The notes under the pieces: generated by a model | What the model was told of the DNA's origin: nothing | Databases searched by the model: none | Seen by the model: the letters and a program-made list of their open reading frames with translations, nothing else | Virus record (IMG/VR): IMGVR_UViG_3300011242_000004 | DNA: 64,000 bases | Source of the DNA: an uncultured virus (IMG/VR IMGVR_UViG_3300011242_000004) | Taxonomy: Duplodnaviria > Heunggongvirae > Uroviricota > Caudoviricetes | Strand: one strand, 5' to 3' | In this document: positions 1 through 64,000 of the stretch, one piece after another | Layout: each line of letters begins with the position of its first letter | Position numbering within the stretch: position 1 is the stretch's first letter | Made by a program: the position numbers and the translations under genes

Positions 1-403
1 CATGGCATGTGAACGACCCCGGTCCGTTCGTAAATTCTTCAATCGTAATATCAGACACACCCGGCACTGCCAATGCTTTTAAACGGATAGCGGCAAGGTT
101 GCCTCCTGCTACCGTATAGACTTGGTTCCGAATCCGTTGCTTATACGTTCCGTCTGCTTCTCCTGCTTGTCGTGGACAATTCAGTAAGTCTCCTAGTAAG
201 TCGACGTAAACCCCTTCAGACGTCGATAGGAACGCCATCGCATTCACAAGGTTCAATTCTTCATAGAAATCATAGAAGTCTTCGACGAGTACTTCCGTGA
301 ATGTCTGGACGATGGTACCGGCTCCACTCGCATTGACCCCAATCCGCTTCTCGACTTCACTGAGAATGCGGTCAATCATCTCTTTTTGTGTTTTAATTAT
401 CAT
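1..403 (-). CDS. Baseplate J-like wedge protein (partial, runs off the window)
   Basis: Manual translation from ATG at 403 (ATGA overlap with upstream stop): MIIKTQKEMIDRILSEVEKRIG...AFLSTSEGVYVDLLGDLLNCPRQAGEADGTYKQRI...ALAVPGVSD, resembling the gpJ pattern; follows a gp25-like gene. Not in the ORF track. Confidence 0.7.
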   Translation of the reverse strand, partial: MIIKTQKEMIDRILSEVEKRIGVNASGAGTIVQTFTEVLVEDFYDFYEELNLVNAMAFLSTSEGVYVDLLGDLLNCPRQAGEADGTYKQRIRNQVYTVAGGNLAAIRLKALAVPGVSDITIEEFTNGPGSFTCH

Positions 404-909
404 TCGTCTTCCACCTCATAGACATCCACCAATCCTAATTCCATATGGAACAAGAGCGGGATGCGAATATCTTGCCTTCCTTCTTCTTTGATAGTAATCA
501 TGTACATAATACTTTCTGCTGTATACGGGAAACCACGTACTTCAAAATTGTTTTCATTTAATGCATCATCGTACGTCAATGCTTTGATGATGCTTGCCCG
601 TCCAACTTCCATCGTCTCCCGTGTGTTCAGCTCTCCGATTAAATCACTAAGGTCTGCACCGACTCCATCATGAAGACTCCAGTCTGGGTTTTCTGTTCGA
701 AGACGGTTCCAAATCATTTGTTGAATCGTCTCGACGCCGAACGCTACCCCGATGTCTCGAATCGGAACCGTTGTCTCTGACACTTCTGTCGTATACCCAC
801 CCGGTCGTGCTGGGTCTCGATACAACAGTTCACCTTCACTGTTCGTTTTTTGTTCTCCTAAGATTAAGTCGCCGTCTTTTGAGAATCCAAAATCAATTCG
901 CATTATCAA
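400..909 (-). CDS. Baseplate wedge / sheath initiator (gp25/XkdS-like)
   Basis: NRLRTENPDWSLHDGVGADLSDLIGE resembles the gp25/gpW RLxT..G.W.....G motif; lies between spike-like genes and baseplate J. Confidence 0.6.
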   Translation of the reverse strand: MIMRIDFGFSKDGDLILGEQKTNSEGELLYRDPARPGGYTTEVSETTVPIRDIGVAFGVETIQQMIWNRLRTENPDWSLHDGVGADLSDLIGELNTRETMEVGRASIIKALTYDDALNENNFEVRGFPYTAESIMYMITIKEEGRQDIRIPLLFHMELGLVDVYEVEDE

Positions 910-1345
910 GACCTCTTCCTTTTAATCCTTGTTTTTTCATTTCTTCAAGGGTCGTTTTGCGATACCCTTTCTTGCGGTCGTAGTCATATCCGCTTTCCGA
1001 CTTATTGTTTTTGACGACACCATTTTCTTTTAAGTATAAGTTCAAATGGTTCCCTGACATCGTCAGGTTCTTTCCGAATAAATCGACCCCTTTGCTACTT
1101 AACCGAATTCCGCTTCCTTCACCGGTCACGATTTCAATGTCGCCATTGTCTTTCAGACGAATGGCCGCTCCTGTTTCAGGATGTTTGATGCTCACCTCAT
1201 CTTCATTGACGAAGAACTGGTCTTCCATTCGTTTTTTGAAACTAATGTGTTCTTTCTTTTGTAGTTGTTTTTCTACAAGCTTGCGCCATTTCGGAGCTTC
1301 GAAGGAACTATCTCCATCCCGAAACTCTTCTTTTTCAAATGCCAT
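893..1345 (-). CDS. Putative baseplate spike C-terminal-like protein
   Basis: Short beta-strand repeats GAAIRLKDNGDIEI / GSGIRLSSKGVDL resemble the gpV/gp5 beta-helix; baseplate context. Confidence 0.4.
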   Translation of the reverse strand: MAFEKEEFRDGDSSFEAPKWRKLVEKQLQKKEHISFKKRMEDQFFVNEDEVSIKHPETGAAIRLKDNGDIEIVTGEGSGIRLSSKGVDLFGKNLTMSGNHLNLYLKENGVVKNNKSESGYDYDRKKGYRKTTLEEMKKQGLKGRGLDNAN

Positions 1346-1358
1346 ATGTCCTCACCTC

Positions 1359-1718
1359 TCAAAACAAGTCGGTGTGAAACGGAAGATTCCGTCCCTTTTT
1401 CACTTGCAGATGGTCTTCTTTAAATTCTTTGTACACTTTACTGATGTAAGGTTTTTGATACGAGTTATCCCGAAACGACAACTCGACTTGATTCCCTGTC
1501 TTAATCGTTTGTCCGATGATGCCATCTGACTCCTTTGGGAATGGGACGTTCTTTCGGAAACGACGTACTTGTGCACCGGGTTCGAAGTACACAATATCTA
1601 ACAATTGGTCTTTGTAATTCACATACGATACGACCCCTTGTACTGTGCGAGCTTGCTTATCCAGCATTGGGCGGACCGCTTTGTCGATAATCGTTTGTAC
1701 GATAGGGTTTTGGTTCAT
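1359..1718 (-). CDS. Putative gp5/gpV OB-fold-like baseplate protein
   Basis: GVVSYVN...NVPFP...IKTGNQVELSFRDNSYQKPYI resembles the spike OB-fold (G..V.V.F..G....P.I). Confidence 0.45.
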   Translation of the reverse strand: MNQNPIVQTIIDKAVRPMLDKQARTVQGVVSYVNYKDQLLDIVYFEPGAQVRRFRKNVPFPKESDGIIGQTIKTGNQVELSFRDNSYQKPYISKVYKEFKEDHLQVKKGRNLPFHTDLF

Positions 1719-1776
1719 GTTCTCACCTCTTTATCGGTTACGAATGTAACCTTTTTCTTCCTAAAAGTATAGATGC

Positions 1777-2406
1777 TTACAGCCCCGGTCCTTGATAGAC
1801 TTTCCCATCATACGCCCATGTTGCCGCCGGTCCGATATCCACGTGAACGAATCCTTCTTCGCCTTCATTGAATTCTCCTTGAATGGCGATGGCACGAATC
1901 CCCATTGTATAAGCGGCGTCTGCAATCTCTCGTGCTTCTTCGTAGCTTTCGACCATGAAATCCATGGCAAGCCCTGCTGTATGCGCATTTGTCAGATTCT
2001 CTTTCGTTGAACGGAAACCGTTGACAACATATAAGACTTTCCCACCTAATCGGTTGGATAACATCGACATCACCCGGACGGTATCAATCGGATAATAGTT
2101 GATGGAGTTGTTGCGGTTCAAGTGAACGAAATACCGTTCATCGATTTTATCGAACTTGTAGAAGTTTGTTTCAAACGCTTCTCGTGTCCGGTTCCGAAGG
2201 TAATCCATGCGCCCGACTTGCGGTGGTTGATAGTGCCCGGTCGTTAACTTCCCACGAGGCATGACCAACCATTCTTTATAGAATTCATCTTCTACGCTTT
2301 CCGCTTCTTCGATATATCCATCATAAATATCTGGGTCTTTATCAATCGTATCAGGGACTGCTTCCCCTGTTGGTACCCCTGACGGTAAGATTTCTTCTTC
2401 TGCCAT
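1777..2406 (-). CDS. Peptidase M15 family (Zn D-Ala-D-Ala/YcbK-like) protein
   Basis: VNGFRS...NAHTAGLAMD...FVHVD = Hx6D...HxD zinc motifs. Confidence 0.8.
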   Translation of the reverse strand: MAEEEILPSGVPTGEAVPDTIDKDPDIYDGYIEEAESVEDEFYKEWLVMPRGKLTTGHYQPPQVGRMDYLRNRTREAFETNFYKFDKIDERYFVHLNRNNSINYYPIDTVRVMSMLSNRLGGKVLYVVNGFRSTKENLTNAHTAGLAMDFMVESYEEAREIADAAYTMGIRAIAIQGEFNEGEEGFVHVDIGPAATWAYDGKVYQGPGL

Positions 2407-2418
2407 GATGTCCCTCCT

Positions 2419-3597
2419 TTAAGCTTTATTTGTTCCTTTTAAGAACTTGCGTGGATTCAATGCATCGTTGTATCGGTTATTACTAGGTCTTACCTCATAA
2501 TGCAAGTGCGGTCCTGTCGAACGCCCTGTATGACCAACGACACCAATGATTTGGTCGACTTTCACCTTGTCCCCTTTTTTAACATAGGTCGCATCCAAGT
2601 GGGCATAGTAATGGTAGTGGTTATCTGGTGTCTTAATAACAATGTAGTTGCCATACCCATTGCCCATGAAAGCGACATTGAAGACCGTCCCTGCATGGAA
2701 GCACGGCAATTTCGTTCCTCGAATACTTCCAGCACTTCCTGCAAAATCAATGCCTGAATGATAGCTTCCATCTGGATAACGTGGGAAGTCTGCTGAAATC
2801 AGCCATTTGTTGATGAAGCTTTTTGCCGCACCCTTCTTGACTTCACCGCCACCTCCGCCACTTTTGCTACTACCTTTTTTGACACCATTGATTTTCGTAT
2901 ACGAACCATCTGGGTCCAGTCCAAAACCTTTGTAGATTTCAGCGAAGGCATCCCGATAGAACTTCCCTTTGTCACTGACGCCGTTCCATGCCCATGCAAT
3001 GTTTTTGACACTTTGTTCATGCCCTAAGCTTTTTAAGATACCGGCTTTTGAACGAATAATCTTGATGCCCATTTCAATGTTGTATCTAGCATCTTTCAAA
3101 CGAGAAGCGTCAACGGCTACCCCAACGTTCCCGGGTGTAATCTGCATGAGTCCAATCGAGCCCGCGCCATCACTTGAAATCAACTTCGGATTCCCTGCTG
3201 TCTCTAACATGATGATGACTTTAACGAGCATTGGGTCAATCTTTTCTTTGACACAGACTTCTTTGATAGCGGCGTCATGCACCGACGTCGATTTAATTTT
3301 AGCTTTGATACCAGCGGAGAACGGTCCACCACTTTTATTCCATGGGTTTCTCGTCTTCGTGCTATCAGGACCTTTGTAATCAGAGACCCCTAACAATTCT
3401 CCATTGAATTCACCAGAGGACGAATCTTCACCCGAAGAGGATTTATCCCCGCCACCGTCTTCATCATCTTTTTCATCAAATCCCGGAAGTCGGAAGCTTG
3501 ATGCAAAATCCAAACGACGCTTATAAAACTCTTTCATTTCACTAACTTGTTGACCGTATGTAATTTTTTTATCGGTTTTCTTTGCCATAGGTTTCAC
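2419..3597 (-). CDS. Tail-associated lysin: lytic transglycosylase (SLT) plus M23 peptidase
   Basis: IIMLET...GLMQI...YNIEMG (SLT); HSGID, YAHL, TGRSTGPHLHYE (M23). Confidence 0.9.
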   Translation of the reverse strand: MKPMAKKTDKKITYGQQVSEMKEFYKRRLDFASSFRLPGFDEKDDEDGGGDKSSSGEDSSSGEFNGELLGVSDYKGPDSTKTRNPWNKSGGPFSAGIKAKIKSTSVHDAAIKEVCVKEKIDPMLVKVIIMLETAGNPKLISSDGAGSIGLMQITPGNVGVAVDASRLKDARYNIEMGIKIIRSKAGILKSLGHEQSVKNIAWAWNGVSDKGKFYRDAFAEIYKGFGLDPDGSYTKINGVKKGSSKSGGGGGEVKKGAAKSFINKWLISADFPRYPDGSYHSGIDFAGSAGSIRGTKLPCFHAGTVFNVAFMGNGYGNYIVIKTPDNHYHYYAHLDATYVKKGDKVKVDQIIGVVGHTGRSTGPHLHYEVRPSNNRYNDALNPRKFLKGTNKA

Positions 3598-3624
3598 CTC
3601 TACTTAATGTCTTAACCTTTCTAT

Positions 3625-3656
3625 AAAAAGAAAGACAAGAGGAAATTCCTCTTGCC
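3625..3656 (-). terminator. Intrinsic terminator
   Basis: Minus strand GGCAAGAGG-AATTT-CCTCTTGTC followed by TTTCTTTTT. Confidence 0.7.
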
Positions 3657-3662
3657 TGTCGA

Positions 3663-6600
3663 TTACTCTTCGTATGCGTTCTTTTGTTCGACCTCTTTTG
3701 AATCTCCGGCAAGGAAGTTCATCGTCGCACTGATGTACTCATACCATGTATCTTCTTTTTCATCGTCTCCGAAACTCGCATTCCAGAACTTATCTGCTTT
3801 TGATGGGACATCCCCGTAGACGGCTCCTTGGTGTCCGTTGATACCGGCGACCAATTCTCCTCCTCGATATTGCAGAGGGAAGATGGTGACGCATTGGGTT
3901 TGCTGTTTCTTGCGACGCCACATCTCAAACAGTGTTTCGGTTGCGACGGTGAACGCCGCTGTCGCAAGCAAGGAAATCGGGTTGACGATACTTCCGGCTT
4001 TGACAACACTGAGCCCTGCTTTGGCAACGGAAGCCGCTTTCGCCGCTCCTTTACCTGTTCGGGCAATCCGTACCATCTTCTTCAAGGACTTGACTTCCGA
4101 ACGAAGCTTCGATACTTCGACATCAGCATCCCCTGTCGCCTTCAATGTTTCAAGGCGTTTGTCGAGTGCTTTTTTGATATCATCATAATGCGTATCGACT
4201 TCTGCTTTTGTTTTCGCATTGCGTAATTTCTTCGCCAAGTCTTTTAAATCATCTGGCATGTCTTTTCCTTCAAGCATCTTATCCAATGCATTCTGAGTAT
4301 GGAATCGGCTAATCTGTTCTTTGACGAACGGTTTTCCTTTTCCGTTCTCGTCCATCAACCATTTATAAACGCCTGAACGTTGGACGACTTTTTTCGTAAT
4401 CCATGTGGATGCCATAGCAGATGTGGCAATTGCAACTTTCGCTCCAAACGCTGACCCCATCTTCCCATGGTGAAGCATTTCCATATCCCAGTTCGTGACA
4501 TATGCATCTGGTTCAATCGATGTAACGAAACCTGTATCGACAGAGAAATGATGGGTGACAGATTTAACCAACGTAATCCCACTCATATCGACCATCGAAT
4601 CATTCATGTACATGGCATCATGCGGTTTGACCGTTGGGTCGCCGATGACGAGCAAGTGCCCCTTATACATGTCTTTCATATAATCACGCACAGCTGAATG
4701 CCCATACTTTAAGGCTTGTCCTTCTGACGTCCACTTCTCAAGCGTACCAGTTGGGTCACCCGGGAAACGTCCGACGATATCAGCTTCAACGACTATCGTC
4801 TTTTGTTTATCGATTCGAATATCATTATCTGCTTGAACGACTGGTGTGACGTGTCCATCATAACTGACGATAACGTTCGTGTACACGCCTTCTTCAGAAG
4901 CTTTGATGTTATTTGAGATGATGTTGTGGTGACTGTTGTACAAGTGCATCTGCATGTACGGCTTACGGTGTTCACTGTCATACTTGCGTGTCCATTCGCC
5001 TGTCGCTGAATCGAACTCATAGGTTGAGTCATAGCGGTAAGCAACACCCCAGTGTGGTTTTCCGAAGAAGACCGTGGAGCGCATTTCAAATGGCATGACG
5101 GCGGCGATGTAATCGCTTGAACAATAGGCAAACGTTTGGAGAATATCCCAGACCGTATTGTTGTAATACTTGACGATGATATTGTCTTCGTCTCCCGGTT
5201 GAGCGAACTTGAAGATGTTTGTACTAGAGAACGTTTCAAAGTCCGTCAGAACATCCCACATGTTCACGTTCTCACCTTTTTCATTCTTCCATTGGTCAAA
5301 GTTTCCGATGCCGTTTGAAGAATAAATGTTTTGGGCCGCTTCTCCATAATCCCGGTTGAACGGTATAAAGTTACCTGAAGGTGATTCAATTGGTGCTCCG
5401 AAGTGTGCAATCCCTAGCGGGTTGTCCTTGTAGAATTCCCCGTCTGTTTGTGCTGAAATCAAGTCACGCAACCAACCTCCTTTAGAAGTCAGTAGACGCC
5501 CAATCGTTTCCGATGGCTCCATGACTCGTAAGAAACTTTTATTGTTATCATCCGGGTCACCTGAAATCATGTTCGACAATTCCAATCCATCTCCCTGACA
5601 GACGAGTGTCACGAGCTCTGATGTATCCATCTCCGTAATCGTTCCATTGAAAACCGTTGGGAGATTCAAGACATTCGAGCCATATCCCATCCGTAAGTGA
5701 ATCCGTGCTCCCGTTTGTAAGTACATCGACTTATATAATTCTTTACGAGCTTGTACATAATCTTCTGACGGACGTCCTAATAAGAATTGACTCCATGTGA
5801 TGTTCGAGAAGAATGATGGCATCTTCGCTTTATCATTCATGATATCTGTCCGGCGACCGTTCAAGTTCGAATACATGTTCGTCATGGTGATGGTTGCCGT
5901 ATCTGCCGCAATCTTACGAGAACGATAGATATCAATCGATTGAATGGCATTGAATCCATACAGGTTATCCCACATCTTATAGTTTGCCATCCATTTCCCT
6001 TCATCGACGATAAACATCTGGAACGTCGGAAATGCCCGTAGCAAACGTCCTTGCTTATCATATTCAATCATGTCCGTATACATCTGGAGGTGTGTTTCTT
6101 CTGGACTGAGACGGTTAACGAGACGGTTATTGGCGTTCGCATCCCCTTGTTCGGTCATGTCTGTGTAAGCATCGACGACTTCATTGGTTCGAGAACTGAA
6201 ACTGTTCGTTGCCATGTCCAAGACTCCAGCGGTTCCAGCACCGATGGCAAAGACTCCTAACGCAATGGCCGCACCCAGTGGTCCACCTAACAGCGCTCCA
6301 CCGATGACAGCGAGGACGCCACCTGCCGCCCATGCACCCCATTCCCAAAGACTTTCCTTATCGACTTCTTCCATCTTACTTTTAAGTTCTCCTAAGTGAT
6401 TGAAGAAAGCAACTTGGACTTTTTGAGCGGGCATGCCTTGCAGTTGATTGCGGGCTTCTTGTTTCTTTTTCTTCATTTTCGCATCATCGTATTTATCTAC
6501 CAATGAGTCATTGCTCTTTTGCATCTTATAGATGTTGAGTGGGTAATACAAGTCGTTAATCATCAAGTCAATCATTGACTTTTTATCGCCTTCGAAAGCT

Positions 6601-9600
6601 TTCAACAAGCTACCTTCCATCCCTGCATACTTCGCAAAGACTTCTGGAATCAAAGTGGAAATCCCTCCAGCGTAGATGCCCGGTGCTCCTTCAGGGGTCG
6701 TGGTCGCATATGCTTTCCGCCATTGACTCATGACATTATTGACGTATCCATTCCCCGGTGCGAGACGGCGTGGCGTCACCGATTTCTCTTCTGAAGATTT
6801 TTCTTTCTTTGGAAGAACTTCTTTGTCTTGCCCAGCGACTCCGTATTGCCAGACCATCCATTCTAAGTTCCGTGACTTGAAGCGAAGGTCGTTTTGTTTT
6901 GAAGCTTTGATGTAGTGCTTATGCAAGAGTGCCAATGATTGGTCTACATTGTATTTCCAGTCATAGAACAATCGTTCTGCTTGGTCTTTGTCTTTGACGA
7001 TATCTAATGGATACCCCATGAGTCCTGCCCGCCATCCTTGTGAAAGAACAGGCTTTCCTGCTGGGTTGAAGACTTCCCAACGTGAATGCAAGAGCATGAT
7101 GGCTTTGATGATACCAGAGAGACGGTGAATCGGAATCTTGACGACACCCCATTCATCTTTTCCTTCAATCGGTTGTAAACCATCTTCTCGTGTCCAGCGT
7201 GTACTGTTCAAGAGGTTCGTGACGTTATCAAGGTCAGCATTCTTTTCTCCGTTCGGAGAATCCACCTTCTTCATCTTTTTCCAATCCAAATCGAATTTGT
7301 CCCAGTCCATGATGCTTTCATAGAGCTTGTTGACCGAACCATTGAATGATTCATCATCTCCGAAGTTGACGTAATGGAAGTTCCCTTTCTTGGAAATCTT
7401 TCCTGAAGAAGCATAGAAGTATTTCATTTGGACGTCAGGACTGTTTAAGATACTACCTTCTAACCAATCGCTGTTCCGTGTTCCTGAAACTTGTTGGATG
7501 ATGACTTCCTCGTCGAGCTTTGTCATCTTCAGCATGCCTTTACCAAAGACATTGACAATCTTTTTCATGACATAGAACCAGATGTCGGCTTCGCTAGGAT
7601 TTTTCTTATTACTCTTTGCCCAATCTTCATATTCTTTTTTACTTTTCTTACTGTTCCCAGAATACTTCTTCCACTTCTCATAGCTTGGTGGAGTATGATA
7701 AGGGGCTTTTGACTTTCCATCTTCTTTGACATAGTCAGCGACGTCGCCTGTCAATTCAACGTTTGCCATTTTTGCCAACGAGTTTTCGCCTTTTTCTTTC
7801 TTGTTTCCTTTTTTCTCGTCTTTGTCTTTCCATGTTAAATCCGATGGAACCATTTCAACGGTTTTATCCGTGATGGAAAAGGCGCTATTGAAATCACTCG
7901 ATAACTCTGAATCCAAGAATCCTTTACTCTTTGTCGTCGTTCCTTCCTTTGCTCCTGTGTTGTCATACGTGATGACGCTGAAACCTGTCTTGTCTTCAAT
8001 CTCTTCCTTGATGAATTGTTGTAATGTATTACTCGAATTGATATAGAAGTCAGGGTCGACAAAGTATTGCTTTTGATTGTTCTTGTATTCTTTGATACCT
8101 GTTTTCAAGATATCGTTTTTTAAGACATCATTGAGTTCATCGAATGTTGGCAGTTCTAAGTCAGGGTAGACTTCCATCGAACGCATCCGGTATTCAAGGA
8201 CGGCAAAATCTTTTTCTTTCGAATAGTTTTTAACGTACCGGTCATTCAGTTTGGTATCGCCCATGACCGCTGAGACGCCTTGTAAGCGTTCTAAACGACG
8301 TTGTGTACGGTTGAATCCACAGAGTGTCATCATGATTTGGAAGCGTCCCGGGGACCCCGGTACCGTATCAATGCTAATGTTTTCTGGCATGACAGATTTA
8401 ACACCCATCAAACGTAAGATGGAGTTCTCGACGTCCATGAACCCAGAAACAATCCCTTGACGATACTGACGGTTATACCGTTCAACCAGTAACATCATGT
8501 TGTTGACGGCACGTACCGTTTCTTCTGTTCCGTCAAACATCAATTGAATGTATGGGTCTTGTCCTCCTAGGTATTGCAATGTCGGGGAATCCAGCAGTTC
8601 CACTTGCATCGAAGAGAATTGATTTTCATAGATGACGGACATGCCCGTTGGTAATAAATCAGGTATGTCGAACGGCACCATCTTCACCGATTCTTCCGTT
8701 GAGTTGACGATTTCAACGAGTGCTTGGTAGCGTTCCTCGTAGTCATTGATTTCATCTAAAACGTTTTGTTCTTCTTCTGTGACGTTCGCTAAGATTTTTC
8801 GGTTCTTTAATGTCGAAGGAATGACAAGGTAACCGGTGCCATCTGCTCGTTTAAACGGGGCTCCATCTTTATAGAGTACATAACGAGAATCAAACTTCTT
8901 ATAATTCTCACTGTCTCCGAATGCCATCATGAAGACGCCTTCGGCTTCCTTGCCTTCTTTTTCCCATGCTTCCATGAAACTAGGCATCTTCTCGAAGTGC
9001 TCCATGAATTTGCTCCACTCGAAATATTCTTTTGAGACGAAGAATGAATTCTGAACACCTTTCTCCCAGTTTGGAGTAGACCCTTCATAAATCGTGTCAA
9101 AGGCTTCTTTAGACCAACCACTTCCGTTCGGGTTGATGACTTGGTTGATACCAAATAGAGTTCCTCTGTTTTTAATAACTTCGGTATAGCGTTTGTATTG
9201 ACCTAAAATCTTCTGGCTTCGTTTCCCGTCTTCCATACGTTTACCGGCTTCACTTGTTTTCTTTTTCGCTTGTTCCCGGTATTCGTCTGGTGGTGTCATT
9301 TTATTGACTTTGCTAATGGCATCTTGACGGAACGACAATTTGTTTTCGTCGGCGACGAAGAACTGGAAATCATTTGAGACCCGATTAATCGGTTCGAGGT
9401 ATACCCGTCCCGGCAATTCATCTTCTCGAATCGGTTGCATTGCTTGTTGGTAATACCAACGGAACAACGGATAGTTCATGACCGAAGATAAGCTTGGTTC
9501 TGGCAACATGAATGCTTCAACTTCAAACTTTGATAACGTCAATGTCGCTTTCAACGATTCAGGGAAATCTTCAACAGTTTCAATCTTTAAGTTATGTAAC

Positions 9601-11282
9601 GCTACATTATGAATATTCAAAGTCGTATTGATGTAATGGTTATCAATCGGAAGGAACGGCGCTTTCTTGAATTGAGCAATCAATGTCCGCAATCCATCCA
9701 TATGGTAGTAGTACTTGACGCCATCAATCTCGTAAGCTTCTTCTTGTCTTCCATTGATGTCATCCATCCCGTGGAAATAGAGGTCTAACGTCAATGTCGT
9801 ATTCGCACTGCCGACACCTTTCATCATCGAGCTTTGTGTCCGAAGGGTTTTAATCTTTTCGATGTTGCCCATCCGTGCCATCGAAATCGAAAGCGGAGGA
9901 ACATCTAGTAAAACGTCACCAATCCGTACTTTATGGATGTAATCGAATGGTTCTTCGAGTGCATTTTCGTCATCAGACAATTTAACGGATTTGCTATAAA
10001 TTTTACCCTCTAGTACCCGGTCATCGTTGGGTACGACAAAATCCAATGCATTTGACACTTGTTCTTCATACCGCATCGCAAACATGTTTTCATCCAAAGA
10101 ATCTTTTTCTTTGTTCGGTGAGGTATTGTCGACATCACTTGGTTCTTTGTAATCTTTAGTGACTGGTTCCGTATATCCGACTTCAGCTCCCCAACCGCCT
10201 GTGTTAATACCATTGTCCGTCTGGTTTGGAGCATTGAACAAATCGTGTTGGAACAACGGCAGACGAGCGTCTTTCGAATATCGTTTTCCCAGTAATGTTT
10301 TGTTGATGTTTTTCCCTTTGCTATTTGGCTTCGTCATCTCAGCAAGGAACTTATCAACATCTTTAATCTTTGTACTGACTTGATAAAGCGTTCCTAGTGG
10401 GCGCTGACCATTACCAGAATCGGCTAAGGCTTTGTTCGTTTTCTTATTATACTGAAGAGCAATGATGACGAAAGCTTTTGAAGTCCCGGGTGTAATCATG
10501 TTCATTGTCGTATGTTTCGCTTCTTCTGCTACATCGAAGACGACATCGACGGTCACATCCCACATTGCCGCAAGCTCACTGTTTTCTTTGGCGCCGTACC
10601 CACCATCATAATCCTTTTTCGTTTCAGGACTATCAATCCCTAGGAAACGAACTGTGATTTCTTCGCCGACATCCATGAAGTATTTACCGACCATCTTCCC
10701 ACGCATCCGTTCATGCAGTGCTAGGATTTCAATGTCAGCCGTATCTCCATCGACGACTTTCTTTACTTCGCCATAGACAATGAATTGTTCTGGACCTGTT
10801 GTAATCGTTTCTTCTTCAGGAGCACTTGCGCCGCCTCCACCGCCGCCATCGTTGACGAGAGACATCAGTCCCATTACAGGTGCTTGTGGCGTTGAAACGA
10901 ATCCTTCTCCTGTGAATCCTTCAGAGAATGGGATGACTTCATCGACACTGAATTCTCGTGGTGTCACCTTCGAACGAAGAATCGTATTCAAGGTACGAGC
11001 CGTGACTTCAACAAGCCCCATTTGTTCTCCGATATACCGCACCATCGCTAGTCGTTTTGTTCCGTCTGGTATCATACTCATACCATATTCAAATGGATAT
11101 CCTTTAATATGTGGTTCTAGATGACTCAGTACCTGACGCAAACGGGGACCAGCGGGTGTTTGCCCGTTAGTCCCGATGCTTGTTGCGGTCAGTAGTTCGC
11201 CATTTAGAAGCATCACCAATCGCCATGCACTGTCTTCTGATGGCTTTTGAATTGATACAATCAACGCTTCAGTTGCGTTCAT
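3663..11282 (-). CDS. Giant virion protein (2539 aa): SNase-like nuclease, degenerate SLT, hydrophobic segment and C-terminal baseplate hub-like region
   Basis: VKKVVDGDT...VRFLGIDSPET (thermonuclease); IKAIMLLHS..GLMG..YNV (SLT-like); IGDPTVKPHD...VKSVTHHFSVDTGFVTSI (gp27/gpD hub-like end). Confidence 0.65.
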   Translation of the reverse strand: MNATEALIVSIQKPSEDSAWRLVMLLNGELLTATSIGTNGQTPAGPRLRQVLSHLEPHIKGYPFEYGMSMIPDGTKRLAMVRYIGEQMGLVEVTARTLNTILRSKVTPREFSVDEVIPFSEGFTGEGFVSTPQAPVMGLMSLVNDGGGGGGASAPEEETITTGPEQFIVYGEVKKVVDGDTADIEILALHERMRGKMVGKYFMDVGEEITVRFLGIDSPETKKDYDGGYGAKENSELAAMWDVTVDVVFDVAEEAKHTTMNMITPGTSKAFVIIALQYNKKTNKALADSGNGQRPLGTLYQVSTKIKDVDKFLAEMTKPNSKGKNINKTLLGKRYSKDARLPLFQHDLFNAPNQTDNGINTGGWGAEVGYTEPVTKDYKEPSDVDNTSPNKEKDSLDENMFAMRYEEQVSNALDFVVPNDDRVLEGKIYSKSVKLSDDENALEEPFDYIHKVRIGDVLLDVPPLSISMARMGNIEKIKTLRTQSSMMKGVGSANTTLTLDLYFHGMDDINGRQEEAYEIDGVKYYYHMDGLRTLIAQFKKAPFLPIDNHYINTTLNIHNVALHNLKIETVEDFPESLKATLTLSKFEVEAFMLPEPSLSSVMNYPLFRWYYQQAMQPIREDELPGRVYLEPINRVSNDFQFFVADENKLSFRQDAISKVNKMTPPDEYREQAKKKTSEAGKRMEDGKRSQKILGQYKRYTEVIKNRGTLFGINQVINPNGSGWSKEAFDTIYEGSTPNWEKGVQNSFFVSKEYFEWSKFMEHFEKMPSFMEAWEKEGKEAEGVFMMAFGDSENYKKFDSRYVLYKDGAPFKRADGTGYLVIPSTLKNRKILANVTEEEQNVLDEINDYEERYQALVEIVNSTEESVKMVPFDIPDLLPTGMSVIYENQFSSMQVELLDSPTLQYLGGQDPYIQLMFDGTEETVRAVNNMMLLVERYNRQYRQGIVSGFMDVENSILRLMGVKSVMPENISIDTVPGSPGRFQIMMTLCGFNRTQRRLERLQGVSAVMGDTKLNDRYVKNYSKEKDFAVLEYRMRSMEVYPDLELPTFDELNDVLKNDILKTGIKEYKNNQKQYFVDPDFYINSSNTLQQFIKEEIEDKTGFSVITYDNTGAKEGTTTKSKGFLDSELSSDFNSAFSITDKTVEMVPSDLTWKDKDEKKGNKKEKGENSLAKMANVELTGDVADYVKEDGKSKAPYHTPPSYEKWKKYSGNSKKSKKEYEDWAKSNKKNPSEADIWFYVMKKIVNVFGKGMLKMTKLDEEVIIQQVSGTRNSDWLEGSILNSPDVQMKYFYASSGKISKKGNFHYVNFGDDESFNGSVNKLYESIMDWDKFDLDWKKMKKVDSPNGEKNADLDNVTNLLNSTRWTREDGLQPIEGKDEWGVVKIPIHRLSGIIKAIMLLHSRWEVFNPAGKPVLSQGWRAGLMGYPLDIVKDKDQAERLFYDWKYNVDQSLALLHKHYIKASKQNDLRFKSRNLEWMVWQYGVAGQDKEVLPKKEKSSEEKSVTPRRLAPGNGYVNNVMSQWRKAYATTTPEGAPGIYAGGISTLIPEVFAKYAGMEGSLLKAFEGDKKSMIDLMINDLYYPLNIYKMQKSNDSLVDKYDDAKMKKKKQEARNQLQGMPAQKVQVAFFNHLGELKSKMEEVDKESLWEWGAWAAGGVLAVIGGALLGGPLGAAIALGVFAIGAGTAGVLDMATNSFSSRTNEVVDAYTDMTEQGDANANNRLVNRLSPEETHLQMYTDMIEYDKQGRLLRAFPTFQMFIVDEGKWMANYKMWDNLYGFNAIQSIDIYRSRKIAADTATITMTNMYSNLNGRRTDIMNDKAKMPSFFSNITWSQFLLGRPSEDYVQARKELYKSMYLQTGARIHLRMGYGSNVLNLPTVFNGTITEMDTSELVTLVCQGDGLELSNMISGDPDDNNKSFLRVMEPSETIGRLLTSKGGWLRDLISAQTDGEFYKDNPLGIAHFGAPIESPSGNFIPFNRDYGEAAQNIYSSNGIGNFDQWKNEKGENVNMWDVLTDFETFSSTNIFKFAQPGDEDNIIVKYYNNTVWDILQTFAYCSSDYIAAVMPFEMRSTVFFGKPHWGVAYRYDSTYEFDSATGEWTRKYDSEHRKPYMQMHLYNSHHNIISNNIKASEEGVYTNVIVSYDGHVTPVVQADNDIRIDKQKTIVVEADIVGRFPGDPTGTLEKWTSEGQALKYGHSAVRDYMKDMYKGHLLVIGDPTVKPHDAMYMNDSMVDMSGITLVKSVTHHFSVDTGFVTSIEPDAYVTNWDMEMLHHGKMGSAFGAKVAIATSAMASTWITKKVVQRSGVYKWLMDENGKGKPFVKEQISRFHTQNALDKMLEGKDMPDDLKDLAKKLRNAKTKAEVDTHYDDIKKALDKRLETLKATGDADVEVSKLRSEVKSLKKMVRIARTGKGAAKAASVAKAGLSVVKAGSIVNPISLLATAAFTVATETLFEMWRRKKQQTQCVTIFPLQYRGGELVAGINGHQGAVYGDVPSKADKFWNASFGDDEKEDTWYEYISATMNFLAGDSKEVEQKNAYEE

Positions 11283-11302
11283 GATGTGCTTCCTCCTGCC
11301 TG

Positions 11303-14300
11303 TTATTGGTTCATGGACTCATTCAGTTTCTGTTGAATCCATCGGTTACTAATTGTTTGCGTGTTGTCATTGATATTGACGTTCATGTCCATCTTCGTTC
11401 CAGACATTTGTTGAACCTCAGAGTTTACAATCCCAGCGAGTGCGTTATGGTCCATACCACCCATGCCACGTCCACTGATTTTTAAGATTGTGCTTTCTCC
11501 TTTAGGTGTAACCCTTGCTGTAGGTGAAGTCAACATTTGTTCCGGTGCCACGTCCACTTGTCGGGCTTCCTGTTGAGCTTCTGCTCCTTCTGGTGTTGGA
11601 CCCGAACGCATCATCGCCGATGCTCCCCAGATAGCGGCGAAACTGACTGCCATCGGAGAAGACGCCATCTTTTTGATGCCGTTAAAGACTTCGCTTGTGC
11701 CTGTCTTGACTTTACCCATCGCATCTCCCGCTGTCTCTGATAAGAATGAACCACCATTCTTCGAGATTTCATCGACGATGTTATAACGAGGACCTCCACC
11801 TAAGTCACCTTGAATCGAATCGAGCAAGTTGCTATGTTGCCCACGCTCCTTGAACGTGTTCGCAATATGCGCTTGGAAATCTTTTTTACGAGATTCGAAG
11901 TACTGTTCACCGTCTTTCATACCCTCTGTCAGAATCTCGTGGTGGCTACTTGTCGGCATGAAGGTTTCTCCGACTAAGGCACTCGCAAGTCGCTCTTCAG
12001 ATTTCATACCTGAAGACCGGTTAATCGCAAGCGCTGGGCTTTGCATCCCCCCACGTGCGGCTGTGAGCTCATGGGCTTGTCCTAATTGGTCGATACCTTC
12101 TCTTAAGATGTCTTGTTTTGAAATGGCTTGTCCATTAAAGTACTTATTTCCACCATCAAACATTCCTAAGTTTGAAAGTTCAGCATACAGCTTCTCTTGG
12201 TTTTCCGTCGTCGGGTTCTGCAAGAGACGGTAAATGTTTTCAACGTTTTCATGACGGCGTTGCATCCGTTCCCGGGCTTCAGCGTACACTTCTGCTTTTG
12301 CCATCGACGGGCTTTCAGCTTGGACTTCATTGACTAGTGTTTCAATGTTTACCTTTTTCGAAGAAATCAATTCCTGAGAAATCGTAGACCCGAAGTTTTG
12401 GACGATGAATTCATTTCGGCGTGCCGCTTGTTCATCAATCAACCCGTGGTTAACAAGTGCCTCTTGTGTCATCGAATGGAGTTCTCGCATCGATTCCCGT
12501 ACGTTATCAATCATACCGATAGAGCCTTTACCTTGACGAGCTTCCGTCGTCAGAATGTTTTCATCGATATTGACTTTGTATTTGAAGAAGTCGCTCGCTT
12601 TTTCTTCATCAAATCCTTGGGCAACCAATGTTTGGACGGTCACATCTTTCCCTTGTTGGTTCCCGACAATGATATCGTCAACACGCTTTTGAGCTGTCTT
12701 GAAATCAATGGCTTCTGCACCCTCAGAGTAGTTATGCGTCGTCATGTATGTTTTTGCTAAGTCTTCCCGGTACTCATTGATGATGGTAGCGGCTTGCTGT
12801 TCATTTCCTGATAAAGATAAGTCATGACGGTTCTTAACGACCTCGTGCCATTTCGCCGCATCCTTATCTTTATAGTGCGTTAGCATTCCGTTGATAACGT
12901 CACCATCGGTATCCCCTGCCATGACCTTCAATGTACCAACGGAAATGAGTGCCCGCCGGTCATCGTTTGCCATGTTGCCATCGACAACAAATCGTGTTGC
13001 TTGCATCGTCGAGTCATTGATGGTCGGATAACGGTTGGCATTTCCATACAGTGACATATTCTTTCCTTCCACATTGTGTGTTAAATCATCGAGAATAACA
13101 CTATGTAGGTTGTCGCCATGTTGCTCTATCATCGTTTGGGCTTCTTTTCCATAAATAGCTTGGGCGATGTTTTTCTCGTTCCCTTCAATCATTTCACTCA
13201 TACGGTTACGAGACATATAAACCGTGCTTTCTTTATACGGTCCGGTGTTTTTCCATTCGCCGTTTTCCATCGTAAAGTTCTCAAATGGGTTGACGGTCTG
13301 AACACGGAACTGAGCAGACATGTCCGCTTTTCCGACCATGAGTTTATTGATAAGTCCACCATCTCGTGCACTACTTGCAAACGTTGTCGTTTCTTGTTGA
13401 AGCGCTGTTACGCTCGCTTCGACATTTTGCATGATTTGTTGTTTGTGTTTTGCAAGCTCTTCTCCTTGGAGTGTTCCTTTTCCTAGGTTTTCAAACTCTT
13501 TTAAGTTGCGGTAAAGACCTAATTGTTTCTTTTGGATTTCAAGCATCATCGGCGCGGATTCATCCAGACGAGATAGTTTCGATGTATCAACGAGTTGAAC
13601 GAAACGGTTTTCGCCGAACTCTTCTGGTAACTTCATGTAACTGTTCCCTGAAGTAATCGAACCTAACTGTTTGTCTTCTCCATTGACTTTAACGGTACTG
13701 AGTTTATGACTCATGATGGTACCAGCATGGTCTTCAGCGATGAATGCCATATCCTTGGCTGTAATCTTACCTGTCTTGTCTAAGATTTTTGAATCAGCGT
13801 AATTGACACCACCGACATCATAGACACTGTTTACATCGTCAGCAACTGTTTTCCCAGAGAAGTCGATGACGGTATCTCCTGCTTTTGGCATATTATTGCC
13901 TTGCATTCCTGAGATGATTTCTCCAAAGATTTCTTTAGCAGGTTCACGAGAAGTTGAACTTGTATACAATTCATTTTGAAGCCATTTTGAATAGTCGGCA
14001 CCACCGGCAACGACGTCCCGTACTTCTCCGTTCACATGTTCCCCGTAGATGCTCTTGATGACATTCATCTCTTTCTTCCCGATACGCATCTTTTGACCAG
14101 TTGATTCATAACTGTAGATATCGTGTTTCCCGATACCATCGTTGACGATTTCAAATCCAGCTTCACTCCGGCGATTGAATCCTGTTTCTCGTCCCATCCG
14201 TTCATCGAATGCTAAGACTCGTTCTTTGCTTAGGTTTTGTGCATCGTATCCATTCTTATTCACGATGTTTCCATTCATGATGACGGCTCCATCTTGAATC

Positions 14301-17300
14301 GTATATTGCCCTTTCATCTTCAGTTCATCATCTAGTGCTGGGCGAAGCAAATCACCCATGACTTTGTCTTCTAGGCCGTTTTTGGAAAGGTCAGCAACAG
14401 TTAGACGACCACCATCATGTCCATGTCGCACAAGCGATTGATTGATGGCTTCTGAACGAGTTGTTGGGTCTGCTAGCAATTGCTTACGAATTTCGTCACT
14501 GTAAGTGTCAACAACAGAACGAAGGTATGTACCCCCCATGTTCTTTTTAACTTCTGGTTCAGGCATTAAGACTTTGATGTCATCAGACTTCGTGATATGT
14601 GCCATCAAGTCACTATCAATGAATTGCATCGTATGCCGTCCGCCACCTAGCGTAATGGCTTTAAAGCTTTGATTCGCTTTGTCGTATTCGTTAATAAGAA
14701 CACGTCCACTGTCTGCATCAAATCCTGTGATTTCAAAGTTCTGATGCCAGTTCTTATACTCCCCGGTCTCAATCGCCTTGAATTCGCCTTTGTCAGCGCT
14801 CATGATGCTTCCGACGGTGATGCGGTAGTTTCCGTTTTTCTCTTGGACCATACCCGCTTCTTGCAATTCTTTAAAACTAATCCCTTGTCCCGATTCGACT
14901 TTTAAGGCGCCTTCGGTTGTGAACAACCCTTTGTCTTCCATTAGCTTTTGAAGTTTTGGATTCAAGCGTCCTTGGATACCGACATCTACTGATTTCTGTT
15001 TCATTGTTCCTAGTGCTTCTTGAATCGAACTAGAGGCAAGCACCATCCCGTCATGCATCGACATCGAACTCACACGTTTTAGACGTGTTGCCATGTCTTC
15101 TAATTTTGCTAACTCTTTTGCTTCATCAGGAGATAGGTTCGTCTTCCGGCGTAGTTCATCAATCTTGCCATCGAGTTCTCGTTGAGCGGATTTAACAAGC
15201 GTGTTGACTTGCAATTCATTCGAAAGCCCTACACGGACATTCAAGTGACTGAATTCTTCTCCTTGAATCGCTTTAGCGGCATCCGTCGTCGTCAGCCCTT
15301 TCATCATCCGGTATGTTTGCGATTCATTGTTTGTGCTCGCAACACGTGACCGTACCATTTCCATTTCATTTGCATCTCCAGCAAGAGCCCGGTAATTCAA
15401 TGCTTTATTCAAGTTTTCCCGGGCTGTCGGGTTGAATTCACCAAACGCAAAGTATTGGCGGTTATCAACGAGCGACCGAATTCCGTTTCGAGCTTGTGCA
15501 TCCGATAAACCATGGTGCGACAATTGTCCTTTTCCATTCATGAAATTTTCGTTCATAAATCCTTCAATGTCCCGATGGAAATAGTTCTGTTCATCCAAGC
15601 CCATCGCTTGGAAGAAGCTGAGGTTTTCTTTGCCCATGCGTTCTTTGATGCGGTCTTGGTTGCTCAATTGGAACTTACTGCCTCGTGCGTTATACCAATG
15701 CTCTGCCATACCCGTGACGTCGATTTGCATCGCCCGGTTATGGTTGGCTAAGCGAGAGTTCCGTGCAAACTCTTTTTCAGGGTTTGCCGTGAACAAGGCA
15801 TGGTTCGTCACAAGTCCTTCTTGAATCCGTTGAATCTTACTATTGATGCGACCATGGACATCTAGGATATTCATCTCTCCACCAATTTCTTCACTTCGTT
15901 TCATTGCATTGTTCAATCGATTGGAGTGGCTTCCCATTTCATTGAAGAATTCATCGACAACGTTCGTGACTTGGAAGGTATTGTTTCTTCCGATTCCAGC
16001 ACTAAGTCGTCCGACGAATTGCCGTCCTCCGACTTCAATCGTGCCATCAGGGTTCATCATCGGAATTTCGAAGTGAGCCACTTGGTTTGACTTAATGGCA
16101 TCAGGAAGTGACATGTTCATCATCGACGATGCATGTTCTTTTTTCGATAACATCATCATCATTTTTCCCGTGTCATTATTGTAGTCGACACGCACCCCAA
16201 AGTTTTGTGCATAACTATTCGCTAAGTTGATGACTTTACTTTCAAACGATTGACCTGCTTTAATGTCTCTGCTTTGCCCAACAATCGAACTGATTTGTTG
16301 ACGGGGTAAGTTAATCAATCCACTCTTTTCTAATGCAAGACGTGCGCCTTTATTATGCTGTTCAATCTTTTCTTTGACCGTCTTTGGTACATTCAAAAAT
16401 ACATTGTCCACGACATTATATTTCGAGTACCCCCGGCTTTGTTCAATTGAAGACTGCACGACTTGTTCAAAGAATAGTTTCCCGTGTTGTCCATTGACCC
16501 CTGTCGTCATCAATTCATGTCCGACGCTTCCGATTGGTGATTTAGAGATAGCAGTTCCTTCGACATACTCTCGAATTGGTGCGGTCATCGCTTGGACTTT
16601 GGCATTGGTCCCGTTCGAAGATTTTGTTCCCACGCCCCCTTGTGCCGCCGCTGTCTGAACTTCCCGTGCAATTTTCTCGACATCATTGACCTCTAGATGT
16701 TTATGGGCATTGAAGCGGTCCATACCGATTTTTAAATATTCTTTTCGCATGTCAGCGTTGATGACACCCTTCTGTTCTAGCTGTTGTACCATTTCCAAGA
16801 ACATTTGTTTTTGTTGGCTCATTGGCACATTGCGACTCAGAATACTTTTGAGAGAGGAGATGAACGACGTTCGGTCGCTGACATTCAAATTACGGGTCTT
16901 CCCGTTCAATGTCATTTCCATCGTTTTGACACCCGGTGTCATGTACTTCTCTTTCTCACCTGTTCCCAATGCTTCCAGTTGGTCTTTGATTTTAGAAAGG
17001 GCATACGTCTCTTTGACTTTATCCCGGAAACGACCGCCCGGTTTTCCTTCTGCTGGGCGCACTGTATAATGAAAATCTTCTTTTTCAATCCGTTTGATGG
17101 CTTCATTCCAGATATCTCTTTCACTATCCAACCGTCCACGCATTCCTAGAACATTTTCTCCGTATCCTGTACCCACATGATACTTGGCATCCACGCCATC
17201 ATTGACAGCGTCTAGCGCGCTTCCTAAGGCGCTCTCGTGCAATTTAGGAGCATCCATCCCTGTCTTCGCTAACTCCGCCGCATGACGGTCGTAGGCATCA

Positions 17301-18853
17301 AGAAACGCATAGTTCTTTTTCAGACGGTCAATCCCTTTTCCTTCTTTTACATCGAACAACTTTTCATATTCCCGGCGTGCCCGGTCTTTCTCGTTCGTCT
17401 TCATTCGTTCGAGTTGACTCTGACGGGTCTTCGGGTCTTCCGTCACTTGCACTAAATTCTTTTGGAAGATGTTGGCGATATCATCAAACCTTTCCCGTAC
17501 AATCTGATGGTGATATCCTGTATCATGGTTCAACAACGTAATCCCGTATTGTTCCTTGCCTTCAATCATCATTTTTTGAACTTCGGAAACGACTTCGTAA
17601 TGGTTGTTTTTGTTCAGTGTCGCTGTGCGGAAATCCCGCGCCCGAATGAACTTGCCTTGTTTGTCTTTGTCATAGATGGCATCATATTTCCCATCTGAGC
17701 CTAGACCCCGGTTCGAATAATAGACTTGTCCCATTTCCACAGTATTTGCCGACAAACGTTTTAGTGATTGGATGGACTTCGTTTCTTTTCCATCTCGTAA
17801 CGCTTTCCCTAACAATGAAATGTTCATGTTGATATCGGCTAAGGCAAAGTGAGCTTGTTCCGACGAACGTCCTGTTAATTTTCGGTATAAGTTCCCTAAC
17901 GTCATGTTCCCGCCAAAATCTTGAAGAGGTGTTTCATAGAACGTACGGAAGAACTCTAATGTATCCAGTTGAGACCGTTGCATGTTCTGATGGAGACGGT
18001 CCAGTGCCTTGTACTGATTTGGACTATGTTTGAAACGTTCTTTCGTCGCACTCAATACATCGAGCATCGCTCGTTGGTCAAAGTTATGGACATTGTGTCC
18101 CGCTAAGACTGTTTTACTATCAACGAGTTTGTTGACGGCGAATAATGCCTTTTCAATTGGTGTCGCTTGTTTTAAATTATTAAATCCTCGTTCAATTTGA
18201 GAAATACCTTCTTTTGTACCTAATGCAACATCTTTAAATTTCGTTCCGTGACTTTCAAGGTATGTAAATCCATTTTCTTTTCGAATCTTTGCTCCTGTTC
18301 CGTATTGACTGATGTCAGCGAGACTTCGGCGCATATCATCGGATAAGCCTGTCCATCCCTTATCATGCAACATGTCAATGGCAGATTGAATCCGTTCCAT
18401 CGACTTTTGGTTCGGTGAAATTAAGAGCGACAACTGCTCCCCTGTTTCTTTCATGTCTGGACCTCGTACCGTCTTCATGGCAATCTCTGTGACGCTGAAG
18501 AAATCGGCGATGCCATTTTTCCCACGACGTACATCATTCGCCCGCATGAACTCAGGAGACCCAATCGTCTCAATATCCCAGACTCCGATTTTTGTATTTT
18601 TCCCGATACCTAATAACGCTTCATACGTCCCTTGTCCTGATGTGAACTTATCATGGGCATACCCTTCCATGTTTGCCCAAATCTTTTTAGCAGAAGTTGT
18701 CACTTCCCCTGTGTTCAGAATCCGTGCAACATCATCGGATGCTTTCAAGTATTCGGGGTCTTCCTCGAACCGGTTCTTGTTTTGTCCGATTCCTAAAATC
18801 GTATGAGAGTCTCCTGTTAAGGCATCTATTCGTTTGATGTTATCGTCTGCCAT
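11303..18853 (-). CDS. Putative virion RNA polymerase (two-barrel, DxDGD) with N-terminal DEDDh 3'-5' exonuclease
   Basis: Exo motifs WDIET, AGHNVHNFD and HFALAD. RNAP motifs NRYPT (13022-13036) and GDTDGD (DTDGD at 12899-12913). Start set at MADD (18853), after GGAGG. Confidence 0.7.
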   Translation of the reverse strand: MADDNIKRIDALTGDSHTILGIGQNKNRFEEDPEYLKASDDVARILNTGEVTTSAKKIWANMEGYAHDKFTSGQGTYEALLGIGKNTKIGVWDIETIGSPEFMRANDVRRGKNGIADFFSVTEIAMKTVRGPDMKETGEQLSLLISPNQKSMERIQSAIDMLHDKGWTGLSDDMRRSLADISQYGTGAKIRKENGFTYLESHGTKFKDVALGTKEGISQIERGFNNLKQATPIEKALFAVNKLVDSKTVLAGHNVHNFDQRAMLDVLSATKERFKHSPNQYKALDRLHQNMQRSQLDTLEFFRTFYETPLQDFGGNMTLGNLYRKLTGRSSEQAHFALADINMNISLLGKALRDGKETKSIQSLKRLSANTVEMGQVYYSNRGLGSDGKYDAIYDKDKQGKFIRARDFRTATLNKNNHYEVVSEVQKMMIEGKEQYGITLLNHDTGYHHQIVRERFDDIANIFQKNLVQVTEDPKTRQSQLERMKTNEKDRARREYEKLFDVKEGKGIDRLKKNYAFLDAYDRHAAELAKTGMDAPKLHESALGSALDAVNDGVDAKYHVGTGYGENVLGMRGRLDSERDIWNEAIKRIEKEDFHYTVRPAEGKPGGRFRDKVKETYALSKIKDQLEALGTGEKEKYMTPGVKTMEMTLNGKTRNLNVSDRTSFISSLKSILSRNVPMSQQKQMFLEMVQQLEQKGVINADMRKEYLKIGMDRFNAHKHLEVNDVEKIAREVQTAAAQGGVGTKSSNGTNAKVQAMTAPIREYVEGTAISKSPIGSVGHELMTTGVNGQHGKLFFEQVVQSSIEQSRGYSKYNVVDNVFLNVPKTVKEKIEQHNKGARLALEKSGLINLPRQQISSIVGQSRDIKAGQSFESKVINLANSYAQNFGVRVDYNNDTGKMMMMLSKKEHASSMMNMSLPDAIKSNQVAHFEIPMMNPDGTIEVGGRQFVGRLSAGIGRNNTFQVTNVVDEFFNEMGSHSNRLNNAMKRSEEIGGEMNILDVHGRINSKIQRIQEGLVTNHALFTANPEKEFARNSRLANHNRAMQIDVTGMAEHWYNARGSKFQLSNQDRIKERMGKENLSFFQAMGLDEQNYFHRDIEGFMNENFMNGKGQLSHHGLSDAQARNGIRSLVDNRQYFAFGEFNPTARENLNKALNYRALAGDANEMEMVRSRVASTNNESQTYRMMKGLTTTDAAKAIQGEEFSHLNVRVGLSNELQVNTLVKSAQRELDGKIDELRRKTNLSPDEAKELAKLEDMATRLKRVSSMSMHDGMVLASSSIQEALGTMKQKSVDVGIQGRLNPKLQKLMEDKGLFTTEGALKVESGQGISFKELQEAGMVQEKNGNYRITVGSIMSADKGEFKAIETGEYKNWHQNFEITGFDADSGRVLINEYDKANQSFKAITLGGGRHTMQFIDSDLMAHITKSDDIKVLMPEPEVKKNMGGTYLRSVVDTYSDEIRKQLLADPTTRSEAINQSLVRHGHDGGRLTVADLSKNGLEDKVMGDLLRPALDDELKMKGQYTIQDGAVIMNGNIVNKNGYDAQNLSKERVLAFDERMGRETGFNRRSEAGFEIVNDGIGKHDIYSYESTGQKMRIGKKEMNVIKSIYGEHVNGEVRDVVAGGADYSKWLQNELYTSSTSREPAKEIFGEIISGMQGNNMPKAGDTVIDFSGKTVADDVNSVYDVGGVNYADSKILDKTGKITAKDMAFIAEDHAGTIMSHKLSTVKVNGEDKQLGSITSGNSYMKLPEEFGENRFVQLVDTSKLSRLDESAPMMLEIQKKQLGLYRNLKEFENLGKGTLQGEELAKHKQQIMQNVEASVTALQQETTTFASSARDGGLINKLMVGKADMSAQFRVQTVNPFENFTMENGEWKNTGPYKESTVYMSRNRMSEMIEGNEKNIAQAIYGKEAQTMIEQHGDNLHSVILDDLTHNVEGKNMSLYGNANRYPTINDSTMQATRFVVDGNMANDDRRALISVGTLKVMAGDTDGDVINGMLTHYKDKDAAKWHEVVKNRHDLSLSGNEQQAATIINEYREDLAKTYMTTHNYSEGAEAIDFKTAQKRVDDIIVGNQQGKDVTVQTLVAQGFDEEKASDFFKYKVNIDENILTTEARQGKGSIGMIDNVRESMRELHSMTQEALVNHGLIDEQAARRNEFIVQNFGSTISQELISSKKVNIETLVNEVQAESPSMAKAEVYAEARERMQRRHENVENIYRLLQNPTTENQEKLYAELSNLGMFDGGNKYFNGQAISKQDILREGIDQLGQAHELTAARGGMQSPALAINRSSGMKSEERLASALVGETFMPTSSHHEILTEGMKDGEQYFESRKKDFQAHIANTFKERGQHSNLLDSIQGDLGGGPRYNIVDEISKNGGSFLSETAGDAMGKVKTGTSEVFNGIKKMASSPMAVSFAAIWGASAMMRSGPTPEGAEAQQEARQVDVAPEQMLTSPTARVTPKGESTILKISGRGMGGMDHNALAGIVNSEVQQMSGTKMDMNVNINDNTQTISNRWIQQKLNESMNQ

Positions 18854-18870
18854 CTTTGTTCCCTCCATAT

Positions 18871-18899
18871 AAAGAAAAGGGAGGAACCTTCCTCCCCTT
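18871..18899 (-). terminator. Intrinsic terminator
   Basis: GGGAGGAA-GG-TTCCTCCC hairpin followed by TTTTCTTT. Confidence 0.6.
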
Positions 18900-18905
18900 C
18901 TCGTA

Positions 18906-21900
18906 TCAACTCAGTAAGTTTTGCCAATTGCTTTGAATTTCATTCCATACTTCTTTCGTGCGGTCAAGTTGAATGTCCATCTGGGTTTTGATTCCCGGCG
19001 GTCCTTCAATCTTCGACATCGTGATTTGAACATTCTTCAAACCTGCACCTTTTAAGACTTTCGTCAAGCGACCGACGTCAAGTCCTCCACCATGACCTTG
19101 AACCGGAATCGCACCTAGTCGTGTTTCTTCCGCCCGTTGTTCATCGTCATCCCAGTAATTGGCTTCTGTCAAATCAATGCCTTCGTTTTTCATAACTTTG
19201 ATTTTGACCGCATCCAGACTTTGACCCGGGTCCCATCCTGCCCAATCCTCATCTGGCAAGTTATGCGAACCAAAGTAGCTTTGAAGGCTTTCCTTCTTAT
19301 CTGCTTTCATTCCCCATGACTTCTGATAGATGGCTCGTTGGTATTTTGGAACCAACCGAAGAATCTTTTCCCGGTCTTTCGGTGACGCTTCCATGAACTT
19401 CGTAAAGTATTCCCGGTCTTTCGCTGGTAACGCTTTGTAGATGTTCTGGAAGTTGATGTTTTCATCGGCTGAATAAATCGTTGATTCATACTCTTGCTTG
19501 TAACGAAGAGCAAGTGCGCCCAGTGGACCTAAGTCTTGCGTTGGTCGTGTGTCATTGATTTCTTTCAATGTATCATTATGGTCTTTCAGTTCGGCACGTA
19601 ACGCCTCAATATCACCATAACCACTTTTCTTCTGGATGCTCAACCTTTTTTTCTGTTCTTGGATGTATTTCTTTAATCCTTTGTTTTCTTTTCCTTGTTC
19701 GTCTTGGTTCTCAAGAAGTGCGTCCAAGTCAACACCTTCTCGTTCAAGAGCCAATTGCTTGGTCTTCTCATACAGCCCTTTGAACTTGACGTACTTCAGT
19801 TTGTCGAAGTATTCATCGACTTCTCGTTCTTTTCGACGACGGGCTGGAATCCAGTTGCTATCATCACCGATGACGTCCTTCCCAATCTCACCGACAGTCT
19901 TAGCAGTTGCAATCAAACCAACGCTCATTCCTAGACCCATTCCGATGATACCCGGTGCCCGGTTCCGACCGAACATGTATCCGATACCATATCCTTCGGC
20001 GGCGGCAATCAACGGGTTTCGTGATGCCATCGTATCAATCATCGGCTGAATCCAGCCAGACCATGGGCTTGCCCAGTCACGCCATGCTTTTCCATACAGC
20101 TCTCGTTCATAAGACTCTACAGGAGAACGGACTTGCAAGAACTTATCGGCGAAGACCCCAGCAATCGGAATCTTCGGCAGAATGTCACGGACGACGGTGT
20201 CATACATTTTACCGACCGTGATTTGGTCTTTTGAATAAAGAGCGGCGGTAGCGACCTGAGACCCATCATCTCGAATCGTGACTTTGTCTTTCGACTCTGC
20301 CCGGTTCGCTAACATGAAGTTAAGGTTTGACCCTTTGTTCGTTAGATAGAACGGGTTTCCTTCTTCGTTATGTTGTGTGTAAACGACCGCCCGCATCGTC
20401 GTCATCAAGTCTTTGCGTTCCCGATTGAGCGGGTCGCCATCCAGTCCAATCTTCAGGGTTGCTCCCTCATAGATGAACTGACGGACATAATCGACGGTTT
20501 CTTGGTCACTGTTTTTGACTTGGACACCCGCTAACTTAATCGGGTTCGCTTCGCCGTATTCCCGTGTGACGAACGTATTCGCATCCAAAACTTTTGTGAC
20601 TGTAACTTTTTCTTCTTTTAATTCAACATCCCGGAACTTCCGGTCATACAAGTGTTTCTTTTCTTTCTTCTGTTTGACCTGTTCTCGAATCGTTCGGTAT
20701 TCTTCATTTTGTTCTTCTGTCAATTCACCGTTTCCGTTTAACAACGAAACTTGTTTCTTTGCCATGCGGTATTGGTCAGAGTATGGTGCGACATCTGCTA
20801 GAATCCGTAAGCGGTCAAGAGCAGAGTAGTTCCCGTCAGCATCCTTACGCACATTGTAGAGCTTCTCGTATGCATCTCCCGGCAAACGCATTAAACCAGC
20901 GTTCACACGTGAATACGGGTCACCGTGTTTGAAGTCCGTAAAGTATTCTGCACCGGGCATCCATTCAGGCATCGTGTTTCGAATCGGGTTATAGTAGTTT
21001 TTGTTCGGGTCACGGGCTAAGTAACGACGAGCAATCTCTGAGATGTCTCCACCTAATCCACCTAGTTCCATGTCCCAGAACTGACGGTTGTAGGAACTCA
21101 TGAGACCAGAATCTTGTAACGTGTTCCCACGTCCGCTTTCCTCGAACCCAATCCCAGACTTAGCGGCAAAACCGAAGATACCTGCTATCTCCGATGTATT
21201 GTACCAAACATCTCGCATCGTTCCGTATTGAAGATTGAATGGATTGTCTCGATTAATCGCATCCCCTAGATTGTAGAGCGCATTCGGGTCACGCGTAGAT
21301 TCTAGACTGGAGATACCTCGATTGATAGGACTTGTTGCTTCGAGAAGTCCCATATTCTCTGCTGTCAGCTGTGTTCGTGTGGTTTCGGCACCGTACCCAC
21401 CGCCACCGGCGACAGACGTCCCAGCGCCTTCACCAGAGCGTCCACCAGAGGGACTGTATCCGCCACTAGCTTGACCTGAAGCATAAGCGTCTCCACCATA
21501 AAAGTCTTGTTCGCCTTCGACTTGTTCATCGAAGTCTAGACTGACTTGGTCATCAATGCGTTTGATACCACCGGAAGGCATCATCTCAACAGTTGCTCCG
21601 GCATTCGCTGTTGCATACGCATTTGCTAATCGTTGGTTGTACGCTTCAATATATTCCCGGTGTGCTTTTTTCAAACGAGGGTCTTCTGTCCGTGGTTTTA
21701 GAATCCGACCGACCGTATCATCAATCAATGGACCAACAAGCGGAATGTTGTCGAGTTCCGCGAATCCACCAGTAACAGCGAACGGACGTTCATCTTTCAA
21801 CTTGTTTTCATAGTGTTTGCTATCGGTAATGAAGTGTTTAATCGGAGCGAACGGATGCGTTAACGTCGGCATCCAATGGTTTGCCCAGTATTCCGATTCT

Positions 21901-24900
21901 GAACCATATCCGTTCTCACTGAATTTATAATCGGACTTCATGCGGCGATACCAGTTCGGTTGCCAACGTTCTATCTTGCCACCCATCCAAGGTGTCGTTG
22001 ACCCGATGCCCCAGTAGCGTCCTTTACGAATCGCATCTTCACCAGACTCATAATATTCCTGTAACTCTTCAGGGCTACGGAAATCAGTGAATGCACCACC
22101 GGTCACGAAGTTGAATGCTTTTGACGGAATCCATTCTGCCATTTGGTCAGTACCGGCGAACACCCGACTCCATGAACGACCGATAGCGTTGATTCCTAAC
22201 TTTTCTTTAACGCTTGCCGTATCCATCTGCATATTCACGTATCCGTCAGCGGCTGTATCACTGACCTTGTCTCCTAAGAGACCATCAAGATACATGCCTT
22301 GTTGATACGCTACATAAGGGAGAACGATACGTCTGCCCCACTGGTTCATGACGATGGAGGTAGCAGAGCCACGAAGACTATTGCTTAATCCAAGTCCCAG
22401 CTGTGCCATCGCATCATCCAGACGAGAAGCGAAGAACCATGGCACCATCGTACCTGCTGTGATGTCTTCTATGTTTTTTCTTCCTGCAAAGAGGTGTCCA
22501 AAGTAATTGGCGCCTCCTTGAGCAATCGAGAGCGTTTTATCAACGGCTCCTTCTGAACCATCTTCAGCTAGCTGGCGGTTGATGCTTTCAAGCATCCCCC
22601 GGTGTTTTTTAATCATATGGAAGTGGACATCTTTTCCGTAATGGTCGACGACGTCCTCCCCGGGTCCGACACTCCACCATGGGTCTTTTCGTTTGAGCGT
22701 ACCCAGCATGTCCATATGTCGTTCGCCTTCTCCGAAGTAATCCCGGAAGCTTTCTAAAGCGTCAGCACTTGCTGTGTATTCTTTTTGCCCAATCTGATTC
22801 TGAAACTTTTGCAAATGAGATAGATTGACAAGGTCCATCGTTTCTTGGATTTCTGCTTGTCCAATCTTTCCTTTGCTATAGGCTTCGCCCATGAACTCTT
22901 TGACACTTTTACCTGAGCTCCGACTAAAGTTGACAAGTCCTAGTTGTTCAATACTTTTACGTAAGTCGTCGGTTTGCGACACCATCCGGTCGTATCCGAT
23001 AGCGGCAATATTGAACATTTCATTACTAATGAGGGCTTTATCAGGAATCGTAGTCTTCTGACGGAGGAATAGTGCTGGGTCATCCGTGTATTTCTTATAG
23101 ATTTGAGCAATTTGCCCTTGGACGCCGCCTATCAGCTGTTCTGTCTCAAAGTCAACCTTATGACGTCCTTGACGATTCATTGCGCTTACAAGGTCTTGTG
23201 CGACGTTTAAAACATACTCATCGCTATCTCGTAGTTGATGAAAATCGACGTCAACGTTGTATTGCTTCTTAATTGTTTGTCCTAGTTCGTCGCCCCAGAA
23301 GAAACCAGTATCATGACTCATGCCTCGTGTACTTCGAGAAACGAGACTATTCATCTTATTATAGGTTTCTTCTAAGTATTCATTCGGACGATTCTTTAAA
23401 TCTTTGATTAGGTTTGGACCATAGTCAGGGTTGTTGTTTTTGGTCGCCGCCCGCATGAGTCGTCCAAAGACTGATTCGTTTTCTTGGCGCCCACCCCATA
23501 TATGATGCAGGATATTGACGTCTCCATCATGTTGCGTCAGACCAGCGACTGACTCTGCAAAACGTTTTGGTACCCCGAATTCACTGGATACAAGAATCAA
23601 GTCATCTTCAATCAAACCACTCTTAAGACTTAAGTCTTTGATGTTTTTCCCAGACTTCAGTTGTTCTGTGAGTGCATCCAAATCGTAGGATGCGCCACCC
23701 GCATAGATATAATCCTTTTTAAAGGGAGTCATGGCGGCGCCATTGTTTCGACGCATGTAGTTTTCATCCATCAGCTCATAGGCATTTGTGCCATCAGCTA
23801 ACTTTTTACTTGCGAACGCTGACATATCTCCCCGTTTGAACATACGGAAGAGTGGTGCTTCCCGGCTTGCTTTTTGTGCCCCGTATTGAATCAAGTCAAT
23901 CGGGTTAAAGTTCAGGAATGGAACTTGGAAGTTCTGGTGAATGAAGTCAACGGATTTGTCCATGCTTCGACGCATGTTCGTTAAGTCGGCAATATGCAAG
24001 GTGTCTTTATTCAAGAAGATAGCAGGGTCGACGACCATCTGCTTCACTTCATTCATGTCATACCCTAACTGCTGGGCATTGTTGACGATTTCTTCAACGA
24101 AGTCCATTGGTTTACGGGTTTTACCTTCTCGTTGAAGTGGTGAATAACGAGCTTTGAGTCCGCCATCATCATTCATCACATCTTCAAGTGTCAGTTGATG
24201 ATATCCATTACGTGCCATCGACTCTTGCATAAAGCCACTATGCTTGTCTTTGTGGAGACCCCGCATGAGTGCTTCGAAGTTTGCTTTTTGCATGACTTGA
24301 TAACTGGCATCGACCGAACGCCGTTCTTCCAAGGACATCGCTTTATTGAGATTCGTTTCCCCATTCTTTTGGGTATAACGAATACGATGATTGTTTTCAT
24401 CAACGGTCTTGAATAGCTTTTCAACGAAATCGCTTCGTTCTTGTTGTCCCATACCTTCCATGTTAATGAAATGGTTCTGAACTTCCTTCGCTTTTTTTGT
24501 TACGTTCTTTTGAACAAAGTCTACCACTTCTCGTTCCGAAGGATTTGAACGAGACAAGAGATTACTCTTTAATAAGAGTTCTTCTAACCCTGTTTCAAAG
24601 TGTGGCGCAAACGTCGGGTCGGCTTTTAATTGCTTTAAGTTAACGTCAATCCGTGTCCGCTTGACGGCTTCAGCCTGTAAAGACTTCTTCGAGCTTAAAT
24701 GCTCCATGACACGACGAGGCATGAGCGGCGTATCTGCTAATTGGTTCGGTTGGTTCCGTGCCGCTTGTTGTGCTCGAAACGCTAAACGCATCCGACGTTC
24801 GAATTCATCCGGGTCTCGTTGTGCTTTGAGCATACTCATGAAACCGGGTTTTGAACCTAATGCACTAGAATAGACGCTTCCCCGGTCGAACACTTCGCCG

Positions 24901-25091
24901 ACAATTTCTCCTGCTAGATTAAAACGACGGCTCTTAATGAGCCCTTTCATGATAGGAGCACCGATGGCATGTCGGTTGCGAATCAAACCATACCCAACGG
25001 CACCAGCACCAATAACCTTCAGTCCACCAATGGCCGTTTGTGCTACTTCTTCTCTTTTCTGTTGATTCTGCATGTCCCGCATATCTGCCAT
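18906..25091 (-). CDS. Giant virion protein (2061 aa) in the tape-measure position, with a degenerate SNase-like OB domain
   Basis: Directly after tube and chaperone genes; Gly-rich hydrophobic segments; KVTVTKVLDANTF...IKLAGV resembles an SNase N-terminus without catalytic residues. Confidence 0.5.
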   Translation of the reverse strand: MADMRDMQNQQKREEVAQTAIGGLKVIGAGAVGYGLIRNRHAIGAPIMKGLIKSRRFNLAGEIVGEVFDRGSVYSSALGSKPGFMSMLKAQRDPDEFERRMRLAFRAQQAARNQPNQLADTPLMPRRVMEHLSSKKSLQAEAVKRTRIDVNLKQLKADPTFAPHFETGLEELLLKSNLLSRSNPSEREVVDFVQKNVTKKAKEVQNHFINMEGMGQQERSDFVEKLFKTVDENNHRIRYTQKNGETNLNKAMSLEERRSVDASYQVMQKANFEALMRGLHKDKHSGFMQESMARNGYHQLTLEDVMNDDGGLKARYSPLQREGKTRKPMDFVEEIVNNAQQLGYDMNEVKQMVVDPAIFLNKDTLHIADLTNMRRSMDKSVDFIHQNFQVPFLNFNPIDLIQYGAQKASREAPLFRMFKRGDMSAFASKKLADGTNAYELMDENYMRRNNGAAMTPFKKDYIYAGGASYDLDALTEQLKSGKNIKDLSLKSGLIEDDLILVSSEFGVPKRFAESVAGLTQHDGDVNILHHIWGGRQENESVFGRLMRAATKNNNPDYGPNLIKDLKNRPNEYLEETYNKMNSLVSRSTRGMSHDTGFFWGDELGQTIKKQYNVDVDFHQLRDSDEYVLNVAQDLVSAMNRQGRHKVDFETEQLIGGVQGQIAQIYKKYTDDPALFLRQKTTIPDKALISNEMFNIAAIGYDRMVSQTDDLRKSIEQLGLVNFSRSSGKSVKEFMGEAYSKGKIGQAEIQETMDLVNLSHLQKFQNQIGQKEYTASADALESFRDYFGEGERHMDMLGTLKRKDPWWSVGPGEDVVDHYGKDVHFHMIKKHRGMLESINRQLAEDGSEGAVDKTLSIAQGGANYFGHLFAGRKNIEDITAGTMVPWFFASRLDDAMAQLGLGLSNSLRGSATSIVMNQWGRRIVLPYVAYQQGMYLDGLLGDKVSDTAADGYVNMQMDTASVKEKLGINAIGRSWSRVFAGTDQMAEWIPSKAFNFVTGGAFTDFRSPEELQEYYESGEDAIRKGRYWGIGSTTPWMGGKIERWQPNWYRRMKSDYKFSENGYGSESEYWANHWMPTLTHPFAPIKHFITDSKHYENKLKDERPFAVTGGFAELDNIPLVGPLIDDTVGRILKPRTEDPRLKKAHREYIEAYNQRLANAYATANAGATVEMMPSGGIKRIDDQVSLDFDEQVEGEQDFYGGDAYASGQASGGYSPSGGRSGEGAGTSVAGGGGYGAETTRTQLTAENMGLLEATSPINRGISSLESTRDPNALYNLGDAINRDNPFNLQYGTMRDVWYNTSEIAGIFGFAAKSGIGFEESGRGNTLQDSGLMSSYNRQFWDMELGGLGGDISEIARRYLARDPNKNYYNPIRNTMPEWMPGAEYFTDFKHGDPYSRVNAGLMRLPGDAYEKLYNVRKDADGNYSALDRLRILADVAPYSDQYRMAKKQVSLLNGNGELTEEQNEEYRTIREQVKQKKEKKHLYDRKFRDVELKEEKVTVTKVLDANTFVTREYGEANPIKLAGVQVKNSDQETVDYVRQFIYEGATLKIGLDGDPLNRERKDLMTTMRAVVYTQHNEEGNPFYLTNKGSNLNFMLANRAESKDKVTIRDDGSQVATAALYSKDQITVGKMYDTVVRDILPKIPIAGVFADKFLQVRSPVESYERELYGKAWRDWASPWSGWIQPMIDTMASRNPLIAAAEGYGIGYMFGRNRAPGIIGMGLGMSVGLIATAKTVGEIGKDVIGDDSNWIPARRRKEREVDEYFDKLKYVKFKGLYEKTKQLALEREGVDLDALLENQDEQGKENKGLKKYIQEQKKRLSIQKKSGYGDIEALRAELKDHNDTLKEINDTRPTQDLGPLGALALRYKQEYESTIYSADENINFQNIYKALPAKDREYFTKFMEASPKDREKILRLVPKYQRAIYQKSWGMKADKKESLQSYFGSHNLPDEDWAGWDPGQSLDAVKIKVMKNEGIDLTEANYWDDDEQRAEETRLGAIPVQGHGGGLDVGRLTKVLKGAGLKNVQITMSKIEGPPGIKTQMDIQLDRTKEVWNEIQSNWQNLLS

Positions 25092-25104
25092 CTAACTTCT
25101 CTCC

Positions 25105-25698
25105 TTATAATCCGGCTTGTGCTTTTTGAACCTCAATCAATTCTTCGAGTTCATTCGTATCTTCAAACTCAATCCCACGCATGTTCTTTAATAACCATAA
25201 TGCTCGTGCTTCGTACCAACACATTTTCTTAATGCTCCAACTTAAAATTTGTTCCAATTCAAATGTAGGGAATGCTTCTTTGATTACACAGGCAATTTGT
25301 TCTTCGATGCTACTTTCGACGACCATCTTTTGTTCCCGACGATAGCGTTTGATTTCTTCTGAAGAGTCAGGACTCAACCCAGAATGGAACATGATTTGAC
25401 GGCAAAGCAATTGCGGGATAACCCCATGCATCTTCTCGCTCCAGTCGTCAAAAATCGGGTCAAGCACCGCCATTCGGCAAACTTCTTCTTCTTGTTCTTC
25501 TCGTTCTAAGTATGAATCCCGAAGCTCTGCAAATTCTTTAAAGCTGAGAGAACGAAACGTAATGACGATTCCCATCAGTTCAATCTGATAGATATCAAAG
25601 TATTTGGCTTTTAATTCTTGTAGTAATTCAAAATCAATTTCTTCAAACTCTTCTTCTTCAATTTCTTCATTGAAGTCTTCATAATTTTCGTAACTCAT
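25105..25698 (-). CDS. Tail assembly chaperone-like protein 2
   Basis: Paralogous to 25755-26198 (FRSLSFKEF..EEEVC..AVLDP..SG); own GAGGAGG RBS before ATG 25698. Confidence 0.55.
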   Translation of the reverse strand: MSYENYEDFNEEIEEEEFEEIDFELLQELKAKYFDIYQIELMGIVITFRSLSFKEFAELRDSYLEREEQEEEVCRMAVLDPIFDDWSEKMHGVIPQLLCRQIMFHSGLSPDSSEEIKRYRREQKMVVESSIEEQIACVIKEAFPTFELEQILSWSIKKMCWYEARALWLLKNMRGIEFEDTNELEELIEVQKAQAGL

Positions 25699-25715
25699 GA
25701 TTTTCCTCCTCATAG

Positions 25716-25745
25716 AAAAAAGGGAAGGGACAAGGCCCTCCCCTT
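25716..25745 (-). terminator. Intrinsic terminator
   Basis: AGGGAGGG...CCCTTCCCT hairpin followed by a T run. Confidence 0.55.
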
Positions 25746-25754
25746 TAGGTATAG

Positions 25755-26198
25755 TTACAGACGAACTGCATTGACAGTTGGATTGAAACCAGACTGCTCT
25801 AAGATAAGTTCAGATAAAATTGTTGGAACCCCTGCAAGTCCATTCGACATTGCCGCTGAACGGAAGTTCGCTGGGAAGAGGATACATGTATCACAAATCT
25901 TTTCTTCATTGAAATAACGGTCTGCATTCGGAACTTTCATAATCCCTTTATATTCGATACGGCGAATCGGACGCCATACATAGATTTCACCTTGAATCTC
26001 TGTTAAGAAAACATTGTCTTGGAAACGGCTTTTCCATTCTTCAACTTGGTCAAGTGTTGGACCGTTTGGAACGATAGGCTGGTCGCCGTCGACTTCTTCA
26101 AATGCGTCTACTTCTTCTTTGACGCCTTCAATGCGTTCTGCTTCTTCCTCCATGAACATTTCTTCTTGTTCGACTACTTCTTTTTTAGCTCGTGGCAT
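25755..26198 (-). CDS. Tail assembly chaperone-like protein 1
   Basis: Small acidic protein after the tube genes; EEWK...YVWRPIRRIEY...LILEQSGF. Confidence 0.55.
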   Translation of the reverse strand: MPRAKKEVVEQEEMFMEEEAERIEGVKEEVDAFEEVDGDQPIVPNGPTLDQVEEWKSRFQDNVFLTEIQGEIYVWRPIRRIEYKGIMKVPNADRYFNEEKICDTCILFPANFRSAAMSNGLAGVPTILSELILEQSGFNPTVNAVRL

Positions 26199-26222
26199 GA
26201 TGTAGTGCCTCCCTATGATTGA

Positions 26223-26996
26223 TTAAATTTTTTCGACGAACACGCCGTCGATATCTTTGGCAATGAATGAATACTGTTCTTGAACCGCTTGTCCATCTGG
26301 TGCTATCATTTTACCGACCGAAGTCAGTTGGACATTCATAATGGATTGACGTGTTTTAATGTCATTCATTTCTTTGTCCCCTAATCCGCTAAAGCACTGG
26401 ATTCTCCCTAAATCCATGTTCTTTCCGAAATCCACCATGATGTTAAAACCGGCTTGTCGCATTTCTTTATAATACGAGGTATTCTTCATCTCTAAATTCT
26501 GAGGATAAAAGTATGTATCATGTGACCGATTGCGGAAATCTTCTTGTAAGTTGGCGCCACCCCAGATGGAATCTTCATAGGCTGTCATCAACGCATCAAA
26601 ATCTTTCTTTTCTGCACTGAGTAACTGTTCTAATGTCATTCCTTCAAGGTTACCCCGTATATTGTATTTCGTTCCGATATCTTCTTCCTTGATACCAGTG
26701 CTTATCCCCTTTGCACTGTTCATCTTATTACTTAACCTGTCGAGTACCGTTTGTAAATACCCTGCTTCCGTGAAGTTGATGGTGAAGCTTCCTTGAACGA
26801 CACGAGTTCCTCGCGCGACCCGGTCCCATGTATAGGAAGCAAACCCGTAAATCGGTACCACTGTCTCTGTTAACGTGTACTGAAGCGACGTCGCTTCTTC
26901 AATGAACGTGTCCCCAAAATAAATTTGGACACGAGCTCCTGAGAAGTATTCTTTAGAAAACGATAAGCTCTCTTGGAATGGATTGCTTTCTGCCAT
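26223..26996 (-). CDS. Tail tube-like protein (paralog 3)
   Basis: YFSGA..LQY..RGTRVVQGSFTINF..YSFIAKDI aligns by eye with 27581-28171. Confidence 0.6.
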   Translation of the reverse strand: MAESNPFQESLSFSKEYFSGARVQIYFGDTFIEEATSLQYTLTETVVPIYGFASYTWDRVARGTRVVQGSFTINFTEAGYLQTVLDRLSNKMNSAKGISTGIKEEDIGTKYNIRGNLEGMTLEQLLSAEKKDFDALMTAYEDSIWGGANLQEDFRNRSHDTYFYPQNLEMKNTSYYKEMRQAGFNIMVDFGKNMDLGRIQCFSGLGDKEMNDIKTRQSIMNVQLTSVGKMIAPDGQAVQEQYSFIAKDIDGVFVEKI

Positions 26997-26997
26997 G

Positions 26998-27522
26998 TTA
27001 CCAAGTCCCTTCGTCTGCCGGGTTTCCCGGTTTCATTAAATCAATGTCATTGGCAATGAATTGCATTGTATTCTCTGTGATACGGTCTTCAATCGACATC
27101 GTCTGACCTTCTGACAGAAGCCGAACGTCGTAGATGACCATCGAAGACGATTGTCCGTATTCATTTAAGAAGTTGATGTTAATATCAAACGGTGGCAATT
27201 CATCTCCTTTTAAAGTCAAACACCGTTCATCTTGCAGTTTGTATCCTTCTTGCAATGCCGTGTACAAAGAATGGCGGTCGAATACGGTAAAGATTAAGCT
27301 TCCTGCAATCGTTCGTTGTCCTCTCACAAAGCCAGATGGATTCGCACGTCCTAGTGTATATACTTGCGTCATCGGACGGTAAATCGAGTAACTAATCGTT
27401 TGTAATTCACCGAAAGCGACAGGGGTCCCATTCTTTGGAGTAAACACTGCTAAGATGTCTGTTCCTGCAAAAGAGGTGTATGTGTTTGAGAATCGGCTGT
27501 GTTCAATTTTTTTACGTTCCAT
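26998..27522 (-). CDS. Tail tube-like protein (paralog 2)
   Basis: Shares GELQ.I.YS, RG.R.IAGSL.FTVFDR and DE.PPFDI.INFLNEYGQ with 27581-28171. Confidence 0.7.
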   Translation of the reverse strand: MERKKIEHSRFSNTYTSFAGTDILAVFTPKNGTPVAFGELQTISYSIYRPMTQVYTLGRANPSGFVRGQRTIAGSLIFTVFDRHSLYTALQEGYKLQDERCLTLKGDELPPFDININFLNEYGQSSSMVIYDVRLLSEGQTMSIEDRITENTMQFIANDIDLMKPGNPADEGTW

Positions 27523-27538
27523 GTTTTTAGCCTCCCAT

Positions 27539-27570
27539 TAAAAAAAGAGGGGAGTATTCTCCCCTCCCAT
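27539..27570 (-). terminator. Intrinsic terminator after the major tube gene
   Basis: GAGGGGAG-AATA-CTCCCCTC followed by a T7 run. Confidence 0.75.
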
Positions 27571-27580
27571 TTCTACTAGA

Positions 27581-28171
27581 TTAAGTCCAATCGAGTCCCG
27601 GTTCGTTCGCGTCGTTTGCTTTCATTTCGTCGATGTCACGTGCGATGAAAGTACAAGCCTTTTCAGTCGTGATGTCATCAACCGACATTCCCATACCTTC
27701 GTTGAGAATCTCAACACCGTAGATAGTCATTGTTGCCGCTTGACCATATTCGTTCAAGAAGTTAATCGTGATATCGAATGGTGGGATTTCATCTGAGTAT
27801 TTTGGTTTCTTCGCTGATTTCCAGTTGGCAATCAGGTTGTCTGCATTCCGTTGAACTTTGTCAACAGAGACAGGATTTGTTGTGCCTGTTGAGTTCAATC
27901 CATGACGGAACACATTCTCTTGTTGTTTCATGCGGTGCAATGCATCGCGGTCGAATACTGTGAAAACGAGAGAGCCCGCAATACCACGTTTACCACGTGA
28001 GAATGATTTCGGGTTCGGGTCGCCAAGTACATAAACAGGTGCTTTCTCACGTGTTACAGAGTATGTAATCGCTTGAAGCTCACCAACGATAGTGCCACCG
28101 AATGTTGCGACGATGTCTGCACCACCGAAAGTAGTGTACGTTTTTTGATATGAGCTAACTGCCATTATCAT
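27581..28171 (-). CDS. Major tail tube protein
   Basis: Immediately downstream of the sheath, highly-expressed-style codon usage, ~195 aa beta-rich. Confidence 0.7.
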   Translation of the reverse strand: MIMAVSSYQKTYTTFGGADIVATFGGTIVGELQAITYSVTREKAPVYVLGDPNPKSFSRGKRGIAGSLVFTVFDRDALHRMKQQENVFRHGLNSTGTTNPVSVDKVQRNADNLIANWKSAKKPKYSDEIPPFDITINFLNEYGQAATMTIYGVEILNEGMGMSVDDITTEKACTFIARDIDEMKANDANEPGLDWT

Positions 28172-28226
28172 TTTCCTCCTTCAAAGGGGTAATTATATAA
28201 GAACGGGGGGAAGACCCCCCATATCT

Positions 28227-29810
28227 TTAAAACGAATCAATAGTTGCCAATGCGATGTCGACATCGATATGGCGTGTTTCAAACTGAGGAAGCACTTTCA
28301 ACTTAACGACAGCAGAACCAAGGTCACGACCCGGAACTACTGAGAAACGAGCGTCACGGATGACACGCATGTTCACAGCCATTTCAAGGCGTCCTTTGAT
28401 TGCCGCATACATTGCGTTGTATTGTGGCATCTCGTTTGGCTCTCCGATGAATGGTTCACAGACATCACGCACTTCTTGAGCGATGTAGTTTGTGATACGC
28501 ATTGTCGAGAGACGTGTGTAGTCTGAATCGACCAATTTGTTTCCGATAAGAATTTTTGGAGCCGAAGTGATACCGTCCGTGACGATGACTTGACCATTCT
28601 TAACGAAGAACGTGACGATGCGGTGGCCAGTGAGGGCATTACGCTGACTTGCACCATATTGGTAACGAAGACCAACTGCACCCGGAATAACTTTGTTTGT
28701 AGGCGCTGATTGTGGCGCAAGACCCATGACGAGACCAGCATAAGCTGTTGCACCGTTCATGTAATGCGTGAGTCCACCCGGAAGCTGGATGCCGACTTCT
28801 TGTCCGACAATTTGAAGGAATCCAGAGAATTTCGTGTTCAGTCCTAACAGTTTATTCGCGTGTGTACGTACTGAAGTAAGTGTCGATTGACCAACGAGTG
28901 CTGGTGTACCGATGTAAGCAACTGTTGCGTTGTTACCAAGTGATTGGTATTCTGCATAACCTGCAAGAAGTTTTGCGAATTGACCAACGATAACTTCACC
29001 CGCAACGTTTTCTTCTTTAACAGAGTCTGTTGCAACTGGAAGTTTCAACGCTGTTGCAAGTGCTGTTGATGCTTTGATAGCAAATTTCGTTTTACCGACA
29101 AGCACAAGACGTCCTTCAGAAACGACAGCTTTCAATCCAGTAACTGCTGTATTGAGTTGTGTAGTAAGAGCATCAGCAAGAGCTTGCAAGTCCTTGCCTT
29201 CTGTCCCGTCATACGTCTTAGCAGTCAATGTGATGACTTTGTCGACAGAACCTGTAGATTTGTCAACGATTGTGAGCGTATCGTTTGTACCAGTTGTGAT
29301 TGCAAGTGGAAGTGCTGGGACTTCTGTACCTTTCAACAACTCACCATATTTTGCAACACCCGGTACTGATGGGAATGCTTCTTTATCTTCTGGGTCTTGG
29401 AAGTCAGCGGCTGTAACTTCAGCTTCGTCATCTACGAAGAAACCAGAGAGCACAACGTGTTCTGTTTCAAAGTCGATAAGGATGCCGAAGAGGTTGTTGT
29501 ACAATTCGATGAACGCTTCTTTTTTCGTCGATGCTTTGATAGCAAGAACGAAAATTTCACGTGCGCCCGATTGTTGAGCCAAACGCCACTCTGCCGCAAC
29601 TGGGTTGACTTCTCCATTGACGAATGTGCCACCAAAGCCGTAGAGAGCAAGTTCAGATTCTTGTTGAATCAAAACTGGTTCTTCTGGAGCGTTTGCCGTT
29701 TTCGCTGGCGCGATGATAAGCAAACGTGGTCCGTTTTGTCCTTGTGAGACAACAAGTCCACCATCAGCGAGTTTGACGTCAACGCCGGGAAGGTTTGGAT
29801 ACTTTGACAT
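28227..29810 (-). CDS. Tail sheath protein
   Basis: N-terminal LPGVDV; C-terminal RLSTMRI..IAQEVR..FIGEPN..VKLKVLP..IDV typical of contractile sheaths. Confidence 0.85.
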   Translation of the reverse strand: MSKYPNLPGVDVKLADGGLVVSQGQNGPRLLIIAPAKTANAPEEPVLIQQESELALYGFGGTFVNGEVNPVAAEWRLAQQSGAREIFVLAIKASTKKEAFIELYNNLFGILIDFETEHVVLSGFFVDDEAEVTAADFQDPEDKEAFPSVPGVAKYGELLKGTEVPALPLAITTGTNDTLTIVDKSTGSVDKVITLTAKTYDGTEGKDLQALADALTTQLNTAVTGLKAVVSEGRLVLVGKTKFAIKASTALATALKLPVATDSVKEENVAGEVIVGQFAKLLAGYAEYQSLGNNATVAYIGTPALVGQSTLTSVRTHANKLLGLNTKFSGFLQIVGQEVGIQLPGGLTHYMNGATAYAGLVMGLAPQSAPTNKVIPGAVGLRYQYGASQRNALTGHRIVTFFVKNGQVIVTDGITSAPKILIGNKLVDSDYTRLSTMRITNYIAQEVRDVCEPFIGEPNEMPQYNAMYAAIKGRLEMAVNMRVIRDARFSVVPGRDLGSAVVKLKVLPQFETRHIDVDIALATIDSF

Positions 29811-29850
29811 TATGATTCCTCCTTGATTTTTAAGGGGTGGCTAGAGCGCA

Positions 29851-30414
29851 TCATTCTTCTTCCTCTAGGGATTGAATAATCCGTTTTATCTCTGCACGTG
29901 GGATTTCTGTTAATTCTTCTAGTTGCACTAAATAGAAGTGACTTCTAGAAACAGAGACATCCCGTAGGTTTTGTTCCTTCTTTTTCATGTTCAGAAAGAG
30001 AACGGTTTTGACACCACTCTGCATGAAGTAACCCGTATAAGTTTTCATGAAATCGCGGAAACGCTTATGTAGCTCCATGAGTTTCTTATTGTTTTCTTCA
30101 AATAACTGAAATTCAATCACGTAATCGAGTGTTTGTCCGAAAGTCTCAATGATTTCGTTGCTATTCTCATCTTTTTGATAACTCCGATGACGAGGCTTGA
30201 TTTCTCGAACGTTCTTACCGACTAAGCCGGGTTCAATCGATTCAATGGAGTATGTGATGATAGGGTAGACTACATTCTCAGCGTTTGTCGTCGTCGGAAA
30301 CTCTTCGGTGAAGCTTCCCCACTCATCGCCCCATGTCAACGATAGTAACCGGTGCATCAAGCTTGTAAATTCATCAAAATCAAGGGCGCCATTCGACCTT
30401 AAACGTCCATCCAT
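29851..30414 (-). CDS. Tail terminator/completion-like protein
   Basis: Position upstream of the sheath; YPIITY..EFQLF pattern. Confidence 0.45.
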   Translation of the reverse strand: MDGRLRSNGALDFDEFTSLMHRLLSLTWGDEWGSFTEEFPTTTNAENVVYPIITYSIESIEPGLVGKNVREIKPRHRSYQKDENSNEIIETFGQTLDYVIEFQLFEENNKKLMELHKRFRDFMKTYTGYFMQSGVKTVLFLNMKKKEQNLRDVSVSRSHFYLVQLEELTEIPRAEIKRIIQSLEEEE

Positions 30415-31961
30415 CTAAAGACCTCCTTCTCTTCATACCGAACGTCTTGCTCAAGGGCAACCGATTCAGTAGACCCATAAGGCACAAGATTGACCTGCAC
30501 ATGCATGCGGGCAAGTTCGGGCCGTGTCACCAACAACTCATAACTCTTCAATAAACCCATTTTGATATAGGTATCGAATTGGTCGCGCAACAGGGTTTCA
30601 GAGGCGGTGACGTCCATTGTGCTTGATTCTCCAACATATTGGTCTAACTGTCTCTCGACATCTCGTCCAATTTGGTAAGCGAGTCGAATCAAATGGGGTT
30701 TAGCCTTGTACGTGTTTACTTCATATGTATAGAAACTTTGACTTCTTTTGGACACAACATTCCTACGGATAGAAGGTACAGTACATATATAACCATTAGA
30801 TTCAAGTCCTACAAGCTCTTTTTTCTGGAAGTTATAAAGAAATTCTCCAATTCCTTTAATTTCTTTATTTGTGAAGCTTTTTCCGACTGGATTTTGGACA
30901 TAATTGGCGGCATATGCGGGTGCAATCGATTTTGGACCTTGTACCGTCAGATGATGTCCGACGATGACGTGTACAAATACTCCGGCTTCTCCAATTTGTG
31001 TATAGGCAGGAGATGCCAGTTTATCCAAGAAATCATGTCGTGCTTTCCATGGTTCATAGACATAGAGGTTTCCATCTTCATCAAAACGGTTGCCTTCTTC
31101 GTCGATACCATAATCCATCTCTTCGGTCTTATCAGGAACTTGGCTTGTGCCGATAACACCCAGCGTCATGATTTTCGTTTCTTCTGTTTTACTCTCGCAA
31201 TACTCTGCTAACGCTTTTGTCAGTAAAGGATGTTCGTCATGATGAACACCAACAATAGCGATAGCTTCTGCTGGAACACTGAACAATTCTCCAGCGATGA
31301 CAGGAGAATTTTCATTCAAGGTTTCATCTAATGCACTTGCTTCTAGGAACCGTTGATAGAACGATTCAGCAAAAGTCTCAACATCCGTTTCCTCTGTCCG
31401 TACTAACTCTTCTTCTCCTGAGGCCATGTAGAACGGATACGCCACTTCTTGGAACTGACAAGTGTTTAGGATGCGTTGATTGAGCAATACCGCTTCTACT
31501 TCTGATAAACCGAAATCGGCATCCCGATTCATGGCGACGACAAGCTCCCGTGTGTTCTCGTAATCATCAAAACGATAACTTCGTTGCAAGACTTCTTCAT
31601 GTTCCATGTAGACGACAAGACCTTGTTCGTTGACCATGATGGTAATATCTTGGTCGGCTTCGCTGGCTCCGATGCTTTGGATACGAATCAGTGGTGTGTT
31701 GTCTAAACTATTAACGAGTGTCATTTCGCCTTTGATTCCATTTAGACGGAATAAAAGAATGTCGGCGGCAGTCAGTCCACTTCGTAAAGCCGTCACATAT
31801 TGGTCAGCGAGTTCACAGTCTCCTAAGACTTCATACGGGTCTTGGTCTTCTCGAAGATAGAAGCCTTCATGGGAGATGCCATCATAGCTTGTTCCAACGA
31901 GTACGATTTTTCCTTGCGGTTCAATTTCTTGAACGAACCGGCGACCTTGGCTATATTTCAT
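30399..31961 (-). CDS. Second, divergent tail sheath-like protein
   Basis: KIVLVGTSYDG at the N-terminus and RLAYQI..V...LDQYVGE..VQVNLVPY at the C-terminus parallel the 28227-29810 sheath. Confidence 0.6.
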   Translation of the reverse strand: MKYSQGRRFVQEIEPQGKIVLVGTSYDGISHEGFYLREDQDPYEVLGDCELADQYVTALRSGLTAADILLFRLNGIKGEMTLVNSLDNTPLIRIQSIGASEADQDITIMVNEQGLVVYMEHEEVLQRSYRFDDYENTRELVVAMNRDADFGLSEVEAVLLNQRILNTCQFQEVAYPFYMASGEEELVRTEETDVETFAESFYQRFLEASALDETLNENSPVIAGELFSVPAEAIAIVGVHHDEHPLLTKALAEYCESKTEETKIMTLGVIGTSQVPDKTEEMDYGIDEEGNRFDEDGNLYVYEPWKARHDFLDKLASPAYTQIGEAGVFVHVIVGHHLTVQGPKSIAPAYAANYVQNPVGKSFTNKEIKGIGEFLYNFQKKELVGLESNGYICTVPSIRRNVVSKRSQSFYTYEVNTYKAKPHLIRLAYQIGRDVERQLDQYVGESSTMDVTASETLLRDQFDTYIKMGLLKSYELLVTRPELARMHVQVNLVPYGSTESVALEQDVRYEEKEVFRWMDV

Positions 31962-32488
31962 TCTGGCTTCTCTCCCATCAATTCATAACTCATAACATTT
32001 CCGACTTGTCGGATATGGAATCCCCGAATGTTCTTTTCAACGGGTTCTGCTTTAACGAACACTTTCTTATAAACAAGTTCGCCTTTCGTAAAGCGAGCAG
32101 GGTCAATATGAGATACTTCCCAAATAAATCCTTCTTTGAGGACAGGAATGTTTCCGACCCAACCGACATCCATGATTAAATCATCTTCATCGACACGTGC
32201 CTCTGGAGCGAAATAGTAGGCTCGTGCGGGCACCGACATCATCCCGAAGTTCTCACCTTGCTGAATCATCGGCATCGTCTCAGGGACCGTGCTATCGACT
32301 TCATAGACTGTATGCTTTTCAACAAGCGGGACGTACTTGAGTCCGAAGCAATATGGACATTCCCGGTCGGCGGTTTGTGTCTTTTCGTCGTAGCAACTGC
32401 ACACGACTTGCTTTTGTTGGCGAACCAAGAGTACGGGATGTCCGTACTCTCTGAGAATCGCCTTGAATTCGTCTTTTAATGGTTTCAT
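31958..32488 (-). CDS. Head closure/neck protein with Zn-ribbon insert
   Basis: CSC..CPYC motif; position between head and tail genes. Confidence 0.5.
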   Translation of the reverse strand: MKPLKDEFKAILREYGHPVLLVRQQKQVVCSCYDEKTQTADRECPYCFGLKYVPLVEKHTVYEVDSTVPETMPMIQQGENFGMMSVPARAYYFAPEARVDEDDLIMDVGWVGNIPVLKEGFIWEVSHIDPARFTKGELVYKKVFVKAEPVEKNIRGFHIRQVGNVMSYELMGEKPE

Positions 32489-32492
32489 CTAA

Positions 32493-34094
32493 TCAGCTCC
32501 CTAACTCTGGATACTCTGTTCGACCATCGAAGAAGTCTGGGTAAGGATTTCCTTCTTCGCTGTAAACGGCAGTACCCATGGATGCATACCCACGAGCTGT
32601 ACGACCATGCATGAGGTCTTCCCATGGCTTGATTTTGCCTTTGAGCTCATTGATAAGCGATTGAAGGACGAATGATTGGCGCCCTGTCTCTGCTACACTC
32701 AAATCGCCTAATCGAATGTTTTTATCCGTTCCAATAGATAATTCGACCATCGTCGTGAGTCCGACATCATAGGCTGTCTTGTATTTGACGTACTCATGCA
32801 TATAGAACGGCGCCGCTCCATCTAAGAATAGATTGGCGTCAAAGTTCTTCAATAACGATGCCATCTGATAAGCAGACTTGGAATTTGCAACAATCAATTT
32901 CGCTAACGTCTTATCATCAATGAACTGTCCGAAATACCGAAGTTCTGTTTTGACTTCATCAACGGTTACATAATAATAAGTAAAAGCTGATTGGAATGTA
33001 CTACGGAATTCTTTTTCGAGTGTCTTTGCTTGTCCATCGATGACAACGACCGTACCTTCGACATTCATGGTTTCTGGTGCAGATGCTTTCGTTTGCGCAC
33101 TTTGTTTGACAATCAATTGATATGTCTTATCTTTTTGAAGCGGAAGCGTCGGAATGAATGTCAGCACACGAGATTCTGTCAATCCCGCTTCGACTTCTTG
33201 TACGGTCCCAGCGACGACTGATGACCCTAAACTCATGAAGCTAGATGTTTCCGTTCCATCAAGTTCTTCGACCCGGAACCATTCATCGTATTTCGTTAAG
33301 TCAAGCGCTTCAGAGAATAAGACCCCAATCTTGTCAGGAGTAATATGGAAAGCGCCATCCTTTGGATATGTTTCCATGACTTGCAGATGTAAGTTCAAAG
33401 ACGGTGTAGAGACGCCTCCTGAGCCTTCTGAGGAGCCTCCGTCTTCAACAGGAGTCGTAGGAGCTTCCTCTACAACCGCTGTCACAGAACGCCATTCTGA
33501 AAGCAGGGTGCCTTTTTTAGAACGGGCATGAACATAATACGTACCGGGTTCTAATTTCTTTGGAATATCGACACTTAAACTACTCGTTTCGTATGTATTG
33601 TTATCAGGCCAAATCCCTGCATTGTCCGGTAGATTCGAATGCGACAATTTGACTTGATATTGATAACTGCCCATAGCATCAATCGTATCCCAAGAAGCTG
33701 ATACCATTTGATTGTTGACTGTTGCTTTTAAGTTTGTCAGTGGCAAAGCAATGTCTTCTTCTTTTGTATAGAAGCTATATGACTTGTTAGATGGCAAGTA
33801 TTCATCAAGAACAGATAAAATCCCGGTAGTGCCTCCGACAATTTCCATTTGATATTGCGTCGAAGGTTCTAACGGGGCATCAGGTCGGACATATGCTTTT
33901 TTATTAACGTTATCGTAGGTGATGGTTGTTGTGACCAAGCTTCCATTCACCTTGCGTAGTTTTAATGTCGAAGCATTCAAGGTAGACGCCACCATGTTCT
34001 TTTGGAATGAGATAGTGAGGGTGACGGTTAACGCCACACCCATCTCATTCGATGCCGGAGTCATTCCAAGAACTAAATAACTATTTGTTGGCAT
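32493..34094 (-). CDS. Ig-like (Big_5/FN3) domain head-tail adaptor-like virion protein
   Basis: P...ISFQKNM..STL..PLEPSTQY (Big_5-like) twice, FN3-like PGTYYVHARS; C-terminal adaptor-like IRLGDLSV. Confidence 0.55.
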   Translation of the reverse strand: MPTNSYLVLGMTPASNEMGVALTVTLTISFQKNMVASTLNASTLKLRKVNGSLVTTTITYDNVNKKAYVRPDAPLEPSTQYQMEIVGGTTGILSVLDEYLPSNKSYSFYTKEEDIALPLTNLKATVNNQMVSASWDTIDAMGSYQYQVKLSHSNLPDNAGIWPDNNTYETSSLSVDIPKKLEPGTYYVHARSKKGTLLSEWRSVTAVVEEAPTTPVEDGGSSEGSGGVSTPSLNLHLQVMETYPKDGAFHITPDKIGVLFSEALDLTKYDEWFRVEELDGTETSSFMSLGSSVVAGTVQEVEAGLTESRVLTFIPTLPLQKDKTYQLIVKQSAQTKASAPETMNVEGTVVVIDGQAKTLEKEFRSTFQSAFTYYYVTVDEVKTELRYFGQFIDDKTLAKLIVANSKSAYQMASLLKNFDANLFLDGAAPFYMHEYVKYKTAYDVGLTTMVELSIGTDKNIRLGDLSVAETGRQSFVLQSLINELKGKIKPWEDLMHGRTARGYASMGTAVYSEEGNPYPDFFDGRTEYPELGS

Positions 34095-34104
34095 CGCTTA
34101 CACC

Positions 34105-34557
34105 TCACTTCAATTTCTTCAGTAATGCACTCTTAGAGATGTTGCTTTTGTACTCGATACCTAATGCGTCTGCTTTTTTCTTGAGTTCAGCAACAGTAAG
34201 GTCTTCTAAGTTTTCTTCTTTTTGAATCTCTTCTAGCTCTAATGCTTCTACTTCTTTTTCTTCATGAGCTTGAATCTCTTCTTTTGTTTCAGCCAATGCT
34301 TCTTCTACTGTTTCAGGAATCAATTTTTCTTGCTTCAATGGTTGCTCTTTGATTTCAACGACATCTTCCATCTCGCCCTCGACAAGCACAAGAATGTTTT
34401 TGCGAATCAAGCTTTTGATACCAGACAAGTCAGCTTCTCTGTTAATCCGGTAAATTGTTGGATAAATATCATATTGCTCGAATGTGACACCTGTTTTTTC
34501 TTCGTGTAATGGGTCTCCCTTAAAGAATGGAGAGACAATAACGTCGATATATTTCAT
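34105..34557 (-). CDS. Small protein with C-terminal HeH/Rho-N-like domain
   Basis: LTVAELKKKADALGIEYKSNISKSALL; such genes often follow the major capsid gene. Confidence 0.6.
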   Translation of the reverse strand: MKYIDVIVSPFFKGDPLHEEKTGVTFEQYDIYPTIYRINREADLSGIKSLIRKNILVLVEGEMEDVVEIKEQPLKQEKLIPETVEEALAETKEEIQAHEEKEVEALELEEIQKEENLEDLTVAELKKKADALGIEYKSNISKSALLKKLK

Positions 34558-34582
34558 GTGTGGTTCCTCCTAGGAATTTAAG

Positions 34583-34617
34583 TAATAAAATAAGGGACCC
34601 CCATAAGAAGGGTCCCT
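34583..34617 (-). terminator. Intrinsic terminator after the capsid gene
   Basis: AGGGACCC...GGGTCCCT hairpin followed by TATTTTATT. Confidence 0.65.
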
Positions 34618-34631
34618 ATAGGGTCTATCAA

Positions 34632-35726
34632 TTAGATTTCGTCGTGTTTCTTAGCTTCCGCACCTTGCATGTCGCTAGGAAGCTCCATGTCTTTGAATGT
34701 GCGGTCTGGAGCTGGCCATGTTTTCTTGAAGGCAATGTTCTTCGCAACAGCGAGACCTTTACCACCGTTCAAGATACCAACGCCGTAGCGTTCTTTGACT
34801 TTCAATGACTGGATGTCACGGAGTGGGTCATCAAACTGCTCTGTAGAGATTGCATCTTTCACAAGAAGAACACCGATGTTGTTACGGTCAACGATATAGA
34901 AATCGAAGAGACGTTCTGCTTGTTTGAAAGGTACGAATGGTGAGAAGATGATATTCAAACCAAGTGCGTTGTTTGCAGTGAATGCACGTGGGTCACGTCC
35001 AGCTTGGCCTTGACCGAAAGCGGCAACTGATGCACCGAGGAGCGCTTCGTTTTTAGCGAAGAGAGCCCAGCAAAGTGGGTGCATGATAATGTCAGTTGGC
35101 GTGAAACCTTCAGACATGATTGATACTGCCATTTCGACGAGGTCGTCTGCTGAGAGTGTACCGTTGTATTCGCCGTCGAAACCGCGACCTGTTGGGTAAC
35201 CTTCATCGCCTTTAGAGTATTCGTTACCGTCGAATACAACGTGACCGTGAGTAGAGAACTCATGGAAGATGACTTCTTCTTTTTTACGAGCCATAGCGCG
35301 ACCAGCGGCTTCAAGGTGAAGACCGATAACATCCCACTGTGAGTCAGAAATCATTTCGTCTGTGATTTGGACTTTCAAACCGTACTTACGTACGCGAACG
35401 TCCAGACCGCCGACGCCTTCTTTAGTTAAGTTGAGCGTTTGGTTTGGGTACTCTTGACCTTCGCCAATTTCAAACGCACGGATAGCGCCGAAGTGGATGA
35501 ACTCCATTGAGCGTCCTTCAGTCAATTGGACTTGTTTGAAGAACTGTGAAGCGAGATAAAGTGGCTCAGCCGCTTCTGTGATTACTGTAGAAATAACTTT
35601 TGGTAAAAGGATGTTAGCATCTGCTGTTGTGAGCGCCTCAGTGACGTCAACACGGTTCTCCTTTGTTTTACCAAATTTCATCATGCTTGAGAATTTTTCT
35701 ACAAGCGCAAGTTGATTTTCGTTCAT
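34632..35726 (-). CDS. Major capsid protein (HK97-like)
   Basis: EIGEGQEYP, KYGLKVQITDEMISDSQWD, GRAMARKKE, ERYGVGIL; strong codon bias. Confidence 0.85.
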   Translation of the reverse strand: MNENQLALVEKFSSMMKFGKTKENRVDVTEALTTADANILLPKVISTVITEAAEPLYLASQFFKQVQLTEGRSMEFIHFGAIRAFEIGEGQEYPNQTLNLTKEGVGGLDVRVRKYGLKVQITDEMISDSQWDVIGLHLEAAGRAMARKKEEVIFHEFSTHGHVVFDGNEYSKGDEGYPTGRGFDGEYNGTLSADDLVEMAVSIMSEGFTPTDIIMHPLCWALFAKNEALLGASVAAFGQGQAGRDPRAFTANNALGLNIIFSPFVPFKQAERLFDFYIVDRNNIGVLLVKDAISTEQFDDPLRDIQSLKVKERYGVGILNGGKGLAVAKNIAFKKTWPAPDRTFKDMELPSDMQGAEAKKHDEI

Positions 35727-35775
35727 TATGTAGGTCCTCCCTAATATGGTGTTAACATTATGTGTTTAAATAAGT

Positions 35776-35810
35776 AAAAAGGAGGGAGTGAGCGTCGTAC
35801 CCACTCCCCT
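35776..35810 (-). terminator. Intrinsic terminator
   Basis: GGGAGTGGG...CTCACTCCC hairpin followed by TCCTTTTT. Confidence 0.6.
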
Positions 35811-35815
35811 AGGCA

Positions 35816-37051
35816 TTAACCTAAAAGTTGGATACGAACTGCTCCGACCGAACCAGCGTAGTCCCACTCAGTAGGAACTCCAGCAACTGGGTCAACGATA
35901 GCTTTTACATCAAGTGTAAGAGCTGTAACTGTTACTGCTTCGTCAAGGTAGACGATAACAGTGTTGTTTTGGATGTCGATGTGAAGGTCGTTTTGTGCAA
36001 CAACTGTTCCATCAACTTTAGCGACAACATGACCAGCTTCAGTGTGGTCGATTTTGTGACGGAGTTTAATGAAGACTGCTCCACCTTTTTCACCGACTGT
36101 AACTGCACCAGTAGCTTTGTCGAACTCAACGTCGCCAGAAACACGAACTGCTTCGACAGCGCCGTCGTTGTTAGCTGTAGCATCATAGATGTCTTTGATG
36201 TCTACGCCAGTAAGGACTTTCTTCGCACGGAAGAATCCGTCAGTGAGGAAAGGAATCCCTTTATCGTTAGCTTGCGCCAATTGTTTTTCAAATTCTGGTT
36301 TCCAAGATTTGATGTCGTAAGGGTAACCCATTGGGTATCCGCCTTCGCCCGGTGTAGGAGCGTTCGACATTGCTTTAATCATTTCTTCGAGTTGCGGGTT
36401 ACGCATTTCAACGAAGTACTGAAGGAATCCAGCTGGTGGCAAGTCACGTTCTACTGCAAGAACTTGACCGATAACAGCGAATGGAGAATCAGGAGTATCG
36501 CCATCGATAACTGCTTTGACGAAGTTACCGTTCTTACCGACTTTAACACGGTCACCCGGTTTCAAGTCTTTAGCTGTACCATAAGCCGCACCGAAATGCA
36601 TTGCTTTAGCGAAGCCTTCTGCTGTTGCAAGTGTTGTGTGTTCGAAGAGTGGAACTTCGATGTAGTCACGACGGATGACAACTGGAAGGTTACCTTCCAT
36701 GCGGTCACGGCGTTGTTGATAAACGTTGTGGTGGATAACACCGATAGCGTTCATAGAACCTTCATCAGCAACACGAATTGCTGTATATTTGTGACCTGTT
36801 TCACGGTCAAGTTGAGCTTCTGTAGCTTCAACAATCTTACCTTTAGCGATAAGAACTGTCTGGTTGCCTTCTGGACCGAAGACATAAGTGAATTCTGGTG
36901 CGATGACTGAACCATCCGCGTGTTTACGTACGTTGTTGTCTTTAGCGACGATGAATCGCTCCGCTGGTGCATTACCTTCCGAAACTACTAGGTTAGTATG
37001 CGTTTTTCCACCGAAAGTGTATGTGTCGTTTACGTTAGGAAACAAACCCAT
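35816..37051 (-). CDS. Abundant head structural/decoration protein
   Basis: Between scaffold and MCP; strong codon bias; LKPGDRVKVGKNGNFV beta-tulip-like motif. Confidence 0.55.
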   Translation of the reverse strand: MGLFPNVNDTYTFGGKTHTNLVVSEGNAPAERFIVAKDNNVRKHADGSVIAPEFTYVFGPEGNQTVLIAKGKIVEATEAQLDRETGHKYTAIRVADEGSMNAIGVIHHNVYQQRRDRMEGNLPVVIRRDYIEVPLFEHTTLATAEGFAKAMHFGAAYGTAKDLKPGDRVKVGKNGNFVKAVIDGDTPDSPFAVIGQVLAVERDLPPAGFLQYFVEMRNPQLEEMIKAMSNAPTPGEGGYPMGYPYDIKSWKPEFEKQLAQANDKGIPFLTDGFFRAKKVLTGVDIKDIYDATANNDGAVEAVRVSGDVEFDKATGAVTVGEKGGAVFIKLRHKIDHTEAGHVVAKVDGTVVAQNDLHIDIQNNTVIVYLDEAVTVTALTLDVKAIVDPVAGVPTEWDYAGSVGAVRIQLLG

Positions 37052-37069
37052 TCTGATTTCCTCCTCAGA

Positions 37070-38482
37070 TTAATTAGAACGTTTCGTTGAGAAGAGACCT
37101 TTAAGTGCATCTTCGAACGAAAGTTCTTTTTCTTTAGTATTTTCTTGCGTAGATTGTTGCCCTTGTTGAATTGGCTGGCGAAGAGTGTTCGCACCTTCTA
37201 AAACTTGCTCACGTTTCACTAATTCTTCTTTCATATCTTCAATACCGTCTTTGACAGAGTTCAATTCTCGCGTAGCGAGCTTTTGTACTGATTCTTCATA
37301 TGTAGTGTCTTTGCCAGCGGCGATACGAAGAGATGCTAAATGATTGATATGTGATTCTTGAACTTCTTTAGTAAGGTCCGCTGTAACTTGTTCTGTCTGA
37401 GCTAAAGCTTCGTTTGCTTCCGTTAGAGCCGCTGTGAGAGTTTCTTTCTCCTCTGTCAGAGCAACCAACGCTTCTTCTTTTTCAGTCAAAGTTGCTTTCA
37501 CTGTTTCCAGTTCTTCTGTAAGAACAGTAGTAGAGTTAACTAACTCTTCCTTCTCTGTTAAAACCTTTTCATGAGACTCTGTCAACGCAGTTTTTTCATT
37601 TTCTAGCGTTTCTGCCAATTCTTTTGAAGTTTCGAGCTCTGCTTGCGCTTTTTCGAGTTCTTCTTTGACAGCTTTAAGAGCTTCAAGCTCTTCTTGTAAT
37701 GCTTGGATTTCAGCTTCCGTCATTGCAAGTTCTCCTTCCATGATAATGATGTCATCTTTCGATTCTCTCGTGATGCCCACCAGTTGTTGTTTTGAGACGC
37801 TTTCACGTCCTAATGTAATGATGCCGTTCTTGCTTTCATTCGACGCCGCCAGTAAAACACTCGATTGAGAGTCTACAATCATGGCATCGCTATCAGCTGG
37901 AACGTTTACCCATGATAATTCATCGAACCAAAGGTTTTCTGTAATCCATTCCGCCATTCGACCGTCATAGACTTCACCTTTCATGTGTCCACAGAAACCT
38001 TCTGAGATGATGCGTGTTCCACAGATGGAACAAGTGACTTCATCTGTTGTTGCCCCAATCGAAACTGTCAATAATCGTTCCCCTAAGATGCCATCAATGG
38101 CTTGTGGGTCTGTGATTTTAGGAACAGCAATGATGCCGGGACGACCAGCTTGTGTGTACTCTGCAAACGCCGCCGTATAAATACGACCCGTTGCATTAGT
38201 GTTGACGTCATGATTGTAGATGACTGGTTTTGGATACGGGTGCAACCATGAATAAACACCGGATTTGTTCTCCATTGACCCACGTAATTTCTCACGTTGG
38301 TACACAGTGTTGTTCCGTGTTGCTCCCTCATGAATCGCTTCAATCCGTGGAAGCAAGAATCGCTCTTCATTGAGCGACTCCTGCATACGAACACTAGGTT
38401 TTTCAAAAGTCATTTTGACTTTCGTTGATTCATGTAATTCTTTTGGGTCGATTTGGAGCTTGCCATACTTTAAATGATTCAT
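37070..38482 (-). CDS. Prohead protease fused to a coiled-coil scaffold
   Basis: PVIYNHD...GRI...LTVSIG...CSIC..CGH..ELSWVNVPAD, then an E/K-rich coiled coil; start at ATG 38482 overlapping the portal stop. Confidence 0.8.
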   Translation of the reverse strand: MNHLKYGKLQIDPKELHESTKVKMTFEKPSVRMQESLNEERFLLPRIEAIHEGATRNNTVYQREKLRGSMENKSGVYSWLHPYPKPVIYNHDVNTNATGRIYTAAFAEYTQAGRPGIIAVPKITDPQAIDGILGERLLTVSIGATTDEVTCSICGTRIISEGFCGHMKGEVYDGRMAEWITENLWFDELSWVNVPADSDAMIVDSQSSVLLAASNESKNGIITLGRESVSKQQLVGITRESKDDIIIMEGELAMTEAEIQALQEELEALKAVKEELEKAQAELETSKELAETLENEKTALTESHEKVLTEKEELVNSTTVLTEELETVKATLTEKEEALVALTEEKETLTAALTEANEALAQTEQVTADLTKEVQESHINHLASLRIAAGKDTTYEESVQKLATRELNSVKDGIEDMKEELVKREQVLEGANTLRQPIQQGQQSTQENTKEKELSFEDALKGLFSTKRSN

Positions 38483-40590
38483 TCCAAACCTCCTAAATCC
38501 ATCGTACAGGTACAACCCGGATGATGTGGGGGAACCGTTTGAATCCAATCGGAGGCAGTCACATCGACTGATGTTTTGTTCTTGCATTCTTCGCAAGCTG
38601 TTTCGTTTGTGACAATACCTACGGTTTGGAGTCCCGATTCCCGTGCGGCCAAGCAAAGACCAATGTTATAGGCGCGATAAAGCTCCATTTTACTGATTAA
38701 CCGAAGACGATACTGATGGGACAGGAATATGCGTTCTCGACTCTCCTTAGTTTCCGACGACTGAAGTCGAGATTCCAAGCTCTTGAACAAACGAGTGACT
38801 GAAGCATTCATTTCTTTCAATATGTAAGCCGTGCCTTCTGCTACTTGGCTCGTATGTACTTCCTGCTTTTGGCTTTTTCCCCATCCTGCTTTTAACGCTT
38901 GAATACTGTAGTCTTCACAAGTTTTCATCAAGCTCTGTGTCAGCAAGCGACTTGCTAATTCAATTTGCTTCGATGTAATGGCTTCTTGTTCCATGTCTTG
39001 TTTAAAAGCTGACCAGTGTTTCGTCAACGTCTTTTCTAATTGGTCAATGCCTAGCTCTGAAGTAAAACTAACCAGTTCGTCTGGGTTCGTCAATATACTT
39101 TCGCCATCTTTTTGTTCAGATTCCTGTATTCCTGCTTTTTTACCACTATTTTCCCGTTTTTTTGTATTCGGTGCCTCTTGTTTTCCGTTCTGATTCTCTG
39201 GCTGGTTCTGGTTACTTGTTTGGTTCATTGCCGCTTGTGTTGCCAAATCAGCCGTTTGTTGGGCTTGAGTTGCCGTAATCATCTGGAAGAATAGACGTCC
39301 TTCGTCGACGGTCACATCCCGGTTCATCTCCATACGCATTTCTTCGAATGTAATGGCATTCTGTGTGAACAACTGAATCGCATGATTTTCCCGTGCAATC
39401 TTTGCCGATTGTTCGATTTCTGTGAAACTGAAGATAACTTCATCATCAGGGTTAAGTGTCGGGTCAAATCCACCTTCAAACAACAACTCATTGATGATTT
39501 TCTGTTGTACATGAATGGCAAAGTTCTCTTGGAAGTCTTTGACGCTATCATTCAAATCCGATGACATGTTATCGGACGTCGACTTGTTTGCTGTATCTCC
39601 AATCCCCATGACAGAATCACTGACATTGAGTCCTGTGAAAATCCGTTGACGGAAATACTTCAAGTAGTTGGAGACGTCAAGAGCTGTCGAATCGCCACCA
39701 ATCGATTCTAGTTTGTAGCGCTCAGGGAAAACGAGAACCGAATCTGCTGACATTAATCGGATTTCATCTCGTACTTCTTCAATCTCTTCTGCTGTTGCTT
39801 CGAATCCTGCTTCAGGCAATCCGACCGTTAGAACTTGTTTTGGGAACAAGTGTTTATAAATTAAACGGTACACATTATCTTCAATCTGACGAAGTAACAA
39901 GACATCTTGTAAGACGTTATGAATCATCGGTACGCCATAAGCTCGCCCAGTAGGACGTTTATATGGAAGGTGGACCACTTCTGTTTCTGCATATTCGACA
40001 CCGGACCCACCACCAGAAGCTTGTTGGTACTTGGTGACGTTTCCGTTTTCATCCCGTTCGATTTGGAACGTTGTCGCCGAAGCAGGGAAATACCCAGCAA
40101 TCGGTTGTTTGTTCGTATATCCCACAGCATTTAAGCCCGGGACTTGGACGGCTTTCTTTGCTCGTGCTTTAATGACGAATGAGTTCCCGAATAAGACATA
40201 GTCATATCCCATTTGACGCCATAGGTCATCTGTTGGAATCTTTGTAGCTTCTGCCATCAATTTTAGGCGCATCCAGACATATTCCGATGCGGCATCGTTT
40301 TTTGATTTCAGTTCCCAACCTGATTTGAACATACCAGCGACATGTCTATCGACAGCTCGTCGGATGTAAGAATCAGAAAGGTACGCCCGGCTGACTTGTT
40401 CAAGGTCAACAGGACTTTCTTCAAAACCTGTTCCTGAGCCAGAAGTAATTGGTTGGGCAACAGATTTAATCGTTGTTTTCTTTGGGTCACGCAAAGCCCC
40501 TGCCTCTTGTACCTTTCCGGGTGCAAGAAGCATGGCTTCGTTCTGTTTATTTCGATTCGCTTGAATCTGTAACAACTTTAGAGGGTTCAT
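38479..40590 (-). CDS. Portal protein with C-terminal MuF-like head morphogenesis domain
   Basis: DYVLFGNSF, EVVHL....AYGVP, ITFEEMR (portal); ACEEC...VPPHHPGCTC (MuF-like). Confidence 0.8.
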   Translation of the reverse strand: MNPLKLLQIQANRNKQNEAMLLAPGKVQEAGALRDPKKTTIKSVAQPITSGSGTGFEESPVDLEQVSRAYLSDSYIRRAVDRHVAGMFKSGWELKSKNDAASEYVWMRLKLMAEATKIPTDDLWRQMGYDYVLFGNSFVIKARAKKAVQVPGLNAVGYTNKQPIAGYFPASATTFQIERDENGNVTKYQQASGGGSGVEYAETEVVHLPYKRPTGRAYGVPMIHNVLQDVLLLRQIEDNVYRLIYKHLFPKQVLTVGLPEAGFEATAEEIEEVRDEIRLMSADSVLVFPERYKLESIGGDSTALDVSNYLKYFRQRIFTGLNVSDSVMGIGDTANKSTSDNMSSDLNDSVKDFQENFAIHVQQKIINELLFEGGFDPTLNPDDEVIFSFTEIEQSAKIARENHAIQLFTQNAITFEEMRMEMNRDVTVDEGRLFFQMITATQAQQTADLATQAAMNQTSNQNQPENQNGKQEAPNTKKRENSGKKAGIQESEQKDGESILTNPDELVSFTSELGIDQLEKTLTKHWSAFKQDMEQEAITSKQIELASRLLTQSLMKTCEDYSIQALKAGWGKSQKQEVHTSQVAEGTAYILKEMNASVTRLFKSLESRLQSSETKESRERIFLSHQYRLRLISKMELYRAYNIGLCLAARESGLQTVGIVTNETACEECKNKTSVDVTASDWIQTVPPHHPGCTCTMDLGGLE

Positions 40591-40608
40591 GTTGTGATTA
40601 CTCCTATC

Positions 40609-41499
40609 TTAAATGTCTACTCGAATTTCCTTATAGTCTGAACGAAGTTCGCATCGAACAAGTCCAGTCAAAGCAGGAGCAAGACCTTTCATTTCTGGAT
40701 AGCTATCCCAGTAATCGACAAAGCTTCCGCCAACAACATATGTCCGTTTATGTGGAATAAGTGTTTCACCTTCATCATCCATCATAAAGATAAGGTCTGT
40801 GTGGGACTGACGTCCATGCGTATGACCAGAGATATAGAGGTCTGCATTCGCTAACACCTTATTCATCTTCTCTGCTGTATTCGCTTTTGAGCCTGTCGTC
40901 GAGCCACCACCTGCTCCGTGGAAGGCAACGATTTTATAGAGTTGGTCACCGACACCAACACGGAAGAATCCTTGGTACCCGAAATACGGAACTTCCAGTT
41001 TTTCAGCAAGCATGCGCATTGGGTTAATTCCAATCATGTTTGCAATTCGTTCCTCGTGGTTACCGGGACCACAGCCTAAAATTTTTCCGGCTTCTGCTAA
41101 AGGCTTTAATAACTCTTCTAACATTTTCATTTGTTCAGGGAAGTTGAAAGCTTCTTCAAACATCGCTTTCCCGACAGATACTTTTGTTGCTGTTTCTGCT
41201 AAGTCTCCGTTTAAAACAGTGACCGCATTCGGTGTTTCTAATATGTAGCGAATGTATCCTTTGAACAATTCAATGTTGGCTTCTTTATGACCTAAATGGA
41301 CGTCAGTGATAGGGACGATGATAAGACCTTGTTCCCGGTGAATCGGGTCGTTGAATTGGTATGTATGAATTGGTTTTCCTTTTAACGGAACATCATTACG
41401 GACTTTGTAGAAATGTTCGAGTGATTTGGTAGATGTTTCTGTAGCATTGACGGTTTCTTTCATTTTTTGAACTAACCGTTCCAATTTGTCTTTTTTCAT
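40609..41499 (-). CDS. Calcineurin-like metallophosphoesterase
   Basis: DVHLG, NGD, GNHE, FHG and GHTH motifs; start at ATG 41499 after AAGGAG. Confidence 0.85.
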   Translation of the reverse strand: MKKDKLERLVQKMKETVNATETSTKSLEHFYKVRNDVPLKGKPIHTYQFNDPIHREQGLIIVPITDVHLGHKEANIELFKGYIRYILETPNAVTVLNGDLAETATKVSVGKAMFEEAFNFPEQMKMLEELLKPLAEAGKILGCGPGNHEERIANMIGINPMRMLAEKLEVPYFGYQGFFRVGVGDQLYKIVAFHGAGGGSTTGSKANTAEKMNKVLANADLYISGHTHGRQSHTDLIFMMDDEGETLIPHKRTYVVGGSFVDYWDSYPEMKGLAPALTGLVRCELRSDYKEIRVDI

Positions 41500-41524
41500 G
41501 AGAAATAAGCTCCTTTTATTCGTA

Positions 41525-42847
41525 TTAGATTTGGTCGATGAAATTCGAGATATCTTTGTATGTCGTGCGGGCAATTTCTTTTTGGAATACTTGTCTGACC
41601 TTTTCTTGTCGAACCTGTGCATCTTGCATACTCATACGATAGAAATCTTCCATATGTTTATCTCGTTGTTCATAGCTATGATGCATGCCCACAGCAATGG
41701 CATTAAAGAACTTATCTTGGTCTTCTGTTGATGTCGTTTGTTCGAGTAACATCTCTTTCCAATCAGAAGCCCATTTATCTGTCACTTCCAGATGGTCAAG
41801 AACCGTGTTTTGCATGCGAACTCGTTTTTCCAAACTCAAATGATTGCGGTTAACGTCCTTTAACTCTTGCTTCGTTTCATTTTCTTTATCAACAGAAAGC
41901 TTGAGTAATCCTTTCGCTTTTGACAATCCTTGTTTTAGTTCTACTTCAGACTCATAGTATGGGAACAATTCAGAGAAATAAGGTGACCCGCTATCATAGA
42001 TTTCACGGTCAAGGTTACGGTCAACCATTCGGACCGTTTGATAGAACGTTTTCAGCTTATCGTTTGAGATATCCATACTCTCGTTCATTAGAACCCGTTC
42101 GTTTTCATATTTTGTTCCTTTTCGTCGGAGCGGACGGCTTTCATCTTTTAAAGCAACGACTTTTGCTAAATCATGGGCGATGAACGCCGCACGTTCCTGT
42201 ACTTCGAGCTTTGCTTTTTCTTTTTGAACATTGGTGATACTTTCGCCATATTCTTTTTCTTTCGTCTTCAACTCTTTTAAGAAATCGTCACTGTTCTGAA
42301 ACTCTACTCCTAGTACTTGAAAGATGGTCTCATTCGTGAACGTTTGATAAGTTTTAAAATCTTTTTCGATTTCAAGAATATCTTCGTAGTATTCCATTGC
42401 CAATGTTCCTTCGATATCTTCTGCATGGTCTTCCCAGACTTGAATCAGATATTCAGAAGCTGGAGTCTTCGGTTCATCGAGTAACTTCTTATATAAAGAA
42501 GCATCTAAGTAATCTTGGTCGATGTCGAGTTCTTGTAAAGCAAGAGAAGCAGACGCATCATTCACGATAGGAATCTTAATATCAGCGATAGCATCTTCAA
42601 TTCGTTCTTTCACTGTTTGAATCAAGTTGTCGAGTTCTACCATGTTTTCTGCTAGGTCTGTTGGAAGCATCGTGTCTGTGACCGGGTCACTGCCATCGAC
42701 GACGACTTCATCCAAGTAGTCATCAATCAATGCCCGTCGTTCCCGTTCTTCTTCTACTTCCAGTGGACGATAATTGATTTTTTGTCGTTCGGCTAACGTG
42801 TCAATCCCGGCATACCCGGTGACACTGTCAAATTCTTCTTCGTTCAT
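41525..42847 (-). CDS. Hypothetical acidic coiled-coil protein
   Basis: 440-aa ORF with AGGAG RBS; no recognised motif. Confidence 0.6.
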   Translation of the reverse strand: MNEEEFDSVTGYAGIDTLAERQKINYRPLEVEEERERRALIDDYLDEVVVDGSDPVTDTMLPTDLAENMVELDNLIQTVKERIEDAIADIKIPIVNDASASLALQELDIDQDYLDASLYKKLLDEPKTPASEYLIQVWEDHAEDIEGTLAMEYYEDILEIEKDFKTYQTFTNETIFQVLGVEFQNSDDFLKELKTKEKEYGESITNVQKEKAKLEVQERAAFIAHDLAKVVALKDESRPLRRKGTKYENERVLMNESMDISNDKLKTFYQTVRMVDRNLDREIYDSGSPYFSELFPYYESEVELKQGLSKAKGLLKLSVDKENETKQELKDVNRNHLSLEKRVRMQNTVLDHLEVTDKWASDWKEMLLEQTTSTEDQDKFFNAIAVGMHHSYEQRDKHMEDFYRMSMQDAQVRQEKVRQVFQKEIARTTYKDISNFIDQI

Positions 42848-42859
42848 GAAATACGCTCC

Positions 42860-43165
42860 TTATTGACCTAAATGGCGCTTGATTTGTGTTGCCGCCGCTT
42901 TTAATAGGTTAGCAGGTAGCGGAATCACTGTAACAAGAGCTTCTTGTTTTACAATGAATAAGTTATTGCTGTAGATGTAGTAGTGTCCTTTTACTGGTTG
43001 TTTGAAGGCTTGTGCTGTCACCCATTTGTATAAGGAACCCGTCATCTTCCCGTGTGGAAGTCCTCGCTCCATCGCCATCTGATATTGGCGTTCGCATGAT
43101 TTCTTTGGAATTCCCATACGTTCTTTTAATCGTTTTTCCCCATGTCGTGTTACACGTTTCTCCAT
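42860..43165 (-). CDS. Small basic hypothetical protein
   Basis: GAGGAGG RBS; VTRHGEKRLKER...LVTVIP. Confidence 0.6.
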   Translation of the reverse strand: MEKRVTRHGEKRLKERMGIPKKSCERQYQMAMERGLPHGKMTGSLYKWVTAQAFKQPVKGHYYIYSNNLFIVKQEALVTVIPLPANLLKAAATQIKRHLGQ

Positions 43166-43186
43166 AATGTTTCCTCCTCTTTTTCA

Positions 43187-43229
43187 TAAAAAAGTAGCCC
43201 CTAGGCAGGGGAGGGGGCCTTGGGGCTAC
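43187..43229 (-). terminator. Intrinsic terminator after terL
   Basis: GTAGCCCC...GGGGCTAC stem followed by TTTTTT on the minus strand. Confidence 0.6.
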
Positions 43230-43284
43230 ATCAAAAAAGGGAGAGGGAGGTGTATATGATGAAAGGGTTACCCCTTAGCATCCA

Positions 43285-44565
43285 TTAAAAATGGTCTCTT
43301 CCTCTAAAGGAAGAACGTTGCCCTCTACTTCCCCAATCCAATGAATCACGGTTCTTCTTCCGTCCTAGCGTCGTACGCTTCGGCGGCGGAGCCCCCGGCT
43401 CGTCCCATCCTTCTGCCTTCTTCTCTGAGAACGTATTGTTCGCAAAGACTTCTTTTAACGGGTCCACAAATTCTCGTTTAACGGTTGAAAATTGTCTTGC
43501 CACATCTTTAACCTCAAGTGCTTTCGCTAAATCAGGATAAACAGTATTAAAAGCATAGAGTGTCAGCATGAATGCATCGAGTGCATGTTCATCTTCATTT
43601 GAGTAAGTAGGTTCGCCAGTTTTCGGCGCAATCCGTTTGACTTGATATTTTGTCATCTGACGGTTGACGGTATCATCGACGTCTTTTGACGGAATCCGTA
43701 ATTGACCCCGGTCAAGGAATAATGTCGTCATGTTAACCATGAACGCTTTCAGTGGTTTCTTATCAAGGGTTCGACTGATAGGGTCTCGCACAAGCTCTGT
43801 GCTTCCGAATGCGACCGCCCGTACCTTATCTCCAATCGTTTTACGTAAAACCTCTGATTGGTAGTCACCGGCACCTTTATCGACGTATATCGCAAAAGGA
43901 TTGTAAATCTTGTCCAATTGTTGCAGTTTTTTGACGGCATTATCATATGTATACTCACCACGTGCAATTTCGAAACGATTGATGATTTTGAATCGACCAT
44001 ATGGTGCTAACTCACTATCAGTGTCAGCATCTGTCATTCGTCGTTCATCGAATCTGTCCCATTGCGTCACGATGATTTGGGTCGCCGCCCCTGCTTTATC
44101 CCAGTCAACACCAATCGCAATCGGTGCGTCATTTGTCCGCTGGCTAAGGTAACCATAACCATTCGAACTAGCTTCGTCAACGAAGTCTTTATTAAATACC
44201 CCGGCATCCTCTGTACCAAATTCTGCTAGAACCTCGTGCTCATAAGCGGCGTGTGTATACATCGTCCGCATCTCTTGTTCAAGCTCTGGTGACCACTCTG
44301 GGTTGACCATGGTTGGGAAGTGGAATTCTTTCCAGCCACTGGCTGTCATGCGGTCATATTTTCGGGCATCGTAGTGATGTCCGTCTCGTGTTTTCACGGG
44401 TCTTACCTTATCGTCTTGATTGAAGCGCATTTCGACACAGGCTTGATAGAATTTCCCTCGTCGTCCGGTTGGCGTTGACGCCATCATAATACCGATACGT
44501 TTAGGAGCCTCCATCGAGATAGCGAAGATGGCTTCAAAGTCTTTATCGCCAAGATAGTCTACTTC
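43285..44565 (-). CDS. terL: Terminase large subunit, exon 2 (rest of ATPase plus RNase H-like nuclease)
   Basis: Begins EVDYL (completes Walker B LYMD|E); ASTPTG coupling motif; IGVDW and DEHALDA nuclease motifs. Confidence 0.9.
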   Translation of the reverse strand, partial: EVDYLGDKDFEAIFAISMEAPKRIGIMMASTPTGRRGKFYQACVEMRFNQDDKVRPVKTRDGHHYDARKYDRMTASGWKEFHFPTMVNPEWSPELEQEMRTMYTHAAYEHEVLAEFGTEDAGVFNKDFVDEASSNGYGYLSQRTNDAPIAIGVDWDKAGAATQIIVTQWDRFDERRMTDADTDSELAPYGRFKIINRFEIARGEYTYDNAVKKLQQLDKIYNPFAIYVDKGAGDYQSEVLRKTIGDKVRAVAFGSTELVRDPISRTLDKKPLKAFMVNMTTLFLDRGQLRIPSKDVDDTVNRQMTKYQVKRIAPKTGEPTYSNEDEHALDAFMLTLYAFNTVYPDLAKALEVKDVARQFSTVKREFVDPLKEVFANNTFSEKKAEGWDEPGAPPPKRTTLGRKKNRDSLDWGSRGQRSSFRGRDHF

Positions 44566-45169
44566 CAATTCCTTACGTAAGGCGCGACCCTTACTCCCGG
44601 CTTTCGCACGGGGATGAGACTATATCATCAACTCTTGATAAGCGGTACGCATCATTTCCATCGTTCGGTAGACGATGAAATCTTCTTTCGGTACATACTG
44701 CAAATCCGTGTAGAGTTTTAAACTATCGACGCTTTCTTGCGTTACATTCAAGACCACTGGAATTAATTCATGTGCTTTCCATTGATAGAACGTAATATCG
44801 TCGAACACTCTACCTTCTCCGATGAAATAATACTGACCGCCTCGTTTATAGTTCCCAAACGATTCGCGCATCTTCATTTCCATCATCACAAGAGTTGTCG
44901 GGTGCTTCGAGAGCGCTTGCTCTCTACTCTCTTTCGAGATAGTCGTTGCGGACCATCCTGTAACCGCTACAGGACATTCCTCAGGATTGCCGTGCAATGG
45001 GGCGTTGCGCACCATGTCGACGATGGATTGACCGACGGTTTCTGATAAATGTTGAAGATTTTGCCGATATGCTTTGTCTGATTGATGCATGTGTATTCCT
45101 CCATTGTGTAGGTTTCCCTGATTCCACCCGATTTGCTTATGCTGTCACCAACATAAGGGACAAAAGTTT
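44566..45169 (-). ncRNA. Group I self-splicing intron (604 nt, IA-like) in terL
   Basis: 5' splice after GGAU with P1 GGAU/GUCC (U-G pair). P2 has a GUGA loop; P3 UCGGGUG/CACCCGA; P4 UCAGG/CCUGA; P7 GACUA/UAGUC with S element GAUAUAGUC; P7.1/P7.2 present; terminal G at 44566. Splicing restores the frame. Confidence 0.92.
44620..45090 (-). CDS. Intron-encoded ORF (156 aa), no recognisable homing endonuclease motif
   Basis: GGAGG RBS at 45098-45102, ATG 45090, stop TAG inside the S element. Confidence 0.5.
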   Translation of the reverse strand: MHQSDKAYRQNLQHLSETVGQSIVDMVRNAPLHGNPEECPVAVTGWSATTISKESREQALSKHPTTLVMMEMKMRESFGNYKRGGQYYFIGEGRVFDDITFYQWKAHELIPVVLNVTQESVDSLKLYTDLQYVPKEDFIVYRTMEMMRTAYQELMI

Positions 45170-46876
45170 ATCCATGTAGAGCCAACTGGCTTTTTGACCA
45201 CGTAAGCTTCCCCCTTCTGCCCCGGAACGTGTCCCGGCAGTAAAGAGCTTGATACGTGATTTATTATGAAAGACGATTTCATAAGGTGACCGGCGAACCG
45301 CTTGTACTGATGCTTTTAACGCATCATTGTTATCGATGAAGTTCGTCAACTGGTCAAAGATTTCTCGTGCCTGAGAATCGTAAGGTGTCGCAACCAAACA
45401 CGTTGCACCCTTCGCAATCTCTGTTCCACCGTTACAGGTATAGGCAACCCATAGCATGTGTGCTGTCATTGTCCATGTATTGTGGACGAGAATGTCTTCT
45501 ACGACTAGGTTGTGTGTTTCCGGTACGAAGACATCGTATGTTGGGCGCATTCCCACCGATTCGATGGCAACGACTTCTTCCCATAACACATCACTGTATA
45601 CAAGGTCATACAAGAAAGCCGATTGCATGTTCTCTGCATAGACACGTGCTTTCCCTTTACTCAGTCCATGGTTCATACGGAGACGTTCTGTCTTTGAACC
45701 AGAGACTTGCGTCTTTGTCATTTTCTTTTCGCGTCGTTCTTTTTCAATATGTTTCCAAACGTCTTTTGGTAACGTTTCATCCATCGACTGCATTTCTAGT
45801 GCTCGACGGTATGTATTGCTGTAATCTCGTGCTGTTTTATTGCCTTGGCGCACACAATCGATGAATCGAATGACATGTTCCCGGTAATACGTCATGACAT
45901 GGAAATATTCTGTGTCATTGACATGTTTTTTTAAGATATTCGACTTAATCCCTAAACGAAGCAGTAAATGCTTCAGATTTCGGGCGAATTCATGGTGCGG
46001 TGTCCCGTATCCAATTTCAACGATACGTTTCGCATAATCCCATCCTCCGACATCGTATAAAGCGGCGATGAAGCATTCGAGGACTGTCTTATCGTATTGG
46101 TAGACTTCTTCTGGTAAAATCCCTAATCGAGCTTCTTCTGCAATGAATTTGAACTCATTCAGGTGATGTGGAATCCATAGTTCATAACTTTGTTTCCGTT
46201 TCTCGATTTTAGCGAAGACGCCGTCATGATTCTCGAATACTTTCTGCATCCGGTCTTGGACGCTTTCAAAACGAGACTCTAAACAGAGCGAATCTTTGAA
46301 CACTCGTCCACCGGCTACTAAATATCCAAGCATCGCCGCACGTTCTGGAGCTTTAATTCCTTTAACGTAATCGTTCTCTGTAATCGTTCCTTGATGGTCA
46401 AGTTTGCGCGGAACCGCAATCGAGTCTCCGACTTCAAGGAGGTCAACTTCGACCCATCCGTCAATCGTTAAGACGGGGTGGTTTCCTGTGAGCAATACTT
46501 CTGCTCCATGTTTCGTCTTCACACGGAAGACTTCTTTGACACCATTGTCTTCAATGAAGAAGGCATTCGAATTCTCTAATTGATAAGCTTCATTCAACGT
46601 CAGTAAGTTGACACTGTTTGATTCTTTTTGCTGTTGGTATAATTCTTCGATGGCAGTATAAGACCCTGTGATGGGGTCGAGGATACGCTGGTCACCAGCA
46701 ATACATTTACCGATACGACGTCCACATCGCAATACCTTACGATTGTGTGGATGACGTAGAATTTCCTCTTGATACCACCGTGGTTTGTCACCCCCTAAAT
46801 GCTTAGCGGCCCATTTTACTGGGTCACGCATAATCTGGATAACTTCCTTATCGTGTTCTTTTCCCACGATTTTCAC
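45170..46876 (-). CDS. terL: Terminase large subunit, exon 1 (contains an intein)
   Basis: WYQ adenine-binding motif, Walker A CGRRIGK|T, LRGQ..WLYMD Walker B up to the splice site. Confidence 0.9.
45479..46705 (-). mobile_element. Intein (409 aa) with LAGLIDADG-type endonuclease domain
   Basis: Starts CIAGD (Cys58); TGNHP block B; ends YDVFVPETHNLVVEDILVHN followed by Thr; LAGLIDADG-like blocks MLGYLVAGG and FIAALYDVGG; LLLRLGI block H. Confidence 0.93.
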
Positions 46877-46898
46877 TACCTTTCTCTTCTTCGACGCG

Positions 46899-46927
46899 AA
46901 AAAGAGCGGAAAACTTGTTTCCGCCCT
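46899..46927 (-). terminator. Intrinsic terminator-like hairpin upstream of terL
   Basis: GGGCGGAAA-CAAGT-TTTCCGCTC followed by TTTTT. Confidence 0.6.
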
Positions 46928-46970
46928 GAATTAAACCTTTTATTTCCTGTCTGTCAACACATTGCTGTTT

Positions 46971-47408
46971 TTACCACTGTCGTGGCGTATTATTATGGAA
47001 TAATCGCGCTTCTCCGCCTAAAGAAGACCGTGCATTCAGTTTGGACCCTTGAATCGCTTGAACTGCCGCTTGACGCATTGTCTGAGCCCGGGAAGTATCC
47101 ATATAGTTCCCACCGACACTTCGGTCAGGTGTCAATTGTTGACGCATTTGCTCTGAACGTTCTTTACGCCATTTATAAGCGCCTTCAATGGCATCTACGC
47201 CTGTCGTTGCCGCTGTATGTGCCCACATGATTGGGGCCGCCGCTGTCCATGCCGCATACGTCGTCAACGATTTAAGAGCCGCTTCACCGACACCTTGCCC
47301 TTGGTCCATATTGGATTTGAAATCAAGAGCGGTCATCCCTGCTCCTAAGTATCCAACACTTTTAAGTCCACCGTGAGCCGCTTTAAATGCTCCACCCATA
47401 CCTGCCAT
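46971..47408 (-). CDS. Gly/Ala-rich putative virion protein
   Basis: Composition and late-operon position. Confidence 0.55.
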   Translation of the reverse strand: MAGMGGAFKAAHGGLKSVGYLGAGMTALDFKSNMDQGQGVGEAALKSLTTYAAWTAAAPIMWAHTAATTGVDAIEGAYKWRKERSEQMRQQLTPDRSVGGNYMDTSRAQTMRQAAVQAIQGSKLNARSSLGGEARLFHNNTPRQW

Positions 47409-47413
47409 TTAAA

Positions 47414-47893
47414 TTACCCCTTTCTCCGATTGTGCATACCAAAGACCATGTCTCCGCTTGCACCTAATGTATTAGATGTCGATGAACGAGACCCGCCGTC
47501 TGCTAAGAACGTCGGAAGCTCCCCTGACTCCATTGTTCCCATACGAGGCGTTGTCATCCGTTTAACATCTAACAATCCTGTACCTGAACCCATGAATCCA
47601 TCATCACCAGTCTTATCATTACCACCAACACCCAATGTAGCGGCGGCACCAGCGGCACCAATCGCTAACATGGGAAGACCTCGTACCTTTTTACCGGTAT
47701 ATAAGTTAGCAAAGTTTTTGCCGTCCTTATCATTCTTTAAGAAAATCTCAGAACCCGTATTTCGAATCTTGTGGTCAGATTTCATCGCATCGAGCACTCG
47801 TTTTGGCTTTGACTCGACTCGTTTTGCTCCATTCTGAAGGCGTTTGACTGTGGAATTAAAAAACTTCTTTGCACCATCTGCTTTAGCCATCAT
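47414..47893 (-). CDS. Gly/Ala-rich putative virion protein with a hydrophobic segment
   Basis: LPMLAIGAAGAAATLGVGG; C-terminal LGASGDMVFGMHNRRKG. Confidence 0.55.
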   Translation of the reverse strand: MMAKADGAKKFFNSTVKRLQNGAKRVESKPKRVLDAMKSDHKIRNTGSEIFLKNDKDGKNFANLYTGKKVRGLPMLAIGAAGAAATLGVGGNDKTGDDGFMGSGTGLLDVKRMTTPRMGTMESGELPTFLADGGSRSSTSNTLGASGDMVFGMHNRRKG

Positions 47894-47910
47894 TTAAACT
47901 TCCTTTCTTC

Positions 47911-48858
47911 TTATCGGTCTTTCTTCCAATTCATGACGTCTTTCGCTTTGTTTGCCATGCGATTATTCATCATCAAGGCTTTAACGCCGACACCATACTG
48001 TTCGGTTTGACGATTGTATGTATTCATGATGTTGTTTTCGCCACGGAACATGGTTTTTGCACCAGTTGCTTGTTTTGCGGCACGTAATCCAGCCATACCC
48101 GTTGCCCCCATCATGGCTCCTGATTTGGCACCATCCCAGAAGTCTCCACCTTGCATAGACTCAACAGTACCTCCTGCAAGACCACCAATAGCGGCACCTT
48201 GAACAGCACCCCGACCGACACCGCCCCAGCCACCGTTTCCTCTGAAGCGAGCTTTTGCATCTTCTTTCATCATGCCTAGTTGTTTTTCTTCGCTCATACC
48301 AGCACCAGAACGAGCTCCTCCTCCACGAATATGGGTTTCCATACGTGAAGCGTTGATTTGGTCTTTATACCGTTGAACTTGGTCAATTGGTTTTTGACGT
48401 TCTAGTTCAGCGTTTGCCGCATCAATTCGTTTTTGCTCTTTTCGCTGTTGTCGGTTTTCTTGACGCCGGTCTTTTTTTCTTTGTTTCTTTTCGTCCAAGC
48501 GGTTGAAATAGTTTTCCCGTGCTTGGTCAGCAGATTGAGTACGTTCTTGATGGAATCGCTCATAGGCTTCATTTGTTTCTCGACGTTGGTCAATAGGGTT
48601 GTTTTTTTGCTCTGCTTTATATTGACGAGCTTGTTGAACTTTACTTCCTTGTCCGTATCCTTCAGGAAGACGGTTAAATGCACTTTCTTGTGCTTTTTGA
48701 GTGCTTTGAAGGCTTTGGGTTCCTTTTACTGGATTAACTGTTGCATTTTTTAGAGTATCTCCAGAAATGGGAGCTGGTTTCTCAAAACCTTTTCCGCGTC
48801 TTCCGGTTTTTGAGATATTCTCAGCTATCTTCTTTACATTTTTCACATTAAACGCCAT
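47911..48858 (-). CDS. Basic coiled-coil protein with glycine zipper
   Basis: GAVQGAAIGGLAGG..GAKSGAMMGATG. Confidence 0.55.
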   Translation of the reverse strand: MAFNVKNVKKIAENISKTGRRGKGFEKPAPISGDTLKNATVNPVKGTQSLQSTQKAQESAFNRLPEGYGQGSKVQQARQYKAEQKNNPIDQRRETNEAYERFHQERTQSADQARENYFNRLDEKKQRKKDRRQENRQQRKEQKRIDAANAELERQKPIDQVQRYKDQINASRMETHIRGGGARSGAGMSEEKQLGMMKEDAKARFRGNGGWGGVGRGAVQGAAIGGLAGGTVESMQGGDFWDGAKSGAMMGATGMAGLRAAKQATGAKTMFRGENNIMNTYNRQTEQYGVGVKALMMNNRMANKAKDVMNWKKDR

Positions 48859-48871
48859 CTCTTATTTCTCC

Positions 48872-49915
48872 TTACTGGAATCTAGAATCGCCCATTTTAT
48901 AGTGCCCTGTCCGTTGTTCGAACATTTCAAAGGCAATATTCCCCATGGTCGGGTTGTTGTATCCATAATCCCTATTTTTTTGTTTCTGTTCCCGTTTCTC
49001 TAAACGGATTTTCTTTTCCCCTTCGTCTTTGATGTCTTCGACGTCTCCGCTTCGCTTCATTCCATGCAGGGCAGATAGCACTCCGCCGACAGCGATGACA
49101 CCCATACCAATCTTTCCTGCTTTCATCATCTGCTTACCTCGTTTGACGACCCGGTCTTCATGGGACAAAGGACCTTTTCCATCTGCCGTTAACGTTCGGC
49201 TGATGCGTTCCTCTTTGGTTTCAAGGTTCTTACGTTTACGGATTTCTTCGCCTTTTTCTTCTCCGTATTTCTTTTTCAGTTCATCAATCTTTTTCTGGTC
49301 CCCGGAAGCGGCGGCTTCAAAGCGTTCCGATTGATTGCGGTACAACTTCTCTTTCTTTTGCGCTTCATCGACACCATCTAAGTATTTCTTTCCTGCAAAG
49401 ACGGCTCCTGTGATACCCCCAGCGTAGACAGAGGACGTAATCAATGTTGACATCACCGTATCATCATCATTATCAAGGATGCTGTGTGTGACCCCTAGCT
49501 TGAGTCCTAAAGCCGCCAGCGTTCCGACCCGGCTTTTCCCTGACATCTTACTGATACGACTTCTGACGCCCATTAAGGCTTCTTTCCCCGCATTCATTTC
49601 TGCTTTTTGCAGTCCTTTTTGCGCCCGACGGTATTGGTTCCCAGAAACAGAACCTCGTATCGTGCGTTCACCTCCTTTAGGCGGTTCTGGTGGTTTTGGT
49701 GGACCTCCCGCCGGGGAACCTCCTTTTTGTTGTTTCTCAATCTCATGGGCACGATGATAGACATTATAGTTCGGGAAAGCCCCTAAGAATTCATCGAGTT
49801 TAAAAGCGGCAGGAGGTTTGATTATCTTTCCGCCATTAACCTTCGGTGATTTCTTTGGTTTTTTTTCAAAATCATTGATTATATCCGGGACAGTAGGTTT
49901 TTCGAATTCACTCAT
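48872..49915 (-). CDS. Hypothetical protein with several hydrophobic Gly-rich segments
   Basis: 347-aa ORF, ATGA-coupled to the upstream gene. Confidence 0.55.
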   Translation of the reverse strand: MSEFEKPTVPDIINDFEKKPKKSPKVNGGKIIKPPAAFKLDEFLGAFPNYNVYHRAHEIEKQQKGGSPAGGPPKPPEPPKGGERTIRGSVSGNQYRRAQKGLQKAEMNAGKEALMGVRSRISKMSGKSRVGTLAALGLKLGVTHSILDNDDDTVMSTLITSSVYAGGITGAVFAGKKYLDGVDEAQKKEKLYRNQSERFEAAASGDQKKIDELKKKYGEEKGEEIRKRKNLETKEERISRTLTADGKGPLSHEDRVVKRGKQMMKAGKIGMGVIAVGGVLSALHGMKRSGDVEDIKDEGEKKIRLEKREQKQKNRDYGYNNPTMGNIAFEMFEQRTGHYKMGDSRFQ

Positions 49916-50640
49916 TCGTTATCAGCTTCTTCAGGTAGTCCTTCTCCTAGTAATTCATCCAAGTAATCGCCGTCGATGATTTCACCCGGCGCCGCATTGA
50001 TTTCTTTTAACAGACTTGCCGCATAACTCGATGGGTCCATACTAACTTGGACTTTTGCCCCACTCTTATCTTTACGAGTACTATTCATCAGCTCTAATAC
50101 CTTATGACGTTTGTTCGTAATCTTCTCTTTGTATTCGGTTGCTTTTGAGAGTTGTTTGTTGGTGATTTCATCGCCATTCTCTGTGACAGTGACTACAACG
50201 TCCTCTACGAAGTCGCCATCGATTGCCATCTTGTTCTCTGCTCGCATGAGTTGAACATCATAGTCAATGAGGTCTTTAATCAGAGACATATCAACGAAAT
50301 CATCGTCACTGGCTCCGAACTCTTCTTTATAGTCTTCATAACGTGTCATAATCAATGAGATTTCCAGCGGACAGCGTTCTCCGGTCGGGTCATACCCTTG
50401 GTCTAGAATTGGACAGACGGACGCATACTGGCATTCCTCACCTTTACAGAGCATAGGGATAGAAGCATACATACCATGTTTCGTCTTATTCATCGCAACA
50501 CCGAACTTAATCGCTTCGATGCCTTTTTCACTAATCTTCCATGAAGACGGTAACGCTTCTTTTTTGATGTTCATATACTTCTTAGGAGCTAACAAAGAAA
50601 GCTCTTCTTTACGTTTTTGTTGTTCTTCCACGTTCAACAT
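49912..50640 (-). CDS. Putative terminase small subunit / Cys-rich first late gene
   Basis: KHGMYA motif (TerS-like HGxYA), CKGEECQYASVCP..RCPLE, helical C-terminus; first gene of the late operon. Confidence 0.4.
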   Translation of the reverse strand: MLNVEEQQKRKEELSLLAPKKYMNIKKEALPSSWKISEKGIEAIKFGVAMNKTKHGMYASIPMLCKGEECQYASVCPILDQGYDPTGERCPLEISLIMTRYEDYKEEFGASDDDFVDMSLIKDLIDYDVQLMRAENKMAIDGDFVEDVVVTVTENGDEITNKQLSKATEYKEKITNKRHKVLELMNSTRKDKSGAKVQVSMDPSSYAASLLKEINAAPGEIIDGDYLDELLGEGLPEEADNE

Positions 50641-51378
50641 CCTTTCTTTTTCCTGACCTTTTTAGCACGCTACGGTCTAGGGTTACCATTCATTTATGAA
50701 TCGAATTTTTACAGGATTATTTTCCTGACATTTGTGCTTATTACGGTCTGATGCGTAAGCATAGAGAAGTTCTGCCTGAAATGTAACCATTTATGCGTCA
50801 AATCTCAAGAGAAAGTGCTGAAGACGGCAAAAAGACGAAGCTCCGGGTTAGATATCTCCGGCTTCGCCTACTACTAGGTTAATGAAGTTCTAGTACTTCT
50901 CTCTCTATAGAGGTATCTCCCTATAGACTCTTTATACTCTCTACTCCTATTAGATAAGGGATAGGAGGGCTAACGCCCCACATACAAAGAGTATGTTCCC
51001 GCCGCCAACTGGTTTTTCTATAGGGACTCTGTACTAATCAGGTCTTTCTCTCTGTCTCTCTTACTCTCTTAATAAGTATTACTTGAAGATGTCGGTGATT
51101 AAGATAAAACAGGTGACGCCGCCGACACTTCCCATTCCAATTAACATGATTTTAAACAAGGTGATGTCTTTGAGTCTCTCTTTCAAGGGAACTCACTCCT
51201 TTAATAAGTAAAGGACGGCTCCATGGATACAGAAGAACCCTATCCAAAGGAATACCGCCCGCCACTTCGATATTTTCGCGGGATTTTCCTCTAAGACGTA
51301 AATAGACGTCTCTTGATAGAGATAAAATACACTACATATCAGAAATACACCATACCACTCATACATTGTCATCGAATC

Positions 51379-51666
51379 TTAAGCACTTACAACTTTTTGT
51401 GGTTCTTTTTGGGCTTTTTCGCGGGTATACCGCATTCTCTTAAATTGAATGTAATAGATAAAGGCAGAATGCTCTTTTTTCCATCCGACAATCTCAATAT
51501 CAAAGAACTCATAGTGGGTTCCCTCATAATTAAAGAATAAATCTTCTAAATCTCCGATTAACCCGCCGACATCAATCCGGTGCATGTACAATAACACCCC
51601 ATTCGAGCTATCTGGGTTCTTTTGATACCGGACATCGAACGCTTCATCTAATAATGCATTAATCAT
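51379..51666 (-). CDS. Hypothetical protein
   Basis: ATG 51666 overlaps the upstream stop (ATGA). Confidence 0.5.
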   Translation of the reverse strand: MINALLDEAFDVRYQKNPDSSNGVLLYMHRIDVGGLIGDLEDLFFNYEGTHYEFFDIEIVGWKKEHSAFIYYIQFKRMRYTREKAQKEPQKVVSA

Positions 51667-51854
51667 TTGATACCACCCATCTCTCTTGCCCGTAGCGTGC
51701 GTTCTAAGGCGTCTGCACACGTATGACAGAGTCTTACTATCTGTTTGTCTTCTTCCATTACGTAGGTGGCATAACGGCTTCTGAGCGCCGCGTTGCATGA
51801 CGCACATTGACGTCCCTCAATCACAGAAAAATGAAGCTGAATCGAATCCTTCAT
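51663..51854 (-). CDS. Small Zn-finger protein
   Basis: CASC...LCHTC; GAGGAG RBS. Confidence 0.55.
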   Translation of the reverse strand: MKDSIQLHFSVIEGRQCASCNAALRSRYATYVMEEDKQIVRLCHTCADALERTLRAREMGGIK

Positions 51855-52290
51855 GACTTCGGTCTCCTCTCCTATCCTGTTGTCTCAATCCTCTAGTTGT
51901 CTTGCCTTTATCCTATCATCTCCTATCAATAAATACCATATTTTACTTCCTAACTTGTGTCTTATCACTCTTATTTTTTAATTAAATTTTATTTTGAGAA
52001 TGTGTGTTTGTGTTTTAAAGGGGAGGGGTCTTTATTTCCGCCCACCCCCCTTAGAATGTGGGATTTTATCGCGCTCTTAGCGGGTGGAGGTGGAAACTGG
52101 GAGAGATGGAGGAGAAAAGATAGCAAGCCCGAACACTTTGTCATCGGCACGGAGCAAGAGTCGAGAAAAAGGTTACATATGGTGGAATTGACAAAAAATT
52201 CTCAGCGGCATGGTAAGTGTATATGGATAAAGTGGACATCTTTCGGCGCCCACCCCCATCTACGAATATTATCAGGAGGTGTTCATTATT

Positions 52291-52863
52291 ATGAACGAAT
52301 TACAAGATGCAATCTATGACTCATTACAGGGTCATAAGGAAGACATGGTAGAGCTCTTACACTTAGAGCTACCTGTACGTCTTCAAGTCTGGTTTGGAGA
52401 GGAATCAGGCGGTTATTTAGCATTACATCCTCTTACTACACAGGGGTTATACATTGCCCCTACTGTAGATACACCAATCCATACAGTATGTGTACGTATG
52501 GACAGCGATATCGTACAAGTCATTGATTCATTGGCGCATGAGATGCGTCACGCATGGCAGTATGAGAACGCATGTAATGAGGAGCTAGTACGCAATAAGC
52601 TACATGCATTCATGGTGCGTGTAGTAGCTAAGGTAGTTAAAGATATTGCTACCTTGCAGTATGCCAATGCATGGGAAGAAGTAGATGCCCGTGTATTCGC
52701 ATCATGGTACGTAGGTGGTGAGGATACACCTTGTCCTACTGTACCTATGTTAGAGGATATGCGTGTACGCTACCCATCTCTATCTGATGGTGAGCTACGT
52801 ATGATGCGGCGCCGTGCTGGTAATGATTATGCACAGCATGGGCCTAATAGCATCATTTCATGA
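52291..52863 (+). CDS. Zincin-like metallopeptidase (HExxH)
   Basis: LAHEMRHAWQ...WEEVDARVFA; AGGAGG RBS. Confidence 0.7.
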   Translation: MNELQDAIYDSLQGHKEDMVELLHLELPVRLQVWFGEESGGYLALHPLTTQGLYIAPTVDTPIHTVCVRMDSDIVQVIDSLAHEMRHAWQYENACNEELVRNKLHAFMVRVVAKVVKDIATLQYANAWEEVDARVFASWYVGGEDTPCPTVPMLEDMRVRYPSLSDGELRMMRRRAGNDYAQHGPNSIIS

Positions 52864-53125
52864 GAACACCCACCTATTACTATGTGGGAGCAATAGGGCA
52901 CATATAGTGCATGAGCTACAGAGGGGAGTAGTTGTTGTGTCAGATTTATTTAAACAGGTAGGTGTGTATACGTATGTGTACACAGGTAGTAATAACGTTG
53001 AGCTTGAGCTAGGTATTATCGAGCTCTTTAAGCAACAGTATCCTGATATGGGATATGCACTATACGATGTAATGGTAGATGGTGAGGAGATTATCCTTAT
53101 TGTCTTCCCTACATCTGAGTATTAA
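52814..53125 (+). CDS. Hypothetical protein (start uncertain)
   Basis: ORF overlapping the upstream gene end, same codon style. Confidence 0.45.
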   Translation: MLVMIMHSMGLIASFHENTHLLLCGSNRAHIVHELQRGVVVVSDLFKQVGVYTYVYTGSNNVELELGIIELFKQQYPDMGYALYDVMVDGEEIILIVFPTSEY

Positions 53126-53130
53126 CTAGT

Positions 53131-53292
53131 ATCCCTGTATAGGTAGGCCCTCATATGGAGGGGTGCCTATATGGGGTGCTGTATATGGGTGCCTCTATAT
53201 AGGGGTGCCTATAGCAAGGCCTCTATATAAGGCCCTCTATATAAGGGGGTCTATATAGGGGGTACTATATAAGGCCCCTCTATAGAAGGGGC
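53131..53292. repeat. Array of imperfect palindromic CC(T)CTATATAGGGG-type units
   Basis: About 10 degenerate units, e.g. gcctctatatagggg, ggcctctatataaggcc, ggtctatataggggg, cccctctatagaagggg. Confidence 0.8.
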
Positions 53293-53340
53293 ATCCAATA
53301 AGCCGGAGAAACCGGATGCGGACGAAAGGGGTAATTCCTC

Positions 53341-53952
53341 ATGACAAACTCAACTAAAACAATCCTATCTACTACTGCTGTATTCGCAACACCTGCACAA
53401 AAACGTGCAGTCGAAGAAAAACAAATCGTAACACCGGTCGAATTTGGGCCAGCTGTAAAATTCCCTTTATACGCATTCACAGTAGAAGGGAAAGCAACTC
53501 GTGGCGCACAAGTCTTCAATAAACACCATCACTTCTGCCACGTCGGATTAGAAGATTTCAAAGCTGTTCTTCAAAAATACCGTATCAATAATGCGGTACT
53601 TGCACGGATGTTGAATGGCGTCGGCAAAACAACGGCTCGCGAAGGATATGTTTACGTATCCTATGACCAACAAATCGGATTGCCGAATCCGTATAAAAAA
53701 GCGGCGCCGTACCGTAAGGCTTGCCAAGATTACTTGAACGGTTTGCCGCTTTCGACTGTTGTTGTTTCAAGCAATAAATTGGTGCTGGAATTGGCGTCAA
53801 GACGTGGACATCGTGTTCTGCATCGCGACGTCAATTTCGCACGTGTTCATGACATCGAACACACTTGTATCTACCGTGGTCGCAACCACAACGCAATGCC
53901 TGCTGTTATGTCTCTCTTCTTTGGTTCTAAAGTGAATCTACTTGTTTATTGA
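53341..53952 (+). CDS. Hypothetical early protein
   Basis: 203-aa ORF with GAAAGGGG RBS. Confidence 0.65.
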   Translation: MTNSTKTILSTTAVFATPAQKRAVEEKQIVTPVEFGPAVKFPLYAFTVEGKATRGAQVFNKHHHFCHVGLEDFKAVLQKYRINNAVLARMLNGVGKTTAREGYVYVSYDQQIGLPNPYKKAAPYRKACQDYLNGLPLSTVVVSSNKLVLELASRRGHRVLHRDVNFARVHDIEHTCIYRGRNHNAMPAVMSLFFGSKVNLLVY

Positions 53953-54051
53953 AAAACATTTTCTAAGTTCTAAAAAACTTTCGGTCTTGGCGAGGACCTT
54001 AAACTACGACATCGTGGGCGCACTTACGCAAATTGAAAGGGGTAATTAATC

Positions 54052-56847
54052 ATGACAAACGCTAAAAACAACAACAACGGAAAACAAAACAAAAAGGGGA
54101 TGAAACCTATGAAAGCATTAACAATCACTGAACTCGTCAAACAACGTAAAACTATCGTCAAGCACCAAGGTCCAAAGAAACCATCGTTCAACTTGTCAGC
54201 AACAAAATCAGTTTTCGGATTCACACACCCGATGACTGGCGCATTAACAATCTTGAATGACAAAACGCTTCAGCACTTGTTTGTCAGCGATGACATGAAC
54301 AATACAAAGTTTAATCCTGCTGTCCGTTTGTTCATGGTGACGGAAGGTTCTACAAAAGTAGAAGATTTCATGGTCAATGAGAAAACATTGGTTCAGCGTA
54401 ACTCTGAATCGATGCTTGTACGGGATGCCGCTAAAGTCACAACAGAATTCGACATTATCAAGAAAGACCCGCTCAACCGTAAACAGATGTTGACGGAGAA
54501 GCTTGAGGCCTTTGACAATACACGTCAGCTCAACCTTAAGGTTGCAGATGTCGTTGTCAAACTCAAGAAGTTATTTGAATCAAAAGAAGTCAAAGCACGT
54601 TTTGGTAATATCGATGCAAAAGACATCAATCATTTCATCAAAGAAGTACTCTTGAATGGTGTCGTGAATCTTGACTTCGTGAATGGCGATTACGATGTCA
54701 AAGTATTCACATTGAATTCAGCGGCACCATCGCAAACTCGTAAGGGTGAAGCGGCTTTCTGGCAGTATGCGGAACAACGTGGTCTTGCCAACCTCAAGGA
54801 TTTAATCTTTGATGACGCAAAACGTTCAATCGCTGTTTACGGTCGTTTTGTTTCAACCTACCGTATGAACGAATACGGTAAACTCAAATTGAAGCGCGGT
54901 AAACGCATCTTCAAGATGGACAAAGAGCCAAAACGTTTGGACATGCCCGCATCAGGTTCGCGGGATTCACAGGCTTTCAAGTTCCTGTTCGGTAAAATGG
55001 TCATCGTCGACCGTTTCCTTTACACGGATGACGAGAAAGAAGCTGGTACTAATATCAAAGTCGTTAAAGAAGCGATTGTATTAGAATCTTCTTCTTTGAT
55101 GATGGGTGGCGTCAAACGTCGGGTTCTTATCATTCAAGACCCGATTCGTGAAGTTGAAGCAACGGCGAAAGTCGTTGAGAAGTACAACACGGAGTCAGGT
55201 AAGCCTGAAATCGTGGAAGGGCTTTACAAGTTCCCTAAGAACTTGGTCGATGGTGGTATCTTGGTTTCTGAGGAAGTGACAGAGTTTATGGTCGCTGAAG
55301 GAAACTTGAAGCACAAAGGGCAGTCATTCCAAGGTCGTGGTGTAGCGGGTGTTAAACCATTCGCTTATGGCACACCAATGCTTAAAGAGATGACTGGTGT
55401 AGACATGGTCTTCATGTCAGGTGCATTAAAACTCGATGTTATCCCATCATTGCTTGATGGTCGCTTCGAGTTTGCAGTCGTTCAAGGGTCACGTCTTGAG
55501 TTTGCTGAAGACATGGCACCGGTAGCAACACAGGCTTTACTTGCGGCTGGTACACCGCAAGAGAACCTTGAATTGCTTCACATGATTGCGGCAGGTCGTA
55601 TCGATGCTTCTATGTACTCAGCGTCAAAAGCTCTCAAGATTCTTGGCATCACAGAGAACTTTGACGAGGAGACAATGAAAGTTGTCGAACAAGATGAAGA
55701 GTTCGTCGAAGAGTTAGATGGCGAAACAGGTGTGAAAGCGATTCTTCGTAAAGCACCTCACGCTATCAAAGATGGTCTTCTCAAAGACCGTCTTATCAAC
55801 ATCATGGCAAAAGCCCTTGAGAAAATCAAGTTGGGCAATGTCCTTGTTGATGACGCTAAAATGCGTCACATGGGCTTTGACATCTTTATGGTTGTCAAAG
55901 CTATCGAATCATTATTTGTTCAACGCAATAAAGGCGTTGAAGTGCCACAGATGGAATGGGTGAACTCTATCCCAGCTGGTGGTGCAGTTGTTGTTGACGC
56001 TTACGGTCGTCTTCGTGCAGGATACTTCCTTGCGATTCGTTACCCAGCATTGAAGAACGAAGAAGTACGCAAAGTACTAGCGGCTGTTGAGTTTGGTTCA
56101 GAAGAAGCACGTCTTTACTACGAACGTGCGGCACAAATGGGCTTCTTCCAAGGCCTTGTGTTGTTTAACTCTGTTGACATGACGACAGAGGCAATGAGTG
56201 GTGCCGATTTTGATGGCGACACTTGCTTGGTTATCTTCAATGCTTTAATGGTTGAACCGTTTGTAAACAAAACACCACTTCTCGATTTCTTTATCACTGA
56301 GACTGGTGCGCTCGAAGGTGGATGCCCATGGTCTGCACCGGAGGAAGCTGTTGATTTTAAAGCTCACATCACAGCACCTGAGGGTCTTGAATTCACGCAA
56401 GTGATGGAAAACAACTCTCGTACGTGGGCACTTGAGTTCGACGAAGAAGACGTCAAAAACCGTCCAGCAGACGTTTACTATGTCTTCAACCGTGCAGGAG
56501 CATTGCACATCGCTGAGACAGCGAAGATTTCTTCAATCGGAACATGGACAAACCGTCTTATGAACGTTGAAGATATCCAACTCGAAATCATCGGTGAAAT
56601 CGGACTTGCACGTCAGCTTCAAGACCGTGCGAAATTCGTTTCTCTTTCGAACGAGTTGGCGTTCTACGATGATTTAGCAATGTGGTTAACATGTATCGTT
56701 CGTTGGGCAATCGACGAAGCGAAACATGGTGGAGCGTTCAACGGACCACTTGCTCATATCGTCAACATCTTCGAAGATGCAACATCTCCAACGAAGATGC
56801 GTGAAGACCTTGAGAAACATGTCTTCAAAATGGGTCGTATGTTCTAA
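54052..56847 (+). CDS. YonO-like / cellular-RdRP-like two-barrel RNA polymerase
   Basis: LVDGG, FQGRGVAGVK, IRYP, MSGADFDGD (DFDGD at 56206-56220) and AIDEAKHG follow the motif order of the QDE-1/YonO family. Confidence 0.88.
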   Translation: MTNAKNNNNGKQNKKGMKPMKALTITELVKQRKTIVKHQGPKKPSFNLSATKSVFGFTHPMTGALTILNDKTLQHLFVSDDMNNTKFNPAVRLFMVTEGSTKVEDFMVNEKTLVQRNSESMLVRDAAKVTTEFDIIKKDPLNRKQMLTEKLEAFDNTRQLNLKVADVVVKLKKLFESKEVKARFGNIDAKDINHFIKEVLLNGVVNLDFVNGDYDVKVFTLNSAAPSQTRKGEAAFWQYAEQRGLANLKDLIFDDAKRSIAVYGRFVSTYRMNEYGKLKLKRGKRIFKMDKEPKRLDMPASGSRDSQAFKFLFGKMVIVDRFLYTDDEKEAGTNIKVVKEAIVLESSSLMMGGVKRRVLIIQDPIREVEATAKVVEKYNTESGKPEIVEGLYKFPKNLVDGGILVSEEVTEFMVAEGNLKHKGQSFQGRGVAGVKPFAYGTPMLKEMTGVDMVFMSGALKLDVIPSLLDGRFEFAVVQGSRLEFAEDMAPVATQALLAAGTPQENLELLHMIAAGRIDASMYSASKALKILGITENFDEETMKVVEQDEEFVEELDGETGVKAILRKAPHAIKDGLLKDRLINIMAKALEKIKLGNVLVDDAKMRHMGFDIFMVVKAIESLFVQRNKGVEVPQMEWVNSIPAGGAVVVDAYGRLRAGYFLAIRYPALKNEEVRKVLAAVEFGSEEARLYYERAAQMGFFQGLVLFNSVDMTTEAMSGADFDGDTCLVIFNALMVEPFVNKTPLLDFFITETGALEGGCPWSAPEEAVDFKAHITAPEGLEFTQVMENNSRTWALEFDEEDVKNRPADVYYVFNRAGALHIAETAKISSIGTWTNRLMNVEDIQLEIIGEIGLARQLQDRAKFVSLSNELAFYDDLAMWLTCIVRWAIDEAKHGGAFNGPLAHIVNIFEDATSPTKMREDLEKHVFKMGRMF

Positions 56848-56872
56848 GAATTAAATCGTAACAGCGAATGTT

Positions 56873-56897
56873 GAGGGGTGAGATGCCCTCTTTTTTT
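56873..56897 (+). terminator. Intrinsic terminator
   Basis: GAGGG...CCCTC hairpin followed by T7. Confidence 0.65.
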
Positions 56898-56972
56898 ATG
56901 GATTGTTTTACTGCCAATAGGACGGAAAATACCGTATGAGGCCCTGCACATGCAGGAGAATAGGGGAAAATC

Positions 56973-58943
56973 ATGTCTAACACTACTAACACTGCTATCT
57001 ACAACGTCGCTACAGAAGCTGAAATCGCAAATTCTGTCGGCTTGCCAGAAATGTCAATGGAAGAAGCACGCTCATTGGCAATCAACGTCTTAAACAGCTC
57101 AATGGTGTTGGTTTCATCACAGGAAGCACGTAAGTTTGTCATGGCAGATAAAGAATCTGCACTTAAGCAAGTAGTTCTTCTCACGCAACAAAAGCTTCGT
57201 CTCAAATTCGGACCAAAGATGGACTTCTTCCACGGCGAAGTGGAAAAGGATATTGAATGGTTCCGTGCAACAGCTGACGAGTTGATTGCAAAAGGTGAGT
57301 TGCGTCTCATTCAAGATGTTGATTCTGACATCTTCATGTGGACTGAGAAAGCCCACAAGTTCACGTTCCAAATCTTCAAAGGGAAACGTTTCCGTACGTC
57401 TCAGTTGATTGTCAAACTTCAGAATGAAGTCACTTTCCGTGATGTTCACAATGAAGCACTTGCTCGTGCAGAAGCACATGAGACACAGTACAAAAGCAAT
57501 AAAATGCCGTTGCAACGTCCGGCTTATATTGCGGCTCAAAAAGGAGAAGAAGGTGTTCGTGTTGCACATCGTCATTCTTCAGTGCAATTGGCAACAGACT
57601 TCGCTGGTTTCATTCTTGAAGAGTTGAAAGTCAAGAAAGCAAGTCTTAAACGTTCAATGAACATGTTGAATGATTTCATTGCTTTGAAAGACCGTTTTGA
57701 AATCTCTGACGATGAGCGTGCACGCTTGTCAGCAGAAGCTAGCACGTTGCTTTCTACTGCTAAAGTAGGGCTTGATGAAATTCAGTTGGAACGTGACAGC
57801 TATAATGAACGTGCACAAATCTTCATGGGTATGAAAACTGTCCATGATACGCATGACTTCAAAGTATTTGTGGCCAACGAGAAAGCGGCTGGTCGCAAAG
57901 TCAACATGGACAAAGCAAAACAACACTTTGCTCTTCCAGTTGGGAAAGTGCTTTGGAAACAAGCGACAGAGGGGATGCGCAACTCTGCTCGTCGTAAAGC
58001 GATGACAACGGCTGAGCTTGACCGTCTTGCTGAGATGAATCTATCTTATACGCAAGAAATGAAAGCACAGACGCTTCAAACTGCTCAGAAACTTGAGAAA
58101 GAGTTGAAGATGTCAAATGCAACGATGAAATTGGCTATCATTGCCTATATCGATGCATACAACGCTGATAAAGAAGGTTTGGGCGGTCTCGCTTCAATGT
58201 GGGATACGTTCGAAGAAGGATTGTTGATGGCATTGGACGCAATGGCTACTCAAGGCCCTCTCGTTGAGTACAAACCATCTTCAGCAGAATTGTCGTTCTT
58301 CTTTGAACCTGCCATGAACGATATTACGACTATTGAGAAAGCGCATGCTGAATTAACAGCAATGAAAGTTCTCAACAAAGACGTTAATATCGTTACTGTT
58401 GATGGCGAAGTCGGCCTTCAACTTGATGCTGGTTTCTTCCCACTTGAAAAGCAAGAAAAGAAACTCAAGTGGTTGCCAGCAGGTCGTGACTATGTAGCAA
58501 AAGTAACACGCTACAAAAACACGGTCAAAACAGGGATTGCGATGGGGCTCTCAGATATCCGTGCCATCAATGTGCCTGAAGAAGAAGTGCAAGAAGCAGT
58601 CGTCGACCAAGTTGTCGATGGTTACACTGCTGATGCGGATTACGATTGGGCGCAAGAGCCAGCGCCTGATTATATCGATGGTCTTTTCTTCGATAACTAC
58701 GAAGAAGAAACTGTTGAAGCACCACAGCCTGTTGTTCTTGCTCCAACGGAAATCATCGTTGCGACGTTAGAACGTAATACTGTTGAAGCTGTTCTTTCTC
58801 AACAGTATGAAATGGCAGTATCACCGCTTGGTACGCAAGTCTTCATGCTTCATAACGGACAGCGTATCTTGTCGTTCACGACGGATGTTCAATTGTCTTC
58901 GCTTGACGGTATGCGTCACGATGGCACGAACTTCGTCATCTGA
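56973..58943 (+). CDS. Hypothetical 656-aa protein, possibly the C-terminal part/second subunit of the RNA polymerase
   Basis: RPAYI...HSSV and AYIDAY...SMWDTFEEGL resemble RdRP/YonO C-terminal motifs missing from the upstream ORF. Confidence 0.5.
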   Translation: MSNTTNTAIYNVATEAEIANSVGLPEMSMEEARSLAINVLNSSMVLVSSQEARKFVMADKESALKQVVLLTQQKLRLKFGPKMDFFHGEVEKDIEWFRATADELIAKGELRLIQDVDSDIFMWTEKAHKFTFQIFKGKRFRTSQLIVKLQNEVTFRDVHNEALARAEAHETQYKSNKMPLQRPAYIAAQKGEEGVRVAHRHSSVQLATDFAGFILEELKVKKASLKRSMNMLNDFIALKDRFEISDDERARLSAEASTLLSTAKVGLDEIQLERDSYNERAQIFMGMKTVHDTHDFKVFVANEKAAGRKVNMDKAKQHFALPVGKVLWKQATEGMRNSARRKAMTTAELDRLAEMNLSYTQEMKAQTLQTAQKLEKELKMSNATMKLAIIAYIDAYNADKEGLGGLASMWDTFEEGLLMALDAMATQGPLVEYKPSSAELSFFFEPAMNDITTIEKAHAELTAMKVLNKDVNIVTVDGEVGLQLDAGFFPLEKQEKKLKWLPAGRDYVAKVTRYKNTVKTGIAMGLSDIRAINVPEEEVQEAVVDQVVDGYTADADYDWAQEPAPDYIDGLFFDNYEEETVEAPQPVVLAPTEIIVATLERNTVEAVLSQQYEMAVSPLGTQVFMLHNGQRILSFTTDVQLSSLDGMRHDGTNFVI

Positions 58944-58949
58944 TTTAGG

Positions 58950-58980
58950 AAGGCCCTCTTCGGAGGGTCTTTTGTTTTGT
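58950..58980 (+). terminator. Intrinsic terminator
   Basis: AAGGCCCTC-TTCG-GAGGGTCTT then TTGTTTT. Confidence 0.8.
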
Positions 58981-59021
58981 TGTCTGTCACTCAATCCACA
59001 TACAAAAAGGAGATTATTAAA

Positions 59022-60167
59022 ATGAAAATCCAAAACAAAGTAGCTCGTTATATCAACAACGTCAATGCAACTAACACTTCAGTCCAAATCAACAAAATGG
59101 TGAAGGCCATTGCATTGGCAGAGCGTGAGTTGGAACAAGCACGTCAAATGTTTGCCGATTTCACGGCACCAACTCCACCGGCTCCAAAGAAATCCATTGT
59201 TCATTCTTCTAAAGGAACAATGACAACACAGTCTGAAGTTCATGCGCTTCTCATGGACACAGATAAAACAGTTGTAGCCGTTAAAGAAGCAGTCAAAGAA
59301 GAACCTGTGTACAAAGGTTTGGATTTGACACCGGCTCCAGCTACTCCTGAACCAACGGAGTACAAAGGCTTAGATTTATCCGCTCCAACTCCTGAGCCTG
59401 AGTATAAAGGACTTGATTTAACACCGGCTCCTAAACCAGCACCATTGGCGAAGGAAGTCCGGGAGAACATGGCAAAACCAGCACCAAAACCTGTACAACA
59501 GCCAGTCAATTCGAAGGCTGGTTTCTTGTCAGGCCCTGCTGAGTCTTCCAACGTGTTGAACAGTGCTATGCCAAGTCATAAGCACGACACGCTTAAATAC
59601 GTCGAGAAGCTGAAGAAGTTTATCTTCTCTGGCATCATGAAACTTGCAGAAGCAGGGATTCGTGAGATTCGTGTCGCTGAGTTCTATGGCGTCGAATTGT
59701 TGACAGCGCTCGTCTGGCCTAGCGTGCTTGCGAAGTGTCCAGACATGGAGCTCATTCTCTATACAAATGAGAATAAGAGCTTCAAGCAATACAAGACGGA
59801 AGAGTACGAGGCGACGTTCAAGATTCATTCGCCATACCGTCTGCAACAAGACTTGCGTCGACTGGCTAATAAAGTCGTTAAAGTCGAAGGCAATGCCTTT
59901 GCAGTACGCCGTGCTGTAGCAAAAGATACAGCCGGTTATGTGCGTATCTCTCCATTTGGTTTGGAGGATATCACGACATCGTTATTCAGCAACAAGACGC
60001 TACGGGTGAACATTTGCCCATGGACGCTTGCTGTTGAAGTCGGTGGTGATTTACCTGCCCTCTCTCTTGCGGGAGATGGTGGGGATTACCGTCCACGCCA
60101 AATGGTAGCGGACGAAAAGTTGTTAGCGGCGGACACGTCAGACTATAAGGGCCTGACTCTTTCATAA
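59022..60167 (+). CDS. Protein with Pro-rich YKGLDL repeats and a C-terminal YpsA/SLOG-like domain
   Basis: KLAEAGIREIR...YGVELLTA...KCPDMELILY resembles YpsA/DUF1273; AAGGAG RBS before ATG 59022. Confidence 0.55.
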   Translation: MKIQNKVARYINNVNATNTSVQINKMVKAIALAERELEQARQMFADFTAPTPPAPKKSIVHSSKGTMTTQSEVHALLMDTDKTVVAVKEAVKEEPVYKGLDLTPAPATPEPTEYKGLDLSAPTPEPEYKGLDLTPAPKPAPLAKEVRENMAKPAPKPVQQPVNSKAGFLSGPAESSNVLNSAMPSHKHDTLKYVEKLKKFIFSGIMKLAEAGIREIRVAEFYGVELLTALVWPSVLAKCPDMELILYTNENKSFKQYKTEEYEATFKIHSPYRLQQDLRRLANKVVKVEGNAFAVRRAVAKDTAGYVRISPFGLEDITTSLFSNKTLRVNICPWTLAVEVGGDLPALSLAGDGGDYRPRQMVADEKLLAADTSDYKGLTLS

Positions 60168-60281
60168 GAGCCGGGCTTTTGCTTAACGTTGGCTATCAGG
60201 CCTTCGGCTAGGGGTTTTAACCCCTTACAACCGGAGGCTTCCAGCCTTCTCTTGCGGTATCACTACTAGAAAGGAGTGACG

Positions 60282-60518
60282 ATGATGTCACGAGAATTTA
60301 TTGTTTCTTTGTTACGCTTAGTATTACCGTACCCATTACACTGGTACGAAAGTAAGTCCTTGCACCAATTGAACGGAATCTACACGGAATACCGGGGAGC
60401 CATTTCCCGGAAACGTGTACAGTTGGCATTTGAAGCCGATGACCGCCGTTTAAAAGAAAAACTGAAGAAAACACCATTCGTTCCTCCGAAAGAGGACAAT
60501 GGGTTGCCCTTCTTTTAG
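60282..60518 (+). CDS. Hypothetical protein
   Basis: AAGGAG RBS; acidic-aromatic C-terminus EDNGLPFF. Confidence 0.6.
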   Translation: MMSREFIVSLLRLVLPYPLHWYESKSLHQLNGIYTEYRGAISRKRVQLAFEADDRRLKEKLKKTPFVPPKEDNGLPFF

Positions 60519-60565
60519 GGCAAGTTCAAAAACAAAGGGCGGAGGACTCCGTCCTTCTTTTGTTG

Positions 60566-60931
60566 ATTCAATGAGGGGAACTTGATTCCAACCAACAGCT
60601 CAACTGGTCCTTCGGGATAGAGCCTTCACACCTCATTGAATTGCACCAACATGCAGGTGAAGGTTCTCGCTTTCCCCCTACTGTCCAGTGGGGGGTTGCG
60701 TCATGAGAGCGGTGAACACTTCCGTCTTTGGACATATCCAGCGCTACCCTGATGGGTTCTGGAGAAAAGACGGTCGTATTACTTCCTACTTGGTAGGAGC
60801 ACGACATCAGGTCTCCTTTTTGTCCTACCGGATAGGGGATTCGTATTCTATGCGTCGCACAGGGGTGTGCAAAGTCATAGATAGTAGGTGTTATGTAGCG
60901 CGGAGGCTTACCCAACCTCCGGCACATAGCA
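60566..60931 (+). ncRNA. Candidate structured ncRNA (unclassified)
   Basis: Nearly continuous helices, including two interleaved 11-bp stems; no ORF with an RBS; G-U pairs and a UUCG loop favour the + strand. Confidence 0.6.
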
Positions 60932-61004
60932 AATACATAGTTAGAAGGCGGAGGCCTCCGGGCCTTCTTCTCTTGATTCTATTACATGCAAAGGGGAGAT
61001 TGAC

Positions 61005-61283
61005 ATGAAAGAAATGAAACTCACGCAATTGGACGAAAGTAAAGCACGTAAGCTTTTACCTGAAGAAATAGCGGAACTCGATAACGCTGTTGAGAATCAT
61101 CAAACGATATCGGAACTCAAAGTCATGCATTCGAATGCTGGGTATTATCTAGGGCATACGATTGACCAAGAAATTGATGGTCAAGTATTTGAAATGCCTT
61201 GGGACCGCGTGACCGACTACTATAAAACGAAAGAAAAAGCGGAGCAAGCGCTTCGGTTCGAACAACTGCATCAACAAGACTAA
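61005..61283 (+). CDS. Conserved-looking phage hypothetical protein
   Basis: VMHSNAGYYLG...PWDRVTDYY..KEKAEQAL; GGGGAG RBS. Confidence 0.7.
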   Translation: MKEMKLTQLDESKARKLLPEEIAELDNAVENHQTISELKVMHSNAGYYLGHTIDQEIDGQVFEMPWDRVTDYYKTKEKAEQALRFEQLHQQD

Positions 61284-61345
61284 AAGCGGAGGGCTCCGGC
61301 CCTTCTTTCTTTGATTACAACTTTATATGAAAAGGAGCGATTCAC

Positions 61346-61675
61346 ATGTATGAACAAATTGAACGGGAAGTCGAAATGGACAAATTCTTCCGTCGGGGGA
61401 AATACTCAACGAACGTTAACCCGGCGACTGGTGAATTCATCGAGCAACCAGTACTTTCAGCGGATAAGCCTCACCGCTGTCATGTCATCAAACGGCTATG
61501 CCCGAAAATGACGATGAACACGGATATGGCTACCATCACGCAAGATGTGAAGTTGGCTTATCAAGGAAAACAGTTTTGGCATACGATTGAACTTGAGACA
61601 TGTAAACGGGAAGATGTTGCTCGTGTGTATCAACAACATGCTCAACGTTGGCGCCTAGAGGAGGAAAGCAAATGA
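61346..61675 (+). CDS. Hypothetical protein
   Basis: AAGGAG RBS. Confidence 0.65.
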   Translation: MYEQIEREVEMDKFFRRGKYSTNVNPATGEFIEQPVLSADKPHRCHVIKRLCPKMTMNTDMATITQDVKLAYQGKQFWHTIELETCKREDVARVYQQHAQRWRLEEESK

Positions 61676-61851
61676 ACGACCAATTGCTTTTCTTCATGAT
61701 GGCATCCATGTATCTCGTCTTTTGTGCGTACGTTGTTGGTATCGCGTATATCGCGCGGTACCTTCTGCTTCGTAATCATTTCAAGTTAGCCTTCTCTAGT
61801 TTCTTCGTCGGTGTCGGCGGTCTTATCTTCGTTTTAAATACATTATTCTAA
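61672..61851 (+). CDS. Small membrane protein (2 TM)
   Basis: Two hydrophobic helices; GAGGAGG RBS; ATGA overlap. Confidence 0.6.
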   Translation: MNDQLLFFMMASMYLVFCAYVVGIAYIARYLLLRNHFKLAFSSFFVGVGGLIFVLNTLF

Positions 61852-61862
61852 GGGAGCGATTC

Positions 61863-62051
61863 ATGATGAAAAAGGTTGGTAAAGTATTACTTAAAGGTGC
61901 GATTCTCTATACGTTTGCGATGTATGTCGCCGCCATTAACATCGTCGCTGAAAAACGGAAGACCGACGCTCAGATTGATAAGCTCACGAAACAATACGAA
62001 GCAAGCCAAGCTGGTTTTAAAAAGACACTTAAACAATTGGGGGCTATCTAA
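61863..62051 (+). CDS. Small protein with N-terminal hydrophobic helix
   Basis: GGGAG RBS. Confidence 0.6.
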   Translation: MMKKVGKVLLKGAILYTFAMYVAAINIVAEKRKTDAQIDKLTKQYEASQAGFKKTLKQLGAI

Positions 62052-62326
62052 TGAAATACTTTGATATGCATTATAGTATTATTGTAGACCGTCCGCTCGT
62101 TGCTGTTTTGCTTAAAAATGGTCAGCGCGGGGTATTCGTTAATAACAATATCTCGTGCATTAACGACTTCGATTTCGAGAAGCGTGTCCTCAGCCGTCGT
62201 TCGATTGCCGGGAACGTCGATACACGCTACAAGTCTCTTGATGAGGCCGTCGCGGAATATAATGAATCATGTATTGAAAGCAAACGTATCATTTCATTCG
62301 ATATCCTAGAGGAGGCAACAGCATGA
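62051..62326 (+). CDS. Hypothetical protein
   Basis: TAATG coupling to the upstream gene. Confidence 0.6.
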   Translation: MKYFDMHYSIIVDRPLVAVLLKNGQRGVFVNNNISCINDFDFEKRVLSRRSIAGNVDTRYKSLDEAVAEYNESCIESKRIISFDILEEATA

Positions 62327-62610
62327 ACACTATCATCCAACCTACTACTACGATTAAACCTCTCCGTCATGAAGATACGACGGAGACACGCAACTATATC
62401 AACATCTATAAAGATGGTGTCCTCTATGAGGGCATCACCGCGATTCGTCAAACGTCTTTTGATAATAATGGACATCGTCTTTATGAAGTCTCAGTTGACC
62501 CGGAGAAAAAGGTCTTTTACAAACTTCCGTATAGCTTCGATATTCCCTATGAGTTCGAAGGCAAGGACTTAAACATGATGATTACGCACGCACGGTTTAA
62601 ACAACACTGA
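62323..62610 (+). CDS. Hypothetical protein
   Basis: GAGGAGG RBS; ATGA overlap. Confidence 0.6.
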   Translation: MNTIIQPTTTIKPLRHEDTTETRNYINIYKDGVLYEGITAIRQTSFDNNGHRLYEVSVDPEKKVFYKLPYSFDIPYEFEGKDLNMMITHARFKQH

Positions 62611-62634
62611 GGGCCTTCGGGCTCTCTTTTTTTT
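62609..62634 (+). terminator. Intrinsic terminator
   Basis: GAGGGCC-TTCG-GGCTCTC then T8. Confidence 0.8.
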
Positions 62635-62685
62635 ATGGACACACATCTCCAGTGGGAACACACATTCAGAAGGGAGACATATCCA

Positions 62686-62886
62686 ATGTCTACAGTCAGT
62701 CTTATTGCCAACCTCATTATTTTTCTCTCCACCCTCTACACCTTATTCTTTTATATTCGTGCCCGTCGGGTTGTATCAACACATGGAGAAACAGATGCGC
62801 GCGTTCGCACTCTCCGTGAAACCAAGAACTACTTCATGATTTGTATCTCTTATTCTGTATTAGTCATTGTGCTTCAGTTCTTTTAA
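62686..62886 (+). CDS. Small membrane protein
   Basis: Two hydrophobic segments; AGGGAG RBS. Confidence 0.55.
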   Translation: MSTVSLIANLIIFLSTLYTLFFYIRARRVVSTHGETDARVRTLRETKNYFMICISYSVLVIVLQFF

Positions 62887-62970
62887 AAGATAAAAGGCGG
62901 AGGCCTCCGGCCCTCTTTTCATGATTCTCAGCGTCTGTAGCCATTCACCTTATAGAAAGGAAGATTATCC

Positions 62971-63276
62971 ATGGAAGAACAAATCTACGCCTATCAGCAC
63001 ATCCTTAGACACACATCCAAGTTCGATGAAATCACTGTCGGGTTAGCCTCTGTCGTCAACGGACTCGTCAATGACCTCATTGCCAAGAATCAGGACTTCA
63101 TTCGTATGAACAGTGAACAGCGGTTGTATTCAGCTATTGCCAAAGCTCGTATCTTAGAAATGCAATTGGCATACACGATTGATTACAGTCATACGCCGTT
63201 GCTTCCAGAGATTCTTCCGCTCGACCCTATCAAGGTCAATGCGCTACAGGAAGAATACGAAGCCCAGTTCCAATAA
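62971..63276 (+). CDS. Hypothetical protein
   Basis: AAAGGA RBS. Confidence 0.6.
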   Translation: MEEQIYAYQHILRHTSKFDEITVGLASVVNGLVNDLIAKNQDFIRMNSEQRLYSAIAKARILEMQLAYTIDYSHTPLLPEILPLDPIKVNALQEEYEAQFQ

Positions 63277-63317
63277 GAGCCTTCCGGCTCTTACATACCT
63301 TAAAGGAGGAGATACTA

Positions 63318-63716
63318 ATGAATGCTTCAAACCGTCTGTTTCATTTAGCACAAGATGCTCTCACCAAACAAAAAGTCAGCGAGAGAGCCTACTCGATTGC
63401 ACAAGACTTCATCAAACAAGCAGAGTGGTATGCAAGTAGAGGAGATGACAGTACCGCCTTTATTTGTGACGAAGAACAGAACTTCAGTGGCTCTCTAACT
63501 GAAATTAAAGAGTTGTTGTCTGAAGTCCGAAAAGTTCTTTCCAACGAAGGATTCAAGACGACTTCCTACATGCACCCTTCTATTATGCAACCGGTCTTGC
63601 GAATACATTGGGCGCAACCGAAAGAAAACAGTACATTCGTTATACATGCGGAAACTAAAGATGGAGTAGAAGCCATCCACCATATGCTTAAGTTTTTACC
63701 TGAACTAATCAACTAA
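63318..63716 (+). CDS. Hypothetical protein (paralog of the next gene)
   Basis: AGGAGGAGATACTAATG start. Confidence 0.65.
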   Translation: MNASNRLFHLAQDALTKQKVSERAYSIAQDFIKQAEWYASRGDDSTAFICDEEQNFSGSLTEIKELLSEVRKVLSNEGFKTTSYMHPSIMQPVLRIHWAQPKENSTFVIHAETKDGVEAIHHMLKFLPELIN

Positions 63717-63732
63717 ACAGGAGGAGATACTA

Positions 63733-64000
63733 ATGAAAAACGCACAGATGATGTACAAACTCGCGCAGGAAGCGAAAGCAGAAGAAAAACGGGCAGAGGT
63801 CATCAACGCCATCACATTCAAAATCGGTGATATCATCCAAAGCCACGCGAAGAAAGGATTCACGGACATCCGCATCTCCACAGACAACATGGGCTTTAAC
63901 CACGACTTCATGTTGAACATGAACAACGTCCACGAACTCATGGCTCATATCAGACAGTTCGGATACGAGGTCCGTCTTCTGTTGATGGCAGACACCAACG
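63733..64000 (+). CDS. Hypothetical protein (partial)
   Basis: Manual translation MKNAQMMYKLAQEAKAEE...; same AGGAGGAGATACTAATG start; not in the ORF track. Confidence 0.65.
   Translation, partial: MKNAQMMYKLAQEAKAEEKRAEVINAITFKIGDIIQSHAKKGFTDIRISTDNMGFNHDFMLNMNNVHELMAHIRQFGYEVRLLLMADTN

Follow-up and report, generated by a model that had tools for sequence, protein, structure and literature searches.

The window analysed in the current study, a stretch of 64,000 nucleotides from an uncultured virus of the Caudoviricetes (IMG/VR record IMGVR_UViG_3300011242_000004), encodes among its tail genes a giant protein, here called gB. This locus raises the question of what a protein with both nuclease and polymerase motifs does in a phage tail operon. 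A preliminary description had proposed a virion RNA polymerase (RNAP) fused to an intact DEDDh exonuclease. The present results suggest, with a probability of about 0.7, that gB is a polyvalent enzyme which a 0305phi8-36-like jumbo myovirus delivers through its tail.

The gB gene and its family

11303..18853, minus strand: gB, giant polyvalent protein of 2516 aa with a predicted DEDDh exonuclease and a predicted single-chain two-barrel RNAP

gB occupies a single open frame, which spans 11303..18868 (2521 aa) when counted from the first ATG. The true start is most likely the ATG at 18853, because a Shine-Dalgarno sequence, GGAGGG at 18861-18866, precedes it by 7 nt, the methionine at this position (M6) is invariant in 29/29 aligned relatives, and the closest relative has a length of 2516 aa. 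This agrees with the start given in the preliminary description, and all motifs named there were located at their places in the translation. Residue numbers in this report start from 18868; subtraction of 5 gives the numbering from 18853.

gB was aligned with 29 full-length relatives whose identity to it lies between 78% and 18%. Most columns of this alignment vary, and no more than 50 are invariant. The invariant residues include D98, E100, N259, D264, H340, D345, K1403 and G1409, as well as R1946, P1948, D1986, D1988, G1989 and D1990 (29/29). Since the motifs are invariant in 29 relatives and the folds around them fit the expected enzyme families, they are considered to be beyond chance. A PHROGs search with gB gave no match. 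No relative was found in bacterial genomes by two pattern-based scans, which used few short peptide patterns and are weak evidence of absence.

The predicted N-terminal exonuclease domain

17741..18613, minus strand: predicted DnaQ-like DEDDh 3'-5' exonuclease domain, aa ~86-376, from AF2 fold and motifs
18566-18580, minus strand: Exo I, WDIET, aa 97-101, with D98/E100
18077-18100, minus strand: Exo II, GHNVHNFD, aa 257-264, with N259/D264
17834-17851, minus strand: Exo III, HFALAD, aa 340-345, with H340/D345
17444..17731, minus strand: small beta-rich domain after the exonuclease, aa ~380-475, with strands at 382-458 in the model

The AF2 model of aa 1-530 had a pLDDT of 82.9, with values mostly above 90 over aa 90-330, and in this model the N-terminal domain is by fold a DEDDh exonuclease with its catalytic residues intact. 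VIA-align matched it to 16 DEDDh-type chains at Z 15.6-13.2, among them PolC-exo (9qpc_A, Z 15.6), DinG-N (9ii8_A, Z 15.4), Pol III epsilon (1j53_A, Z 14.8, 170/174 residues aligned) and RNase T (Z 14.3), the last two belonging to the comparison that the preliminary description had suggested. Foldseek returned TREX1, RNase T and ExoI at a probability of 1.00. The alignment with Exonuclease I (1fxx_A, Z 13.5) reaches model residue 462, i.e. into the beta-rich domain. The N-terminal DnaQ-type exonuclease proposed earlier is thus seen as a DEDDh fold in the model, with all catalytic residues kept in 29/29 relatives.

The Pfam profile PF00929 (RNase_T) matched aa 232-352 below its gathering cut-off (15.1 bits vs 24, E 0.036), and membership in the DnaQ-like superfamily is therefore assigned from fold and motifs, not from this profile. 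The fold does not point to a substrate, because no more than ~1.5 Z separates RNase T, 3'hExo and TREX1 from the proofreaders.

A predicted two-barrel RNA polymerase in one chain

14099..15301, minus strand: predicted beta/Rpb2-like lobe of the RNAP, aa 1190-1590, from VIA-align and conservation
aa 1272-1277, minus strand: HDGMVL, in the beta/Rpb2-like lobe
14633-14665, minus strand: FKAITLGGGRH, aa 1402-1412, in the beta/Rpb2-like lobe
aa 1433-1445, minus strand: VLMPEPEVKKNMG, a motif taken from the preliminary description
11969..13906, minus strand: predicted beta'/Rpb1-like lobe of the RNAP, aa ~1655-2300, from VIA-align and conservation
12878-13321, minus strand: predicted catalytic double-psi barrel, aa ~1850-1997, after which long helices come
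13022-13036, minus strand: NRYPT, aa 1945-1949, in the beta'-like barrel
12899-12922, minus strand: MAGDTDGD (DTDGD metal loop), aa 1983-1990, in the beta'-like barrel

The C-terminal half was modelled over aa 1190-2300 (pLDDT 83.6, pTM 0.79), and by the fold of this model the region aa ~1190-2300 is a single-chain two-barrel RNAP. A fold search with VIA-align against 48,161 PDB representatives, independent of Foldseek, gave as the best single-chain match QDE-1 (7y7p_A, Z 12.7, 308 residues, rmsd 3.6), the alignment covering both lobes. P74 gp62 (Z 9.8) and P23-45 gp96 (Z 9.3/9.1) were also matched. Foldseek against the PDB produced 74 matches at E<=1e-3, and all 50 of those listed were RNAP entries.

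Each lobe was also matched separately. Model residues 1-401/402 aligned to beta-type chains, namely those of ASFV RNAP (8q3b_B, Z 10.7), phiKZ nvRNAP (7ogp_C, Z 10.6), Xanthomonas beta (6j9e_C, Z 10.4) and Pol I (4c2m_B, Z 10.2), and the earlier suggestion that the HDGMVL/FKAITLGGGRH region forms a second, beta-like barrel is supported by these alignments to beta/Rpb2 chains (Z 10.2-10.7). Within this lobe K1403 and G1409 are invariant, and R1411 (kept at at least 90%) and T1413 are near-invariant (FKAITLGGGRHT, 14633-14665); K1403 and R1411 both fall in the part that aligns to beta chains, and are candidates for the basic residues of the beta-like barrel that contact substrate phosphates. Model residues 466-1111 aligned to beta'-type chains at Z 10.6-11.5, including Pol II (9mu7_A, Z 11.5), Sulfolobus (2pmz_A, Z 11.5), vaccinia (6rfl_A, Z 11.2) and M. 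tuberculosis beta' (6edt_D, Z 10.7). Isolated double-psi barrels (7dww_A, Z 8.1) aligned to model residues 661-808, i.e. aa 1850-1997.

The assignment of NRYPT...DTDGD to the catalytic barrel also held, as this region aligns to beta'/Rpb1 chains and all 29 relatives keep its R, P, D, D, G and D; the distance from N1945 to D1986 is 41 residues. Both lobes on which the preliminary reading depended are thus present in the model, and DTDGD is kept in 29/29. In a sequence profile search of the PDB with the gB family, the top two matches were Exonuclease I and a piece of phiKZ nvRNAP beta', both on the motifs and both sub-threshold (E 0.22 and 0.38, respectively), and NRYPT...DTDGD was aligned with R-N-P-T...A-D-F-D-G-D of phiKZ gp55. 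No match to PF05183 (RdRP, the YonO/QDE-1 family) was found for gB at E<=0.1. Like QDE-1/YonO-type RNAPs, gB has both barrels in one chain; unlike them, its NRYPT...DTDGD reads more like beta' (NRxPT...DFDGD), while PF05183 fits the other RNAP of the window. Fold similarity does not discriminate between RNA and DNA, either as product or as template.

Other regions of gB

15302..17281, minus strand: middle region, aa ~530-1189, with no Pfam or PHROG match
11306..11671, minus strand: conserved C-terminal module, aa ~2400-2521, with many invariant columns at 2410-2512

Family-conserved residues of the middle region include W1058, G1143, E1151, K1155, N1158 and Y1159. An Atlas feature search over aa 520-1200 gave nothing above 0.87 and no family. 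The C-terminal module consists of a hydrophobic W-x-x-S-A-x-M-R-S-G-P-T-P-E-G patch followed by PTARVT...NVNDNTQ, and may anchor gB to the hub or tail tip. Solely the last ~60 aa of gB align to gp146 of phage 0305phi8-36 (hhalign E 0.0017, probability 15%); hmmsearch gave E 0.0065 for this pair in a set of only 8 sequences.

Position in the tail operon and probable virion location

18906..25091, minus strand: gA, upstream giant of 2061 aa with 0 Cys, homologue of 0305phi8-36 virion protein ORF145
3663..11282, minus strand: gC, downstream giant of 2539 aa, baseplate hub with muralytic regions, ORF147 homologue
25105..26198, minus strand: two small ORFs, 147 and 202 aa long, which by position correspond to the tail chaperonin pair
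2419-3597: ORF with M23 peptidase and SLT, separate from gB

Terminase and portal come first in the gene order, followed by capsid, two sheaths, tubes, the chaperonin pair, gA, gB, hub gC, M23/SLT lysin and baseplate. gA has 31% identity to ORF145 and one hydrophobic segment at about aa 1712-1733; Pfam (8 aligned members), PHROGs and the PDB profile search gave neither fold nor family for it, and no nuclease match. gC matched phrog_20474 (4e-217) and, by tblastn, ORF147 ('baseplate hub protein', 2e-54) and a KLEB27-3 'putative baseplate protein' (E 0). The chaperonin-pair position equals that of 0305phi8-36 ORF143/144 and of WH1 gp098/gp097 (annotated 'tail chaperonin'); the 202-aa ORF had no family match. 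BLASTP among gA, gB and gC gave no cross-matches at E<=1e-2.

The order gA-gB-gC is common to 0305phi8-36, WH1 and seven IMG/VR loci. In KLEB27-3 the order is the same with gA split in two genes, and the eighth IMG/VR locus (L004) ends inside gB. The slot of gB between chaperonin and hub is kept in all loci examined, and is the tape-measure slot held in 0305phi8-36 by ORF146, annotated 'hypothetical tape measure protein'. The relatives of gB are labelled in GenBank as 'structural protein' (KLEB27-3 gp034) and 'virion structural protein' (WH1 gp095). Its positional counterpart gp146 carries the record note 'identified as virion protein by mass spectrometry'. On the basis of this slot, the 'structural protein' relatives and the synteny with gp146, we infer that gB is packaged in the virion, and that the phage probably brings a transcription enzyme of its own into the cell through the tail. 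A point against this is that the modelled protein is a large globular enzyme, unlike an extended helical ruler, and may not fit in the tube lumen or measure tail length.

It could instead be supposed that gB is a non-virion, late or replication-associated polymerase/nuclease that is merely encoded in the tail operon. The models of gB show compact globular enzyme domains, and its sequence has neither a TM-like segment (no 19-residue window with a Kyte-Doolittle mean above 1.4) nor coiled-coil ruler features, all of which would suit such a protein. This reading is nevertheless quite unlikely in view of the slot conserved in every locus, the structural annotation of the relatives and the C-terminal module weakly shared with the mass-spectrometry-verified gp146. 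Moreover, gB and all 34 other full-length family members have no Cys (Cys is 0.58% in the other 40 ORFs of the window; p ~4e-7 for gB alone), and the lack of Cys in these 35 proteins fits storage outside the cytoplasm and threading through the tail.

The same slot could mean that gB is a tape measure or tail-core scaffold in which the polymerase and nuclease folds are inactive remnants. Its length is close to that of gp146 (2516 vs 2537 aa), which was assigned as the tape measure from a correlation with tail length (Hardies et al. 2007, PMC2147016). Inactive remnants would be expected to lose catalytic residues, but in gB all of these are invariant down to 18% identity, in an alignment with only 50 invariant columns, and we consider this explanation highly improbable.

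Comparison with known systems

Among the closest known systems is gp96 of Thermus phage P23-45 (Chaban et al., Nat Commun 2024, PMC10770324), a tape-measure-fused virion RNAP whose partner gp64 is an RNAP outside the virion; gp96 had been correctly named as a virion RNAP in the preliminary description. Like gp96 (also in P74-26, G20c and TSP4; PDB 8H2M/8H2N), gB has a DxDGD two-barrel RNAP within a giant protein of the tape-measure slot, and its genome has a second, separate RNAP gene. In gp96 the RNAP is at the N-terminus of a 5,002-aa chain with membrane and metallopeptidase domains (PMC10770324). In gB the RNAP is in the C-terminal half, the chain has neither a TM-like segment nor a peptidase (no peptidase family match in Pfam or PHROGs; the M23 peptidase is a separate ORF), and the phage is a contractile-tailed jumbo phage, unlike the siphovirus P23-45. 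A further difference is the DEDDh exonuclease fused at the N-terminus of gB, nothing similar being described in the passages on gp96 (PMC10770324). Beyond the motifs, no sequence similarity between gB and gp96 was detected. None of the 8 'Bacillus phage' rows in the 'Two RNAPs' sheet of the same study is a 0305phi8-36-like phage (PMC10770324). gB is regarded here as a probable variant of the P23-45-type tape-measure-fused virion RNAP.

In predicted type, gB is also like gp66 of crAss-like phi14:2 (PDB 6VR4), a giant virion-packaged single-chain two-barrel RNAP, with a weak structural match (6vr4_B, Z 6.1, rmsd 5.6, 360 residues; BFVD S0A2C3_2, E 4.5e-3). phi14:2 gp66 belongs to a podovirus, and we know of no exonuclease domain in it.

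The virion RNAP of coliphage N4 is T7-like, not two-barrel, with zincin peptidases in the same chain (Iyer et al. 2017, PMC5512222). It resembles gB as a giant multidomain protein that joins a polymerase to other enzymes, and is delivered with the DNA (PMC5512222). A two-barrel RNAP joined to a DnaQ-type exonuclease does not appear in the passages of this survey on polyvalent proteins (PMC5512222). A literature search likewise turned up no description of a virion or two-barrel RNAP with a fused exonuclease; in the preliminary description, too, such enzymes were not known to have a covalently attached 3'-5' exonuclease.

By structure search, the polymerase fold of gB was also seen in giants that are uncharacterised or unannotated 'minor tail' proteins, encoded by a siphovirus contig, Acinetobacter phage ME3 and Microcystis phage MaMV-DC.

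In gene order, a counterpart is Bacillus thuringiensis phage 0305phi8-36, which shares the arrangement chaperonin pair, giant, giant, hub (gp145-gp146-gp147). Like gB, gp146 has 0 Cys, and the two show collinear but weak matches of DEDDh-like motifs in an 8-sequence database. In gp146 these lie mid-protein (aa ~1206-1703), unlike the N-terminal position in gB, and gp146 lacks both D-x-D-x-D and NRxP motifs and is not matched by the gB RNAP profile. In 0305phi8-36 no RNAP is recognised other than the separate RdRP-like orf99 (PMC2147016), which matches PF05183 at 1.1e-20.

Function of the exonuclease

The comparison with gp146 bears on the role of the nuclease. Because the tape-measure-slot protein of 0305phi8-36 seems to keep exonuclease motifs without an RNAP motif, there is a slight lean towards the gB exonuclease acting during entry on 3' ends of DNA, either that of the host or the end of the incoming genome, over its editing the RNA made by gB itself. 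In coupled editing the DEDDh domain would remove misincorporated or backtracked 3' nucleotides in cis, replacing missing Gre/TFIIS-type factors. This would account for the occurrence of exonuclease and polymerase in one chain, with both active sites invariant, in 29/29 full-length relatives, and would suit the replicative proofreaders that are the best neighbours of the exonuclease (PolC-exo, Z 15.6; Pol III epsilon, Z 14.8). In an extreme form, gB would synthesise DNA with a PolD-like two-barrel core and a proofreading nuclease. Archaeal PolD, which combines the two-barrel core of DP2 with the proofreading nuclease DP1, is a precedent (PMC6355029, PMC4996933); PolD is a DNA polymerase with a Mre11-like nuclease on a separate subunit, and only a functional analogy is drawn here, with no relationship claimed.

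About 800 residues of sequence separate the exonuclease of gB from its RNAP, however, and the motifs of gp146 suggest that the nuclease works alone; RNase T, 3'hExo and TREX1 are, as noted, nearly as close to it as the proofreaders. It is thus rather unlikely that exonuclease and polymerase act as one machine, or that the injected enzyme makes or repairs DNA at the incoming genome end in the manner of PolD.

Proposed mechanism and the second RNA polymerase

54052..56847, plus strand: second RNAP candidate, 931 aa, YonO/QDE-1 (RdRP) type, from motifs

For gB as a tail-delivered enzyme, the following course of infection is proposed, in which we infer virion location, ejection, timing, templates and exonuclease substrate. 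Synthesised together with the tail proteins, gB would be incorporated into the tail at the tape-measure position, its conserved C-terminus probably lying against the hub protein gC. Upon sheath contraction it would be expelled, unfolded or extended, into the cell before or with the DNA, by analogy with P23-45 gp96. After refolding, the RNAP (aa ~1190-2300, with D1986/D1988/D1990 as the metal site) would transcribe the first phage genes independently of the host RNAP, and the N-terminal DEDDh domain would act as a predicted catalytically intact 3'-5' exonuclease. The YonO-like RNAP (54052-56847) may then take over later transcription, as in the P23-45 relay.

This second RNAP is likely to be non-virion. 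Its motifs are R663-Y-P665 and the loop S-G-A-D719-F-D721-G-D723; the residues of both are invariant in 17 relatives. PF05183 was matched by 12/17 members of its family (best 1.1e-6); the protein of the window itself had no match at E<=0.01. An hhalign comparison of the gB family with the second-RNAP family paired the RYP...DxDGD stretches, with an E of 0.29 that is not significant. tblastn against the phage collection gave no match, and the IMG/VR search for close relatives gave distant matches only. Among KLEB27-3 and three complete-rated IMG/VR relatives, only one (G003) was matched by either of two profiles, A5 and PF05183. The second RNAP is thus not universal by profile, indicating either that the two-RNAP relay is not general or that the profiles miss divergent forms. 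A repeat array was observed upstream of the second RNAP gene.

Implications

Tail-delivered two-barrel RNAPs have so far been documented for one group of Thermus siphoviruses, and the gB family would extend them to contractile-tailed jumbo phages of Firmicutes. Three cultured Bacillus phages belong to the family (KLEB27-3, WH1 and Edson), which makes the proposal directly testable. The conserved exonuclease on the same chain raises the question of whether the nuclease of an injected polymerase serves template preparation, attack on host nucleic acid or product editing. If exonuclease and polymerase did form one machine, gB would be the first two-barrel (cellular-type) RNAP with a dedicated, covalently linked 3'-5' editing nuclease, and this, or a DNA-making gB, would bridge the gap between two-barrel RNA and DNA polymerases, in a phage tail. 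Hidden virion polymerases of the gB fold may be common.

Domain architecture of gB

The giant gene gB is a single open frame of 2521 codons on the minus strand (11303-18868), and its residues are numbered here from 18868. The most likely start codon is the ATG at 18853, because GGAGGG lies 7 nt upstream, the Met is kept in 29/29 aligned relatives, and the nearest relative has 2516 aa; for this shorter form, 5 is subtracted from each residue number. The preliminary description had used the same start, and all the motifs it had named were found where it had placed them.

Motifs of gB (minus strand)
WDIET, aa 97-101 (18566-18580)
GHNVHNFD, aa 257-264
HFALAD, aa 340-345 (17834-17851)
HDGMVL, aa 1272-1277
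FKAITLGGGRH, aa 1402-1412
VLMPEPEVKKNMG, aa 1433-1445
NRYPT, aa 1945-1949
MAGDTDGD, aa 1983-1990

In the 37-nt gap between the stop codon of gA, the giant gene upstream, and the gB ribosome-binding site, TTTTCTTT comes after a GC-rich hairpin, GGGAGG...CCTCCC (18871-18896, minus strand). The element resembles a terminator or attenuator within the tail operon.

The C-terminal half had been read as a two-barrel RNA polymerase (RNAP). An AlphaFold2 model of aa 1190-2300, built from a 39-row alignment (the window and sequences returned by the searches), had a mean pLDDT of 83.6 and a pTM of 0.79. Foldseek gave 74 PDB matches at E<=1e-3, and the best 50 of the 74 were all RNA polymerase entries, with the nvRNAPs of phages AR9 (7s01_d, 3.2e-5) and phiKZ (8que_A) as the best matches. 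In VIA-align, an independent search against representatives in which Z 7-8 is common background, RNAP chains exceeded that level and spanned whole lobes of the model (model residue 1 = aa 1190): QDE-1 (7y7p_A) ranked first and crossed both lobes (Z 12.7, rmsd 3.6, 308 aligned, model 5-1094), Rpb2/beta-type chains mapped to 1-401, and Rpb1/beta'-type chains to 466-1111. This division of the modelled chain bears out the two-barrel reading. Z scores for the multisubunit and QDE-1/YonO clades were tied within about 1. Among phage single-chain RNAPs, P74 gp62 reached Z 9.8, P23-45 gp96 9.3 and 9.1, and phi14:2 gp66 6.1.

The presence of two double-psi barrels around DTDGD had been proposed as a test of this reading. 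Lone barrels (designed DPBB 7dww_A, Z 8.1; CDC48/VAT N-domains) fall on model 661-808, i.e. aa 1850-1997, the segment carrying NRYPT and DTDGD. The second-best PDB match of the gB family profile was a phiKZ beta' piece with R-x-P-T...A-D-x-D-G-D aligned, at an E of 0.38 that is not significant alone.

At the N-terminus, the preliminary description had placed an intact DEDDh exonuclease, and a DnaQ-like fold was indeed obtained. The model of aa 1-530 (AlphaFold2, 34-row alignment) had a pLDDT of 82.9, with most 10-residue blocks of aa 90-300 above 90. VIA-align listed 69 chains at Z>=8, and nearly all of the best 50 were DnaQ-like (DEDD-type) exonucleases or exonuclease domains of DNA polymerases. 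Foldseek concurred, with TREX1, RNase T, ExoI and REXO2 at probability 1.00; Hsp70 entries among its matches were set aside (probability 0.30-0.85, very low TM scores). Pfam RNase_T stayed under threshold on gB (15.1 vs 24 bits). After the exonuclease comes a small beta domain (aa ~380-475), through which the Exonuclease I alignment continues.

VIA-align matches of the two gB models
Polymerase model, Rpb1/beta' type: Pol II 9mu7_A, Z 11.5; Sulfolobus 2pmz_A, Z 11.5; vaccinia 6rfl_A, Z 11.2; M. tuberculosis 6edt_D, Z 10.7
Polymerase model, Rpb2/beta type: ASFV 8q3b_B, Z 10.7; phiKZ 7ogp_C, Z 10.6; Xanthomonas 6j9e_C, Z 10.4; Pol I 4c2m_B, Z 10.2
Exonuclease model: PolC exonuclease 9qpc_A, Z 15.6; S. 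aureus DinG N-terminal exonuclease 9ii8_A, Z 15.4; Pol III epsilon 1j53_A, Z 14.8 (170/174 residues aligned, rmsd 2.5); 3'hExo 1w0h_A, Z 14.4; RNase T 3ngy_A, Z 14.3; TREX1 3u3y_B, Z 13.7; Cap18 7t2s_A, Z 13.7; Exonuclease I 1fxx_A, Z 13.5

Overall, gB almost certainly combines the folds of a two-barrel polymerase and a DEDDh exonuclease, each with its site intact.

Conservation in the gB family

Among 50,697 phage records, tblastn found gB relatives in three only, the Bacillus jumbo phages KLEB27-3 (26% identity, 98% coverage), WH1 and Edson (217-234 kb). A word-indexed search returned 11 relatives, and an exhaustive HMMER search of 1.84 billion representatives with aa 1250-2100 returned 31 proteins, 25 of 2366-2564 aa and six of 609-1809 aa. 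In a separate, local profile search the shorter ones begin inside the protein, lacking the exonuclease and retaining the C-terminus; they were excluded from the conservation counts because contig-edge fragments could not be separated from true short forms.

Across 29 full-length sequences, which share 78% to 18% identity with the query, only 50 columns are invariant. Among them are all the DEDDh residues (D98, E100, N259, D264, H340 and D345), two in the FKAITLGGGRH stretch (K1403 and G1409), R1946 and P1948. Conservation of DTDGD in homologues, another test that had been suggested, was also seen, as D1986, D1988, G1989 and D1990 are invariant. The exonuclease domain is probably active, as all five of its catalytic residues are invariant.

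Position in the tail operon

PHROG scans of the 40 neighbouring ORFs showed a phage structural operon on the minus strand.

Features of the structural operon (minus strand)
45137-46876, terminase
38479-40590, portal
34632-35726, capsid protein
30399-31961 and 28227-29810, two sheath paralogues
26223-28171, three tube-type ORFs (match phrog_9206)
18906-25091, gA, giant gene of 2061 aa after two small ORFs
3663-11282, gC, giant hub gene of 2539 aa (phrog_20474, 4e-217)
2419-3597, M23 peptidase/SLT lysin after gC, then a baseplate protein

The label of phrog_9206 is 'major head protein', but the syntenic KLEB27-3 genes carry tail tube annotations. The tail gene duplication (two sheaths and three tube-type ORFs, 26223-31961) is common to the window and KLEB27-3. 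A 150-aa ORF (34105-34557, minus strand), flanked by the capsid gene and an Ig-like structural gene, has weak PHROG matches (endonuclease VII, Arc-like repressor) and may be a homing-type nuclease inside the operon.

In Bacillus phage 0305phi8-36 the baseplate hub is ORF147, which the product of gC matches; there, the tail chaperonins ORF143/144 come first, followed by ORF145 (1930 aa), ORF146 (2537 aa) and ORF147. The matching gene order puts gB in the tape-measure slot, that of ORF146, whose record reads 'hypothetical tape measure protein' and 'identified as virion protein by mass spectrometry'. The giant gA-gB-gC order recurs in B. cereus phage WH1 (chaperonins gp098/097, then gp096, gp095 and gp094, all three labelled 'virion structural protein') and in 7/8 IMG/VR loci fetched, the eighth (L004) stopping inside gB. 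It is retained in B. australimaris phage KLEB27-3 with gA split into two genes. In Moorella phage MTATph1 (L002:7043-14399) the gene at the gB position appears to be broken up: after CDS0027 (1309 aa) come a transposase gene, two small ORFs, then CDS0031, with a product matching the C-terminal module of gB (E 2e-3), and next an 'endolysin' hub homologue.

Possible location of gB in the virion

The preliminary description had taken gB for a packaged virion enzyme. Several lines of evidence favour this location: the conserved tape-measure slot, the 'structural protein' labels of relatives, and the mass spectrometry of gp146 (the ORF146 product), the positional counterpart of gB. A further one is the strongly conserved C-terminal module (aa ~2400-2521): no other part of gB could be aligned to gp146, and the module gave an hhalign E of 0.0017, though at a probability of 15%, and an hmmsearch E of 0.0065 in a set of 8. 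Cysteine is absent from gB (2521 aa), gA (2061 aa), all 34 other full-length gB relatives and gp146, while the other 40 ORFs of the window hold 71 Cys in 12,245 residues (0.58%). A Cys-free gB fits a protein that would be kept outside the cytoplasm and threaded through the tail tube.

Against a virion or tape-measure role stand the compact enzyme models and the failure to find a TM-like segment in gB, and the membrane and peptidase domains of P23-45 gp96 are absent from it as well. These roles may lie instead with gA (hydrophobic segment ~1712-1733), gC (hydrophobic ~1648-1690, plus muralytic regions) and the M23/SLT ORF. Overall, we put the probability that gB is a tail-delivered enzyme of early transcription at roughly 70%.

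A second RNA polymerase

A motif scan of plus-strand ORFs found S-G-A-D-F-D-G-D, with R-Y-P 56 residues upstream, in a 931-aa ORF (54052-56847, plus strand) within a block transcribed divergently from the structural operon. By itself this ORF had no Pfam, PHROG, PDB-sequence or phage tblastn match. In its 17 relatives R663, P665 and S716-D723 are invariant, and 12/17 family members match Pfam PF05183 RdRP (best 1.1e-6); on this sequence evidence it is classed as an RNAP of the YonO/QDE-1 type. It thus resembles orf99 of 0305phi8-36 (PF05183, 1.1e-20), described as an RdRP-like RNAP in PMC2147016.

In the intergenic region directly upstream of the operon holding this gene (53341-53952 / 54052-56847) lie about 10 tandem CTATATA(A/G)GG-type units with a ~14-bp period (53133-53289). 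Of 11 matches to CTATATARGG (<=1 mismatch) in the window, 10 fall within this array; for the entire window the chance expectation is 2.3. Promoters or binding sites may make up the array, or it may be an iteron-like origin.

The tail-borne RNAP of P23-45 transcribes pre-early genes, including that of a second RNAP (PMC10770324); the window has the same layout, with one probably tail-borne and one separate enzyme. The pairing is not universal: among KLEB27-3 and three IMG/VR relatives rated complete, only G003 matched either second-RNAP profile, although the filters may miss divergent forms.

Role of the exonuclease and relation to known systems

The exonuclease fold does not give its substrate, since DNA- and RNA-specific members are tied. 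In gp146 (L003:9573-17186), collinear matches to the three exonuclease motifs were found in mid-protein (L-D-I-E-T ~1223, N-V-A-D-A-D ~1440, H-L-A-R-A-D ~1685); searched in a database of just 8 sequences, the best piece scored i-E 4.9e-4. Neither a D-x-D-x-D nor an NRxP motif was found in gp146, and the RNAP profile did not match it; gp146 may be an exonuclease-bearing protein of the tape-measure slot with no polymerase. If so, the nuclease would be an older, separable tenant of the slot, and a role at DNA 3' ends during entry, or against host nucleic acid, would be slightly favoured over editing of the transcript made by the enzyme itself.

A two-barrel RNAP within a tape-measure-slot protein has already been published for P23-45-like Thermus siphoviruses (PMC10770324). 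Unlike gp96, gB belongs to the jumbo myovirus lineage of 0305phi8-36, has a different domain order, does without the membrane and peptidase parts, shows no detectable sequence relationship and carries a fused DEDDh exonuclease. No paper on a virion or two-barrel RNAP with a fused exonuclease was listed by full-text literature searches, although supplementary data of Chaban et al. might list the gB family; in the accessible text of Iyer et al. 2021, 0305phi8-36 is credited only with a YonO-like enzyme.

In BFVD, the polymerase model matched A0A7R7G2L5_2 (E 1.8e-34, TM 0.64). It also matched proteins of Siphoviridae sp. ctnpt50 (one, labelled 'Minor tail protein', E 1.6e-16), Acinetobacter jumbo phage vB_AbaM_ME3 (two, uncharacterised, 1.7e-7 and 3e-4) and Microcystis phage MaMV-DC (one, 9.8e-5). 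None of the ctnpt50, ME3 and MaMV-DC proteins is annotated as a polymerase. The gB-type polymerase fold thus recurs in other unannotated giant proteins.

Follow-up and report, generated by a model that had tools for sequence, protein, structure and literature searches.

A putative structured RNA gene with three pseudoknots in the cassette array of an uncultured jumbo phage

Large RNAs with an intricate fold and no assigned function are seldom found, and time and again they have opened up new biology such as ribozymes, riboswitches and RNA nanocages. ROOL (about 580 nt), GOLLD (about 800 nt) and OLE are long protein-free RNAs with many helices and pseudoknots that form units of their own in phage DNA; tmRNA, RNase P RNA and group I introns combine several long-range pseudoknots with a length of 300–400 nt. 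Large ornate RNAs of the ROOL/GOLLD type are the subject of a cryo-EM paper (PMC12286853). The PeSL (promoter-early stem-loop) cassettes of T4-type phages, as portrayed by Arbiol et al. 2010 (PMC2839356), are small accessory genes bounded by a repeated stem-loop and motif, with whole-cassette differences between conserved flanks.

The stretch described here, positions 60566-60934 on the plus strand of a 64,000-nt sequence of an uncultured virus (IMG/VR record IMGVR_UViG_3300011242_000004; the whole of this sequence is referred to below as the window), shares features with each of these systems. Like ROOL, GOLLD and OLE, it appears to be a protein-free, multi-helix, pseudoknotted RNA with its own unit in phage DNA, but it matches no Rfam 15 family, has no neighboring tRNA genes and, at about 370 nt, is shorter than ROOL and GOLLD. 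It falls into the size class of tmRNA, RNase P RNA and group I introns and likewise has several long-range pseudoknots; it differs in that there is no pairing between its 5' and 3' ends, that no gene is interrupted, and that none of the respective models reaches E 10 within it. The surrounding genes resemble PeSL cassettes in the features listed above, but in this case one cassette seems to contain a gene for an RNA where an ORF would be expected, the phage belongs to an unrelated lineage, the motif next to the hairpin includes no recognizable sigma-70 promoter, and the promoter and terminator roles of the boundary elements are putative. We consider it very probable that the plus strand of this stretch specifies a genuine structured RNA that is conserved, and assign a probability of roughly 60% to the main reading, namely, that it is a stand-alone, trans-acting structured non-coding RNA gene that occupies a shuffled early cassette.

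Judged by its protein sequences, the source of the window is an uncultured jumbo phage of the lineage of Bacillus phage 0305phi8-36. A minus-strand block encodes a capsid protein, a portal and an intein-bearing protein; a group I intron (RF00028; 44595-45179, minus strand, 70.8 bits) adjoins the intein gene, and three ORFs measure 2061-2539 aa. Portal identity amounts to 39-46% with the Bacillus jumbo phages vB_BauM_KLEB27-3, vB_BceM_WH1, Edson and 0305phi8-36 and to 32.5% with Moorella phage MTATph1; the closer relatives are three IMG/VR fragments, with portals 71-84% identical. At the DNA level, searches against 50,697 phage records (blastn in distant mode with 60500-61000, megablast with 56000-64000) yielded no match. 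The gene upstream of the RNA encodes a 77-aa homolog of gp100 of 0305phi8-36 (43.5% identity by tblastn, E 2e-6), which sits near the genome end of that phage where passages of Hardies et al. 2007 (PMC2147016) place small, apparently monocistronic units; those passages mention non-coding spaces and no RNA gene. The gp99-type (RdRP-like) RNA polymerase found beside gp100 in 0305phi8-36 is absent next to the gp100 homolog in the window and in the fragments of its relatives. A 723-nt ORF-free stretch of 0305phi8-36 (z -3.7) showed no link to the RNA of the window. The RNA lies within the array of accessory early genes of this little-known jumbo-phage lineage.

From position 53341 onward, the window carries a run of small plus-strand genes, nearly all of which end in a conserved G+C-rich hairpin. 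In the boundary unit, a T-rich run and a TGATT(C/A) motif come after this hairpin; the hairpin forms a repeat family, D2, with four copies. The features at and around the RNA are as follows.

60285..60518, plus strand: upstream gene, 77 aa from the ATG at 60285 (the ORF is listed from the GTG at 60276)
60535..60562, plus strand: upstream boundary hairpin that ends the 77-aa gene, with a T-rich run and a terminator-like site at 60535-56
60563-60569, plus strand: TTGATTC motif, directly before or at the start of the RNA
60566..60934, plus strand: structured RNA proper, 369 nt, with 107 bp, 15 helices and 3 pseudoknots in a model checked pair by pair
60568-60927, minus strand: mechanical ORF of 119 aa (from the ORF list), overlapping the RNA
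60688-61008, plus strand: mechanical ORF of 106 aa (from the ORF list), overlapping the RNA and running through the next hairpin into the start of the next gene
60943..60975, plus strand: downstream hairpin, T-rich run and TTGATTC (D2), with a terminator-like site at 60950-67
61005..61283, plus strand: downstream gene, 92 aa, phrog_15544 (ORF list and PHROGs)

The initial annotation, made from the letters alone, had placed a gene-like segment between two copies of the hairpin motif, and this is what we find: D2 units with terminator-like sites lie on both sides, and the genes that flank the RNA are both complete, with a stop or start of their own and a boundary hairpin. The RNA ends given here, 60566 and 60934, are the limits of the model. 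The RNA unit probably ends or is terminated at the downstream hairpin (60943-60968), and a sigma-70 scan of the plus strand detected no promoter at the 5' end of the RNA. The 5' arm of helix P1 (see below) overlaps the TTGATTC motif and could therefore precede the start of the RNA if this motif is a promoter element. The G+C content is 0.50-0.52 at the RNA versus 0.39-0.47 in the downstream genes.

The cassette array differs among close relatives. In G001, an IMG/VR relative of the window, homologs of the 396-aa gene and of the 77-aa gene (74% amino acid identity for the latter) are followed by other protein cassettes instead of the RNA, and the 92-aa gene, which adjoins the RNA in the window, is absent as well. 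Across the window, G001 and the metagenome contig L019, described below, different cassettes are found between the 77-aa gene and the gene encoding ...QIERE..FFRRGKYSTN. Thus, in the manner of PeSL cassettes, the RNA unit has a stem-loop and motif at both ends and the content between the flanks varies among close relatives; the RNA itself is shown to be present or absent as a whole cassette. The 92-aa protein had no tblastn match among the phage records and only unnamed viral clusters in the ESM Atlas; Pfam gave one weak row for it (E 0.023, short of the cut-off), which was disregarded.

A second copy of the RNA was found by scanning metagenomes with the 77-aa protein, which identified one locus, on contig L019, where the homologous gene shows 86% amino acid identity and 82% nucleotide identity over 234 nt. 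This gene is followed by a near-identical boundary hairpin and TTGATTCAAT (hairpin and motif at 1525-1559) and then by the RNA copy of about 345 nt (1556-1898), which has its own terminator-like hairpin behind it; next come a further short hairpin unit, the boundary motif and a homolog of the 92-aa gene. When the RNA of the window is compared with L019 by blastn, only the last 34 nt align, despite the 82% identity of the flanking gene; the RNA sequence thus appears to drift far faster than the neighboring gene while the fold is retained.

Two mechanical ORFs that overlap the RNA, of 119 and 106 aa, have no match in Pfam or PHROGs and are not kept in L019, where the longest plus-strand ORF within the RNA is 36 aa and there is no minus-strand ORF of at least 20 aa. 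The only six-frame match in the relatives (E 0.001) is antisense within a real 329-aa ORF and was dismissed. With no conserved frame and no protein similarity, we rejected a coding reading, in agreement with the initial annotation, which had described the segment as placed like a gene but lacking an RBS-led ORF.

The plus strand of the RNA stretch folds with -134.9 kcal/mol (z -3.41), and none of 100 shuffles was as good, so the fold is better than chance. The minus strand folds about equally well (z -3.73), so that energy alone is no guide to the strand. In the model, 58% of the bases are paired and long single strands are few. Separate minimum free energy folds of the window RNA and of the L019 copy (z -4.85) give the same series of hairpins.

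The strongest evidence comes from the comparison of base pairs between the two copies. L019 rebuilds the same 15 helices, with canonical pairing at 107 of 107 pairs in the window and 115 of 116 in L019. Among the 90 pairs matched by hand, 51 are the same, 30 differ on both sides and 7 on one side, and 2 are broken; a further 14 pairs are present in the window only and 16 in L019 only. When the 3' partner is slid by 1-3 nt as a control, 36-51% of the positions pair. All three pseudoknots keep their pairing with different letters. This comparison involves two sequences, and the pair table is partly hand-made, guided by structure where the letters of a helix differ completely. With these qualifications, the excess of pairs changed on both sides over broken ones (30 versus 2), along with the three retained contacts, points to a conserved RNA fold and not to neutral decay. 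The 210 pair cells include 21 G-U and no A-C, which marks the plus strand as the folded one; all neighboring genes are on this strand, too.

Other checks depend less on hand alignment. A covariance model built from the 3' domain of the window RNA alone (R1) matches L019 at 1778-1898 with 61.3 bits (E 7e-13), its sole match in 195 kb of loci. In the alignment that it produces, 98.6% of the cells pair and 6 pairs are changed on both sides; slid controls reach 35-53% and 0-2, respectively, and 6 of 500 shuffles matched the observed result. The corresponding model of the 5' domain (R2) misses L019 at default filters and, with the filters off, scores 17.9 bits (E 0.0015), no better than an unrelated match at 44857-44950 of the window. 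Given this weak score, the 5' domain rests on synteny, on the conserved UUCG hairpin and AGAG landmark, and on hand alignment. RNAalifold, applied to a structure-blind MAFFT alignment of the two copies, predicts 76 pairs, of which 21 are changed on both sides, and recovers P1, P5, P8, P9 and P10. The helices of the model, in window coordinates and with changes relative to L019, are the following.

P1, 60566-76 with 60631-41, plus strand: 11 nt, 100% complementary; forms pseudoknot 1 with P3
P2, 60607..60618, plus strand: hairpin with a UUCG loop, predicted independently in both sequences; 2 of 4 pairs changed on both sides
P3, 60619-29 with 60657-67, plus strand: 11 nt, 91% complementary with one G-T; encloses the 3' arm of P1 and P4
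P4, 60642-55, plus strand: hairpin; 3 of 4 pairs changed on both sides
P5, 60668..60700, plus strand: hairpin; 4 pairs changed on both sides
Pseudoknot 2, P5 loop 60683-86 with 60730-33, plus strand: located just 3' of the 5' arm of P6 in both copies
P6, 60722-29 with 60766-73, plus strand: 2 pairs changed on both sides
P6a, 60737-41 with 60759-63, plus strand: 2 pairs changed on both sides; apical loop CCUGAUG (60748-54)
Pseudoknot 3, P6a loop 60748-54 with 60805-11, plus strand: 100% complementary; the 3' partner lies directly 5' of P8
P7, 60785-90 with 60883-88, plus strand: proposed long-range helix that closes a three-way junction with P8 and P9
P8/P8a, 60812..60839, plus strand: hairpin with conserved letters CC-ACCGG-UAGG, preceded by the conserved AGGUCUCC
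P9/P9a, 60847..60881, plus strand: hairpin; 4 of 6 pairs in one helix and 1 of 5 in the other changed on both sides
P10, 60889..60931, plus strand: hairpin of 16 bp with a conserved 9-nt loop; the most sequence-conserved part

The interleaved helices P1 and P3 (60566-76/60631-41 and 60619-29/60657-67), which the initial annotation took for a pseudoknot or a switch, are detected in an inverted-repeat scan and covary with L019, which keeps 10 of the 11 pairs of P1, with one G-C to C-G swap, and has 5 of the 11 pairs of P3 changed on both sides and none broken. The P2 and P4 hairpins occupy the two loops of this pseudoknot. The contact between TGTCCA (60682-87) and TGGACA (60729-34), also proposed there, is present and covaries as pseudoknot 2, with GUCC/GGAC in the window replaced by UGUGU/ACACA at the same position in L019. 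Thus, both parts of the suggested double pseudoknot stand, and a third one that had escaped the initial reading, pseudoknot 3, has to be added. This contact comprises 7 bp in both sequences, with two pairs changed on both sides and one on one side; in 5000 shuffles of the loop, a run of this length arose by chance in 2.6% for the window and 4.3% for L019.

Most of the further stems listed at the outset are also borne out, namely, GTCC-TTCG-GGAT, CCCCCTACT/AGTGGGGGG, CCGTCTTT/AAAGACGG around TCCAG/CTGGA, TCTATG/CATAGA with GCACA/TGTGC, and TGTTATGT/ACATAGCA with CGGAGG/CCTCCG. The exception is TTCCTAC/GTAGGAG, which can form in the window but is not conserved, its 5' arm more likely pairing with 60883-88. 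The resulting helix, P7, is the weakest of the model and is put forward as a proposal: it has 6 bp in the window and 4 bp at the matching place in L019 and, in the window, competes with a local hairpin (60783-99) that is absent from L019. In the model-made alignment, all 9 pairs of P8/P8a are kept, 4 of them with a change on one side. In P10, 12 of the 16 pairs are invariant, 1 is changed on both sides, 2 on one side and 1 is unpaired in one row; the loop reads CUUACCCAA in the window and CUUACUCAC in L019, and blastn aligns this region with 88% identity over 34 nt. The apex of P10 shares stem letters with the boundary hairpins, and its conservation may therefore partly reflect the boundary-hairpin motif.

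Comparison with known RNA families produced no assignment. At gathering thresholds, Rfam 15 detected in the window only the RF00028 intron elsewhere, which doubles as a positive control. With E up to 10, a scan of 60400-61100 gave no row inside 60575-60954, and among the rows for L019 1400-2150, those inside 1556-1898 all scored at most 15.4 bits, against gathering thresholds of at least 50. ARAGORN predicted 0 tRNA or tmRNA genes in the whole window, and the only row of the tmRNA model is upstream of the RNA (60460-60553, 10.4 bits). A group I intron was rejected given that no RF00028 row appears at E up to 10 in either copy and no gene is interrupted; RNase P, 6S and SRP RNA were rejected as well, with no row near the gathering threshold in either copy. 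The previous statement that the segment fits no tRNA, tmRNA, RNase P, group I or hammerhead consensus is therefore upheld by Rfam 15 and ARAGORN. An HDV-like ribozyme was rejected by inspection of the model: the strand order here is P1, hairpin, P3, P1', hairpin, P3', whereas the nested double pseudoknot of HDV has the order P1-P2-P3-P3'-P1'-P4-P4'-P2'.

Searches for additional copies left the apparent RNA family, so far, at two sequences, one per phage fragment. In IMG/VR, exact patterns for a 26-nt stretch of P5 and for the conserved 3' arm of P10 had 0 matches each, and a gapped P8 motif hit 9 loci, none of which was matched by R1 even with the filters off (best 3.6 bits). The P10 pattern occurred at 6 loci in genome contigs, compared with about 4 expected by chance on a hand estimate, and R1 matched none of these. 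Use of the proteins encoded nearby as anchors in IMG/VR (the 396-aa, 656-aa and 92-aa neighbors) retrieved either nothing or only G001, which is without the RNA. In the rest of the window and in G001-G003, R1 and R3 found no match and R2 only chance-level ones (at most 18 bits); in the jumbo phages 0305phi8-36, vB_BauM_KLEB27-3, vB_BceM_WH1, Edson and MTATph1, no match to R1, R2 or R3 was obtained (best 13.1 bits, E 0.12), and a DNA search of the same five genomes returned only matches of at most 26 nt with E of at least 0.07. The literature search found no description of the RNA; the supplements of a phage-RNA catalog with more than 10,000 candidates (PMC10690425), which were outside this search, could hold a relative.

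Several alternatives to a stand-alone RNA gene have to be weighed. The RNA could be a cis-acting leader, riboswitch-like or protein-sensing, of the 92-aa gene that would control read-through at the hairpin 60943-60968. Indeed, the RNA and this gene occur together in two loci and are jointly absent in one (G001), and the inner 5' arm of P10 (60898-60907) could pair, with 90% complementarity, with 60954-60963, the 3' arm of the hairpin that follows, and so form a possible anti-terminator. The co-occurrence count is small, however, and fits independence equally well, and the hairpin and motif that separate the RNA from the 92-aa gene form a generic cassette separator rather than a dedicated expression platform. 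Moreover, L019 contains about 130 extra nt with two more terminator-like hairpins in this interval, and the first of these lacks the P10 letters, so that the anti-terminator pairing is not conserved. Neither copy matches a riboswitch or leader family; we rejected assignment to this class, with only a generic boundary unit ahead of the next gene and no conserved expression platform, and regard control in cis as unlikely. Somewhat less probable still is a catalytic RNA, either a self-cleaving or processing ribozyme of the cassette transcript or a degenerate or unrecognized self-splicing intron. Compact folds with multiple pseudoknots are typical of ribozymes, and the same phage has a true group I intron (44595-45179, minus strand), but the library that finds this intron with 70.8 bits detects no ribozyme or intron family at E 10 inside either copy. 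The sole ribozyme row, Hammerhead_1 with 17 bits at L019 1905-1962 on the minus strand, is outside the RNA and below the gathering score; there are no exons to join because no gene is interrupted, and the helix order is unlike that of HDV-type ribozymes.

The absence of any functional RNA, with the stretch being a decayed protein cassette, a spacer with chance or leftover hairpins, or a DNA element such as a replication or packaging site, appears highly improbable. The plasticity of the cassette array, the resemblance of the P10 apex to the boundary hairpins, the equally favorable folding energy of the minus strand and the identity to L019, far below that of the flanking gene, are all compatible with this possibility. 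Against it stand the preponderance of pairs changed on both sides, the three long-range contacts kept with different letters, and the presence of G-U together with the lack of A-C cells, which would not be expected from a duplex-DNA element or from neutral decay; nor is there any frame or protein similarity left at the RNA stretch. The diverged copy in L019 conserves pairing through compensatory changes, and no frame, and there is no match in Rfam, all of which agrees with the initial proposal of a novel structured phage ncRNA.

Under the preferred reading of a stand-alone gene that acts in trans, the RNA would be transcribed alongside the early genes, as the small monocistronic units near the 0305phi8-36 genome end suggest by analogy, and recombination at the repeated boundary hairpins would add or remove the cassette, as presumably happens with the surrounding protein cassettes. 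The RNA would then act as a compact fold that binds a protein or self-assembles, and not as an antisense RNA. It is mostly paired, with few single strands and no excess of complements to the P10 loop, which makes protein binding or self-assembly likelier than antisense action; such complements number 2 in the window against 1.5 expected, one of the two being the loop itself, and no target was found. Accessory early cassettes usually serve host takeover or counter-defense, and we suspect, purely from the placement in an early cassette, that this would be the most plausible job of the RNA as well. If so, hairpin-bounded shuffling cassettes can carry RNA genes besides small ORFs, and annotation that fills such gaps with spurious ORFs (here, those of 106 and 119 aa) would miss RNA genes. 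At about 370 nt, the RNA is short enough for synthesis, cryo-EM or chemical probing, and the model offers three testable pseudoknots.

A bolder proposal, which we consider rather unlikely, is that the RNA might be the first known case of a new class of phage RNAs, compact and with three pseudoknots, that have their own activity in the first minutes of a jumbo-phage infection. Such an activity could be that of a new ribozyme, of an RNA-only multimer similar to ROOL and GOLLD, or of a decoy of a host RNA-binding defense or polymerase factor. For a multimer, the conserved palindromic CCGG in P8a and the conserved 9-nt loop of P10 are candidate contacts.

In the window between 58950 and 62920, almost all small plus-strand genes are terminated by a hairpin, and these boundary hairpins are alike not only in shape but also in sequence (GCGG[A/G]GG..CCTCCGG type). 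On the 3' side, each is followed by a T-rich run and then by TGATT(C/A), and the same succession of hairpin, T-rich run and TGATT(C/A) is repeated in two related phages, represented by L012 (the locus of G001, an IMG/VR relative that has the same flanking genes without the predicted structured RNA) and L019 (a metagenome contig carrying a second copy of the RNA).

Features in the window and in related loci
Window 58950-62920, and throughout L012 and L019: boundary hairpin units at the ends of small plus-strand genes
Window 60168-60275: 108-nt leader upstream of the 77-aa gene, two small hairpins
L019 1899-2020: extra hairpins after the RNA, ahead of the next boundary
L035 (Bacillus phage 0305phi8-36) 1718-2440: 723 nt of the right terminal repeat with no annotated ORF, flanked by ORF102R and ORF101R
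Window 43285-46876, minus strand: group I intron and intein region
Window 3663-25091, minus strand: three giant ORFs in a row (2539, 2521 and 2061 aa)
Window 53151-53269: tandem 14-nt repeats of the CTATATAGGGGTGC type, at least 6 copies

Across the three loci (window, L012 and L019), different cassettes lie between conserved flanks. Together with the boundary units, these varying cassettes constitute a PeSL-like shuffling system or, alternatively, the units could be a phage-specific promoter/terminator signal. The apex (window 60899-60923) of P10, the 3'-most hairpin of the RNA, shares its stem letters with the boundary hairpins, from which it differs by a conserved 9-nt loop; it may originate from a boundary hairpin or be recognized by the same factor. 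In L019, the extra segment consists of two additional hairpins resembling terminators, along with a small hairpin unit, all missing from the window. The leader of the 77-aa gene, the upstream neighbor of the RNA, is retained in G001 (L012 6428-6553) and L019 (~1160-1279), and resembles a structured 5' UTR that has been conserved.

The ORF-free stretch of 0305phi8-36 has a folding z of -3.7 (20 shuffles). It has no match in Rfam, and a DNA comparison with four related phages gave none either. It may be a further large RNA of this lineage, one without sequence relationship to that of the window.

On the minus strand, a group I intron (44595-45179; RF00028, 70.8 bits) that contains a 156-aa ORF adjoins a 579-aa ORF with an intein carrying a LAGLIDADG domain, so that two kinds of selfish elements reside in or beside one gene. 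The three giant ORFs have no Pfam matches. The 14-nt repeats occupy the gap from which the minus-strand gene block and the plus-strand one diverge, and could be iterons, or serve as an origin or as a regulatory array.
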